Origin: a virus | IMG/VR virus record: IMGVR_UViG_3300045988_150188 | Location: 1 to 37,478 of that record | DNA length: 37,478 bases | Reading direction: 5' to 3' (one strand) | Part shown: one piece after another, positions 1 through 37,478 of the stretch | How positions within the stretch are numbered: the first letter of the stretch is position 1 | How the letters are laid out: every line of letters starts with the position of its first letter | Position numbers and translations under genes: made by a program | Notes under the pieces: generated by a model | What the model was told of the DNA's origin: nothing | Databases searched by the model: none | What the model saw: only the letters and a program-made list of their open reading frames with translations

Positions 1-55
1 CCGGGCATGCGTGGCTGATGACGGTGCGTCCGCACATGGCGAGCCTCGATCCGAG
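1..55. repeat. 55-bp terminal direct repeat, identical to the 3' end of the window (circular closure overlap)
   Basis: Bases 1-55 (ccgggcatgcgtggctgatgacggtgcgtccgcacatggcgagcctcgatccgag) recur exactly at the last 55 bases. Confidence 0.9.
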
Positions 56-81
56 GTAATCGGCACCGACGTGGTCAGCGA

Positions 82-755
82 TCACTGCGACCCCTCCCTT
101 GCCTTGAGGCATTCGTTGTAGCATGTCTTGACCACATCGATGGGCCATGTGTCCATCTGGCCATGCTCGGTCGCGTAGCGTCCGATGATTCCCGCGATCT
201 CCATGTCCATGTCGGTCCATGCCCAGCGGGTCATGGTCTCGATGAGGATCCTGCGTTGCTTCTCGCGGGGGTCGGGCGTGGATGACTTCTTGGATGCGGT
301 CTTGATGCGGTCGGCCTCTGCGTAGATCTCCTCGTTGGTGTAGGAGTCGATGTCGTCGCGTGCGAGGGCGCCGATGTCGAACGCGGATTTGTAGAAATTT
401 TTGATCAGATTGGTGACGACCTTGCCGGTACCCTTGTCGCCGTTGTCCATGGCCTCGCCGAGGGTCTCGTACTCGATGACCTGTGTGGGGTCGTCGGCGT
501 TGATGATCCTGAACTTCGCGGACGCGTAGAAATGGACGGTCTTCTCGCCGGGGTTCTGGATCCTGTCGAGGTCGATGTCGCAGGGTCCGACGTGGATGAT
601 GCCGGCCTCGACGCATGCTGACCTCACTCTTGCGCGCATGGTGTCGATGGTGATCGACTTGTAGGTCGCGTTGGACAGGTCCTGCTCCCATGCCTGGGAT
701 CCGAGGATCTCGCATGCCTTGACGATGCGCTGACAGACGTTGAGGGTGTCGCTCA
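82..755 (-). CDS. hypothetical early protein (~224 aa)
   Basis: GTG start with GGAGGG SD and a 6-nt spacer. GTGA overlap with the upstream gene's stop. High-GC3 protein-like sequence; the N-terminal part of the table ORF 82..1050 is R-rich read-through. Confidence 0.6.
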
Positions 756-1094
756 CTGCGATCCCTCCTTGGTCTCGGGTATGTGTGTGTATATGTATGG
801 TGTGTGTGTGCGCACCAAATCGTGTCTGCCCTCGGCGACGAGGGCGAGTTTGATGGCGGGGATGTCGAGGATCAGGACGCCTTCTGCGTAGGGCGACTGC
901 TCTGCGTAGATCGATGCTTCGAGCGTCTTCCACATCCTGTCGAGGACGGGCTTCGAGACGATCGTGTCCGATGTCATCATGATCCTTGCGTACACCGTCC
1001 TGTTCAACGGACGGTTCGACTCCCTCGGATCGATCTCCAATCCGACCCACAACGCAGGGAGCACATCACGGGTCAGCGTCTTTTTTGCTGGCAT
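753..1094 (-). CDS. hypothetical protein (113 aa), first gene of the early operon
   Basis: ATG at 1094 preceded by AGAGG SD. Coherent ORF ending KEGSQ*. Contains a CA-repeat-encoded HTPYIYTH stretch. Confidence 0.55.
   Translation of the reverse strand: MPAKKTLTRDVLPALWVGLEIDPRESNRPLNRTVYARIMMTSDTIVSKPVLDRMWKTLEASIYAEQSPYAEGVLILDIPAIKLALVAEGRHDLVRTHTPYIYTHIPETKEGSQ
781..810. repeat. alternating (TG)n/TA low-complexity tract
   Basis: tgtgtgtgtatatgtatggtgtgtgtgtg. Resembles the inverted complement of the tract at 2193-2219. Confidence 0.6.
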
Positions 1095-1152
1095 TTTTCA
1101 ACCTCTCTTTCAGGCAAAAAACGCACTTTTTCGACGGATTTTCGATTAGGAT

Positions 1153-1170
1153 GTATTACACATGTAATAC
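1153..1170. promoter_or_regulatory. perfect 8-bp-arm inverted repeat GTATTACA-ca-TGTAATAC in AT-rich intergenic region (candidate operator or origin element)
   Basis: Seen directly in the sequence. It lies between a TATA-like element (~1232-1243) and the start of the first early gene. Confidence 0.5.
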
Positions 1171-1229
1171 CTCCGTTTGAAAAATGACGTCGAATCGCTT
1201 GGATTTTGCCTACTTTCCTAATCGTTCTT

Positions 1230-1245
1230 CTGATATATATAAGGC
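1230..1245 (-). promoter_or_regulatory. TATA-like element (tatatataag) upstream of the early operon
   Basis: AT-rich TATA box sequence in a 160-bp non-coding region. Orientation and function are inferred. Confidence 0.35.
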
Positions 1246-1255
1246 ACGATGCGGT

Positions 1256-2158
1256 TTATTCCGCCCTGATCGTGCCTCTCATGATCGCCGATAGTCCGTC
1301 CTGCGCCGCGTGCATCTTGCTCGGATCGGCGTGGACGTAGCACCGGAGCGTCGTCGTGATGTCGCTGTGGCGCATCAGGCGGCGGACGGTGTCCAGGTCG
1401 GCCTCGACGATGTTGACCAGCGTCGAAGCGTACAGTCTGCGGAGCGCATGAGTCGTGACCTTGATGCCGACACGCTCTCCGAGCGCATCCATCCACATAT
1501 AGATCCGGTTAGGGACGACTCCCGTCCATCTCCCGGCTCTCTGGACTTGGATCAATCTCGCGTCGGATCTCGGACCGTTGCCTTTCCATGCCCGGTACGT
1601 CCGGATCTCGTCGGCGACCATCGGAGGGATGTCCATGATCTGGACCAATCCGTTCCCGTGGCCTTTTCCGCGGATCGTCATCTTGTGCGCGCGGAGGTCG
1701 ATGTCGTCGTCCTCCAGTCCTGCGATCTCCGCTCTCCGGAGTCCCATCAATGCTCCGAGGACGAGGATCATCCTCTCGGTCGGCTCGGCCTCGTAGTACA
1801 GCCGTCCGTAATCCTCGACGGACAGCCACACGCGGTCGGGTTCGTAGCGGTTGCGGAGGATGTCCATCCTCTTGATCCAATGAGGGCATCCGAAAAAGTC
1901 GGACATCCTCGACAGATATCCGATCTCGCGGAACCGGACCTCGTCACTCTTGCTCTCGCCGAGTTTGTCGTACAGCCAATAGACATCGTCCTCGGTGATC
2001 TCCTCGATCCTTGTCGGCCTTCCGTCCTCGGACAGCGTCCGGAGGAGTCTCATGCAGACGCATCTCGTCTGCTTCAGCGTCAACGGCCTCCTCCCATGGA
2101 GGTCGAGATATGATATGTACTCGTACACTTGCGAGTAGTCGACAGTCGTCATGTGCAT
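1256..2158 (-). CDS. int: tyrosine recombinase / phage integrase (~300 aa)
   Basis: C-terminal catalytic motifs HALRRLYAS and RHSDITTTLRCYVH (R..H..R..Y). ATG at 2158 with GGGAGGAAAGAG SD; TAA stop. Residues upstream in the table ORF are junk. Confidence 0.85.
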   Translation of the reverse strand: MHMTTVDYSQVYEYISYLDLHGRRPLTLKQTRCVCMRLLRTLSEDGRPTRIEEITEDDVYWLYDKLGESKSDEVRFREIGYLSRMSDFFGCPHWIKRMDILRNRYEPDRVWLSVEDYGRLYYEAEPTERMILVLGALMGLRRAEIAGLEDDDIDLRAHKMTIRGKGHGNGLVQIMDIPPMVADEIRTYRAWKGNGPRSDARLIQVQRAGRWTGVVPNRIYMWMDALGERVGIKVTTHALRRLYASTLVNIVEADLDTVRRLMRHSDITTTLRCYVHADPSKMHAAQDGLSAIMRGTIRAE

Positions 2159-2192
2159 CTCTTTCCTCCCATCCCTTGGGGTTTTTCCGACG

Positions 2193-2219
2193 CACACACA
2201 CATATCACACATACATATC
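2193..2219. repeat. alternating (CA)n/TA tract upstream of integrase
   Basis: cacacacacatatcacacatacatat. Inverted relative to the 781-810 tract. Confidence 0.6.
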
Positions 2220-2233
2220 GCGATTTTAAGCAT

Positions 2234-2249
2234 CCGCTTATATATCGGT
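2234..2249 (-). promoter_or_regulatory. TATA-like box (gatatataag on the minus strand) about 80 nt upstream of the integrase start
   Basis: Sequence only; inferred. Confidence 0.35.
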
Positions 2250-2467
2250 AGCGTGTAGAGATATGCGGTGCAAATCGGGGTTCGGTCCTCGGGGGCGTCC
2301 GGTTGGATTTTGCCGTCTTTTTCGGGCGCCCGCACCCATGCACTCGGCATGTCAAATCTCTCTTGATCCCTGATGGGATCCCGGGGCCTGACTGGGGAGT
2401 AAGGCCCTGGTGTTCGTTTCATCTTGTGTATCTATGATTCTTCGACATCGGCTTAAAGCCATCGCCT

Positions 2468-2809
2468 TCAGAGCTCGATGGAGTACACTCCGAACCCCTG
2501 GTCGAGGTAGTACAGGCACTCAAGGGGTGCGGCCGCGTCGATGTCCTCTCCGACGACCTTCTCTCCGATCCTCGCGTACAGCCTCGTCGCGTCCTCGTTG
2601 TCCGGCGCGGTGTAAAGGGCGTCGAAGTCTCCGAGGATCTCGCGGATCGCGGCGGTTCCGATGCCCTGTCCGCGGAAGCCCTCGTCGACGTCGATGCGCT
2701 CCAGGTATGCGGAGCCGTCGTCGAGCTCCTGGACGATGGCGCGCACATGCTCGCCGGTGTAGGTCCTGAAGGTTCCCTCGTCCTCTTAGGTCTCGGTGGT
2801 GTAGTCCAT
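2468..2809 (-). pseudogene. GNAT acetyltransferase fragment interrupted by an in-frame TAA at codon 8
   Basis: ATG at 2809 with strong AAGGAGAG SD; MDYTTET then TAA (2786-2788). In-frame continuation EDEGTFRTY...FRGQGIGTAAIREIL carries GNAT motifs A and B. The N-terminal half of the fold is missing. Confidence 0.6.
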
Positions 2810-2842
2810 GTCTTTTCTCTCCTTGTTCCGGGTGTTCCCGTC

Positions 2843-2897
2843 TAATTACTATATGGCAATTCCAGTATATATAACTATTTACCAAATAGCAATTACT
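2843..2897 (-). promoter_or_regulatory. copy 1 of the ~55-bp TATA-rich direct repeat (promoter-like)
   Basis: aattactatatggcaattccagtatatataactatttac...atagcaattac is near-identical to 3975-4030. It sits immediately upstream of the GNAT ORF. Confidence 0.6.
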
Positions 2898-3099
2898 CTT
2901 TCCTCCGCCTCTGATCCGGCACTCCGACCTTGCGTCTGGCCTTGGCGAGGTAGGCCATCGCCGTGGTCGGCGTGACCTCCCGCCTGGCCATCCTCGACAT
3001 GCTCGCCGACATGGACGGAACATCCTCCCCGGAGTCCGTCAGGGCCATGGCGAGGGCCTCCATGGGCGATAGGCCGGAGTCGAGGATCAGGTGCGTCAT
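2893..3099 (-). CDS. small hypothetical protein (~68 aa)
   Basis: Coherent high-GC3 tail of table ORF 2893..3723 (MTHLILDSGLSPMEALAMAL...RRKE). Start ATG 3099 or GTG 3111. Confidence 0.45.
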   Translation of the reverse strand: MTHLILDSGLSPMEALAMALTDSGEDVPSMSASMSRMARREVTPTTAMAYLAKARRKVGVPDQRRRKE

Positions 3100-3131
3100 G
3101 GCGATGCGCACCTCGTCCTCGCTGGCCGTTC

Positions 3132-3641
3132 TCAATCCCTCCTGACCTCGACCGCGCTGTCGTAGGTGTCGTCGCCCATGCCGACGCGGACCGCGAAGCA
3201 TATGATGTCCTCGTCCTCCGGGATCTCGTCGCCGAAGCTGCGGTCGAGCCATATCTGCACGGTCTTCCCGGCGATCCTGACCTGCACGGTGTCGCCGTCG
3301 GGGTCGGTGACTCCTCCGACGATCTCCCCTGCCTCGAGGATCTGCTCGATGGTGTCCATCGTCGGCGCGCCGTTGCCGGGGCAGACGGTCTCGCCGAGTC
3401 CGTCCTCCCACACGCCGACGGGCGACTCGTCCTCGTCCAGCTTGATCCTGCACTCCTGCGAGTCCTCCACGGTGGCTGGGTGGACGTCCTGGCGGACGAT
3501 GAAGCCGTCGCGGTCCATCAGGACCGCGAAGCACTCCATGTCGCCGCCGACGCTCACCGCGACGACGACGCAGTCCTTGAGGATCCAGCAGTTCTGGCCC
3601 TCGATCAAATCCATCTTCTCTGCGATCTGCTCTCCGTTCAT
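3132..3641 (-). CDS. acidic hypothetical protein (~169 aa)
   Basis: ATG at 3641 with GGAGGAG SD. Protein-like throughout. Confidence 0.6.
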   Translation of the reverse strand: MNGEQIAEKMDLIEGQNCWILKDCVVVAVSVGGDMECFAVLMDRDGFIVRQDVHPATVEDSQECRIKLDEDESPVGVWEDGLGETVCPGNGAPTMDTIEQILEAGEIVGGVTDPDGDTVQVRIAGKTVQIWLDRSFGDEIPEDEDIICFAVRVGMGDDTYDSAVEVRRD

Positions 3642-3643
3642 CT

Positions 3644-3943
3644 TCACTCCTCCTCGTCTTCCTCGTCATCGGCCTCTGCGCAGGGTGTCCTCGCGCGGAT
3701 AAGGCCGCTCTCCTCGACGACATCCACGATCTCGTCGACCAACTGACCGTCCTCGTCGTACTCGCAGACGACGATCTCCCTTCCGCCGGTCTTGCGCTTG
3801 AGGTCGCTGCGGGTGCATCCGTCGAGGATCTCCAGCGCGGCCTTCTTCGCCTCCGCGAAGTTCGCGTAGGGTCCGGTCACATCTGTGTCCATGTCCGAGT
3901 AGCGGTCTTCGACCATCAGGATCCTCTTGTCTTTGTATGTCAT
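3644..3943 (-). CDS. hypothetical protein with poly-acidic C-terminus (~99 aa)
   Basis: ATG 3943 with AGAGGA SD and a 6-nt spacer. It lies directly downstream of 55-bp repeat copy 2. Confidence 0.55.
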   Translation of the reverse strand: MTYKDKRILMVEDRYSDMDTDVTGPYANFAEAKKAALEILDGCTRSDLKRKTGGREIVVCEYDEDGQLVDEIVDVVEESGLIRARTPCAEADDEEDEEE

Positions 3944-3974
3944 GTTCGGTCCTCTTGCAGGTCTCATTCCCTGC

Positions 3975-4030
3975 AATTACTATATGGCAATTCCAGTATA
4001 TATAACTATTTACTACATAGCAATTACAAA
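3975..4030 (-). promoter_or_regulatory. copy 2 of the ~55-bp TATA-rich direct repeat (promoter-like)
   Basis: Near-identical to 2843-2897. Upstream of the 3943 operon. Confidence 0.6.
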
Positions 4031-4084
4031 CATTCCACTTTACATCCGAATGAAAAGTTGTGAAAAATTCGGAGGACACGGCCC

Positions 4085-4165
4085 GGCACGCGTTCCATCT
4101 TGGGCCGTGATAAGGTCCCGGGAGGTCCAATCCCGGGTTGATGCCCCCCGTAGGGGGGGGAAGGG
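4085..4165. terminator. pair of GC-rich hairpins downstream of gene 4195-4709 (terminator-like)
   Basis: Hairpins CCCGGG-aggtccaat-CCCGGG and CCCCCC-gta-GGGGGGG. tRNA-like flavour but no cloverleaf. Confidence 0.4.
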
Positions 4166-4194
4166 GTTTGCTGTTCAGGTTTCCGGATTCCGGA

Positions 4195-4709
4195 TCACTG
4201 CTCGGGCTTCTTTGCCTCGGCTTCGAGGGCCTTGATCTTCGCGGCATCGCGAAACAAGTCCACGACCTCGGACGCCTTGGTTGCGCCTTTGATGCCGACG
4301 ACGACCGACCAGACGAGGGCGACGACGAAGCATCCCGCCAGATCGGGTTCCGCCTGGATCGACTCGTATATGATCCCGGGGAAAAGAAATGCCCCGACCA
4401 CGCCGAGGACGATGGTCCCGACGTATGCGGACATGTAATCCAGTCCGAATCCAGGGGCCTCCTTGATCTTGCCGGTGCGGAGGTCGCTTTTGATCTTGTC
4501 GTTGTATGTGGTCCTGGCCCTCAGGTAGGTCAGGAAAATAGTAACTACCAGCCCGGTGACCACGAGGATCGGGAGGTATTCGCTCGGTGTGAATAGCACA
4601 GTATCTGCTGCCATGATTATCCCTATCCAGATTGCGATGATGCCGAGCATGGCGGTGGAGGCCCTTACCTCCCAGAAAAGCCGAGAGGTGATGACATCCC
4701 CCAACCATG
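4195..4709 (-). CDS. multi-pass membrane protein (~171 aa)
   Basis: GTG start, GTGA overlap with the upstream stop, GGAGGAG SD. Several hydrophobic helices. Confidence 0.6.
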
Positions 4710-4715
4710 CAGCGA

Positions 4716-5849
4716 TCACTGCTCTTTCTCCTCCTCGGACTTCTTGACCGCGTTGGGTCCGCGTCCGATGACGATCTTGCCCTTGCGCTGGAGGACGACG
4801 AGTCCGGCGATTCCGACCAGGACGAGGGTTCCGAGTACGATGGCGAGGGTCGCCACGATGGGATCGGACAGTCCAGTGGGTTCGCTTGCGGGGGCCTCGA
4901 TAGCCTGGATCGTGGTGTCCTCGGTGATGACCTTGGCGAAATCGTAGTCCCATGCGACATACCCCTCGGGCAGCTGCGGGACGACGACGGTCTGGCCGTA
5001 GAGGACGGCGACGACGGTCTCGAAGGAGCCGGCGACGAACGTGACGTACACGTTCATCGGCTCCCACTTGGCGGTCAGGGTGGTGTCCTCGACGTATGCG
5101 TAGGTGGCAGGATCCACCTGCTCGACGCCGATGAACCACCCGAGGAAGGTGAATCCGGTGCGGTCTCCGAGATCGGGGACGACCAGATCGGAGACCTTGG
5201 TGATGTGGGTCTTGTCGCCGTCGATGAACGTGATCTTGTAGTCCACGACGTAGGCTGCGACATAGGTGACGTTGGCCTTCAGTTTACCGAGGTCGGCTGT
5301 CTTGATGACATCTCCGACTCCGTCGATCTGCCATCCAGCGAAGATCTTTCCGTCGATGACGGGTGCGACGGGTGCGAGTACTGCAAGGTCCTTGGCATCC
5401 GCCAGGGTTCCCTTGACGGTGTTGATGACCTTGTCGGCAACCTTGAAGGTGGCTGTGAACTCGGCATCGGACAGCTTTGCATCGAATGTGGTTGCGCCGG
5501 AGATCGACACAGTGGATCCGGGTGCGAAGGTCTGCTCTGCGAGGATCCATCCACCGAACGTCTTTCCATCAGGGAGGACTGCTCCGATCTCGGCCAGCGT
5601 CGGGAGGATGTAGGACCCCTGGCTGACCTGCTTGGAGTAGGACATCTCGCCGACGATAAACGTCACGGCATAAGTCGAGGTTTCGGGCGTGGGTGCGGGA
5701 TCGGAGGATCCCGTCTCTCCCGAAGCCCCCTCGGATCCCGCGCCCTCCGTGGTGGGGGTCGTCTCGGCGTCTACCTCGAAGGCGACGCCGGCGAAGACCG
5801 CGCACATTAGGATCGCGAAGATGCCGAAAGTTGCGATTTTTGAATTCAT
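4716..5849 (-). CDS. secreted, C-terminally anchored surface protein with three Listeria-Bacteroides (Flg_new) repeats (adhesin-like)
   Basis: Signal peptide MNSKIATFGIFAILMCAVFAG. Repeats Y.VTF..G.....P...G..F.GW......T..AKW. C-terminal TM helix plus basic tail. Confidence 0.75.
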   Translation of the reverse strand: MNSKIATFGIFAILMCAVFAGVAFEVDAETTPTTEGAGSEGASGETGSSDPAPTPETSTYAVTFIVGEMSYSKQVSQGSYILPTLAEIGAVLPDGKTFGGWILAEQTFAPGSTVSISGATTFDAKLSDAEFTATFKVADKVINTVKGTLADAKDLAVLAPVAPVIDGKIFAGWQIDGVGDVIKTADLGKLKANVTYVAAYVVDYKITFIDGDKTHITKVSDLVVPDLGDRTGFTFLGWFIGVEQVDPATYAYVEDTTLTAKWEPMNVYVTFVAGSFETVVAVLYGQTVVVPQLPEGYVAWDYDFAKVITEDTTIQAIEAPASEPTGLSDPIVATLAIVLGTLVLVGIAGLVVLQRKGKIVIGRGPNAVKKSEEEKEQ

Positions 5850-5853
5850 ATTC

Positions 5854-6480
5854 TCAACTCATCCGCGTGAGAGGGCCACGGATAAGAATGATTGAGTTTT
5901 TGGGGGTATATAAACTAAATCCGATATTCAGCGATCGGAGTCGGTTTCCTGCGTCCTCCGCATCCGTTTCGCCTGCCGATAGGCCCTCTTGATGCGCTTG
6001 GCTCCCGCCGGAGTCGTCGCATATCTGAGGAGCGCCTGCTCCGTCCTCGGCTTGGATCTGCGCTCGGCCATCGGACTCCCTCGACCGGATGTAGACACGG
6101 TTGACCGTGGTCTTGTAGTCCTCAACGGCCTGCGCGTAGCGGGGATCCTTGAGGCACATCTCGGAGATGATAGAGGTCTTGATGTCCGCGACCTTCTGGC
6201 GCGCCTCCCGGACCTCCGGGTCGCTCTTGACCGATGCTTCCATCACGGCCAGCAACTCCGCGTTCGCATCGTGTTTGGGCTGGGCTTCGAGGGTCTTGAC
6301 CTTGGCTTCCAGCTCGTCCATGCGCTTGATCAGATCCGGCAGATACACGCCTTTTTTCATCAGCTCGGAGAAGGCCGTGTAGTTGTCGGACTGCTGCTCG
6401 TAGGTCAGTCCCGGCGCCGATGCCGTCGCAGGGGACTGCATGCCCTGGAGGGCCTTCATGACGTTGCTGTACTGCTCCAT
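5854..6480 (-). CDS. hypothetical coiled-coil protein. The ORF has no stop before 5854, but coding signal fades near 6075.
   Basis: ATG 6480 with GAGGCGATAGG SD. MEQYSNVMKALQ...VYIRSRE is protein-like. The tail overlapping 5928-6071 looks non-coding. Confidence 0.5.
   Translation of the reverse strand: MEQYSNVMKALQGMQSPATASAPGLTYEQQSDNYTAFSELMKKGVYLPDLIKRMDELEAKVKTLEAQPKHDANAELLAVMEASVKSDPEVREARQKVADIKTSIISEMCLKDPRYAQAVEDYKTTVNRVYIRSRESDGRAQIQAEDGAGAPQICDDSGGSQAHQEGLSAGETDAEDAGNRLRSLNIGFSLYTPKNSIILIRGPLTRMS
5895..5921 (-). promoter_or_regulatory. variant copy of the conserved promoter motif (GGGGTATATAAACTAAATCC on the plus strand)
   Basis: Similar to the three exact copies. About 55 nt upstream of the ATG at 5849. 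Confidence 0.45.
5928..6071 (-). CDS. small highly basic protein (~47 aa)
   Basis: ATG 6071 with GAGGGAG SD. High GC3, whereas the overlapping frame loses coding signal here. Confidence 0.5.
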   Translation of the reverse strand: MAERRSKPRTEQALLRYATTPAGAKRIKRAYRQAKRMRRTQETDSDR

Positions 6481-6551
6481 CCTATCGCCTCTGTGTGGGG
6501 TTTGGAGGCCCCGCAGGGCCTCATATGTCCGGCATGGATGCGTCGGACAGG

Positions 6552-7247
6552 TCAGGAGAGCGATCCGGTGCCGGTGAACGCCGTGGCTCCGGCGGTTCCC
6601 TGAAAGCTGATGGCGTCCTTGTTCGCAATCGCGTTGAGGATCGCCAGCGTGTTGGCGTTGTCCCTCTGCTCGGACAGCTTGTCGCGGAGGGACTGAATCT
6701 CTCTCGCGTCCTCCCTGGACTTGATGGCGCAGAACTCGTTTGCGAGATACTGGTTCTGCGAGTTGATCAGGCTCTGGAGGAGGTTGTCCTGCGCCGATGC
6801 CGTGGACTGGATCAGGAAGCGCACGTCCTGGATGTCCTGTCTGGTCTGACAGCCCTGGCGCTCGATGTTGAGGTTGGTCTGGCAGCAGCAATCCTGGATC
6901 TTGCCCTGGATGTTGCAGCAACACGACTGGACCGCGTTGATGATCGATCCCTGGTTGACGGCGATCTGCTTGTCCACTCCCGCCAATGCGGCGGTTATCT
7001 GTCCCTGGGTGCAGTTGAGGGTCTGCGCCAGCTGGCTGATGGCCTCGCGGTTGCCTCCGATGGCGTCCAGCATGCGTGAGTAGTTGGCCTCGTTGACAAC
7101 GGTACGGTCTGCGCCTGCGACATCACGGTTCGCGCCTCCGAAGAATCCGGAACCGCCTCCGAATCCCATAATCAGGATCAGGAAAAGGATGACGAGCATA
7201 CCGCCGTCTCCGCCCCATGCGCCCTTTTCTTTGCAGTCGTTGAGCAT
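6552..7247 (-). CDS. membrane protein with a Gly-rich stretch and twin CCC motifs (alternative start 7199)
   Basis: TM helix MLVILFLILIMGF. Motif SCCCNIQGKIQDCCCQT. Coiled-coil rich in Q/N. Confidence 0.6.
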   Translation of the reverse strand: MLNDCKEKGAWGGDGGMLVILFLILIMGFGGGSGFFGGANRDVAGADRTVVNEANYSRMLDAIGGNREAISQLAQTLNCTQGQITAALAGVDKQIAVNQGSIINAVQSCCCNIQGKIQDCCCQTNLNIERQGCQTRQDIQDVRFLIQSTASAQDNLLQSLINSQNQYLANEFCAIKSREDAREIQSLRDKLSEQRDNANTLAILNAIANKDAISFQGTAGATAFTGTGSLS

Positions 7248-7352
7248 CTCTAGATGTGCTTGCACGCCCCGGCCTTGGAGTAGACGGCATCCAGATCCTT
7301 TTTGCAGTACGGACAGAAGCGCGGGATCTCCGCGATTCCGGACATGGTTTTG

Positions 7353-7380
7353 GAATCGCAGTATGTTCATATAAAGGAAA
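7353..7380 (-). promoter_or_regulatory. variant copy of the conserved promoter motif (CATATAAAGGAAATTCGG on the plus strand)
   Basis: Shares the GAAATTCGG tail with the consensus. Lies between a hairpin terminator and the 6552-7247 gene. Confidence 0.45.
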
Positions 7381-7408
7381 TTCGGAGGAGATGCGATCTC
7401 CTCCGGTT
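7372..7408 (-). terminator. 9-bp-stem hairpin (GGAGGAGAT-gcg-ATCTCCTCC) with flanking T tracts, directly after the stop at 7410
   Basis: Perfect inverted repeat seen in the sequence. ggttttcagggttttgtt is adjacent. Confidence 0.5.
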
Positions 7409-7409
7409 T

Positions 7410-7799
7410 TCAGGGTTTTGTTGGGTACTCAGGCCACTCGACCGTTATCGGGTAGCCCGCCTGAGACGGCACGGCATCGAGTGCGTCGAGATAGGCTTCG
7501 ATAGCCGTCGCTTTCGCCTCCCAATCTTTCGACGTGTCACCCTTGCGGATGGCCTTGAGAGCCGACAGATAGTCCTGTTCGATGGCCTTCTTCCTTCCCG
7601 CGATTTCACGACTGCGATACTTGATAAGGGCATCATTCGCCACGAGCGAATCCGTCTCAAGGTCATATCCCGTGCCTTCTGGGATATCATCGGGGACTTC
7701 GCGGAGGATTATATCTGGCGCATAACACTCGCTGGCTTCCTCAAGTGTGTTATATGGTATCATACAATAGACGATTCCATCCAATATCTGCACTATCAT
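7410..7799 (-). CDS. hypothetical protein (~129 aa) with AT-richer codon usage
   Basis: ATG 7799 with GGTGAG SD. GC3 is clearly lower than in the neighbours (compositional island). Confidence 0.55.
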   Translation of the reverse strand: MIVQILDGIVYCMIPYNTLEEASECYAPDIILREVPDDIPEGTGYDLETDSLVANDALIKYRSREIAGRKKAIEQDYLSALKAIRKGDTSKDWEAKATAIEAYLDALDAVPSQAGYPITVEWPEYPTKP

Positions 7800-7800
7800 T

Positions 7801-9543
7801 TTAATACTCACCATCATACATAAGGACTATTGCTCCTGGCATTCCTTGTGTACCATCGCCTGAGCCGTACCCCCCTACCCAGAAGTGAACTGCGCATCCT
7901 CCGCATCCTCCGCTTCCATACCCACTTGCGGCACCTGCCTTATAAAACATACTGCTTCCTGATGTGTACAATTTTGGTGTTCCTCCAGACCCCAGCGGGC
8001 TGTATCCTCCTTCACCTCCGAGTCCTTGTATATCATACAAATAATTGTTGACAGGTCTACTCCTCCCCGAGTATAGGCTCCCTCCATCTCCACCATGGGG
8101 TGTGTGCGAGTATAGGTCTTCATAACCTGTTAGTTTTACACCAGAACCGCCCTTGCCTCCATATGTCTGACCTCCATTAGAGATAGATGAAGCTGTATTC
8201 CCATTGTTTCCTCCATATCCTTTCGTGCTTGTTCCGCCATTTCCCGCAAAAGCGAATGCAGGTTGGTTACGACTATATGCAGACCCTCCACCACCGCCTC
8301 CCCCATAGTCTCCCTTGCCTCCATCGCCTCCGTGAGAATAGCCTGACGTGTTACATCCGCCTCCTCCGCCTCCTCCACTGCCTCCATCACCTCCGTTGCC
8401 TCCATCTGCACCACTATCATTAGACCATCCTGCCCCCCCTCCGCTAGCAGATAAAATCTTCCCAAATGATGTTACACCTCCTGATTTTGCGCCGACTATT
8501 TCGTAATTCACTACCTCACCGCCTGCTCCTCCTGCTCCTATCGAAATAATGTGGCTACCGAACAGGGGTGTTGTTTTAGCTGTGGCATATCCACTACCTC
8601 CTCCGCCTCCACCAGCATCTCCGCCTTGTTCACTGACCCCACCTCCTCCTCCGCCTCCTACACAGAGGATTCTATACATCGCATTAGGTACGGTGAGTGT
8701 TCCTGCTGAAGTTATCGTGTACTTGATTCCTTTCTTCAACATCGGAAGCGTAGCAGACGCAGTATCACTTGTCGGAGACAGACTGACTTTCGAGAATGCA
8801 ACGGAGTAAATCGGCCCCGCAGAAACCCCACTCAGCTGAGGGATTTCACCTGTGAAATTCACCGTGCCTCCTACACTTATCGTTCCTGCCCGAAGCACTG
8901 CACAGGTCTTTGTAGCTGAATATGTATCTGTGTTCGGAGCAGAATATCCATTTACTGTTATACTCTTAAGCTCATATCCTCCTTGTGCAGATACGGTCAG
9001 CTTCGTAAACAATGCAGATAAATCCTTGATGATACCTGCATTCTTCGGAACAGTGAACTCATAAGTCGTACTGACCCCATAGACACTCAGTGTGAGAACG
9101 TATGTTCCCCCATACAGATTGAAGGTCATTGAAGTGGTCCAGGATTTTCCAGATTCCACTGTTGTTCCAGCCAATGTAATCGAGTATGAAGCGCTGGATG
9201 ACGTAAGTGCATAAGGTGAGTTGAAGGTCACTACCTGCGCATTCCTAGCACCCGTCAGCCAGGTCAGCGTACCCGTTCCACGAGATGTGAGCGTGATGCT
9301 CTTGGGGTCGTCTCCGAGATATTCTCCCCCATGAGTGACCGAAACAGTATATGTTCCGACAGGGAGCTGGACCGAAGCATACCCATTCGCATCGGACTGG
9401 ACGGATTTCGATGTCGTCCCTGAGATGACGAATGTAACCTGTTGGTTCTCCCCATCGTTGGTTATCCAGGTCAGGTTCAGGACGGCCTGTCCTGCTGGGA
9501 CTGCGTTGGCCAGTCCTCCTAGGCACGCGTTGACAATCGGCAT
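7801..9543 (-). CDS. Gly-rich tail fibre / receptor-binding-like protein (580 aa)
   Basis: ATG 9543 with GAGGAGG SD. Long GGxGG-rich central domain, paralogous to that of 10604-12979. TAA stop. Confidence 0.75.
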   Translation of the reverse strand: MPIVNACLGGLANAVPAGQAVLNLTWITNDGENQQVTFVISGTTSKSVQSDANGYASVQLPVGTYTVSVTHGGEYLGDDPKSITLTSRGTGTLTWLTGARNAQVVTFNSPYALTSSSASYSITLAGTTVESGKSWTTSMTFNLYGGTYVLTLSVYGVSTTYEFTVPKNAGIIKDLSALFTKLTVSAQGGYELKSITVNGYSAPNTDTYSATKTCAVLRAGTISVGGTVNFTGEIPQLSGVSAGPIYSVAFSKVSLSPTSDTASATLPMLKKGIKYTITSAGTLTVPNAMYRILCVGGGGGGGVSEQGGDAGGGGGGSGYATAKTTPLFGSHIISIGAGGAGGEVVNYEIVGAKSGGVTSFGKILSASGGGAGWSNDSGADGGNGGDGGSGGGGGGGCNTSGYSHGGDGGKGDYGGGGGGGSAYSRNQPAFAFAGNGGTSTKGYGGNNGNTASSISNGGQTYGGKGGSGVKLTGYEDLYSHTPHGGDGGSLYSGRSRPVNNYLYDIQGLGGEGGYSPLGSGGTPKLYTSGSSMFYKAGAASGYGSGGCGGCAVHFWVGGYGSGDGTQGMPGAIVLMYDGEY

Positions 9544-9731
9544 CGTTCGACCTCCTCGGTCGTGTTTTCGATCTCGGCGATGACGGTCTCGATGGCGTTC
9601 AGTGCGTCGATGTAGCCCTTCGAGTACGCCCCTGAATCGAAGTCGTACTGATGCGCCCTTTCCGCACTGATGACCTCGCGAAGTCTCGCATAAGGTCCAG
9701 AATATGTTGAGATTTCACTCACTTGCATCAT
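9519..9731 (-). CDS. small hypothetical protein (~70 aa)
   Basis: GGGAGG SD. Overlaps the fibre start. Confidence 0.4.
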   Translation of the reverse strand: MMQVSEISTYSGPYARLREVISAERAHQYDFDSGAYSKGYIDALNAIETVIAEIENTTEEVERCRLSTRA

Positions 9732-10602
9732 CCTCCCATATCAACATCGGGTTGAGGTCGATGGTCGGCTTCTCCCCGAGGCATCTCAGAGTCACCGTGG
9801 ATCCGTTCATCGCGGATACACTCATGATGGCGTTGGTCATGACCTCGACCGCCGTATCCGACATTCCCGACCAGGTTCCGAGCGTCGCATTCGCAGGCGC
9901 TTTCGGCAGAGTCACCGTGGCCGTCCACGGTCCAGAGCCAGTCCAGCTACTCGCACTTATGTTGACTTCAGTGTACATCGAGAGTCCTCCTATCGACACC
10001 TTTACAGGGATGTCCACCTGCGGTTTGAGTCCCAGGGCATATACACGCACCAGTCTGTCGGATTGGGTCCCTGCCCTGAGAACTCCATTATACTCGGCCA
10101 TCCTCGCATCCACGCTCGCCGTGTGCGAGACATAGAACAAGGCATCCGTGGTCGTGAAGATTCCTGGCATCTCCAAGTCCTGATAGTACGGCCCCGAACC
10201 GCTCCAACGCGAAGCGTAGAGAACCGCGCTGTATGTGACCAGGACCTTTCCAGCAGGTATCCTCGAACCCGTGCCTCCGAGTGCGGTATAAAGCGTCCAG
10301 AAGTTCGACTCCCACCTTTCGAAATCCACGTAGGATACCGTTCTTCCAGCACCCCATGCGGACTCGATGGTGATGGTCTTCCCGATCTTCGTCGCAACGG
10401 CTTTGAGCAGGTTCTCCAGCTTCTGGGCTTCGTCGTATCTGAACATCGACTTCCTGGCCGTCTCGATGAACGTGACCTGCGACACGCCCGCCTCGCGGGC
10501 GATGATGTTGGCGTTGTATTCCACGCGGTTCATGTCGAGCCACGTGAAATATTCGTCCGCATCCCCATCCCAGATCTTGCACATCAACTCCGGCAGTACC
10601 AT
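9715..10602 (-). CDS. hypothetical virion/tail-associated protein (~295 aa)
   Basis: ATG 10602 with GGGAGGTG SD and a 6-nt spacer. Confidence 0.6.
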   Translation of the reverse strand: MVLPELMCKIWDGDADEYFTWLDMNRVEYNANIIAREAGVSQVTFIETARKSMFRYDEAQKLENLLKAVATKIGKTITIESAWGAGRTVSYVDFERWESNFWTLYTALGGTGSRIPAGKVLVTYSAVLYASRWSGSGPYYQDLEMPGIFTTTDALFYVSHTASVDARMAEYNGVLRAGTQSDRLVRVYALGLKPQVDIPVKVSIGGLSMYTEVNISASSWTGSGPWTATVTLPKAPANATLGTWSGMSDTAVEVMTNAIMSVSAMNGSTVTLRCLGEKPTIDLNPMLIWEDDASE

Positions 10603-10603
10603 C

Positions 10604-12979
10604 TCACGCACCTCCCGGTGCCACATCGAGCACGCGAACGTGCGAAAAAGGTTTGGAAACTCTTGTAATCGTGATTGTGAAAGACTTATATGTACTCGCA
10701 TCGAAACCGATCCTCGTGCCGTCGCTTCTCGCGGTCCTCGTGACCGTCGTGCCGTCGGCCTTGGTGTAGACGATCGTCGCCTCCCTGATGCTCGTCCTGG
10801 AGGACGAGAAAACGACGATCGACGACGTGTACTCCGCCGACCCCGTGCCGGACACCGTCCAGCTCACGGCCCCGCTCTCGTCCGAGATGACGTCGGACCA
10901 TGCCCCGATGCGCGGGGAAGGCAGCGTCGTCGCCGTCAGAGGCGGAGCGACCATGCCCGTCGTTCTGATGCCGTAGCCCTCGAACGTCGCGAGGTCCTCC
11001 TCGGCGGACGTGTCCCACATCTGGATCTGCGCCGGCGACGACATGGGCAGTCCCGCGCCGGTCGTGATCGTCATGTCCGTCCATCTCGGCACGGCGGTCT
11101 CCTCGGACACCGCGTTGACGGATGCGAGCAGGGCCGCGCCCGTCGATGCGGGGTTGGGCTGGATCGAGATGCTCCGGATGGTCGTCCTCGACCCTACGAG
11201 GTCGTAGCGCGCGTAGAGCGTCGCCGGACCCGTCACGGTGTAGGTCGATGTCGACAGCTTGGAGCCGTCCCACCACCCGACGAACTTCCCCGTCCCCTTG
11301 GTGCCGATAGGCAGGTCGATGGATGCGTTGTAGCGCCCCGATCTCGTTGACGAGGTGCCGTTGTCCCACAGATGGATCGTGTACGTGGCGGCCGTGTAGA
11401 CGGCCGTGAACGTCGTGTCGGCCTGGATGTCGTAGGTCGAGATGTCGACGGTCGCGCCGTTGACCTGCCAGACATAGGTATAGCCCGTCTTGGACACGTC
11501 GGGAGGGTTGAGCACGGCGCCGGGCGACACGGTGTCGGTCCTGATAGTCGCGCCGTCCGCCACCCATATGGCCTTGACGTCGGCCTTGATGACGGTGATG
11601 CGGCAGAATCCGTCGCCAGAGTGGCCCGTCTCGGATGAGCCTGTCGGCGATGTGATGGTCGAGGTGCCGACGGTCGTGGACGCGTCCGTCAGGTAGTCGG
11701 CGGACGTCAGAAGGCATCCCGACGGGTACTGGGATGCGGTCGAGACCGTGTAGACATAGCCCGATCCACCTGCTCCTGCCTTGTCGTCATCGCCGGAGCT
11801 GTCGGGCTGCGTTCCCGATCCGCCGTACCATCCGCCCCCGCCTGCCCCTCCGTAGCCCGAGCTGACGGGACCCTGGCCGTTCCCTCCGAAGCCAAATCCG
11901 CCGCAGATGGCGGTCGTGGACCCCGAGACGGTCGTGGACTGGCTAGATGCGGTCGTCGATGGAGAGGACCCCGAGTAGGTCGTGTTTCCTGGGCCGTTGT
12001 TGGTCCCGTATCCCGACCCCTGATAGGTCTGGCCTACGGTGCCTCCTCCAGCACCTCCCGTCCTCGATGTAGACCCGTCCGAGCCTCCCCCTCCTGCCAC
12101 GATGACACGGGCATAGAGCGAGTCGGCGCCGAGCCTTATGTCGGATCCTCCTCCGCCTCCGTTGTAGGTCCCACGACGGCCTCCGCCGTTGAATCCTCCA
12201 GATGTCTTCCCCGTGTTGCCCGCCCCTCCTGCGCGGATGACCGCGAGCCTCGGGGTTGCGACCGTCAGGGTGCCCGCAGAGTATCCGCCCTTGCCCCCGC
12301 AGGTGGTCGAGGAGCGATATCCCCCCTGCGCGCCCCACACCTCCAGCTTGCACGTGCCTGTGAGATTCATGGCGATGGCCGACCCCGAGTACGGGAAGTT
12401 GTAGACATCCCCTCTGGACCTCGTGGGCGGGATGAAGACGGACATCGTGCCTGACACGAATGGGAGGTTGGAGTCGCACCATGCCCTGGTCGGCTCGGAC
12501 CCCGCGCCCCATGTGGCCGTCAGGTCGACTATCATGACCTCGTCGAACCAACACGAGCCCGCGATCTTGTTGTTGTCGAAGTCCACGCGCATCTCATAGG
12601 ACCCTGACGACCATGATCCGCGAGTCGCCGTCCATGAGGTCGTGACCCACTTGCCGAGGTCCGCCGTTTTAAAACGATACTTCCAGTCCATGCCCGGTTC
12701 GGCGATGGGCCAGTACATGCCCACGCCCGCCCCGCCCGTCAGGGCGGAGTCCTCGGTGTATGAGGACATCCTGAAGTAGTAGACATGAGACGGATCCAGG
12801 GCGATGGTTCCTGGCATCTCGTTAGTAATTTCGGCCGTACTCGCCGTTCCCGTGAGCTTGAGGGATTTCGTCCCGCTCTTGACGTGGGTCGTGTCGTTGC
12901 CCCATCCGCTCTCCATGTCGCCGTAGACGGCGAGGTTGGTGACGGTTTTGAGGTAGGACAAGGCGGAGTAGGTCGTCAT
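10604..12979 (-). CDS. large Gly-rich tail fibre protein (~791 aa). Its C-terminal domain is shared with the N-terminus of the 15270-16829 product.
   Basis: ATG 12979 (ATGA overlap). GGxGG repeats. C-terminal ...ATFEGYGIRTTGMVAPPLTAT...SDESGAVSW... aligns with the 15270 gene. Confidence 0.75.
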   Translation of the reverse strand: MTTYSALSYLKTVTNLAVYGDMESGWGNDTTHVKSGTKSLKLTGTASTAEITNEMPGTIALDPSHVYYFRMSSYTEDSALTGGAGVGMYWPIAEPGMDWKYRFKTADLGKWVTTSWTATRGSWSSGSYEMRVDFDNNKIAGSCWFDEVMIVDLTATWGAGSEPTRAWCDSNLPFVSGTMSVFIPPTRSRGDVYNFPYSGSAIAMNLTGTCKLEVWGAQGGYRSSTTCGGKGGYSAGTLTVATPRLAVIRAGGAGNTGKTSGGFNGGGRRGTYNGGGGGSDIRLGADSLYARVIVAGGGGSDGSTSRTGGAGGGTVGQTYQGSGYGTNNGPGNTTYSGSSPSTTASSQSTTVSGSTTAICGGFGFGGNGQGPVSSGYGGAGGGGWYGGSGTQPDSSGDDDKAGAGGSGYVYTVSTASQYPSGCLLTSADYLTDASTTVGTSTITSPTGSSETGHSGDGFCRITVIKADVKAIWVADGATIRTDTVSPGAVLNPPDVSKTGYTYVWQVNGATVDISTYDIQADTTFTAVYTAATYTIHLWDNGTSSTRSGRYNASIDLPIGTKGTGKFVGWWDGSKLSTSTYTVTGPATLYARYDLVGSRTTIRSISIQPNPASTGAALLASVNAVSEETAVPRWTDMTITTGAGLPMSSPAQIQMWDTSAEEDLATFEGYGIRTTGMVAPPLTATTLPSPRIGAWSDVISDESGAVSWTVSGTGSAEYTSSIVVFSSSRTSIREATIVYTKADGTTVTRTARSDGTRIGFDASTYKSFTITITRVSKPFSHVRVLDVAPGGA

Positions 12980-13257
12980 CCTCGCAGGGCCTCGACGCTG
13001 ATGAGGTGCGGCTGCTTGTAGCGGTCCAATCCCATGGACCAGGATATCTCGATGGTGCTGATGCCCTCGACGTCCGCGTTGAAGCGGAAGCGGCATGTGT
13101 GCGCACCGTCGTCGATGCTCATGATCCCGGCCTGCGAGATGGAGCCGTCCGGCGCGATGACGCGGTAGGACGCGGAGTCCACGATGCGCTCCGGGTCCTT
13201 GGGGTCGGAGATGTCGAAGACCAGCTCGAACGATTCCCCGATGTATGCTTTCTGCAT
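12976..13257 (-). CDS. small structural-module protein (93 aa)
   Basis: ATG 13257 with AGGTGAG SD. Confidence 0.55.
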   Translation of the reverse strand: MQKAYIGESFELVFDISDPKDPERIVDSASYRVIAPDGSISQAGIMSIDDGAHTCRFRFNADVEGISTIEISWSMGLDRYKQPHLISVEALRG

Positions 13258-13634
13258 CAGATCTCACCTGCCAGAGGGCAGACGTGCGGACGGAGGTCGC
13301 AGACGGGCCGTGCCGTGACGTCCTCGATGCTCACGCGCATGAGCGTCATGGAGGAAACGGCGCGGTCCGTCATCTCGGCGACGGGACGGTTCTGCGCGCG
13401 CATGATGCACTCGCATCCGATGTCGAGCCACCGCCAGCACTTTATCACGCCTCTGTCGAGGGTGATGATCGCCGCGCGATAGCCGACGTTCCCGGCATCG
13501 TCCTCGGCCCAGAACTCGCAGATGAGGGTTCCGGAAATGCCCGGAGGAGCCGGGAAGAGCCAGTCGTCGCCGTCATGGGAGAGGGGCAGGACATCGCTGC
13601 CCTGGACCCTCCCCCAGACTTCCGCCACAGTCAT
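13257..13634 (-). CDS. hypothetical protein (~125 aa)
   Basis: ATG 13634. Coherent tail of table ORF 13257..14195. Confidence 0.5.
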   Translation of the reverse strand: MTVAEVWGRVQGSDVLPLSHDGDDWLFPAPPGISGTLICEFWAEDDAGNVGYRAAIITLDRGVIKCWRWLDIGCECIMRAQNRPVAEMTDRAVSSMTLMRVSIEDVTARPVCDLRPHVCPLAGEI

Positions 13635-13636
13635 GA

Positions 13637-14581
13637 TCAGTCCGTCGCGGTGACCTTGATCACGTAGGTCTTTCCGCCGTCGACCGGGTTGGGAGTCAGC
13701 TCGATCTTGGTGATGACGGGCGCTCCGGTGTCCAGCACGACGGTCCTGGTGACGGTCGAGGTCTTGCCTGCGGAGTCCGTCGCGGTGATCGTGATGGTGT
13801 TGGTGCCCTCGGTCAGGTCCACGGCCTGCGAGAACGCTCCGCCGCCTCCGACGGACGGGGCGTAGGTCTTGCCTCCGCAGGTGATCTTGATGGTCACGGG
13901 CGAGGAGGTCACATCGTTGGTGGTACCGGTGACGGTGACCGTGGCCACATTGGTGTGGAGGTTGTCGGCGGGAGCCGTGATGTTGAGGGTGGGCGGGACT
14001 GTGTCCACGGTGAAGGTGGTGGTCGCTGCATCGGACTGGTTGCCGTCGTAGTCGATGCCGTAGACGGAGACGGTGTGCGCACCCTCCGACAGGGCGGTGG
14101 ACGGGGTGTAGGTGCATGTCGCGACATTGCCGGACACGGACACGCTCGCGGTCGGCAGGGCGGTGGCCTCGCCGGAGTCGACCTTGATGAAGCATTTGGC
14201 AGGGTTGACTCCGCTGCCTGCGTCGGTGATCGTGAACTTGACGGTCGGCTTGGAGTTGGTGATGTAGGCACCGGAACCGGGCGACTGGATGGCTGCGGTC
14301 GGCTTGGTCTTCTCCAGGACCTTGAGCTTGAGGACGTTGCCCCAGGTGCCGTCCGAGGTGTCCACGGTGGTGACGTTGCCCGCATCGTCGGTGACCTTGA
14401 CGATTCCGGGGTAGTAGCCGAGGTTGGCGGCGGCGGTTCCGACTCCGGGGCCTTTTCCCCCGTTGTTGGAGCCGGAGGAGGCGGCGGGGGCGGTCACAGT
14501 GGCCGAGTAGACTCCATCGGAGCCTTTGGTCAGCGTGACGGTCTCACCGTTGAGCTGAAAAGTGACGCTTGTGATCGTCAT
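13637..14581 (-). CDS. Ig-like (Big-type) domain virion protein (~314 aa)
   Basis: ATG 14581, 23 nt downstream of the promoter TATA (near-leaderless). Repeated T/V/S-rich beta-sandwich-like segments. Confidence 0.65.
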   Translation of the reverse strand: MTITSVTFQLNGETVTLTKGSDGVYSATVTAPAASSGSNNGGKGPGVGTAAANLGYYPGIVKVTDDAGNVTTVDTSDGTWGNVLKLKVLEKTKPTAAIQSPGSGAYITNSKPTVKFTITDAGSGVNPAKCFIKVDSGEATALPTASVSVSGNVATCTYTPSTALSEGAHTVSVYGIDYDGNQSDAATTTFTVDTVPPTLNITAPADNLHTNVATVTVTGTTNDVTSSPVTIKITCGGKTYAPSVGGGGAFSQAVDLTEGTNTITITATDSAGKTSTVTRTVVLDTGAPVITKIELTPNPVDGGKTYVIKVTATD

Positions 14582-14589
14582 GCCTGAAA

Positions 14590-14650
14590 AGACGAGAGAC
14601 GGGGTATAAAAACGAAATTCAGAAAAATGGTTTGGAAGGGGTTTGGAGGT
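14590..14650 (-). promoter_or_regulatory. conserved promoter element copy (GGGGTATAAAAACGAAATTC plus GGTTTGGAAGGGGTTTGG on the plus strand)
   Basis: One of three near-identical copies. Confidence 0.6.
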
Positions 14651-14654
14651 ATGA

Positions 14655-15128
14655 TCAGATCGTGATGGACGTGTCGCGCTCCAGCTTGGGAGGGTCGTTC
14701 GTCCAGGTGTACTCCTGGGAGATCGTGATGTCGTCCAGAGTCGCATCGGCGGGAATCTCGAAGAGCTCTACGCTTCCGCCGTGTCCTCCGACCGCGACGG
14801 TGATCAGCTGGTAGCCGGGATGGAGCATGCCGTCGGATGTGCTGGAGTAGGTCAGGCCGTTGTATGTGGCCTTCCAAACCCAAATCCAATCGTTGGTCGT
14901 GATGCCGTCCTCATATGAGTCGTTGTAGACCATGTACTCCAGGACGAGGAATTGCATCCCTTCGTCCGCTTTGTACTCCAAACCGCTGGAGGAGGTAAAA
15001 CCATCCGCCAGGCTCAACTCGTAGTTGTAGCGTGCTTCCGGTTCGGAGCTGCCGCCGAGCGCAAGAGCAGCGATGGCAATGATGGCGATCGCGACGACCG
15101 CCCCGATGATGACCTTCTTAGAGACCAT
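14655..15128 (-). CDS. membrane-anchored protein (N-terminal TM plus beta-rich ectodomain, DUF4352-like), moron-like
   Basis: ATG 15128. TM helix KKVIIGAVVAIAIIAIAALALGG. Own TATA-like element at ~15160-15200. Confidence 0.6.
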   Translation of the reverse strand: MVSKKVIIGAVVAIAIIAIAALALGGSSEPEARYNYELSLADGFTSSSGLEYKADEGMQFLVLEYMVYNDSYEDGITTNDWIWVWKATYNGLTYSSTSDGMLHPGYQLITVAVGGHGGSVELFEIPADATLDDITISQEYTWTNDPPKLERDTSITI

Positions 15129-15210
15129 GCGGAAGGATTCCCCTTTTGAGTCTTAAATATGATGTTCCGAGATGTGTTGATTCAATAATTTATACCACAA
15201 TGGCGATGCG

Positions 15211-15236
15211 GATACACCGTCCGGAGAGGCCGGCGG
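15211..15236 (-). terminator. GC-rich hairpin downstream of tail gene 15270-16829
   Basis: CCGTCCGG...CCGGACGG inverted repeat. Confidence 0.3.
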
Positions 15237-15269
15237 ACGGCGATCTGGAGCGCTTAGAGACCTCCGGCC

Positions 15270-16829
15270 TCAATCCGTGCTTCTCATGACCGCCCTGTAT
15301 GAGCCGTCGTATGTCTCCTCGATGTAGACCGCCCTGTAGGCGATGGGTTCGTCCTGCGTCCACCTCCCCGGGATCTGCACCGTGTCGCCCAGGTCCATGG
15401 CAGGGTCGCCGCGCCACTCCGTCTCGACCTCCTGCGCGGAGATCCTGCCGACCAGCCTCTGCATGACGGCCGTCGCGCGGGACTGCGACGCTATGAGCGG
15501 GTTGCCGGTGATCTGGAGGACGTTCTTGCCCTCGGACGGGTCGGTGCGGAGGTCGGCGTTGACGTAGAGCGTCTGCGTCGCGCCGTTCTCGGTGACGGCG
15601 TAGCCGATCTGGACGAAATTGTATCTCGTCGCCTGCATCGGCGCGGGCCACGAGTAGACGGTCGTCACCGGCATCGCGCCGTATGTATCAGCCGGCCATG
15701 TCCGCGTGACGCGGATGGACCCTGCCCTGTCGGGGATGCAGTAGACGGCATAGGCCTGCTGGATGGTCAGGAGGTCGTCCGCCACCGAGGACCTGTCGTC
15801 GAACATATAGGCTCCGTCGGGCATGACCTCGAACAGTTCCGTGTCCACGATGTGGGGCACGGCGTACTCCGTCAGGAGGTCGTCCAGCGTTTTGCCGAGC
15901 GACTGCCCAGACGGCATCGTCCACGACGTGTAGACGGTCGAGAGCATCCATCTGGCATCGAACGCCGTCAGGTCCAGGCGCGTCTCCGACGACGACCGCT
16001 CGCCGATGAAGAACCGCCCGCATCTGACGGAGTGGCGCTGGCCGTTTCCGGACCGGACCGTGAACCCGAGGTCCAGAGGGTATCCGATGGCCAGCTCCCC
16101 GAATCTCCCTGCGGGGTTGTCGGGATCGTAGTCGCCGTAGACGTTGAGGACGGACAGGTCCAACTCGTGCATCGGCGCCGAGAGCTCCACCGGATCCATC
16201 TCGCGGATGACCGTGACCTCTCCCCCGAGCTCCGATTTGGACAGCGAGATGGACGCCCCGAACTCACACTCGACGATGCGCGCATGGCGGTAGGGTGCGT
16301 TGAGCGAGGCCACGGTGACCTCGATGGACGTGTAGGTCATGGTGTCGAAGATCTCGATGTAGCCTGCATGGCACGAGAACGCCTTGGTCGTCCGCGTGTC
16401 GCCGTTGATGAAGACCGCCGACGCGGACAGGACGTCGGGTCCTGCGGTGTAGATGCGGAACGCCGAGGTGTGCGCCTGCGAGAGCGTCAGGACGAACGTG
16501 AAGCCGATGGCCCCCGACTCGTCGCTGATGCCGTCCGACCATATGCCCGCCTCGGGCGGGTACGCCTTGGCGGTGAGCGGGGGGGCGATCATCCCCGCCG
16601 ACACCGCCGTGGGGATGCCGTAGCCCTCGAAGGTCGTCAGGCCGTCCGTCATGTAGTAGACGGCATCCGTGACCTGATTCGTGTTGCTCATGGGCAGGAA
16701 CGTGCCGGTGACGGACGTGAGATCGTCCGCCGCCGTGATGTCGATGCCGGTGCCGATGGAGATGAACACGTCCACCGTGCGGTCCGCCGCGCTGACGGCA
16801 TCGGAGTAGCCGTCGGGCATGTCCTGCAT
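15270..16829 (-). CDS. minor tail protein (~520 aa, Dit/Tal-position)
   Basis: ATG 16829 with GGAGG SD and a 6-nt spacer. Its N-terminal domain is homologous to the fibre C-terminus. Confidence 0.7.
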   Translation of the reverse strand: MQDMPDGYSDAVSAADRTVDVFISIGTGIDITAADDLTSVTGTFLPMSNTNQVTDAVYYMTDGLTTFEGYGIPTAVSAGMIAPPLTAKAYPPEAGIWSDGISDESGAIGFTFVLTLSQAHTSAFRIYTAGPDVLSASAVFINGDTRTTKAFSCHAGYIEIFDTMTYTSIEVTVASLNAPYRHARIVECEFGASISLSKSELGGEVTVIREMDPVELSAPMHELDLSVLNVYGDYDPDNPAGRFGELAIGYPLDLGFTVRSGNGQRHSVRCGRFFIGERSSSETRLDLTAFDARWMLSTVYTSWTMPSGQSLGKTLDDLLTEYAVPHIVDTELFEVMPDGAYMFDDRSSVADDLLTIQQAYAVYCIPDRAGSIRVTRTWPADTYGAMPVTTVYSWPAPMQATRYNFVQIGYAVTENGATQTLYVNADLRTDPSEGKNVLQITGNPLIASQSRATAVMQRLVGRISAQEVETEWRGDPAMDLGDTVQIPGRWTQDEPIAYRAVYIEETYDGSYRAVMRSTD

Positions 16830-16830
16830 G

Positions 16831-17205
16831 TCAGGCCTCCACGAACTCGAACACGACGTCGTAGTACTGGAACGTAGTGCCCTCGAACCTGCCGTAGCCT
16901 TTGATCTCCGGCGAGGACCCGCGGTAGAATGTCCCGTACTTGACGGTGTCATCGAAGATGTCGAGGTACCGCATCGAGAACGTGTTGGCCGATGTGGCGC
17001 TGACGACGGCGTTCTTCTCCTTCGCCGTCAGGCCGTGCCACTCCGCCTTGATGTTCGTCTTGACGGTGATGCGCTCCTTGATGAGGTTGCCGAGGGTGTT
17101 CCTGTCGGCCTTAGACAGCTCCTCGGGGACGGAGGTGTAGGCCATGTAGGCCGGGTCCGGGAACTCGATGTAGGAGCCGGTAGAGTTGGCTGCGAGGACG
17201 CTCAT
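16831..17205 (-). CDS. tail-associated protein (124 aa)
   Basis: ATGA overlap with the tape measure protein stop. Confidence 0.6.
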   Translation of the reverse strand: MSVLAANSTGSYIEFPDPAYMAYTSVPEELSKADRNTLGNLIKERITVKTNIKAEWHGLTAKEKNAVVSATSANTFSMRYLDIFDDTVKYGTFYRGSSPEIKGYGRFEGTTFQYYDVVFEFVEA

Positions 17206-18923
17206 GCCCTCGACCCCCTGCGCCTGGATTCGGTCTGGAGCGGGTCATACACCGCCCTGGCGATCTTGCGCCCGTCGAGGTTGACGACCAGCTCGATGGG
17301 TCCTGACGACTGCCTGCCGGCCCCGCCCATCTCGGAGATGGCGGACTTCACGGCGTCCTTCATCAGGCTCACAGGAGAGACGACCTCGTACTCGCGGGTA
17401 TTGTCGCCGAGGATATAGGGCATCGGATTGTTGGGTGCGACCGCTCCTCCGGATGCGAGGCCGAGCGCGCCCTTGATCTTGGAGACGGCTTTGCCCGGCA
17501 AGGATGTTATGCCTCCGACAGGGTCCTCCACGAAGGATGTGACACCTCCAACGAGGCCATCCTTCAACTCACGGACTTTGGATATCATATCCTCGATCTT
17601 GCCCAGGACCGTATCCACGATCTCCTTGATCTTGTCCCATACGGCCTTGATAGGGTCCATGATGTGGTCCTTGAACTTCTGGCCTGCCGTCTGGATGACT
17701 CCCCACACGGTCTCGGCGATGGTCTGGATTCCTTTCCAGACGTTCGTGGCGAATCCCGATATCCCTCCCCACACGGTCTCGGCGATGGTCTGGATTCCTT
17801 TCCAGACGTTCGTGGCGAATCCCGATATCCCTCCCCATACGGTCTGCGCGACACTCTGGATGGTGGTCCAGACCGTGGTGGCGACACCAGAGATGGTCGT
17901 CCAGACTGTTGAGCCCACCCCCTGCAGAGTGGACCATACCGTGGAGCCTACGGATTGGATGGTCGTCCATGTGTCCCCTCCGAATTTCGTGATCTTGCTC
18001 CAGGCTTCGCCGCCCCACTTGCCGACGTTCTCGAAGACTCCTTTGATCTTGTCCTTGATGCCCGTCAGGGAGAAATTGTCGAGGAAAGCGCGGATCTTCT
18101 GCCCGATCTCCTCCCCGAGCTTGGAAGCGTCCTCCATGCCTTCCTTGAGCTTGTCGGCCTGCTCCGCATCGCCGGAGTTGGACATATCCAAGGTGTTGAG
18201 CTTGTCGAAGCCCGCCAGCCCTGCGGATGTGGCCTCGACGACCTCGCCCATGGAATCGGCCGCATCCTTCGCCGACTCGGACGACGACTTGAAGACGTCT
18301 CCGAATCCGAGGAAGTTGGCGAGTGCGTTGATGCCGCTCTTTATCCACTCGACGACCTGCTTGAGTCCGTCGATGACCGGCTGGACCATACCCTTGATGA
18401 TCCCCCATATGAATGAGCGCAGTATGCGGATCTTTTCCAAGATCCATGTGATGCCGTCCACGACCTTGGAAACGATCGTCATGATGCCGTTGACCAGCGG
18501 AGCCGTGAAAGACCCGATCGTGGTCTTCAGCTTCTTGACGCTCTTCTGCATCTGCCCCGCGGCCTTGGAGTAGCCCTGCGGGTCGAACATCCGGGCCGTG
18601 TCCTTGGCGAACTGCCAGGCGACCTTGGCGGCCTTGGCTGCGATGGCGACCAGCGCTCCGACGACTCCGAGCTTGAAGAGTTTGGCCGCGCCGGAAGATT
18701 TGCCGAAGGCTCCGTCGATCTTGCTGGAGGACTCCTGCCATGTGTCGGACACCTTTTTGAATGTGGGCGAGATGGCCGACAACTTGGAGTTGAACGATGC
18801 CCATTTGGACTGCGACTTCTCCGATTTGTCGGCGGTCTGGTCGAGCTTGCGGTCGACCGCGTCCATGTCCCTCTCGAAGGACTTGGTGTCGGCCGTGACC
18901 TTGATCTTGATCTCGTCTGCCAT
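17202..18923 (-). CDS. tail tape measure protein (573 aa)
   Basis: ATG 18923 with GAGGT SD. Long alpha-helical protein with perfect 22-aa tandem repeats (TVWGGISGFATNVWKGIQTIAE). Confidence 0.85.
   Translation of the reverse strand: MADEIKIKVTADTKSFERDMDAVDRKLDQTADKSEKSQSKWASFNSKLSAISPTFKKVSDTWQESSSKIDGAFGKSSGAAKLFKLGVVGALVAIAAKAAKVAWQFAKDTARMFDPQGYSKAAGQMQKSVKKLKTTIGSFTAPLVNGIMTIVSKVVDGITWILEKIRILRSFIWGIIKGMVQPVIDGLKQVVEWIKSGINALANFLGFGDVFKSSSESAKDAADSMGEVVEATSAGLAGFDKLNTLDMSNSGDAEQADKLKEGMEDASKLGEEIGQKIRAFLDNFSLTGIKDKIKGVFENVGKWGGEAWSKITKFGGDTWTTIQSVGSTVWSTLQGVGSTVWTTISGVATTVWTTIQSVAQTVWGGISGFATNVWKGIQTIAETVWGGISGFATNVWKGIQTIAETVWGVIQTAGQKFKDHIMDPIKAVWDKIKEIVDTVLGKIEDMISKVRELKDGLVGGVTSFVEDPVGGITSLPGKAVSKIKGALGLASGGAVAPNNPMPYILGDNTREYEVVSPVSLMKDAVKSAISEMGGAGRQSSGPIELVVNLDGRKIARAVYDPLQTESRRRGSRA
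17702..17833. repeat. 66-bp perfect tandem duplication inside the tape measure gene
   Basis: cccacacggtctcggcgatggtctggattcctttccagacgttcgtggcgaatcccgatatccct twice in a row, plus a diverged third unit. Confidence 0.85.
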
Positions 18924-18924
18924 G

Positions 18925-19197
18925 TGATAACCTCATGAGCTTGGCGATCTGCTGGCGCTGGGCCATCAGCTGGCGCTCCTCTTCGGCACGACGCTCCATG
19001 TCGGCCCACTCCCTCTCGGTGTAGAACGGACGCAGGACGCGAGAGGTGTCGCCCCCGCCGATGTTGATGCCGATGCCCGCGCAGATGGACAGGGACAGGG
19101 ATATCATCTCCTCCCTCCTCCGCTCGCGCGTGAGCATCGCCGCCTGCCAGACGAGGGACGGCGGGAGCGTCGGGTCGATGCCCTCCGATGCCGCCAC
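18925..19197 (-). CDS. hypothetical coding segment upstream of the tape measure gene with no own stop (possible chaperone T-like frame)
   Basis: High GC3 from GTG 19197 until the tape measure start, then coding signal is lost. The frame is -1 relative to 19215-19502. Confidence 0.3.
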
Positions 19198-19214
19198 GAC
19201 CCTCGTCAGTTCGT

Positions 19215-19502
19215 TCAGTCTCTCCCCTCTCCGTCCGGGGAACCCGTAAACCCCAGGTACTTCGACCCCTGCACGATGTCGGCCATGCGCTCCATGTCGA
19301 CGCCCTGCTCCAGCGCGTTGTCATAGTCGCGGAACCCGATGAACGACGACAGGAGGTTGAGATCGGAGAAGCGCATGCGGTCCATGTGTTGGAACAGGTC
19401 GAGGATGGACCAGTCCGGATGCTCGGCCTCGTAGGCGCAGATGGCATCGATGTCGAGGTCGATATCCCTCTCGGTCCCGTCGGCGAGGGTGACGAGGGTC
19501 AC
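19215..19502 (-). CDS. putative tail assembly chaperone (G-like, ~95 aa)
   Basis: GTG 19502 (GTGA overlap, GGAGGCG SD). Positioned before the tape measure gene. Confidence 0.45.
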   Translation of the reverse strand: MTLVTLADGTERDIDLDIDAICAYEAEHPDWSILDLFQHMDRMRFSDLNLLSSFIGFRDYDNALEQGVDMERMADIVQGSKYLGFTGSPDGEGRD

Positions 19503-19714
19503 TCGGTCGCCTCCGGGATCTCCTCTGCCGCGTCCACCCACATGGGGTAGAGGTGCAAGGACTCGATCATGGCGATCTTCTTACCGGGCTTGTAGACCGC
19601 GCCCGTGCCGTCCTCGCGGGTGTTCCACGCATAGAACGCCTTGCCGTCGGGGACGGGGCCGTCGTATGCCTTGATGACGATCTCGGCTCCGATGCGGTGC
19701 TTGGTCATGGTCAT
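19499..19714 (-). CDS. small tail-module protein (71 aa)
   Basis: ATGA overlap with the major tail protein stop. Confidence 0.5.
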   Translation of the reverse strand: MTMTKHRIGAEIVIKAYDGPVPDGKAFYAWNTREDGTGAVYKPGKKIAMIESLHLYPMWVDAAEEIPEATE

Positions 19715-20181
19715 GCGACCGCCTCCTGCTGTCCGTCCTCATATGTGAGCTTTAGAGTCTGGGTGATCTCCCCCACGGTCAGAGCAGACTGCGGGATGAT
19801 GGTCAGGATGAAGTCCTGCTTGGAGGACACTGCTCCTGCGCCGAAGCGGTAGGAGAACTGGCCCTTGAAGCTGACCTGTTTCTTGAGCTGGGAGTAGACG
19901 ACCTTCCATTCGTAGACGGTCTCCTCGTCCATGGCGAGGATCAGGTCCATATTGGAGTCCGTCACGCCCGCAGGCATGGCGTTCATGGTGAACTCCAAGT
20001 CCGAGGACCAGTCGGGGATGTCTCTGATATATTCCTTCATCTCGGAGGTCAGGTGGGTCACGTCGATCTTCTCCGCGCTCTGCCCGATCTCGGGCACGGC
20101 GCTCACCTCCTTGATCTCCTTCCAGTCCGTGCTCTGCTTCACGTAGAGCTGGACACCTTTGGCGGATACTGCTTCTGACAT
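19711..20181 (-). CDS. major tail protein (156 aa)
   Basis: ATG 20181 with GAGGAGAT SD. Size and position match a siphovirus major tail protein. Confidence 0.6.
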   Translation of the reverse strand: MSEAVSAKGVQLYVKQSTDWKEIKEVSAVPEIGQSAEKIDVTHLTSEMKEYIRDIPDWSSDLEFTMNAMPAGVTDSNMDLILAMDEETVYEWKVVYSQLKKQVSFKGQFSYRFGAGAVSSKQDFILTIIPQSALTVGEITQTLKLTYEDGQQEAVA

Positions 20182-20190
20182 ATGATCTCC

Positions 20191-20553
20191 TCATGCGAAG
20201 ATTCTCCCGCGCGTGTCCATCAGCCCTCCGATGGTCAGATTGACGCGGTAAAGATGGTTGGGCTCCTCGTAGATGCCGGAGAAGCCGGTGGATTGGATGT
20301 TGTAATGGGATAGAGCGTCGAGGACGTCCATCGCGGTCTTGCGCGCAACAGATGGCGAGGACGCGAGGATGCCCACGGAGTAGGTGAGACGGACGAGGAC
20401 CTCGGAGCCGTCGGGTCCGACCTGCTCCGGTGTCCTGCCGATCATGTCGATGACGGCGTAGGGTCCCTTCGGGGACTTCTGCGGCCATGCAAGGTAGGCG
20501 GATCCTACCACACCCTTGATGATGGATAGGATGTGCTCGGTAGGGTCTATCAT
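20191..20553 (-). CDS. tail completion / neck protein (120 aa)
   Basis: ATGA overlap. Position in the head-tail joining block. Confidence 0.55.
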   Translation of the reverse strand: MIDPTEHILSIIKGVVGSAYLAWPQKSPKGPYAVIDMIGRTPEQVGPDGSEVLVRLTYSVGILASSPSVARKTAMDVLDALSHYNIQSTGFSGIYEEPNHLYRVNLTIGGLMDTRGRIFA

Positions 20554-21026
20554 GCCTCGAACTCCTCCTTGATGCCTTCCTTGATGATCTTGACGAAGGC
20601 CCTGCGGTTATTGTAGAGCGCGGGGCGCATGAACGGTCTGGCGGACTGGCTGACGGCGACCTTAAACGGATGCTCGGGGTCGCCCGTAGGATAGACCCAT
20701 GAGGATTTGGACGTGTGCGGTATCTCCGGATCCCCCTTGGGTCCGGTGCCGTACTCGATGAAGAGCGCGTAGGACACGTCCGTGCGGATGCCGACCGACA
20801 CGCCCTCCTCCGGATGCTCGACGAAACTGTTGTAGCCGTCGTCGGTCTCGATGGAGTTGCGCAGGAGGCCCGTGTCCACGGCCTTCTGGTCCGTGAGCTT
20901 CTGTGCCGCGGTAGTCCGCATCTGCTCCTGGATCCTGCCCGCGCACCGTCTCTCGATGATGCCGTCCAGGTCCACCATGCTGCGGAGCTTCCTCTGCACG
21001 TCCTCGGCGTCGACCTCTATCCTCAT
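20550..21026 (-). CDS. HK97 gp10-like head-tail joining protein (~158 aa)
   Basis: ATG 21026 with GGAGGTCAG SD (ATGA overlap). Position after the head-closure protein. Confidence 0.6.
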   Translation of the reverse strand: MRIEVDAEDVQRKLRSMVDLDGIIERRCAGRIQEQMRTTAAQKLTDQKAVDTGLLRNSIETDDGYNSFVEHPEEGVSVGIRTDVSYALFIEYGTGPKGDPEIPHTSKSSWVYPTGDPEHPFKVAVSQSARPFMRPALYNNRRAFVKIIKEGIKEEFEA

Positions 21027-21349
21027 AGCGGTCTGACCTCCAGGTTCTGACTGCCCGGATAGTCCAGGCATGACACGATCTCATAGGTCGGCTCGGTGGA
21101 GCCCGCAGGCCCCATCCTGTCGCCGAGGACGAACGGATGTGCGAACGACACGACAGCCCTCCAGCGGGTCTCGGAGTCCGAAGTCCCCGAGTCGGACTGG
21201 GTCCGACCGGAGGACAGGGGTGAGAAGCCGATGAAGATGACCTTGGGCTCACGCACATAGGATGGCACGGCATCGCCGGTCTCGGAGTCCGTGGACTCGA
21301 TTCTGCGATACCGCAGCATGCGGCGGAGATCGGTTGCCAGACACTGCAT
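21023..21349 (-). CDS. head closure protein (gp7-like, ~108 aa)
   Basis: GC3 shifts to this frame at ~21349 (M-QCLATDLRR...). Size and position are typical. Confidence 0.5.
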   Translation of the reverse strand: MQCLATDLRRMLRYRRIESTDSETGDAVPSYVREPKVIFIGFSPLSSGRTQSDSGTSDSETRWRAVVSFAHPFVLGDRMGPAGSTEPTYEIVSCLDYPGSQNLEVRPL

Positions 21350-21665
21350 CGACACCGACCACCAGTTTCCATGCCTTGATCTCGCGCTCGATATCCGCGG
21401 GCATGGTCGCCTCCGGATACTCGCGCTCGACCTCGCCGTCCTTGACGTGCTTGGCACCCTCGCCGCCCTCCATGTTGGACCACATCACCGCGATGCGCGT
21501 GATGATGGAGTCCGCACGGGCTCCGGGATCCGCACTGCGATGGGTCACGGAGAGGAAATAGTCCCTCGAATCCTCCAGAAGCATCGTCAGATACTCGTCG
21601 GATTTGTCCGTGAGGGTCCTCCTGGTGCGGAGACGGGATAGACGGCGGAGGGTGTCGGTGTCCAT
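21249..21665 (-). CDS. head-tail connector (gp6-like). The ORF runs ~100 nt into the next gene.
   Basis: ATG 21665, 8 nt before the capsid protein stop. The first ~106 aa are protein-like; the tail is low-GC3. Confidence 0.5.
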   Translation of the reverse strand: MDTDTLRRLSRLRTRRTLTDKSDEYLTMLLEDSRDYFLSVTHRSADPGARADSIITRIAVMWSNMEGGEGAKHVKDGEVEREYPEATMPADIEREIKAWKLVVGVDAVSGNRSPPHAAVSQNRVHGLRDRRCRAILCA

Positions 21666-21669
21666 CGGA

Positions 21670-22635
21670 TCATCCCGTCTTCTTTCCGCACTGGGCGTAG
21701 ATACCGCTTGCGCCGGAGTTCTTCTCCACGATGACATCGTGGTAGAGTCTGTACATCAGAGAGTCCGCGTCCTTGGACTGGTTGATGCTCGCGTCGATGA
21801 ACTTGGGCTCGCTGAAGACAGTGACTCCCTGGGCGCATCCGGGTGCGACAATGACGAAGTAGATGTCCTGTGCGTCGGTGCCGGGTGCGATTCCGCCCTT
21901 GTTGCCGGAGGTGGCTCCGGGGGTGTTGTAGGAGTAGATGGTCTTCATCCTCGCCGACGGAACCCACACGATGGGGTTGCCGTCGATGGACTCGGTGGTG
22001 AGGTCGATGTTGGGCACGCCGGAGATCTGCTTGACCTTGGTGTACTCGGAGGACTCGCGGAGGACCGATTTCATGTTGTTGTTGAGGTAGATGGTGCTTC
22101 CGGAGTCTACTCCGCGCTCCTCGTAGATGGTGTCGAGTCCGACTCCGATCTTGGAGAGGAGGTTGGCCTTGGTGGGTGCGGCGGTCTCCTCGACCACGTG
22201 GGATGCCAGTGCGGTCTTGGTCTTGGAGACGGCACCGGAGAGCCTGGTGGCGTCGATCTCGGGGATGACCTGGAGCCTCATGAGCTGGGCCGCGGCTGCG
22301 GCGGTGGAGGCGAGTCCGTCGGTCTGGACCTTGTCCTTGCGGTCGATGTCGATCTTGATTCCCCTGTCGTAAGCCAGGGTGTAGTCCGTCCACTCGATGG
22401 TGGCGGCTCCGACGGGGTATCCCTTGACCTTGTCATAGTCTCCGAGTCCGTCGGTTGTCATGGTCGGGAGTTTCGCGGTCGCCGAGCCGTTGAAGGCCTG
22501 GACGATCTCCTGCGAGGCGTTCATGCCCGCAGTGACGCTTTCTTTCTTCACGATCTCGTCCATCTTGGATGAGATCATCTTGACGATGGTGGTGATGGAG
22601 TTGTCCACACCACTGCCTGAGTATGTCGCTGCCAT
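21670..22635 (-). CDS. major capsid protein, HK97 fold (321 aa)
   Basis: Follows the scaffold gene. Sequence character is typical of HK97-fold major capsid proteins. Confidence 0.8.
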   Translation of the reverse strand: MAATYSGSGVDNSITTIVKMISSKMDEIVKKESVTAGMNASQEIVQAFNGSATAKLPTMTTDGLGDYDKVKGYPVGAATIEWTDYTLAYDRGIKIDIDRKDKVQTDGLASTAAAAAQLMRLQVIPEIDATRLSGAVSKTKTALASHVVEETAAPTKANLLSKIGVGLDTIYEERGVDSGSTIYLNNNMKSVLRESSEYTKVKQISGVPNIDLTTESIDGNPIVWVPSARMKTIYSYNTPGATSGNKGGIAPGTDAQDIYFVIVAPGCAQGVTVFSEPKFIDASINQSKDADSLMYRLYHDVIVEKNSGASGIYAQCGKKTG

Positions 22636-22639
22636 GTGA

Positions 22640-23170
22640 TCATCTCTTAATGCCCATGAGGCGATCGAGCATGCTGCTCATTTCGTCCTCCTTGGTCGGG
22701 CCGGCACCCTGTCCTGCCGGAGGGGTGCCCCGATTGAGGCTCTCGCTGACCTGTCTGGCCACGAGATCCGAGACGGATTTGGAGAACGCGGCGATGTTGG
22801 CATCCGTCTGCTCATCGGAGTCTCCGATGAGGTTGCCTGCGAACTCCACAGGAAGTCCCTGCTTGGCGAGTTCGCCCTGCGCTCTGGTGACGGCCAAGGT
22901 ACGCTTGAGCTCCGCGAGCTCGGTATCCCTTGCCTTCACCTTTTGCTCATACTCGGCTTTGACACGCTCCTCCCCTTCAAGCTGTGCGATGCGGGCCTGC
23001 TCCGCTGCCTCGTCGGCGCGGGTCTTGTCCTCGCGGTCTCTCCGCTCCCTCTCCGCTTTGAGACGCTGCGACACGATCTTGTCCACCTCGTCCTGGGTGA
23101 AGGTTTTGAGCTCGGGTTGGGGTTCTCCCCCTGTGCCGGTATCGTCGATGTTCTCTTTTCCGTCTGTCAC
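22640..23170 (-). CDS. scaffolding protein (176 aa)
   Basis: Charged coiled-coil (ERERRDREDKTRADEAAEQARIAQLEGEERVKAEYEQKVKARD). Immediately upstream of the capsid gene. GTG start. Confidence 0.7.
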   Translation of the reverse strand: MTDGKENIDDTGTGGEPQPELKTFTQDEVDKIVSQRLKAERERRDREDKTRADEAAEQARIAQLEGEERVKAEYEQKVKARDTELAELKRTLAVTRAQGELAKQGLPVEFAGNLIGDSDEQTDANIAAFSKSVSDLVARQVSESLNRGTPPAGQGAGPTKEDEMSSMLDRLMGIKR

Positions 23171-23195
23171 GGGTACAACCCCCCCTTGGGGTGGT

Positions 23196-23250
23196 TAAAA
23201 CGACGAGGATAGGGGTATAAAAACGAAATTCGGGATTAAGAGGTTTCAAG
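23196..23250 (-). promoter_or_regulatory. conserved promoter element copy (internal promoter before scaffold and capsid)
   Basis: aggggtataaaaacgaaattcgggattaagaggtttcaaggggttt on the plus strand. TATA ~43 nt before GTG 23170. Confidence 0.6.
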
Positions 23251-23257
23251 GGGTTTT

Positions 23258-24331
23258 TCAGTCCTTCTTCTTGAATTTGGGCTTGTACTCGATGCCGTCC
23301 TTCCTGCCGGGTCCGAGATGCGTGTACCACTGCTCGTAGGTGTAGTCGTGCGGAACGGGGACCATCTCTCCGGTGGCATCGTCGCGGATCGCCCTCGGTG
23401 CGGAGAGCTCCTCGATGTCCTTGCCGAGATAAGCCACTGTGGTGCATCTGCAATTGGGGTGCATCGGCGGATAGTTGACTCCGACCTGCGCCTTGTCGCG
23501 GTCGAATATCTTGCCGTCGAGCTGACCGCAGACGGGGCATGTGCGCTCGTCATAGGATGCCATGAAACGATATTGGCTCACGCCGTGCTTCTTATAGGCC
23601 TCCATGTGGGCCTCGCCCGCCGTCTCGGTGATGACGGTCCGGGCCTCGCGCTTAGATCTGAACCTCATGGCTCCCTTGATGTCGTCCACGCTTTTTGAAA
23701 CCATGTCCGGCGGGAGGCCGCGGAGCATGGAGTTTATGACCGTTTTGGACGAGAAATCGACGAGAGGGTCCATGTACCGCCTCGCATCGGGCATGTCGAA
23801 CACGGAGTCCACGATGACCTGCACGCGGCCGCCTTTGATGGCGTCGACCGCCCACCCCATGCCCGTCTCCTTCTGGAGGACGAACGTCCCGCGGTAGTAG
23901 CCGTCCTTGGCGACCTCGGACAGGATCCTCGCGGTCGTGTATAGCATGTCGTCGAGGACGGCGTAGCAGTTGAGCCTCGCGAGCGTCCTTATGGCGCGGA
24001 TGTTGGTCATGCGGTGATGGGCGATCTGCCCCGTAATGCTCTTCCATATCGTCTCGCGGTAGCGCTCCGGGACCGCCTTGAGGAGCGCCTGCATCCTGAT
24101 GATGGTGGCGGAGTCCGCGAAGCCGTTGAGGAAGATGGCGGCGGGCTGGTCCGCGTACCTCCCGCGCTCCATCATGGCGCGGACGTCCGAGATCAGCCCG
24201 TCGATGGCGCGGTTGGTGATGCGCGAGAGGGACTTGGCGAGGGGCGTCATGTTGCCCTGGTAGCTCGCCACCTCCCTCTCGATGTCGTCATTCCAGGATG
24301 GGGCCTTCGCCATCGTCCTCGTCCTCGTCAT
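23258..24331 (-). CDS. minor head / head morphogenesis protein (SPP1 gp7 / Mu F-like)
   Basis: Motifs CPVCGQLDGKIF and HPNCRCT near the C-terminus. Start ATG 24331 or 24313, overlapping the portal gene end. Confidence 0.8.
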   Translation of the reverse strand: MTRTRTMAKAPSWNDDIEREVASYQGNMTPLAKSLSRITNRAIDGLISDVRAMMERGRYADQPAAIFLNGFADSATIIRMQALLKAVPERYRETIWKSITGQIAHHRMTNIRAIRTLARLNCYAVLDDMLYTTARILSEVAKDGYYRGTFVLQKETGMGWAVDAIKGGRVQVIVDSVFDMPDARRYMDPLVDFSSKTVINSMLRGLPPDMVSKSVDDIKGAMRFRSKREARTVITETAGEAHMEAYKKHGVSQYRFMASYDERTCPVCGQLDGKIFDRDKAQVGVNYPPMHPNCRCTTVAYLGKDIEELSAPRAIRDDATGEMVPVPHDYTYEQWYTHLGPGRKDGIEYKPKFKKKD

Positions 24332-25724
24332 CCATCGGAGGGTTCTGCATCCTGCCGAGCGACCTCGTGGCGTCGTCCTCGAAGGACATGGCGTCGGAGG
24401 ACGATGCGGACGACGCCTCCTCCTCCACGAGCTCCGCCTCCTCGGCGGGGTCGGGAATGGCGGAGATCTGCATCCTCGCGGTCGCCTTGGACATGATGCC
24501 GGAGGACGTGAGCTGCGTCAGGGCGGTCGCCATGTAGGACAGGTCCTGGGGGGCATTGAACTGGAAGACGATGTCCATGCTCTCGATGTCCGTCCTCGGC
24601 TCGTACCCGACGGACATGGACGGGTTGTTCAGGCGGTAGTCGTAGAGCTTGACACGGCGGATGAAACCCTCGCGGAAGCGCGCGGTCTTCTCCGCCATCA
24701 TCTGGTCCGTTCCGAACATCTTGTAGGCCATGGCGATGCCCGACGCGTTGCCCGCGAACTGCTCGTCGGACAGGTCGGGGACCATTGCGAACTTGTGGAT
24801 GTCGCTGGCGTACTGGTCCTGCAGGACCTGGATGCCCGTCTCGTCCATGGTCTTGGTGAGCCATGTGGCGGTGGTGTCGTCGTCGCCCTGCAAAACGCGG
24901 GTTTTCTTCAGGAACTCCTTGCCCTGCTCGATCTCCTCGGGAGTGGCACCGATGATGGACCCTTGGATGAAGAGCATCGTCTGGGCGAACGCGTCCTTGT
25001 CGTCCTGCCTGTCGGACAGGAGCGAATTATAGGCATCCTGCAGGTCCATGATGCCCTCGAAGTCTCCGAGCATGTCCCGTGAGTTGCGATACTCGATCAG
25101 AGGCACGCGTCCGAAGCCGTGCGGTACGGGATCCTGGATCATGCGCCAGCCATCGGCGGAGTCGTCGCTGACGGACTCCCACACGCTCATGCTCTGCCGG
25201 TCGTACATGTACATGGTGTAGTGGATGGTGTCGGCCTCGTCGCGGTAGGAGTAGATGACCGCGCCGAAGACCGAATCGCGCTCCATGTCTCCGGTGTAAG
25301 CGACGAATGCGTTGCGAGGGGACACGACGACCGAGTTCGGTTCTGTCTTGTCCTTCGGAAGATAGACGAGCTCGAACGCCTTGCCGTAGATGCTCATATC
25401 GAGAGCGAGCTGGGAGTCCACCGACCATTTGGTCTGACGGTGCATGAGGTCGATGATCTGCTGGCCGTAAGAATCGTCCTCTGCACAGACGTACTTCGGC
25501 TGATTGCCGACCATGTAACCGCGAAGGGCCTTTGAGATGTATGCGCAGAAATTCGACACGATGCGGTTGCCGTCACGGTCGGGGAAGTCCTGGTCTCCGA
25601 TGTAGTAGCGGTAGAGCGTGTCGTAGCGCGACTTCTGGCCGATCCAGTCCACGAATGCGTTGCGGACCGTCCTCGGCGTGATGTTCTCTTGTGTGACGAT
25701 GGTTTCAGGCGGTTCTGTTCTCAT
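24288..25724 (-). CDS. portal protein (SPP1 family, 478 aa)
   Basis: Located between terminase large subunit and minor head protein. Acidic C-terminal tail. ATGA overlap with the terminase stop. Confidence 0.8.
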   Translation of the reverse strand: MRTEPPETIVTQENITPRTVRNAFVDWIGQKSRYDTLYRYYIGDQDFPDRDGNRIVSNFCAYISKALRGYMVGNQPKYVCAEDDSYGQQIIDLMHRQTKWSVDSQLALDMSIYGKAFELVYLPKDKTEPNSVVVSPRNAFVAYTGDMERDSVFGAVIYSYRDEADTIHYTMYMYDRQSMSVWESVSDDSADGWRMIQDPVPHGFGRVPLIEYRNSRDMLGDFEGIMDLQDAYNSLLSDRQDDKDAFAQTMLFIQGSIIGATPEEIEQGKEFLKKTRVLQGDDDTTATWLTKTMDETGIQVLQDQYASDIHKFAMVPDLSDEQFAGNASGIAMAYKMFGTDQMMAEKTARFREGFIRRVKLYDYRLNNPSMSVGYEPRTDIESMDIVFQFNAPQDLSYMATALTQLTSSGIMSKATARMQISAIPDPAEEAELVEEEASSASSSDAMSFEDDATRSLGRMQNPPMDDEDEDDGEGPILE

Positions 25725-27022
25725 GCTATCAGTCCTACGATTGGCCTCATGAAGGTGTATCCGAAGTAGCGAACCGCGTCCATGCGGTCATCGCCGAGTT
25801 TGACGGGCTTCTCGATGCCGTTCTCGGCGGCCTTGGAATCCCATGAGTATGTGCGAAATTCCCCCAGAATATCCTGGAGGGTGTCGTGAAATACGAGCAT
25901 CCCTGACCTCATGGCCTCGCGGATATACTCGATCCCGGGAAGGACGTCGTTCTTGGCCTTGCGAACATTGAGACCGTGCTTGACGAACTCGTCGCGAAGG
26001 GTCCTCGCAGCCGGATCTATAGCCACTTGGATGCGATTGGGGTCGGCTCCGATGCGTCTGCACACATCGAGGAATCCGCAGTAGTGGTCATAGGTCGTCT
26101 TCCCGCTGGCCTCGTCGAAATACTCGGCGCAGATGCGCCAGTCCCTGCGGTTGCCCTTGAACGTTCCGCCGAAGACCATGACGGTCGGATGGGTGGCTCC
26201 GAAGTCGATGGCGCAGTAGCGCACGTCCACATCGGAGATGTCAAACGCACGGAACGAGGACTCCACGAGGATCGGATAGACGAGTCCTTCCGCCACGCAT
26301 CTCTCCCCGAGGACGTACCTGCGATAAAGGTAGGATCCTTCGGGATATTGCGCCTTGAGGGATGCGATCATCGGAGGAGTCATCGCAGGATTGTCATCGG
26401 GCGTGAAGTGAAAGTAGTGGTATCCTCCGAGCTCCTTTTTCTCCTCCTCGGACATCGCATCATAACGGTCCAGGTAGTCGGTGTAGATCCACTCCTTCGG
26501 CGCCCCGGGGTTGAGCGAGAAATAATGGCGGCGATCCTTGGAGACCGCTGTACGTCTCAGCGCCTCGGCCACGAACTCGCGATCATGCATATTGACTTCA
26601 TCCGCCATCCATCCTCCGAAGGTCTGTCCACGGAGAGCCATGTAGGATCTGATGTCTGATGCACCCATGATGATGATCTTCTTCGTGACCACACCCTCTG
26701 GCGTCGGAACGTTGAAGACGACTGCCCTCGACTCTCCGACCTTGCGGTATTCGCTCCCCGGGATCAGATTGAGGAGGCCGAACCGCTCCAGGATGCAGTT
26801 CTGTTCGGCGGTCTTGACCGTCCTCCCCGACAGGAGGAACGTCGTCTCGGGCGATCTCACCACATAGACCGCGAACGCCATGAGGAGGGTGCAGGTCTTC
26901 CCGGACCTTACGGAGCCTTCGGCCACGGTCAGAAATCCGTCCGAATCGAGGCACGCGGCGATCTTATCACGGCTGGCCTTGACCGGATGGACCATAATAT
27001 GAATCGGCTCAGTCTGACCCAT
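25721..27022 (-). CDS. terL: terminase large subunit (~433 aa)
   Basis: Walker A GSVRSGKT. Nuclease-domain acidic residues. ATG 27022; the table ORF's N-terminal 87 aa are junk. Confidence 0.85.
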   Translation of the reverse strand: MGQTEPIHIMVHPVKASRDKIAACLDSDGFLTVAEGSVRSGKTCTLLMAFAVYVVRSPETTFLLSGRTVKTAEQNCILERFGLLNLIPGSEYRKVGESRAVVFNVPTPEGVVTKKIIIMGASDIRSYMALRGQTFGGWMADEVNMHDREFVAEALRRTAVSKDRRHYFSLNPGAPKEWIYTDYLDRYDAMSEEEKKELGGYHYFHFTPDDNPAMTPPMIASLKAQYPEGSYLYRRYVLGERCVAEGLVYPILVESSFRAFDISDVDVRYCAIDFGATHPTVMVFGGTFKGNRRDWRICAEYFDEASGKTTYDHYCGFLDVCRRIGADPNRIQVAIDPAARTLRDEFVKHGLNVRKAKNDVLPGIEYIREAMRSGMLVFHDTLQDILGEFRTYSWDSKAAENGIEKPVKLGDDRMDAVRYFGYTFMRPIVGLIA

Positions 27023-27515
27023 CCTTCTCGGCCCTCCTGTACCGGTCCATCTCCTTGGCGAACTCGTCGAGAGGGGACACCAGGATCTGTGATTCATCGA
27101 TGGGTCTGTCCGTCTGCCCGAGGCGGTTCTTCCCGAGCCATATGAGCATTGTAGAGTTTCCGTTGAGCGCGGAGGTGACTTGGGCCTTGCGGAGGCGATT
27201 ATTGCACTTATCCCGCCCTTCTTTAACCGCACGTCTGACTTTTGGGCCGTTGCGTGAATTATAAAGGGTCGCGGTGTCGACACCGATCTCTCCTGCGAGA
27301 TCGTCTATGTCTGCGCCCTTCGCCATCTCCTGCATGATCCACATCGCGCCATCATCGGTGAGCTGGAGGGAGCATCTGCCTCCGACCGGCATCCCGTCGG
27401 CTCTGCATTTCCCTCTGGACTTGTGAGGGATGGCCTCCATGATGACGATATTTTTCTTGCCATTCTCTCCCTTGACGGTGGCGATGATGTTTCCTCCGGG
27501 CTCTGTATACGGCAT
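27009..27515 (-). CDS. terS: terminase small subunit (~168 aa)
   Basis: HTH DIDDLAGEIGVDTATLYN plus the conserved STMLIWLGKNRLGQ block. GGGAGGG SD with a 6-nt spacer. Confidence 0.75.
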   Translation of the reverse strand: MPYTEPGGNIIATVKGENGKKNIVIMEAIPHKSRGKCRADGMPVGGRCSLQLTDDGAMWIMQEMAKGADIDDLAGEIGVDTATLYNSRNGPKVRRAVKEGRDKCNNRLRKAQVTSALNGNSTMLIWLGKNRLGQTDRPIDESQILVSPLDEFAKEMDRYRRAEKDGSD

Positions 27516-27517
27516 CG

Positions 27518-28256
27518 TCATCCCTCCCACGGCGACCATGTGTGAGGCCATGCGTTCTTGGGTTTGAGGTCGTCGAAAAAGCCTTTGTAGAAATCGGCCA
27601 CATCCTTGTCGACGGTGATGACCGCCTGCTCGATCCTCGGATTTGTGTTGATATTGGCGGAGGACGTGACTGCGACTCCATGCATCCTGCCCCTTGTGTC
27701 CTTCCAGTACCCTGCCATGACTTTGGCATGGTTCCGTTGCATGCACAGGCGTCCGCCGTACTGCGGAAGCAGGTCGGCCAGATAGTCAAAGATGGCCATG
27801 TAGTGCTGGATGAAGATCTCCCCGACGTAGACATCGACCCGCTTGACTATGCTGCGATGCAGCCACTCTCCGATCTCCTGCGCATCCTCCATCGCCATGC
27901 ACCACGTGGAGAATAGGCAGTATTCGAGGGGATGCTGCTTGACGATGCCTCTCATGTAGGTGAGGAAATCGACGTCTCCTCCGGAGATGCAATGATATGT
28001 GTATCCGTCCTTGAGATGCCAGTCTAAGACCTCGTTCATATGTTGCTCGGACATGGCCTTGCGCATGATCGCACGCTGATGCGTCCTGCACGCACGGGCC
28101 TTGATCTGCTCTTCGGATGGTTCAGTCGCTCTGCGAGTCTTACGAGGTGTAGGAATCCCAAGGCTCTCGTCATCCAGATCATCAATCATGCAGATGTCGT
28201 CCGGATCGAACTCCTCAGTACCCTGGTTAATCAGGTCTTCATCAAGTTTGTCCACG
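27518..28256 (-). CDS. first late-operon protein, function unknown (~246 aa). Contains a CISGGDVDF motif (PAPS-reductase-like P-loop?).
   Basis: GTG 28256 with GGAGGG SD and a 6-nt spacer. The N-terminal part of table ORF 27518..28345 reads through the promoter. Confidence 0.55.
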
Positions 28257-28285
28257 GTTAACCCTCCGTTTAGGTGATGAAAAGA

Positions 28286-28340
28286 CGAGTCGGGGGGTAT
28301 AAAAACGAAATTCGGAAAAACAAGGGGAAATGGTTTGTCC
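28286..28340 (-). promoter_or_regulatory. conserved promoter element copy driving the packaging/head operon
   Basis: cggggggtataaaaacgaaattcggaaaaacaaggggaaatggtttg on the plus strand. TATA ~44 nt before GTG 28256. Confidence 0.65.
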
Positions 28341-28372
28341 GACATGGCACAAAAACATCCTCGTCATGTCGG
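28339..28372. promoter_or_regulatory. inverted repeat CCGACATG-N18-CATGTCGG upstream of the late promoter
   Basis: Seen in the sequence. Candidate regulator binding site. Confidence 0.4.
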
Positions 28373-28404
28373 GGTTTGCGAGGTCGACCGTTGTGTTTCA
28401 TCGA

Positions 28405-28440
28405 TGTGCCGACAAAACAGTATCGTTTTTGTCCGATATG
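28405..28440 (-). terminator. hairpin (GACAAAAC...GTTTTGTC) with T tracts at the end of the early operon
   Basis: Directly downstream (minus strand) of the last early gene's stop at 28446. Confidence 0.5.
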
Positions 28441-28445
28441 CATCA

Positions 28446-28667
28446 TCACATCAGCTCCCAGACGGCGAGATGGCAGGAGGTGTCCAGACGCTTGCGTCTG
28501 ATGTAGCCGAGCCACTTGAGACGGTCGAGCGCCGCGGCGATGTCGGCGTCATGGCGGTTCCTCCCCATCGCCTCCTCGATGTCCTTCATGGTCATGGGTC
28601 TAATGCGGAGATGCCTCACGATCTCCTGCTCTATGGGCGTCAGCGGCTGCATGACACCTCTGTCCAT
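28446..28667 (-). CDS. winged-helix transcriptional regulator paralog (~70 aa)
   Basis: EQEIVRHL...MTMKDIEEAMG...RLKWLGYIRR...VWELM. Member of the paralog family. Confidence 0.55.
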   Translation of the reverse strand: MDRGVMQPLTPIEQEIVRHLRIRPMTMKDIEEAMGRNRHDADIAAALDRLKWLGYIRRKRLDTSCHLAVWELM

Positions 28668-28807
28668 GCCCATGCGATGCCTGCGAGCCATGCTGATGCG
28701 CCTGCGACGATGCCCCCGGGCGTGCATATAGCCGCGAGGATGGAGACGACGGTCGCTCCGAGGACGATGACGGCGGATGCGAGGATGCGGTCTTCGCGTT
28801 CGGTCAT
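28640..28807 (-). CDS. small two-helix membrane protein (55 aa)
   Basis: ATGA overlap. GAGGAGG SD. Confidence 0.5.
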   Translation of the reverse strand: MTEREDRILASAVIVLGATVVSILAAICTPGGIVAGASAWLAGIAWAWTEVSCSR

Positions 28808-29037
28808 ATCCACTTCCTCCTCTGCTTCACGTTCCACCTGCCTATGGCCTCGATCCGCGACCGATACCTGCGCGTGTGTCTTCCGCAGTAGATGCACTGG
28901 ACACGGTAGCGGTAGTTCGTCCAGTCGTGGAGGTCCGGGTCGAACTCCTTGGTGACTATGAGACACACTCCGTCAGAGCATCTTTTGCATGGGAGGATAT
29001 GGGCATCGCTTAGGGGGGTCCTCTCCGTCTCGGTCAT
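28804..29037 (-). CDS. Cys-rich zinc-ribbon protein (77 aa)
   Basis: CKRC...C and C.YC motifs. Confidence 0.55.
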   Translation of the reverse strand: MTETERTPLSDAHILPCKRCSDGVCLIVTKEFDPDLHDWTNYRYRVQCIYCGRHTRRYRSRIEAIGRWNVKQRRKWI

Positions 29038-29350
29038 CGACCCTCCACTCCCATTCGCTCTGGTCCAACGCCTCGTCCATCGCGTCCCTGCGCTTCGCCA
29101 CCAGGTCCCAATCTCCCGATCCTATCGCCGCGAGGTAGTGGTGGTAGCACGTCTGCAGCCTCTTCCGCTTGTCCTCCGGCATGGTCGCTCCGGCCAGGAT
29201 GTCGTCGATGCACAGCGCGTAGTCCATCGCCCTGCGATGGGCACGGCGTTCCCGCTCCATCTCGTTTTGAAGTTTGCAACTATTGAAATAAAGGATGCTC
29301 GCGCAGATGATGGCGAGTATCCCAGATATCAGTGTGATCCAATCCGCCAT
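28973..29350 (-). CDS. membrane protein with N-terminal TM helix (~125 aa)
   Basis: MADWITLISGILAIICASILYF. GAGGTGAG SD. Confidence 0.5.
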   Translation of the reverse strand: MADWITLISGILAIICASILYFNSCKLQNEMERERRAHRRAMDYALCIDDILAGATMPEDKRKRLQTCYHHYLAAIGSGDWDLVAKRRDAMDEALDQSEWEWRVDDRDGEDPPKRCPYPPMQKML

Positions 29351-29355
29351 CCATC

Positions 29356-29526
29356 TCACCTCTCCCTCGTTCCCGATGCGTAGCTCCCGCATCCGAACCC
29401 CTCCGGGTCCCATCTGATCTGACAGCCGTTGTGTCTGCAGTACGGCGACAGTCCGCGCCACGTCAGGCTGTCGCACTCGTAGCATGTGAACCAGTCGCGG
29501 CTCATGAACGCGTGGATCTTGGCCAT
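29356..29526 (-). CDS. Cys-rich zinc-finger protein (~56 aa, below ORF-table cutoff)
   Basis: MAKIHAFMSRDWFTCYECDSLTWRGLSPYCRHNGCQ... GAGGTGGA SD with a 6-nt spacer. Confidence 0.45.
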   Translation of the reverse strand: MAKIHAFMSRDWFTCYECDSLTWRGLSPYCRHNGCQIRWDPEGFGCGSYASGTRER

Positions 29527-29747
29527 CGCTCATCCACCTCGAACATCATCGCTCCGACGATGTGCCTCCCGGCGAGGACACGCCTGGTGCCGGGCTTGGG
29601 GCCTTCGCTCATGACGGTCCTGTCGTTTGCGATGGCGTTCTCGATGTAGCAGAGTCTTTCCTGCGCCTCCTTCTGCGTCCCGTAGATCTCGTTGATGGCG
29701 AGGATGCTCTCGTGCGTCGGATAAACGCAGACACGCCATTGGGTCAT
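29502..29747 (-). CDS. hypothetical protein (~81 aa)
   Basis: ATGA overlap. GGGAGGAGAGGGGGG SD. Confidence 0.5.
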   Translation of the reverse strand: MTQWRVCVYPTHESILAINEIYGTQKEAQERLCYIENAIANDRTVMSEGPKPGTRRVLAGRHIVGAMMFEVDERWPRSTRS

Positions 29748-30109
29748 TCCCCCCTCTCCTCCCTTATCCACGCCTTCATCTTCTGCGTCCCTTGGATGAC
29801 CGCCTCCTCGAACTGGAGGTCCCCGGCATACCACGCCGTGTCCATCAGGAGGTCCTGGATCATGCCGACCTTCCTGTCGTACTCTTCGGGCATGAGACCT
29901 CTGATGCGGTCCAGCGCTTCTATTGCAGTATTTAGGGCGTTCCAGGTGATGTCCACATGATCGAGTTCGTCGGTCTCGTCATCCTCCCAGTCGTCATCCT
30001 CGTCGACCCCTGCGGGGGCCTCGACCCATTTGTGTATGATCCCGCAGTGAGAACAGTAGTAGATGTCCTCACTCTCTACCAGCAGCTCTCCGCAGATGGG
30101 GCATTTCAT
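29744..30109 (-). CDS. N-terminal zinc-ribbon protein with acidic linker (121 aa)
   Basis: MKCPICGEL...YYCSHCG. ATGA overlap. Confidence 0.55.
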   Translation of the reverse strand: MKCPICGELLVESEDIYYCSHCGIIHKWVEAPAGVDEDDDWEDDETDELDHVDITWNALNTAIEALDRIRGLMPEEYDRKVGMIQDLLMDTAWYAGDLQFEEAVIQGTQKMKAWIREERGE

Positions 30110-30276
30110 TCCGACCCCTTCTTCATCATCTTGTGGAATCTCCCGTTGCACGCCGGGCATAGCACCTTCTTGCCGATTGACCAGCCCTCCATGCGGAGCC
30201 GCTTCATCATCTCCTTCTTGGGGATCGATGCCCGCTCCCAGAAACGACACCGGTCGCACTGCCACTCTGTTATCAT
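30106..30276 (-). CDS. zinc-ribbon protein (56 aa)
   Basis: CDRC...CPAC. AAGGAGGCGGAGGA SD junction. Confidence 0.5.
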   Translation of the reverse strand: MITEWQCDRCRFWERASIPKKEMMKRLRMEGWSIGKKVLCPACNGRFHKMMKKGSE

Positions 30277-30473
30277 TCCTCCGCCTCCTTGAACGCCTTG
30301 TTGCATTCGCATCTCCTGAGCGCGCGCATCAGCCACCTCACCTCGTCCCATTCGAGACAGCACCTGCGCTCCTCCAGCCTGTCGTCCCAAACCGTCAGGG
30401 TCAGGCGACCGTCCTCCATCATGCGGACGGCGATCTGGAGGTCGTCGGACAGGTCGTAAGTCATCAGCGTCAT
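30273..30473 (-). CDS. small hypothetical protein (66 aa)
   Basis: GGGAGGA SD with a 6-nt spacer. TAATG overlap. Confidence 0.5.
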   Translation of the reverse strand: MTLMTYDLSDDLQIAVRMMEDGRLTLTVWDDRLEERRCCLEWDEVRWLMRALRRCECNKAFKEAEE

Positions 30474-30760
30474 TAGTCATCCTCCCGGGTCAGATCGTCT
30501 GCCATGCATCTGCACTGCTTGGCCAGTTCCTTACGGTCGGGGTAGTTGTCGGAGCAGACCGTCCACTGGATCGCGTACAACAGCTGGTCCATCGAGACCT
30601 CCAGCTCCGCTCTGGCCGTCGGCGTCAGATCCCCGAGGGTATTCGTTGCCATCCTCAACAGATGCAGTGCGATCCATTGCAACTCGGGCAGACGTTCGAT
30701 GTCGGGATCCTCGATCATCTCGTCGATGATGTCGGATTGATTCTTCGTCAGGACTTTCAT
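30473..30760 (-). CDS. hypothetical protein (95 aa)
   Basis: ATGA overlap. GAGGAGGA SD. Confidence 0.5.
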   Translation of the reverse strand: MKVLTKNQSDIIDEMIEDPDIERLPELQWIALHLLRMATNTLGDLTPTARAELEVSMDQLLYAIQWTVCSDNYPDRKELAKQCRCMADDLTREDD

Positions 30761-31092
30761 TCGTCATCCTCCTCGTCATCGTCGTCTTCCTCGTCGATCC
30801 CGTATGACTCCTCCTTCTCCTCCTCGGTGTCGCCGTCCCAATAGCCGACGAGCGTCACAAGACGCATGAGTCCCGCCTCGACGCCCGGACCGATGACGTA
30901 ACGACCGTAGTCGTCCACTTGGATGGTGTTGACCTCCGTCTCGATGCGGGTGTCGAACGTGCAGGATGACACCCTCCACCGGTCGGTGTCATGGAGGTAA
31001 TAGAACCCGATGGAGACCCAATCCCGATACTGGAGCCTGAAGCTGACCTTGTCCGCGATCCTCCCGGCGATGCGGTCGGCGAGTCTGGTCAT
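30757..31092 (-). CDS. hypothetical protein with poly-acidic C-terminus (111 aa)
   Basis: AAGGAGGCGGAGGA SD junction. Confidence 0.55.
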   Translation of the reverse strand: MTRLADRIAGRIADKVSFRLQYRDWVSIGFYYLHDTDRWRVSSCTFDTRIETEVNTIQVDDYGRYVIGPGVEAGLMRLVTLVGYWDGDTEEEKEESYGIDEEDDDDEEDDE

Positions 31093-31250
31093 TCCTCCGC
31101 CTCCTTTTCCAGATATTCGTACACGATCTCGTCGATGCAGTTGGCGCACAGCGGGATCCTCTTAGGGAAGCTCATATAGATCCTTCCCGCACCTGCTTCG
31201 TCGAGATCGAATCCCGTCTTGCATCTGGAGCATGCGATAAGGCAGGTCAT
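31089..31250 (-). CDS. zinc-ribbon protein (53 aa)
   Basis: CLIACSRC...CANC. Confidence 0.5.
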   Translation of the reverse strand: MTCLIACSRCKTGFDLDEAGAGRIYMSFPKRIPLCANCIDEIVYEYLEKEAEE

Positions 31251-31624
31251 CGCACCATCCTCCATCTGGCAGTGAAATGGTCGTCGCACAACTCGACGAC
31301 ATGGCCGTTGGCCTTCGGTCCGAGCCTGGCGGTCGGCTCTCCTGCGATGATGCGTCTCTTGTCGTTCATCCAGAAATTGAACTCCGGTGCGATCTCGCAC
31401 TGGCAGATCATCCCTTCGCGCATACAGTCCAACGCCTCCTCGAAGGACAGGCCCCACACGACCTCGCCGCAGTTGCGCAGGAGCAGCGATTGGAACCACT
31501 CCTTGTCGGGGTTCTTCGCGAGCAGCCGGTCTCCGTCCATCTTGTACTGCCAGTAGCCGTCGGTGATGGTCTTCCCGCGGAGCAATGCGACCATCGCCTC
31601 CTTCTGCGTCATGAACCGGCTCAT
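31247..31624 (-). CDS. DUF2829-like phage protein (125 aa)
   Basis: N-terminus MTQKEAMVALLRGKTITDGYW resembles the phage DUF2829 family (recalled from memory). Confidence 0.5.
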   Translation of the reverse strand: MSRFMTQKEAMVALLRGKTITDGYWQYKMDGDRLLAKNPDKEWFQSLLLRNCGEVVWGLSFEEALDCMREGMICQCEIAPEFNFWMNDKRRIIAGEPTARLGPKANGHVVELCDDHFTARWRMVR

Positions 31625-31776
31625 TCCTTGCCCCTCCCGAACGCTTTGGCGAGGTCAGGCCATCCCATGCACTCGCATGTCCTCTTGTCCTCTCTCGCGT
31701 CTCCTGACGGCCCCTGCATGTGCAGGGCGGAGAATCTGTCGGCCATGAGGACGGAGATGGTGGATGGTGTCCTCAT
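31621..31776 (-). CDS. small hypothetical protein (51 aa)
   Basis: ATGA overlaps on both sides. GGAGGAG SD. Confidence 0.4.
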   Translation of the reverse strand: MRTPSTISVLMADRFSALHMQGPSGDAREDKRTCECMGWPDLAKAFGRGKE

Positions 31777-32141
31777 TCGCTCTCCTCCAGCTTCTCCTTC
31801 TCCACCTCGTGGATGCTGACGAGGATCACCCTTGCGCACAGCACGTCGCTCGGCCTGACCATGATGGACTCGCGGTCGTAGCCGTCCTTGATGGTGATGA
31901 CATCGTCCCTCCTGTCCTGCGGCACGTCCAGCTTCGCCATGGCCTCGTCTGCTCTGTATTTGGTCTGGAAGAACAGGGAGGTCCCGTCGTCAGGGCCTCC
32001 GGGGATGGTGATGTCGAGGCACCACACCTTCCTGGACTGCTCCTCCGGCGTGGGCTTGGTGCAAGTCTGGTCGAGGACCTTGTCGGACAATCTGCCGTCA
32101 GAGTTGCCGAGGGTAGCACGTATGGGATCGAACAACCTCAT
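31773..32141 (-). CDS. hypothetical protein (122 aa)
   Basis: ATGA overlap. Confidence 0.5.
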   Translation of the reverse strand: MRLFDPIRATLGNSDGRLSDKVLDQTCTKPTPEEQSRKVWCLDITIPGGPDDGTSLFFQTKYRADEAMAKLDVPQDRRDDVITIKDGYDRESIMVRPSDVLCARVILVSIHEVEKEKLEESE

Positions 32142-32395
32142 TCGCCCACCATCCTGATGACATAGACCGACTCTATATGCTCCGGATTGACCGCCACATC
32201 CGAGACCTCTGTCGTGAATGTGGGTGAAAGAACCGGGCTACCGAACATCAACAATCTCTCTTTCCACCGTATCGCGTTGCGGATCGCGCTCGCGGTCTCC
32301 TGCGCTTCCTCCATGCTCTTGCAGGGGATCACCCAATCATCTCTGCTCACCATGATGATCCGGACGGCGAACTCCAGTGTCTTTTCCGGCGTCAT
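32138..32395 (-). CDS. hypothetical protein (85 aa)
   Basis: ATGA overlap. Confidence 0.5.
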   Translation of the reverse strand: MTPEKTLEFAVRIIMVSRDDWVIPCKSMEEAQETASAIRNAIRWKERLLMFGSPVLSPTFTTEVSDVAVNPEHIESVYVIRMVGE

Positions 32396-32787
32396 TCTCC
32401 CATCCTCCTGTTGGCTCTCTCCGCGAATTCCTGCAGCCACGATGGGCAGGTGAGATCGAATGCGTTGGACGTCCAGTATGAGAATCCGCAACTGCATTGT
32501 ATGCAGACGGAATCGACACCCCACGTCAACACGCTGGCATCCAATCCGATCGACTCAAGGGCGCGCATGTCGAATGCACCGTTGTCGTCCATCGCATCCA
32601 TAAGGTCCATCATCAGATCCCCATCATCGGCAAACGCGATGTCTTTGGCTGTAAGGCGACGCCCGCATATCGGGCAGGGCCTGAATCCGTCGGGGCCTTT
32701 GCGCATCATCTTCTCCCAATTCTCCGCCTTCGCTTGGAGTCCGGCGTAGTGGCAGTCCCGAGCCTCGTCTTCACTGAATATGCCCAT
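32392..32787 (-). CDS. Cys-rich protein (131 aa)
   Basis: CPICGRR, CIQCSC, CPSW motifs. Confidence 0.55.
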   Translation of the reverse strand: MGIFSEDEARDCHYAGLQAKAENWEKMMRKGPDGFRPCPICGRRLTAKDIAFADDGDLMMDLMDAMDDNGAFDMRALESIGLDASVLTWGVDSVCIQCSCGFSYWTSNAFDLTCPSWLQEFAERANRRMGE

Positions 32788-33108
32788 TCAGTCCACCTTC
32801 TCCCAATCATCTGCGGTCATGTCGCCTACGTTGAGTATCCTCACAAACGCGTCCTCATAGGCGGGATATTTGGTGTTGATGATGGCCGGTGCCGGACCGG
32901 ACATGTCCAGCACGGCATCGCGCCTGTATTCGGCCCATCTTCTGCGCCTGAACTGCGAGTACTTCGCACCACACCTCACACGTGCGAGGACCCACTCGAA
33001 CGTCCCGATCTTCGGAAGGTACTCTGCCGATTCTTCCAGAATCTTGTCGATGCGTCCGCCGGACTTCCAAACGTCCAGCTTCTCTATCATCTCCATGGCA
33101 TGCGTCAC
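32788..33108 (-). CDS. hypothetical protein (106 aa). In frame with 33181-33429 across a TAA with coding-like intervening codons and no SD.
   Basis: GTG 33108 lacks an SD. The 24 codons between the TAA at 33181 and the GTG are high-GC3 and protein-like. Confidence 0.45.
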   Translation of the reverse strand: MTHAMEMIEKLDVWKSGGRIDKILEESAEYLPKIGTFEWVLARVRCGAKYSQFRRRRWAEYRRDAVLDMSGPAPAIINTKYPAYEDAFVRILNVGDMTADDWEKVD

Positions 33109-33180
33109 AGATCTGGTGATGACCGTCTCAAGGGCGACGGAGACGTCTTGGATCTCCTTGATGTCATCCTCGTCCAGGAC

Positions 33181-33429
33181 TTAGTCCAGCTTCAACTCGT
33201 GCAGGTCCTTGGTTTTCCTCACGAGATCGCCGCAGATGATCACGAACTTCACGGCCTGTATCAGGGAGGCCATCTCTGTAGAGCGATCTACATTCATGAC
33301 CAGCCCCGCGAGTCCTCTGACCCTTGCTGTCAACTCCTTGAGGCCGTCGTCATCGCATATGGTGTCAAGCATGTCGAGCATATTCAACATGGCCTCGATC
33401 TCCTCGATGGCTGACTTATCCTCCGTCAT
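33181..33429 (-). CDS. hypothetical protein (82 aa), ends at TAA
   Basis: ATGA overlap. GGAGGACGAGG SD. Confidence 0.5.
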   Translation of the reverse strand: MTEDKSAIEEIEAMLNMLDMLDTICDDDGLKELTARVRGLAGLVMNVDRSTEMASLIQAVKFVIICGDLVRKTKDLHELKLD

Positions 33430-33605
33430 TCCTCGTCCTCCATCTGCTTGTAGTACGGGCATCTTCCCTCGTTGCACATCTCGCAGTCCTCGTCGGTCAT
33501 GGCATTCTCCATCTCGCACTCGAAATCGAGGTATCCGGGGCCGTCGAAGTCCACCTTGACCTCTCCGACGAAGGCGTGGATGCAGTCGCCGCACTGGTCG
33601 GTCAC
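33426..33605 (-). CDS. Cys-rich acidic zinc-binding protein (~59 aa)
   Basis: GTGA overlap. CGDC...C.MC...C motifs. Confidence 0.45.
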   Translation of the reverse strand: MTDQCGDCIHAFVGEVKVDFDGPGYLDFECEMENAMTDEDCEMCNEGRCPYYKQMEDEE

Positions 33606-33787
33606 TCGCATCCCTCCTTGGTCCATCTGCCGTATTTCCTCTTGGCCGCAGCTGTCAGTCTGGTCGGACATTGCATCGAGCGACGTGCGAGCTGCGGATG
33701 GGCGCAGAACATGTTGACTCCGAGATCGTCGTCGGCGTAATCCACCTGGAACATGCAGCCTTTGCATTCCTCGGGGCAGGGACTCAC
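33602..33787 (-). CDS. Cys-rich zinc-ribbon protein (~61 aa)
   Basis: CPEECKGC...QCP. GGAGGG SD with a 6-nt spacer. Confidence 0.45.
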   Translation of the reverse strand: MSPCPEECKGCMFQVDYADDDLGVNMFCAHPQLARRSMQCPTRLTAAAKRKYGRWTKEGCE

Positions 33788-33957
33788 TCGCATCCCTCCA
33801 TGATCTCCTTGCCGCTCCTCTGATCCGCCGGCACTCCGGCGTAGTCGTAGATGGCGTTGGCCCACTCCATCACGGTCCCCATCTCCTCGTCGTCCATCAA
33901 CTCCATCGCGTAGGACATCATCCTGTCCGCCAGATCGATCAATCCGTCAGTAGTCAT
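33784..33957 (-). CDS. small acidic protein (57 aa, below table cutoff)
   Basis: MTTDGLIDLADRMMSYAMELMDDEEMG... Ends EGCE* on the same junction sequence as 33602. Confidence 0.4.
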   Translation of the reverse strand: MTTDGLIDLADRMMSYAMELMDDEEMGTVMEWANAIYDYAGVPADQRSGKEIMEGCE

Positions 33958-34132
33958 CGTATGTCATCTCCCTCATAGCCTCGCTTACTGCTTCCATTGT
34001 CTTGATGTAGAGTTTCATCGGGACCCCCGCCGGGGGGTCCTTGATGCAGACGACCTCCCCCATGGCGGTCATCGCTCCGAGCCTGACCGCGTCCATGAGC
34101 GCGGTCTTCTCGTCTGTTGTGATCTCGGTCAT
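33947..34132 (-). CDS. small hypothetical protein (61 aa)
   Basis: TGA-ATG adjacent junction. GAGGGA SD. Confidence 0.45.
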   Translation of the reverse strand: MTEITTDEKTALMDAVRLGAMTAMGEVVCIKDPPAGVPMKLYIKTMEAVSEAMREMTYDDY

Positions 34133-34333
34133 TCAATCCCTCGCGTATGACGAGCATCCGTCGCATGTGCGGTCGTAGGCGACGCCTCCCATGAGTCTGC
34201 ATGTCCCCATGACGAAGACCTCGCCTCCTGCCATCAGTCCGCTGTCGATGTCGATCTTGAGCCATCTGCAGCGCTTCCCGTCGGGGAAGACCCTGTCGAT
34301 GTCTCCGACCGTGTCCATGTCCATCTGTCTCAC
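34133..34333 (-). CDS. Cys-containing small protein (66 aa)
   Basis: GTG with GGAGGGCGATAGA junction. Confidence 0.45.
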   Translation of the reverse strand: MRQMDMDTVGDIDRVFPDGKRCRWLKIDIDSGLMAGGEVFVMGTCRLMGGVAYDRTCDGCSSYARD

Positions 34334-34539
34334 TCTATCGCCCTCCATGTGGCGAGCCATGTGGTGCATCCGGGCTTCCAGACCGGCTCGCCGTCCTCGA
34401 CGAATTTGTATTTGGCCAGCTTTTTCAGCGACCTGCGGACGTAGGTCGGACTGCATCCGGTGTCGGTGCAGATCTGTGTGACCGTCATCGGTCCGTGCTT
34501 GCGGAGGGAGGCCAGGACGATCTCCTGGGATTGGGTCAT
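34330..34539 (-). CDS. winged-helix regulator paralog (69 aa)
   Basis: ...TVTQICTDTGCSPTYVRRSLKKLAKYKFV...TWRAIE. Confidence 0.55.
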   Translation of the reverse strand: MTQSQEIVLASLRKHGPMTVTQICTDTGCSPTYVRRSLKKLAKYKFVEDGEPVWKPGCTTWLATWRAIE

Positions 34540-34567
34540 GCGAATGCCTCCAATATCGCTGTCATCA

Positions 34568-34789
34568 TCAGCGCACCTCCCAACGGCGTGTTCCATTGGA
34601 GTCCACGGAGCGGGTCACATGACCCTCCTCGTACAGTCTCCGGAGCATGCTCCCGACCGTGTTCGAACCGGTCACCCACCTGTCGCCGAGGGCGTCCAGC
34701 ACCTCCGACGCGGTGGACGGGCGTCCGAGCGTCTTGAGCGCGTCGTAGACCATGCCGGCACGACTGCCCGTGAGGATGGTCCCGGTCAA
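34568..34789 (-). CDS. winged-helix regulator paralog (~73 aa, TTG start)
   Basis: MVYDALKTLGRPSTASEVLDALG...RRWEVR. GGGAGG SD with a 7-nt spacer. Confidence 0.5.
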   Translation of the reverse strand: MTGTILTGSRAGMVYDALKTLGRPSTASEVLDALGDRWVTGSNTVGSMLRRLYEEGHVTRSVDSNGTRRWEVR

Positions 34790-35004
34790 TCGACCGCCTC
34801 CCAGATCTGGATCCATCTCTGGGCGATGCCCTTGCCGTAGGCAGGGTTGGCGCGGTAACCGACCATGCGGATGCTTCCTTGGCTCTTGAGGACGGAGATC
34901 GCGTTGGCGACCCTCCACGGCGGGAGTCCGGTCCTGCGTGCGATCTCGACGATGGTGGCGCGTCCGAGGTCGCATATGACGCAGTAGACTCTCGACACGG
35001 ACAT
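34786..35004 (-). CDS. winged-helix regulator paralog (72 aa)
   Basis: ...IVEIARRTGLPPWRVANAISVLKSQG...IWEAVD. GGAGGGAG SD. Confidence 0.55.
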   Translation of the reverse strand: MSVSRVYCVICDLGRATIVEIARRTGLPPWRVANAISVLKSQGSIRMVGYRANPAYGKGIAQRWIQIWEAVD

Positions 35005-35300
35005 CGCTCTCCCTCCATGCGGACGTACTGCGAGCATGAGCGAAAATCGCACAGGTCCTCGTCGGTGATGTCCTTGGAGCCGCACTCGTAGACCATCTCG
35101 CCGTCGACGTAGGCGTGTGCGCATGTGGAGCATTGGCTCTCGATGCGGATGTCCTGGAGGCGCCATCCATCCGTCAGTCCGGCGCGGATGCGTCCGATCA
35201 GCGCCACGACGCTCCTGCATCCGTCGATGGTCTCTGTGCGGGTCTCGGTGGCCGCGTTGACCTTGTGACGGCAGTAGGTCATGACGATCCTGTCCATCAT
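34990..35300 (-). CDS. Cys-rich protein (~100 aa) with no in-frame stop before the next gene (C-terminus undefined)
   Basis: ATG 35300 with GGGAGGA SD and a 6-nt spacer. 9 Cys in 100 aa. The frame stays open to 34536 but loses protein character after ~35000. Confidence 0.4.
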
Positions 35301-35485
35301 GATCGGTCCTCCCTCGGGATCAGGTCCTGCGCCTCCATCCACGCGTTGAGCGTCAGGATGGCGTTCTGGACCTCCAGGAGCCTTCCGTCGAGTTCGGGCT
35401 TGGCTCCGAACCTCGCGTCGGCGATGGCTCTCGCGAGGGCCTTTCCGCGGGCGCGGACGATGCACAGCTTCTCGGTCTGGTCCAT
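35297..35485 (-). CDS. small hypothetical protein (62 aa)
   Basis: TGATG overlap. Confidence 0.45.
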   Translation of the reverse strand: MDQTEKLCIVRARGKALARAIADARFGAKPELDGRLLEVQNAILTLNAWMEAQDLIPREDRS

Positions 35486-35721
35486 CAGGCGTCACCGTCC
35501 ATCTGCTTGAGCATGGCCTTGGCCTTGACGCCGGTGATCCATCCCTTCCCGCATGTGCCGGGTGCGATGGCGAGTTCCTTGGATGCCACCATCTTGAGCA
35601 TCAGGGACGATGCAATGGAGCGGTCGATGCCGAGGTGGTCCATGATCTCCTGCTGTGTGTGGGCCGTCTCGCAGTACGAGAGGATGCGGTCTTTCAGCTG
35701 GGTGACGGTCGCCTCGGTCAC
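35485..35721 (-). CDS. winged-helix-like protein (78 aa)
   Basis: GTG with GGGAGGCGATAGA junction. ...TQQEIMDHLGIDRSIASSLMLKMV... Confidence 0.5.
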   Translation of the reverse strand: MTEATVTQLKDRILSYCETAHTQQEIMDHLGIDRSIASSLMLKMVASKELAIAPGTCGKGWITGVKAKAMLKQMDGDA

Positions 35722-35930
35722 TCTATCGCCTCCCAAACACGGGTGGGCTTGGAGGTCTTGGGGGCCTTCCGAATCTCCTTGACGCGGACCCTGCCGGCTT
35801 CGACAAGGATGTGGATCGTGTTGAGGATTGAATCGTAGTTGGACCGGGGGATGCGGTCGACCATCTCGCTGATGGTGGCGGGTCCCTCGGCGAGGGCGGC
35901 CATGACCAGTGGCTCGTAGATCGCGCTCAT
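35718..35930 (-). CDS. winged-helix regulator paralog (70 aa)
   Basis: ...TISEMVDRIPRSNYDSILNTIHILVEAGRV...VWEAIE. Confidence 0.55.
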   Translation of the reverse strand: MSAIYEPLVMAALAEGPATISEMVDRIPRSNYDSILNTIHILVEAGRVRVKEIRKAPKTSKPTRVWEAIE

Positions 35931-36130
35931 TCGATGACCTCCCAGATCGGAGCATATGCGTAGGGGGTCAGCCTCTCGAAACGGAGGATCCTCGCTTCTC
36001 CGCGCGCCTCCATCCTGCGGAGCGCACGACGGACTCCGTTCTCGGATGCGCGAGGGATGCGGGCCACAATCTGCCTGACGCTCCCGGGACCCTGCTTGAG
36101 GGCCTCGCGGACGTCCTCCTCGTAGGTCAT
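35927..36130 (-). CDS. winged-helix regulator paralog (67 aa)
   Basis: ...SVRQIVARIPRASENGVRRALRRMEARGE...IWEVIE. Confidence 0.55.
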   Translation of the reverse strand: MTYEEDVREALKQGPGSVRQIVARIPRASENGVRRALRRMEARGEARILRFERLTPYAYAPIWEVIE

Positions 36131-36264
36131 TCCGCTCCCTCCTGCCATGATGCGATCAGGTCGCAGGGACAATGCCTCGGGATCATCTCCGCATCCTCGG
36201 TGACCATCTCGCACGCTCCGCCGTCGTCGTGACAGCGGTTGCACGTCCAGACGTGGATCCTCAT
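36127..36264 (-). CDS. zinc-ribbon mini-protein (45 aa)
   Basis: CNRC...CPC. GGAGGA SD with a 6-nt spacer. Confidence 0.45.
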   Translation of the reverse strand: MRIHVWTCNRCHDDGGACEMVTEDAEMIPRHCPCDLIASWQEGAE

Positions 36265-36467
36265 GGACGGTCCTCCGGTGTCGCACCGCAGAACGGGCAG
36301 GACCGGATCGTCATGCCCTTGCGGGGATTGTCGGTCATGCGGAGCATCAGCTGGCCCTTGGTGCCGGTGTAGACCTGTCCACGCAGGACGCAGACGTCCA
36401 TGTCGCGGCAACATGCGGCGATGCCGGTCTTGGTGACGGCCAGACGGCCGTCGTAGGTGGCTGTCAT
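36261..36467 (-). CDS. Cys-containing small protein (68 aa)
   Basis: ATGA overlap. CPFCG motif. Confidence 0.45.
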   Translation of the reverse strand: MTATYDGRLAVTKTGIAACCRDMDVCVLRGQVYTGTKGQLMLRMTDNPRKGMTIRSCPFCGATPEDRP

Positions 36468-36719
36468 AGGTTGTGCCCCCATTGGTTGACGGTCGGCTCC
36501 CCGTCGCCGAGCCATACGGTCTTGAGCGGTGCCACGACTCCGGATGCGGAGACGATGGAGATCTTGCACCATGCCTCGGGCTTGATGCCCCGGCGGTCGC
36601 ACTCGGCGAGGATGTCCGACATGCGGTCCTCGATGCGCTGCTGGTCGCTGGCGACCTTGATCTTGATCGAGTCTGCGCCGTAGGGCGTCACGAGGTAGCG
36701 AGAGATCTTGGAGTTCACT
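36464..36719 (-). CDS. hypothetical protein (~84 aa)
   Basis: GTGA overlap. Confidence 0.45.
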
Positions 36720-36939
36720 CGACCACGCTCCTGATCAGGCGGCGGGGGCGGTGGTTGCCGGATGTGGCCACGTTGGTGATGTAACCGCGGACTTGCAGGT
36801 AGTCGCATGCGCTCTTGACGCGCCTGTGGGTGATGCCGGTGGCATCCGCGATCTCCTGCGTGGTCTTGCCGGGGTACATCGTGATATGATCGAGGACGCG
36901 GTACCTGATGCTCGTCGCGTCGGACTCGAATGGGATCAT
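36715..36939 (-). CDS. winged-helix regulator (74 aa)
   Basis: RYRVLDHI...TTQEIADATGITHRRVKSACDYLQVRGYI. Confidence 0.55.
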   Translation of the reverse strand: MIPFESDATSIRYRVLDHITMYPGKTTQEIADATGITHRRVKSACDYLQVRGYITNVATSGNHRPRRLIRSVVE

Positions 36940-37094
36940 TCGTACTCCTCCAACGGCTTCCAGTCGGTGACGTCGATGAAATCGCCCCTTGCGGCGCACG
37001 CGGGCGCGAACTCGTCCGTGTAGCTGCCGTCCTCCTGCGCGTCGTGGAGGTATCTCTGCCAGCCGAAGGCATGGCGCGTGGTCCACATGACCAT
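36936..37094 (-). CDS. small hypothetical protein (52 aa)
   Basis: GGGAGGGAG SD. Confidence 0.4.
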   Translation of the reverse strand: MVMWTTRHAFGWQRYLHDAQEDGSYTDEFAPACAARGDFIDVTDWKPLEEYE

Positions 37095-37285
37095 CAGGCT
37101 CCCTCCCTCGTGACCCATGCGGTGACGATGCCTTCCTCCGAGGTGGTGCCGAGGATCGTCCATCCGAACCTCCGCAGCTTGTCCACCTCGGCCAGGAACT
37201 CGGTGTGGTCGTCCGTCTTGCCGTAGGTCTCCGCGAACGGCTGGGTGACGATCGAGTTCCACACGGCGACGATTTCGTACCTCAT
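37094..37285 (-). CDS. small hypothetical protein (63 aa)
   Basis: ATG with GGAGGGAG SD. MRYEIVAVWNS... Confidence 0.45.
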   Translation of the reverse strand: MRYEIVAVWNSIVTQPFAETYGKTDDHTEFLAEVDKLRRFGWTILGTTSEEGIVTAWVTREGA

Positions 37286-37431
37286 GCGTACTCCCTCCTG
37301 CGGAGCCAGGCATCGCGTTCCTTTCTGGCCGCGTCCCTGCGCATGGCTTCGATGCGTGCTTCCTCGGCCTCGATCTCCGCCTTGTACTCGTCGGAGTACT
37401 CGGTGTCGACGATGGCCCTGCATCCGGGCAT
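37282..37431 (-). CDS. small charged coiled-coil protein (~49 aa). Its start lies in the terminal repeat.
   Basis: High-GC3 frame MPGCRAIVDTEYSDEYKAEIEAEEARIEAMRRDAARKERDAWLRRREYA. ATGA overlap with the next gene. Confidence 0.35.
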   Translation of the reverse strand: MPGCRAIVDTEYSDEYKAEIEAEEARIEAMRRDAARKERDAWLRRREYA

Positions 37432-37478
37432 GCGTGGCTGATGACGGTGCGTCCGCACATGGCGAGCCTCGATCCGAG
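37424..37478. repeat. 3' copy of the 55-bp terminal direct repeat
   Basis: Exact copy of bases 1-55. ORFs continue in frame across the junction. Confidence 0.9.

Follow-up and report, generated by a model that had tools for sequence, protein, structure and literature searches.

Near-identical copies of a probable archaeal TATA-box promoter precede the structural operons of a tailed virus

Introduction

The expression of structural genes from several copies of a conserved promoter is well established in bacteriophages. In P2/186 and Mu, several morphogenetic operons are each headed by a conserved promoter with a site for a small phage-encoded activator, whose gene resides in the early or middle region of the genome; the late promoters of P2/186 depend on Ogr/B and those of Mu on C. 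In T7-type phages, a promoter of 23 bp is repeated before the late genes and read by the RNA polymerase of the phage. In archaea, the generic core promoter includes a TFB recognition element, a TATA box and an initiator, the TATA box is centred about 26–27 nt upstream of the transcription start, leaderless mRNAs are frequent and oligo-T tracts terminate transcription. Repeated core promoters have been described for SIRV2 and other viruses of Sulfolobales, where near-identical TATA-box cores recur within a genome, embedded in virus-specific flanks, and where inverted repeats at or next to the core were read as regulator sites (PMC11065993). The same work quotes TTTAWATA as the archaeal TATA-box consensus and describes the TFB recognition element of Sulfolobus as purine-rich, with G at –6 and A at –3 (PMC11065993).

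Our literature searches found no paper on transcription control by viruses of Methanomassiliicoccales, an order of gut methanogens, and neither a promoter consensus for this order nor a description of the motif that is the subject of this study. Here, we have analysed a cassette that is repeated along the late region of a tailed virus and that is probably a promoter of archaeal type.

Results

The virus and its relatives

The window, by which we refer to the whole stretch of 37,478 nucleotides that was analysed, is the complete circular genome (~37.4 kb) of a tailed virus. An exact terminal direct repeat is the usual mark of a circular genome that was assembled as a linear contig, and we regard the window as a circularly closed assembly because its first and last 55 nt (1–55 and 37424–37478) are identical. 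Its nearest relative is Caudoviricetes sp. vir215 (NC_092586.1), with 88% identity over 65% of a 24-kb query, which is recorded as a gut-metagenome virus with Methanomassiliicoccales in the host field. On the basis of this field of the nearest GenBank record, the host of the window virus would be an archaeon. Mapping of the vir215 proteins onto the window shows that both genomes are collinear, with every gene located on the minus strand. Integrase and early genes occupy 37423–28446 and 4195–82, and the genes for packaging, head, tail and fibres extend from 28255 to 7410. By its gene content the virus is temperate, since it encodes an integrase at 1256–2350. When looking for a host-flanked provirus via integrase-encoding contigs and metagenome matches, only free viral genomes were returned, and a search for relatives with the portal protein retrieved close relatives only. 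A more distant relative, IMGVR_UViG_3300045988_091867 (091867), contains a capsid protein that is 56% identical.

Several other features of these genomes were noted in the course of the analysis. The tape measure gene harbors three tandem 66-nt repeats at 17699–17896, two of them identical and the third 70% identical, and the tape measure gene of 091867 contains tandem repeats of 33 nt. A second promoter-like family consists of 53-nt direct repeats at 2844–2896 and 3975–4027 (96% identical), which on the minus strand read GTAATTGCTAT..AAATAGTTATATATACTGGAATTGCCATATAGTAATT, with direct AATTGCYAT repeats on either side of a TATA-like box, and which bracket a three-gene module adjoining the integrase. 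These repeats are present in the near-identical contigs L353, L354 and L356 and absent from vir215 and L355. In vir215, a reverse transcriptase gene (30027–31061) follows the tail fibre gene, which suggests a diversity-generating retroelement. The segment around 7346–7800 of the window is a variable region between otherwise collinear genomes, because homologues of this reverse transcriptase and its neighbour gene (L001 29630–31450) are both missing there.

A cassette repeated at the start of structural operons

An exact 20-mer, GGGGTATAAAAACGAAATTC, occurs three times in the window, at sites that we term P1, P2 and P3 (Table 1, where plus-strand coordinates are listed). All three occurrences fall inside the ranges for which an initial sequence-only reading of the window had claimed a threefold repeat, and none is expected by chance, with no match in 100 shuffles. 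In a repeat search of the window, the family extends to 43 nt at 77–88% identity. On the coding strand, the three copies share an ungapped register, GAATTTCG-TTTTTATA-CCCC-N4-CTCGTC-KTTT-MA-N3-(+1), with A at +1, and about 32 of the 36 positions between GAATTTCG and the predicted start are identical. The motif TTTWTATA occurs four times on both strands of the window, at P1–P3 and at a variant described below, and each of the three occurrences of CTCGTCKTTT is found at P1–P3.

Table 1. Positions of the cassettes, of their sequence elements and of adjacent genes in the window.
Feature	Position	Strand	Remarks
Last gene before P1	28446..28673	-	75-aa stand-alone winged-helix protein, 100% identical to vir215_00035
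P1 cassette	28256..28336	-	Before packaging module; in 189-nt gap after 75-aa gene
P1 distal AAACC	28332-28336	-	
P1 20-mer	28294-28313	-	
P1 palindrome CGAAtTTCG	28306-28314	-	
P1 TATA box TTTTTATA	28298-28305	-	Followed by CCCC
P1 CTCGTC	28284-28289	-	
P1 predicted start	near A 28275	-	~20-nt leader; GGAGGG 28262-28267; GTG start 28255
First gene after P1	27518..28255	-	245 aa; weak endonuclease-like PHROG match
P2 cassette	23171..23256	-	Fills 87-nt gap from minor head protein stop (23258) to scaffold gene
P2 AAACC, two, 5 nt apart	23252-23256 and 23242-23246	-	
P2 20-mer	23212-23231	-	TATA 23216-23223; CTCGTC 23202-23207
P2 predicted start	A 23192	-	Leader ~20 nt with GGGGGGG; GTG start 23170
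First gene after P2	22640..23170	-	Head scaffolding protein, 99% identical to vir215_00041
P3 cassette	14582..14646	-	Before baseplate/fibre module
P3 CCAAACC-N4-CCAAACC	14635-14646	-	
P3 20-mer	14601-14620	-	TATA 14605-14612; CTCGTC 14591-14596
P3 ATG	14581	-	A exactly 24 nt after TATA box (23 intervening nt)
First gene after P3	13637..14581	-	314-aa protein, phrog_11157
P5, marginal member: GAATTTCCTTTATATGAACA / GAATTTCCTTTATATG	7364..7383	-	Shares GAATTTC; TATA-like box 7369-7376
P5 ATG	7345	-	31-aa CxxC ORF; 24 nt after box
P4, diverged member: GGATTTAGTTTATATACCCC	5903..5922	-	53 nt before ATG 5849 of 377-aa gene
P4 TATA TTTATATA	5907-5914	-	Perfect TTTAWATA

The copies P1–P3, which are 5.1 and 8.6 kb apart, are each placed at the start of an operon, within intergenic gaps (28256–28445, 23171–23257 and 14582–14654) and in the same orientation as the genes downstream. 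They form AT-rich islands in a genome with a G+C content of about 60%. Of two degenerate copies that had been suggested in addition, the one claimed at 5895–5921 was recovered as a copy with three mismatches at 5903–5922 (P4), whose counterpart in the relative L355, GGATTTCGTTTATATACCCC, is closer to the consensus. The other, claimed at 7353–7380, is found in a promoter-like position and geometry (P5), but its relationship by sequence is marginal: in an ungapped alignment to the 20-mer it displays six mismatches, and since sites with up to seven mismatches arise 2–10 times per shuffled genome, it is not significant by sequence alone. We have thus rejected P5 as a member on the strength of its sequence, and it is by position and geometry that it may be counted as a marginal member of the family. 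All five sites are confined to the structural half of the genome, between 5903 and 28313, and none is found in the early, integrase and lysogeny region. Between the end of the 20-mer and the start codon there are 38 (P1), 41 (P2), 19 (P3), 53 (P4) and 18 nt (P5), a range of 18–53 nt that is in rough agreement with the 23–57 nt upstream of an operon estimated at the outset.

Sequences surrounding the 20-mer are shared to different degree. A GG-rich segment, originally described as part of the repeat, can be recognized on the coding strand of all three copies from the elements AAACC and CCCCTT, whose arrangement differs between copies. An upstream element, proposed to read CCAAACC-N-CCAAACC and to bind a viral activator, exists literally at P3 but not upstream of every copy: AAACC-N6-AAACC is unique to P3, with two AAACC at P2 and one at P1. 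Common to the copies is a single AAACC, 26–28 nt upstream of the TATA box, which is kept in relatives despite changed surroundings.

The genes downstream of the cassettes were assigned from their homology to vir215 and from matches to PHROG families. The first gene after P1, whose position is taken by non-homologous genes in relatives, is followed by genes for the large terminase, the portal and minor head proteins. Downstream of the scaffold gene at P2 are those for the major capsid protein, neck, tail tube, tape measure and distal tail, and the first gene after P3 precedes genes for an 887-aa glycine-rich protein, a 580-aa fibre-like protein and other tail-tip proteins. With the cassettes heading the operons for packaging, head and tail and with an early and lysogeny region devoid of them, their distribution is that of a late class. 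The term 'late' in the sequence-only reading is in this respect supported by the operons that are headed by the copies; as a statement on timing it draws on gene content.

The vicinity of the sites contains additional structures and reading frames. Two minus-strand hairpins are located between the winged-helix gene and P1 (28339–28445), an imperfect one at ~28409–28435 and a perfect 8-bp stem, CCGACATG...CATGTCGG, at 28339–28372, which is accompanied by T-runs and embedded in a segment that is kept in all relatives. A role as terminator is conceivable for this hairpin, as is one as packaging signal immediately upstream of the terminase module. A perfect 9-bp hairpin at 7384–7404 (GGAGGAGAT-CGC-ATCTCCTCC) directly follows the stop codon of a 135-aa gene and abuts P5, and a different, equally perfect hairpin, GGGGGATGCACTCCCCC, is found at the P5 site of vir215 (L001 ~31462–31478), such that the structure is kept and the sequence is not. 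Near P4, a 208-aa open reading frame called on near-identical contigs (5854–6480) runs through the site, with its last ~60 residues appearing non-coding; vir215 has no gene annotated at this position, and an alternative basic frame of 46 residues (MAERRSKPRTEQ...TDSDR, 5930–6069), which ends at 5930, would leave P4 intergenic. Finally, the P2 and P3 units are separated by an inserted 157-aa gene with an N-terminal hydrophobic segment (14655–15128), which shares only 25% identity with its positional counterpart in vir215. The gene is preceded, within 15129–15269, by a distinct AT-rich promoter-like sequence, ATATTTAAGA, about 28 nt before its ATG, and looks like an accessory gene that is expressed independently.

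The cassette as putative archaeal promoter

The repeats are probably copies of one strong archaeal TATA-box promoter, which would direct transcription of the minus strand by the host RNA polymerase together with the host TATA-binding protein (TBP) and transcription factor B (TFB). The initial proposal of a TATA-box cassette on the minus strand ahead of operons has held up in this analysis, with copies that are intergenic, co-oriented with the genes downstream as expected for archaeal core promoters, spaced in archaeal manner and syntenic in relatives. When compared to TTTAWATA, the putative TATA box TTTTTATA of P1–P3 matches at seven of eight positions and TTTATATA of P4 at all eight. At P1 and P2, where an A is located 23–24 nt after the box, the mRNA would have a leader of about 20 nt that contains a ribosome site of the GGAGGG type. 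A leaderless mRNA is predicted for P3, because the A of its ATG is located 24 nt after the TATA box, and the equivalent distance to the ATG at 7345 predicts the same for P5. A purine-rich TFB recognition element as defined for Sulfolobus, which may not be that of the host, is absent at the expected positions, where GAATTTCG contains A at –6 and T at –3; the closest core that is rich in purines, CGAA, is found 6–9 nt upstream of the TATA box. Transcription of the plus strand was rejected, as this strand contains no genes and as its upstream side is G-rich (GGGG) and does not fit a G at –6 and an A at –3.

In the proposed mechanism, TBP would bind TTTTTATA at about –31 to –24, with TFB and the polymerase contacting the flanking GAATTTCG and CCCC-N4-CTCGTC. 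The DNA would open over the T-rich stretch at –9 to –6, and transcription would start at the A located 24 nt after the TATA box. P1 would head a transcription unit for packaging, P2 one extending from head to tail tube and P3 one for baseplate and fibres, while the diverged P4 and the marginal P5 would head two small units further downstream. As the copies at the start of the three large units are near-identical, the morphogenetic genes would be expressed strongly and together. Leaderless mRNAs are predicted to originate from P3 and P5, and mRNAs with leaders of 20–33 nt and ribosome-binding sites from P1, P2 and P4. The evidence at hand comprises the sequence identity of the cassettes, their position, orientation and geometry and their conservation across relatives; it is from these properties that we infer initiation at the cassettes, their late timing and the contribution of any factor beyond the basal machinery. 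The copies could also be alike owing to recent duplication or gene conversion, without selection acting on each base.

Conservation and exchange among relatives

In the independent GenBank annotation of vir215, a copy precedes vir215_00036 by 38 nt, the scaffold gene by 41 nt and vir215_00054 by 19 nt. Among GenBank phages, the full 20-mer is restricted to vir215, with the matched regions under no annotated feature, and a metagenome search with the full 20-mer returned only contigs of this virus type, with no chance matches elsewhere. Carriers are vir215, five IMG/VR contigs from one metagenome and five further metagenome contigs, most of them 37–40 kb long, with two to three copies in each contig that was recovered at length. 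A scan of viral contigs with the 15-mer TAAGTTTTTATAGTG was too unspecific to inform, and a scan of bacterial and archaeal genomes with GAATTTCGTTTTTATAC provided at least 120 matches, chance ones in bacteria, with no Methanomassiliicoccales among the matches listed.

The cassette is kept at the same syntenic sites in vir215 and in at least ten other related genomes. In 21 distinct versions, collected from at least 12 related genomes, variation of the 44-nt core is limited to the N4 spacer, apart from two single changes that occur at P3 in vir215-type genomes. Outside the core, 5–6 of 40 columns are variable upstream and 26 of 96 in the P3 coding sequence. The points at which homology with relatives is lost coincide exactly with the P1 start codon (28253–28255) and the upstream edge of P3 (14644), and the cassette therefore survives the exchange of modules. 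The cassettes also appear to exchange sequence with one another, because the upstream module AAACCCCTTCCAAACCATTTT / AAACCCCTTCCAAACC, which is located at P3 in the window, is shifted to P2 in the metagenome relative L365.

In more distant genomes, the sites are found with other sequences. 091867 contains promoter-like AT-rich boxes at the same three positions as the window. At its P1 site the flanks are homologous to those of the window, both upstream (CAAACCCTTTCCCTTG corresponding to CAAACCATTTCCCCTTG) and downstream (TCATCACCTTAACGGAGGGTCAAACCGTG corresponding to TCATCACCTAAACGGAGGGTTAACCGTG), and at its P3 site, which has a different core, 23 nt precede the ATG of the homologous gene, as in the window. 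The three sites of 091867 share the sequence TTAAC-N3-GTTAA, which in two of them is placed at about –27 to –15, and all four occurrences of GTTAAC in 29 kb are found in the three late promoter regions. Promoter-like sites are found at equivalent positions in the relatives L360 and L145, with TTAAC-N3-GTTAA again as the shared element; their late promoters carry TTAACGGCGTTAA or TTAACGCCGTTAA, and the two copies in L360 share about 35 nt. Judged by these comparisons, the putative promoter sites are old, and their signature is lineage-specific and common within each genome. This pattern fits a lineage-specific DNA-binding regulator, gene conversion, or both.

Candidate regulators and alternative readings

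Conservation of the cassette exceeds what should be required by TBP and TFB. Since this coincides with lineage-specific signatures at the same sites, it likewise suggests a lineage-specific DNA-binding regulator, gene conversion between the copies, or a combination of the two. We consider a regulator encoded by the virus itself to be a plausible proposal, although somewhat short of an even chance. The early region (28446–36939) encodes at least seven small stand-alone winged-helix-like proteins of 67–82 aa, and small CxxC proteins are also abundant. The seven winged-helix candidates are encoded at 28446–28673, 36715–36939, 35927–36130, 35485–35721, 34786–35004, 34568–34816 and 34330–34539. Two of the winged-helix candidates pass Pfam cut-offs (MarR_2 at 36715–36939 and HTH_5 at 34330–34539). 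The gene that immediately precedes P1 encodes another of the seven, for which a single-sequence model (pLDDT 82) shows a helix-helix-helix-strand-strand fold that resembles the DNA-binding domains of the MarR family with a TM-score of about 0.8, and which is a candidate regulator by its position. Homologues of the seven winged-helix candidates were not detectable in the 29 kb of 091867 examined, which is consistent with a co-variation of regulator and promoter type but does not link the two specifically. Possible binding sites include CGAAtTTCG abutting the TATA box, CCCC-N4-CTCGTC and the AAACC 26–28 nt upstream.

The same observations could alternatively reflect strong constitutive promoters without a dedicated regulator and without temporal 'late' control beyond the basal machinery, which are alike only by gene conversion or recombination. 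The movement of upstream segments between sites (AAACCCCTTCCAAACCATTTT, at P3 of the window versus P2 of L365) and the recombination junctions abutting the cassettes are compatible with this possibility, as is the presence of the strong promoter core of Sulfolobus viruses on highly expressed host genes (PMC11065993). We nevertheless regard it as rather unlikely, given that at the same three sites each of three lineages carries its own signature, which in two cases is a clear palindrome such as dimeric proteins bind, that the family is confined to the structural region and that relatives vary mostly in the N4 spacer and not evenly along the core.

A combined function, where the cassette serves as terminator and promoter, appears possible but doubtful to a similar extent. 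Here, T5 runs (CGTTTTTATA, with TTGTTTTTCC or CATTTTTCTG upstream) would stop transcription of the preceding operon and the TATA box would restart it, thereby insulating the modules. Each copy contains one or two runs of at least five T on the coding strand, 30–70 nt from the upstream stop codon, and hairpins are placed before P1 (8 bp, 28339–28372) and before P5 (perfect 9 bp, 7384–7404), with an equivalent at P5 of vir215. However, a terminator scan, although of bacterial design, identified none at the cassettes and a total count at chance level, and the RNA fold of the cassettes is ordinary, with z-scores of –0.4, +1.1 and –0.6. Termination would in any case add to the promoter reading and not replace it.

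The conserved flanks could also constitute an operator, at which a dimeric winged-helix repressor bound to CGAAnTTCG would block the initiation complex and keep the late genes silent in the lysogen. Such control would suit a virus that is temperate by gene content (integrase at 1256–2350) and that encodes at least seven small winged-helix-like proteins. In P1 and P2, the TATA box is directly adjoined by the 9-bp palindrome, at the place where TFB should sit, the 13-bp palindrome of relatives overlaps the TATA box at about –27 to –15, and in other archaeal viruses a role as repressor sites has been attributed to inverted repeats that overlap the TFB recognition element (PMC11065993). Still, we find this version improbable: the palindrome, which is intact in P1 and P2 and also in the P3 copy of vir215, is broken in P3 (TGAATTTCG), P4 and P5 of the window, and it is short, with CGAANTTCG also found at two unrelated coding positions (3856 and 17981).

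That the cassette would not be an archaeal promoter at all is highly improbable. In favor of this reading, AT-rich islands in a genome of 60% G+C are a trait of many kinds of elements. However, a bacterial sigma-70 promoter was rejected with no match at any copy and a regional count below the shuffle mean, and a structured RNA with no Rfam or tRNA matches and fold z-scores near zero. The copies are dispersed at operon starts, syntenic in relatives and devoid of flanking inverted repeats or target duplications, which does not suit iterons of a replication origin, mobile-element ends or a packaging site.

Discussion

If the cassette acts as the archaeal promoter that we propose, the late region of the virus comprises five putative transcription units, whose start sites are likewise predicted, and our analysis names a small number of candidate genes for regulators and of candidate sites for their binding. 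A promoter that is compact and probably strong, and that exists in leaderless and leadered versions, could serve as a genetic part for Methanomassiliicoccales. The occurrence of different signatures at the same sites between lineages offers a natural experiment on the joint change of a promoter set and its regulator. A more far-reaching idea, which we advance as speculative and doubtful, is that tailed viruses of Methanomassiliicoccales might use lineage-specific 'late promoter codes' at three fixed sites, each read by a cognate viral winged-helix regulator. In this equally tentative scheme, the code of the window virus would be GAATTTCG-TATA-CCCC-N4-CTCGTC and that of sister lineages the palindrome TTAAC-N3-GTTAA, with the protein encoded at 28446–28673 as positional candidate. 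If true, such codes would represent in archaea what dedicated late activators are in bacteriophages; to our knowledge, a system of this type has not been described for archaeal tailed viruses. The general understanding of archaeal or viral transcription is unchanged by our finding.

Among archaeal viruses, those of Sulfolobales resemble the window virus in a core that is repeated within the genome, in virus-specific flanks and in inverted repeats near the core. Their promoters, however, belong to immediate-early anti-defence genes of crenarchaeal rod- or spindle-shaped viruses, whereas here they precede structural modules in a tailed virus of a presumed Thermoplasmatota methanogen, with an upstream element that is not purine-rich. 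The arrangement of multi-copy promoters heading morphogenetic operons is shared with P2/186 and Mu, but in these phages sigma-70 polymerase recognizes –10/–35 elements, in contrast to the archaeal TATA-box geometry observed in our case, where the regulator is only a candidate. With T7, the cassette has in common that a long near-invariant promoter is repeated along the late region and changes as a set between related viruses, although no viral RNA polymerase is evident in the window, whose largest proteins are tail proteins, and although the core is a generic TATA box. A generic archaeal core promoter, finally, would account for the TATA match, the distance of 24 nt from the box to the A of the ATG at two sites and the T-rich sequence upstream of the start, but not for the lack of a purine-rich element beside the box or for about 20 extra conserved positions, which the basal machinery is not known to need. 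As a regulatory element of a virus, the cassette is useful but of an ordinary kind.

Follow-up and report, generated by a model that had tools for sequence, protein, structure and literature searches.

Archaeal virus genes encode transcription-factor folds in high proportion (PMC4027180). One such protein, Stf76, is a 76-aa viral winged helix-turn-helix (wHTH) protein that lacks dimerisation helices and binds its own promoter as a 2:1 complex (PMC4027180). SNJ2 Orf4 and MSTV1 ORF6, likewise from archaeal viruses, are wHTH repressors that control the integrase and lysogeny (PMC11375127). Here we describe eight small genes that resemble Stf76 in being little more than a minimal DNA-binding module (67–78 aa). 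They belong to the early operon of an archaeal virus; a set of small wHTH proteins of this kind is genuine here, though not out of the ordinary among archaeal viruses.

The window (IMG/VR record IMGVR_UViG_3300045988_150188; 37,478 nucleotides) is an entire circular genome, 37,423 bp in length. The virus is temperate, tailed and archaeal, a member of the genus Ventrumvirus in the family Clermontviridae; it is ∼90% identical to Ventrumvirus gergoviense vir215, and the hosts are Methanomassiliicoccales, gut methanogens. Its temperate lifestyle is supported by an integrase encoded in the genome and by a contig of assembly GCA_964307145.1 that contains a provirus junction together with non-viral genes. 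A palindrome first read as an operator is in fact the att core. The stretch from 28.4 to 37.4 kb makes up most of the early operon, with ∼40 small genes on a single strand; the operon spans ∼10 kb in total and its genes are translationally coupled, being chained through GGAGG Shine-Dalgarno (SD) sites and 4-nt start/stop overlaps.

The first-pass annotation had placed eight genes of ∼70 aa here, and minus-strand open reading frames (ORFs) ending at 28446, 34330, 34568, 34786, 35485, 35718, 35927 and 36715 are indeed all present. Refining their starts by the operon-wide pattern, an SD site followed by a 4-nt overlap, we define gene 1 (28446–28652, 68 aa), gene 2 (34330–34539, 69 aa), gene 3 (34568–34789, 73 aa, with a TTG start at 34789; an alternative ATG at 34816, used in the vir215 annotation, gives 82 aa), gene 4 (34786–35004, 72 aa), gene 5 (35485–35721, 78 aa, with a GTG start), gene 6 (35718–35930, 70 aa), gene 7 (35927–36130, 67 aa) and gene 8 (36715–36939, 74 aa). 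All eight are real genes. In a genome of ∼60% GC with many spurious long ORFs, GC-rich out-of-frame ORFs could look alike through composition, and their shared C-terminal tail, which overlaps the SD, could owe its likeness to the SD alone. The evidence refutes this reading, to which we give almost no weight: purifying selection acts on all eight and is confined to the called frames (pN/pS 0.05–0.42, against 1.2–2.0 in the two alternative frames of genes 3 and 4), at least 14 related contigs keep the genes, three score above a Pfam cut-off, gene 6 has a confident AF2 model with a wHTH fold, and every member is detected by a profile from which it was left out.

These leave-one-out HMMs, each built from the other seven proteins, invariably placed the omitted protein first among 38 operon genes (E 1e-8 to 1e-2), and nine of the 20 best among 741 hhalign pairs were wHTH–wHTH pairs (hypergeometric p = 5e-9). 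A profile of the eight detected no further members anywhere in the window. The proteins are also basic, with a median pI of 9.4 versus 4.9 for the rest of the operon.

Three of the eight pass a Pfam gathering score: gene 2 (HTH_5, 28.5 bits where the cut-off is 22; this gene also has a PHROG ‘transcriptional regulator’ match, 4e-5), gene 8 (MarR_2, 34 against 27) and, as a borderline case, gene 3 (Penicillinase_R, 22.9 against 22.6; leave-one-out E 0.002). The gathering threshold is reached by none of the other five; genes 1 and 4 give weak wHTH matches (MarR_2, 6e-3, for gene 1; TrmB, 1.4e-3, and HTH_24, 4e-3, both below cut-off, for gene 4), and the Pfam search returned no wHTH match for genes 6 and 7. 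Leave-one-out E values are 2e-7 for gene 1, 4e-7 for gene 4 and 7e-7 for gene 8. For gene 6 the AF2 model (pLDDT 88.9) has an H-H-H-beta-beta layout, with helices at residues 6–14, 20–26 and 32–44 and strands at 48–54 and 63–68, and in Foldseek searches against PDB and BFVD it superimposes at TM ∼0.8 on the winged helices of Phr (2p4w), ArsR, PadR, HxlR and TFE-alpha. Its 70 residues hold only the three helices and the wing: whereas cellular MarR, ArsR and PadR carry dimerisation or ligand-binding extensions, the eight consist of the DNA-binding module alone.

Seven of the eight are therefore supported, by Pfam, by leave-one-out HMMs, or by the gene 6 model and its Foldseek matches, as minimal wHTH proteins of 67–74 aa. 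The helix-turn-helix-wing layout previously ascribed to all eight is supported in these seven, whereas gene 5 is a weak HTH-like candidate of unconfirmed winged-helix status: it is of neutral pI, has a leave-one-out E of 0.011, and its AF2 model (pLDDT 67) has three helices and a C-terminal helix but no wing and returned no Foldseek match with E < 1.

When the eight-protein profile was searched against PDB, PKZ came first: its Z-alpha domain matched (E 1.9e-5) over the full domain length, including the Trp at the C-terminal end of the wing; the PKZ and CyHV-3 Z-alpha domains also appear among the Foldseek matches. The proteins might accordingly be read as Z-alpha-like domains recognising left-handed Z-DNA or Z-RNA. 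However, a MarR protein equals the PKZ score (2.1e-5) and by structure the match ranks only 27th. In Z-alpha domains an Asn and a Tyr of helix 3 contact Z-DNA; the positions aligned to these residues of PKZ are L/R/A/R/G/A/K and H/R/S/K/R/D/D in the seven wHTH proteins. The Z-alpha reading is effectively refuted at sequence level, and we regard it as highly improbable.

The eight had been described as a family expanded in tandem. That description stands for genes 6 and 7, which match at 31% identity in blastp (1e-6) and at 98.9% probability in hhalign (E 4e-17); they are the only demonstrable tandem paralogues and the only recent duplicates. The next hhalign pair, genes 8 and 4, reaches 68%, the pairs 7–4, 6–4 and 7–2 reach 25–37%, and genes 1, 3 and 5 join others at fold level only. 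Apart from genes 6 and 7, the proteins stand as far from one another as any unrelated pair within the wHTH superfamily.

Among relatives, genes 7 and 6 have undergone recombination, duplication and deletion, giving chimeras and deletion hybrids with the recombination point at a shared RIPR motif. The copy-number variation that had been proposed for comparison with related viruses is seen in this cassette, which is present in one to three copies. Because truncated hybrids without helix 3 occur in virus-length contigs (32–40 kb), the pair is dispensable for viability; being both dispensable and a recombining tandem duplication, it behaves as an accessory, exchangeable cassette (pN/pS of gene 7, 0.42). 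Genes 1–5 and 8, that is six of the eight, are single-copy and kept in all relatives examined, and on these grounds belong to the core early programme. Constraint is strongest in gene 1 (pN/pS 0.05), with values of 0.11 for gene 5, 0.24 for gene 8 and 0.29 for gene 3.

The conserved C-terminal tail W(E/R)(A/V)I(E/D), a further shared feature claimed for the eight, is exact in half of them: genes 2 (TWRAIE), 4 (IWEAVD), 6 (VWEAIE) and 7 (IWEVIE). It is partial in genes 1 (VWELM) and 3 and absent from genes 5 and 8. Its coding sequence overlays the ribosome-binding site of the next gene, TGG GAG G containing GGAGG, together with the NTGA start/stop overlap. Moreover, the (E/R)(A/V/G)..(E/D) part is not specific to wHTH genes: among the 30 non-wHTH genes of the operon, 23 have GGAG or GAGG within the last six codons, 23 have the NTGA overlap and 18 have E or D as their final residue. 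Most of what the tails share is thus a signal in the nucleotides, which supply the SD and the start codon for the gene that follows. The Trp is a residue of the fold, lying in the second and last wing strand (Trp66 in the gene 6 model), and since it is also found in that strand of internal, non-terminal wHTH domains of unrelated proteins such as P0007, P0026 and P0121, it is a protein-level feature. The tail overlies both a wing strand and the SD/overlap; its conservation is therefore under constraint in the protein and in the nucleotides alike, and does not mark a functional motif peculiar to the family.

The early operon is also rich in CxxC motifs (5.9 per 1000 aa versus 0.34 in the remaining genome, a 17-fold enrichment), and the earlier count of about a dozen CxxC mini-proteins is borne out: 12 small proteins have at least four Cys and at least one CxxC. 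Their supposed alternation with the wHTH genes is not. Seven wHTH genes, arranged in runs of three, lie at 34.3–36.9 kb, and no more than four Cys-rich genes are interspersed there, all on the minus strand: 36261–36467 (68 aa; CC, CPFC; no Pfam match), 36127–36264 (45 aa; CNRC ... CPC), 35005–35300 and 34133–34333 (66 aa; CDGC). The protein of 35005–35300 has a conserved core of 98 aa; where gene 4 starts, its ORF lacks a stop, in the window as in each of nine relatives, and continues out of frame to 34536. The core has a pN/pS of 0.33 and the read-through frame 1.38, so the latter is not selected.

The other eight Cys-rich genes, likewise on the minus strand, lie at 28.8–33.8 kb, where the sole wHTH gene is gene 1. 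They include 33602–33787 (61 aa, 6 Cys), 29356–29526 (56 aa, CYEC), a basic zinc ribbon at 30106–30276 (56 aa; CDRC ... CPAC) and an acidic zinc-ribbon-like protein at 33426–33605 (59 aa; CGDC ... CEMC; net charge −15) that is paralogous to the 35005–35300 protein (95.8%). The remainder are an acidic 131-aa protein at 32392–32787 (CPIC ... CIQC; orthologues in none of nine relatives), a zinc-ribbon-like protein at 31089–31250 (53 aa; C..C ... CANC; weak Zn_ribbon_4 match, E 0.018), an acidic 121-aa protein with an N-terminal zinc ribbon at 29744–30109 (CPIC ... CSHC; net charge −21; Zn_ribbon_3 4e-4, below cut-off) and a 77-aa zinc ribbon at 28804–29037, whose homologues are confined to this virus lineage and whose weak match is to Lar-like restriction alleviation proteins (Lar_restr_allev 1e-3, TIGR03655 2.7e-3, both below cut-off).

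Such neighbours invite the reading, raised by the first-pass annotation, of an anti-defence island in which the wHTH proteins, like Aca, would regulate themselves together with neighbouring anti-CRISPR or anti-restriction genes that encode small Cys-rich or acidic proteins. The early-expressed position fits, as do the many tiny neighbours with net charges of −10 to −21, often a property of DNA-mimic inhibitors, the Lar-like zinc ribbon, the variable copy number of the 7/6 cassette and the rapid turnover of the hypervariable acidic/zinc segment (28.8–33.8 kb; many genes with 0–4 orthologues in nine relatives). However, in Pfam and NCBIfam no protein reached the curated cut-off of any Acr, Aca, anti-restriction or anti-defence model, the sub-threshold Lar-like match being the only hint, and in PHROGs the wHTH proteins draw weak, generic matches. 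Instead of pairing one-to-one with candidate inhibitors, the wHTH genes sit together, and their conserved cluster lies several kb from the fast-turnover segment. In the classical case an Aca protein represses the promoter of the small acr operon that encodes it, whereas here there is one long coupled operon, not separate self-regulated cassettes: an AT-rich scan found no promoter-like element inside it, the sole island there lying within a coding region. An Aca/Acr-like array is therefore improbable.

We favor, as probable, the reading of the eight as sequence-specific transcription regulators of the Stf76 type. The earlier suggestion of more than a single repressor is clearly supported: small basic wHTH proteins account for ∼11% of roughly 70 genes and are conserved in all relatives examined. 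By analogy with Stf76 the proteins would act as sequence-specific DNA-binding factors, monomeric when free and pairing on DNA; together they may time virus transcription and probably also the lysogeny decision, and some may additionally act on host genes. Because the winged-helix fold also serves protein–protein contacts, replication-origin binding and recombination directionality, ‘transcription factor’ is a prior drawn from the fold. At least some of the eight could instead be excisionase-like, load origins or replisomes beside the Erf-like recombinase, or bind or redirect host TFE, TFB, RNAP or chromatin. This we consider unlikely, though less so than the anti-defence island. The virus is temperate, yet no excisionase was identified in it; Foldseek matches of gene 6 include TFE-alpha and Pol III RPC82 winged helices (TMq 0.73–0.80), PHROG matches of gene 8 include ‘replication initiation O-like’ wHTH families, and for gene 2 there are weak matches to Sta1, to Lrs14 and to the wHTH domain of Csa3. 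All these matches, however, are fold-generic and under family cut-offs, and sequence gives no separation of such roles from ordinary operator binding.

For transcription regulators the obvious candidate targets are five conserved BRE/TATA elements heading later modules, a link that is positional only. The first, a promoter-like element on the minus strand at 28278–28320 (TATA TTTTTATA preceded by CCGAATTTCG), marks the end of the early operon and the beginning of the next module; gene 1, the last gene of the operon, lies ∼125 nt upstream. Further copies of this repeat family (D7) occur at 23196–23238 and 14585–14627, with weaker ones near 7368 and 5907: its 16-mer is found three times exactly and twice with three mismatches, against 0.03 expected. 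In relatives, the element is kept after the gene 1 orthologue.

The window opens and closes with a perfect 55-nt direct repeat (1-55 = 37424-37478; repeat family D15) and therefore represents a circular genome of 37,423 bp. Over 59-64% of its length it shares 88-92% identity with Caudoviricetes sp. vir215 (NC_092586.1; in one source Ventrumvirus gergoviense, family Clermontviridae), a circular record of 37,696 bp of gut metagenome origin with Methanomassiliicoccales as host, in which every gene of the corresponding winged helix-turn-helix (wHTH) and zinc region is annotated 'hypothetical protein'. All genes are coded on the minus strand. A tyrosine integrase gene (2422..1256; Pfam Phage_integrase, 3.5e-13) is followed by that of an Erf-like single-strand annealing protein (1050..82; PHROG 155), and one relative, contig L010 of assembly GCA_964307145.1, is integrated and also bears non-viral genes: the virus is temperate. 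From the Erf-like gene an early block of ~40 small genes runs across the window origin (into 37458 and below) to 28446, ending ~125 nt ahead of a promoter-like element (28278-28320) that opens the packaging and structural modules. Among its 38 called genes, 29 share 4 nt with the start of the gene that follows (ATGA, GTGA or TTGA) and 30 carry GGAG or GAGG, mostly full GGAGG, inside the last six codons.

Eight genes of this block, numbered here by rising coordinate, had been taken in the first-pass annotation for paralogous winged-helix regulators; the positions listed there are the stop-codon ends of minus-strand ORFs, and starts were picked by a Shine-Dalgarno (SD)/overlap rule. Gene 1 (28652..28446) encodes 68 aa, gene 2 (34539..34330) 69 aa, gene 3 (34789..34568) 73 aa from a TTG (82 aa with the ATG of vir215), gene 4 (35004..34786) 72 aa, gene 5 (35721..35485) 78 aa from a GTG, gene 6 (35930..35718) 70 aa, gene 7 (36130..35927) 67 aa and gene 8 (36939..36715) 74 aa. 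All eight are genuine, with pN/pS of 0.05-0.42 in the called frame (5-10 orthologues each); the alternative frames of genes 3 and 4 (two each) give 1.2-2.0. The explanation that the set is an artefact is refuted, and we give it practically no weight.

A longer reading of this region was also considered. The Cys-rich gene at 35300, which precedes gene 4, has a conserved 98-aa core (pN/pS 0.33). Neither in the window nor in 9/9 relatives does a stop codon close it at the start of gene 4, and its ORF continues out of frame across genes 4 and 3 for 145 to >300 codons. As a real long protein the 254-codon ORF 35300..34536 was rejected: its last 156 codons overlap genes 4 and 3 out of frame, and the read-through frame, with pN/pS of 1.38 over gene 4, is not under selection there.

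Pfam gathering scores are exceeded by gene 8 (MarR_2, 34 against a cut-off of 27), gene 2 (HTH_5, 28.5 against 22) and, narrowly, gene 3 (Penicillinase_R, 22.9 against 22.6); genes 1, 4 and 5 fall below the cut-off, and genes 6 and 7 have no wHTH match in Pfam. The AF2 model of gene 6 (pLDDT 88.9) has the order H-H-H-E-E, with helices at residues 6-14, 20-26 and 32-44 and strands at 48-54 and 63-68. In Foldseek it superposes on Phr of Pyrococcus furiosus, ArsR, PadR, HxlR and TFE-alpha (TMq 0.7-0.83), and in a BFVD structure search it also resembles many small phage wHTH proteins. When profiles were built from seven members, the omitted gene always ranked first among the 38 operon genes, at E-values of 1.4e-8 (gene 6), 2e-7 (gene 1), 4e-7 (gene 4) and 7e-7 (gene 8) and, at the weaker end, 5e-6 (gene 2), 1e-4 (gene 7), 2e-3 (gene 3) and 1e-2 (gene 5); the eight-protein profile found no ninth member among 454 window ORFs. 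The eight are also basic, with a median pI of 9.4 versus 4.9 for the other operon proteins.

Gene 5 stands apart. Its pI is neutral, and its model (pLDDT 67, from a shallow alignment) has three helices in HTH-like order plus a C-terminal helix, without a wing; in Foldseek it has no match at E < 1, the weak matches being nearly all HTH domains. Single-sequence PDB searches with genes 5 and 7 returned nothing under E 0.7. A three-helix bundle with a beta-hairpin wing is predicted for gene 6 by its model and for gene 7 by homology to gene 6, and not for gene 5. That seven of the eight (all but gene 5) are winged-helix proteins is well supported.

Whether the genes form a tandem paralogous family of eight, as had been proposed, is a separate matter. 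Their similarity is above chance in alignment statistics: nine of the 20 best among 741 hhalign pairs join one wHTH protein to another (p = 5e-9; Mann-Whitney 8e-10). Such enrichment is the expectation for shared membership of one ancient superfamily. Paralogy is demonstrable only for the adjacent genes 6 and 7 (blastp 1e-6 at 31% identity; phmmer 4e-8; hhalign of orthologue profiles 98.9%, E 4e-17). The next hhalign pairs are 8-4 (68%), 7-4 (37%), 6-4 (27%) and 7-2 (25%), and genes 1, 3 and 5 have marginal hhalign links only. Searched exhaustively with HMMER, the eight-protein profile returned 1,870 proteins, generic multi-wHTH repeat proteins dominating the top matches; against PDB sequences a Z-alpha domain and a MarR score alike (~2e-5). 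On the strength of these hhalign, HMMER and PDB results we regard the set as eight small wHTH genes with two recent duplicates rather than as a family of eight. Distant homologues were tried as a test of paralogy and set aside, queries with gene 6, gene 1 and a Lar-like protein of the same operon having retrieved only close orthologues of this virus lineage. A tblastn search of genes 8 and 2 against 50,697 phage records found vir215 alone, and a scan of representative genomes found nothing. Judged by sequence, the families of these wHTH genes appear restricted to this virus lineage.

The tail W(E/R)(A/V)I(E/D), which had been thought to unite the eight, is exact in genes 2 (WRAIE), 4 (WEAVD), 6 (WEAIE) and 7 (WEVIE), partial in genes 3 (WEVR) and 1 (WELM) and absent from genes 5 and 8; it is not specific to the family. 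In the gene 6 model it forms the second wing strand (residues 63-68, TRVWEA, including Trp66). Six of the eight tails (not those of genes 5 and 8) contain the Trp, aligned with the wing Trp of PKZ. A Trp lies at the same place inside internal wHTH domains of unrelated proteins from the eight-protein profile search (for example ARWALP repeats in P0007 and RWEAIG in P0121), so the Trp belongs to the fold. The tail codons also carry signals for translating the gene downstream: GGAGG is included in TGG-GAG-G or TGG-AGG-G, and the last GA(A/G/T)-TGA gives the overlapping ATG, GTG or TTG start. Tails of similar look (WQEGAE, MEGCE, KEGCE, LEESE, KEAEE, WEKVD, WRMVR) end operon genes outside the wHTH set. 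Among 30 such genes, GGAG or GAGG falls within the last six codons of 23 (as full GGAGG in 19), and the NTGA overlap is present in 23; position -4 or -5 is E or R in 22, and the final residue is E or D in 18. Since translation signals and the fold Trp account for the tail, we read it as double-duty sequence with no family-specific functional motif. The case carries a caution on method: where the genes of an operon are tightly coupled, the ribosome-binding site and start codon of the following gene can leave a footprint that passes for a 'conserved C-terminal motif'.

Even the tail of gene 3 fits this pattern. Gene 2 starts 29 nt downstream of gene 3, and the GGAGG in the gene 3 tail precedes a 10-codon mini-ORF, MMTAILEAFA (34568..34536, minus strand), which overlaps the stop of gene 3 (TGATG) and the start of gene 2 (ATGA). 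This mini-ORF resembles a bridge for translational coupling over the sole 29-nt gap in the wHTH cluster, and is also the end of the 35300..34536 read-through frame.

The wing Trp bears on one alternative, that these proteins are Z-alpha (Z-DNA/Z-RNA) domains: a Z-alpha domain is the top PDB match of the eight-protein profile, and the wing-strand Trp (P-x-W) is found in 6/8 tails. The hallmark of Z-alpha, in ADAR1 and PKZ, is a conserved helix-3 Asn and Tyr that contact the Z-form backbone and the syn base. Both residues are missing here, the PKZ Asn and Tyr columns reading L/R/A/R/G/A/K and H/R/S/K/R/D/D in the seven wHTH proteins; structurally Z-alpha ranks low, and a wing Trp is also common in unrelated wHTH domains. 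Z-alpha membership was rejected and is, in our view, exceedingly improbable.

With cellular ArsR/SmtB, MarR, PadR, HxlR and Phr proteins the gene 6 model shares the winged-helix core (TMq 0.75-0.83, rmsd 1.4-2 Å), its best structural match being archaeal Phr (PDB 2p4w). MarR proteins proper have ~140-150 aa, with N- and C-terminal helices that build a dimer interface around the wHTH; at 67-78 aa the viral proteins are shorter, and the gene 6 model is the wHTH core only. ArsR/SmtB proteins proper are five-helix homodimers of ~100 aa with alpha1/alpha5 dimerisation helices and metal/thiol-sensing sites, from which the viral proteins depart in length and secondary structure; NCBIfam HTH_metalloreg scores 19 bits on gene 2 against a cut-off of 55. 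Because they are about half the size of the cellular proteins and lack their dimerisation helices and metal- or ligand-sensing parts, they are not full-sense members of these families. Small wHTH/HTH proteins of tailed bacteriophages (in BFVD, ArsR-type, MarR-type and a mycobacteriophage 'HTH DNA-binding domain protein') have the same fold at 70-115 aa (TMq 0.75-0.84), but with just 12-28% identity, and the window families are confined to their own lineage.

By analogy, the closest characterised counterpart of the eight would be Stf76 of the Sulfolobus plasmid-virus pSSVx, a 76-aa wHTH protein without the ArsR/MarR dimerisation helices that is a monomer in solution and for which a 2:1 complex on two sites of its own promoter has been measured (PMC4027180). 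The likeness is that of a stand-alone viral wHTH of ~76 aa, with three helices, a wing and a basic recognition helix, on an archaeal mobile element; its architectural part is seen in the gene 6 model. Stf76 differs in having no detectable sequence similarity to the eight, which are known here from sequence and model, and pSSVx has one such protein versus seven or eight in the window genome.

About a dozen CxxC mini-proteins had been reported to alternate with the wHTH genes. The number stands, at twelve (45-131 aa) with at least four Cys and at least one CxxC, six of them showing two CxxC motifs at the spacing classic for zinc ribbons. Their enrichment is genuine: Cys makes up 3.6% of residues in the early operon and CxxC occurs 5.9 times per 1000 aa, versus 1.25% and 0.34 in the remaining genome. 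None of the twelve reaches a cut-off in Pfam or NCBIfam. Gene order does not bear out the alternation. In the direction of transcription the upper cluster reads gene 8, an 84-aa gene, two zinc genes, genes 7, 6 and 5, a 62-aa gene, a zinc gene, genes 4, 3 and 2 and a zinc gene; the other eight Cys-rich genes follow at 33.8-28.8 kb, and gene 1 comes very last. One Cys-rich pair, 35300.. and 33605..33426, is paralogous (hhalign 95.8%). A 77-aa zinc ribbon (CKRC ... CIYC; 28804-29037, minus strand) gives sub-threshold matches to the Lar (restriction-alleviation) models PF14354 (19.8 bits, cut-off 28.6) and TIGR03655 (18 bits, cut-off 39.6), both at E ~1e-3; its homologues are unnamed close orthologues confined to this virus lineage.

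Fourteen related contigs were compared, with orthologue counts per gene from nine relatives. Genes 1-5 and 8 are single-copy and syntenic, with mostly 83-100% protein identity, the exception being gene 1 at 48% in contig L009. The copy-number variation for which a comparison with related viruses had been suggested does exist, and among wHTH loci is confined to the segment between a 45-aa zinc gene and gene 5. Genes 7 and 6 are both kept in eight genomes. The integrated relative L010 has three cassette copies, including a novel 67-aa wHTH gene ending LWEAVE (L010 9598-9801). L009 has a chimera of the N-terminal part of gene 7 and the C-terminal part of gene 6, joined at an RIPR motif common to both, and a novel 62-aa wHTH-like gene (L009 2779-2967) whose N-terminus resembles that of gene 2. 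In L014/L015 and L006, in-frame deletions leave hybrids of 57 and 37 aa that are missing helix 3, and in L016 an unrelated ORF of ~200 aa (1621-2240) replaces gene 7. This variation is typical of recombining tandem paralogues, and it shows the gene 7/gene 6 pair to be dispensable.

Orthologues of the genes at 34.1-37.3 kb occur in 6-9 of the 9 relatives, those of many genes at 28.8-33.8 kb (mostly acidic or Cys-rich) in 0-4; within the early operon the wHTH cluster thus makes up the conserved core, and the zinc/acidic segment the fast-changing accessory part. A radical-SAM gene of this segment is present in vir215 and absent from the window. The 28.8-33.8 kb segment is hypervariable, several of its genes coding for Cys-rich, highly acidic proteins (net charge -10 to -21), and it is the more plausible place for anti-defence genes.

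The wHTH genes themselves had been suggested to form a diversified regulator or anti-defence array, likened to Aca and anti-CRISPR (Acr) genes. An anti-CRISPR-associated (Aca) regulator is an HTH protein whose gene adjoins, and is co-transcribed with, a validated acr gene, the promoter of which it represses. Small virus-encoded HTH proteins amid small early genes recall this arrangement, and the early location, the tiny acidic neighbours, the weak Lar-like match and the variable cassette fit it too. However, the wHTH genes are conserved and grouped with each other in a single long coupled operon, unlike acr-aca cassettes, and have no adjoining validated acr gene, per-cassette promoter or sequence match; Pfam, NCBIfam and PHROGs gave no Acr or Aca match. 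The suggestion does not hold up well, and we think an Aca/Acr array improbable.

The eight genes combine the fold and a basic charge with a minimal build that has neither dimerisation nor sensor parts; they are conserved, under purifying selection and located in the early operon of a temperate virus. In our judgement it is fairly probable, for the whole set, that they act as transcription regulators, which would bind DNA sequence-specifically. There is some chance, though not a large one, that individual members use the winged helix otherwise: as excisionase-like proteins, in origin binding, or in binding TFE, TFB or RNAP. A wHTH repressor that controls the integrase gene and lysogeny is known for SNJ2 (Orf4) and has been proposed for the methanogen virus MSTV1 (ORF6) (PMC11375127). 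These too are small wHTH proteins of temperate archaeal viruses with a tyrosine integrase, and the MSTV1 host is likewise a gut methanogen; they differ in that their wHTH gene is paired with an Orc1/Cdc6 gene, for which there is no Pfam match among the operon genes and ten large ORFs at 82-9543. More speculatively, the early operon might be a two-part host-takeover island. Six conserved minimal wHTH proteins would reprogramme transcription, and the exchangeable gene 7/gene 6 cassette would swap N-terminal and helix-3/wing halves at RIPR, giving new DNA specificities. These could determine heteroimmunity or superinfection exclusion, or could control, in the manner of Aca proteins, the hypervariable genes for acidic zinc proteins, which would then be anti-defence inhibitors. 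We hold this elaboration to be quite unlikely.

Candidate targets for transcription regulators are at hand. The 16-mer TATAAAAACGAAATTC (plus strand) occurs in three exact copies and two with three mismatches, versus 0.03 expected by chance; on the minus strand it reads CCGAATTTCG, then TTTTTATA. The exact copies lie in a 43-nt, minus-strand promoter-like repeat (28278-28320, 23196-23238 and 14585-14627), in which CCGAATTTCG and TTTTTATA are followed by CTCGTC.TTT(C/T)A; the weaker copies, also on the minus strand, are near 7368-7383 and 5907-5922. An AAACC box stands upstream in 5/5, each of the five heads a later gene module, and in relatives the element is kept after the gene 1 orthologue. 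Its extended conservation could reflect either a strong BRE/TATA core or a regulator site, and the five elements are candidate targets of the wHTH proteins. The 245-aa gene that follows the 28278-28320 copy probably starts at GTG 28255 (SD GGAGGG) rather than at ATG 28345.

An imperfect palindrome, GGAGGTATTACAtgTGTAATACATCC, with 12-bp arms (GGAGGTATTACA-tg-TGTAATACATCC), lies between the integrase and Erf-like genes (1149-1174, minus strand). It was considered as a wHTH operator and rejected, the L010 provirus junction falling within a few bases of its centre; because the homology of L010 to the virus begins there, the most likely identity of the palindrome is the attP core. On its integrase side sits a TATA-like CTTATATATATCA (1243-1231), so that integration would part this sequence from the early operon and could physically shut off the early genes in lysogeny. 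Two copies of an AT-rich 53-nt repeat, AATTACTATATGGCAATTCCAGTATATATAACTATTTAC..ATAGCAATTAC (2844-2896 and 3975-4027; 96% identical, 1.1 kb apart), lie upstream of the integrase region, where they may serve the lysogeny module as duplicated promoters or operators.

Many small proteins with transcription-factor folds or zinc fingers have been a known trait of archaeal viruses for nearly two decades (PMC4027180), and the result is incremental for that reason. The virus-associated wHTH family arCOG01057 is among the commonest in the 'dark matter islands' of archaeal genomes (PMC4158269), and small stand-alone wHTH proteins are common in bacteriophages (BFVD matches). New here are the lineage-restricted families in an unstudied virus group, the unusually high wHTH count, the recombining gene 7/gene 6 cassette and the dual-coded tail. 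About one gene in nine of this Methanomassiliicoccales virus encodes a minimal winged-helix protein, six in the core and two in a recombining accessory cassette. Viruses of gut methanogens are almost wholly uncharacterised, and for a group without a genetic system the wHTH genes and the five near-identical promoter-like elements make a testable regulatory parts list.

Two further repeats lie in the later modules. At 17699-17896, a large minus-strand ORF of the structural region holds a 66-nt unit three times in tandem (two copies identical, the other 70% identical), from which 22-aa protein repeats are expected. At 7892-8663, 9-nt periodic CCTCC/CCGCC runs on the plus strand correspond to Gly-rich repeats on the minus strand, which belong to a 580-aa protein matching Pfam Gly_rich_2.
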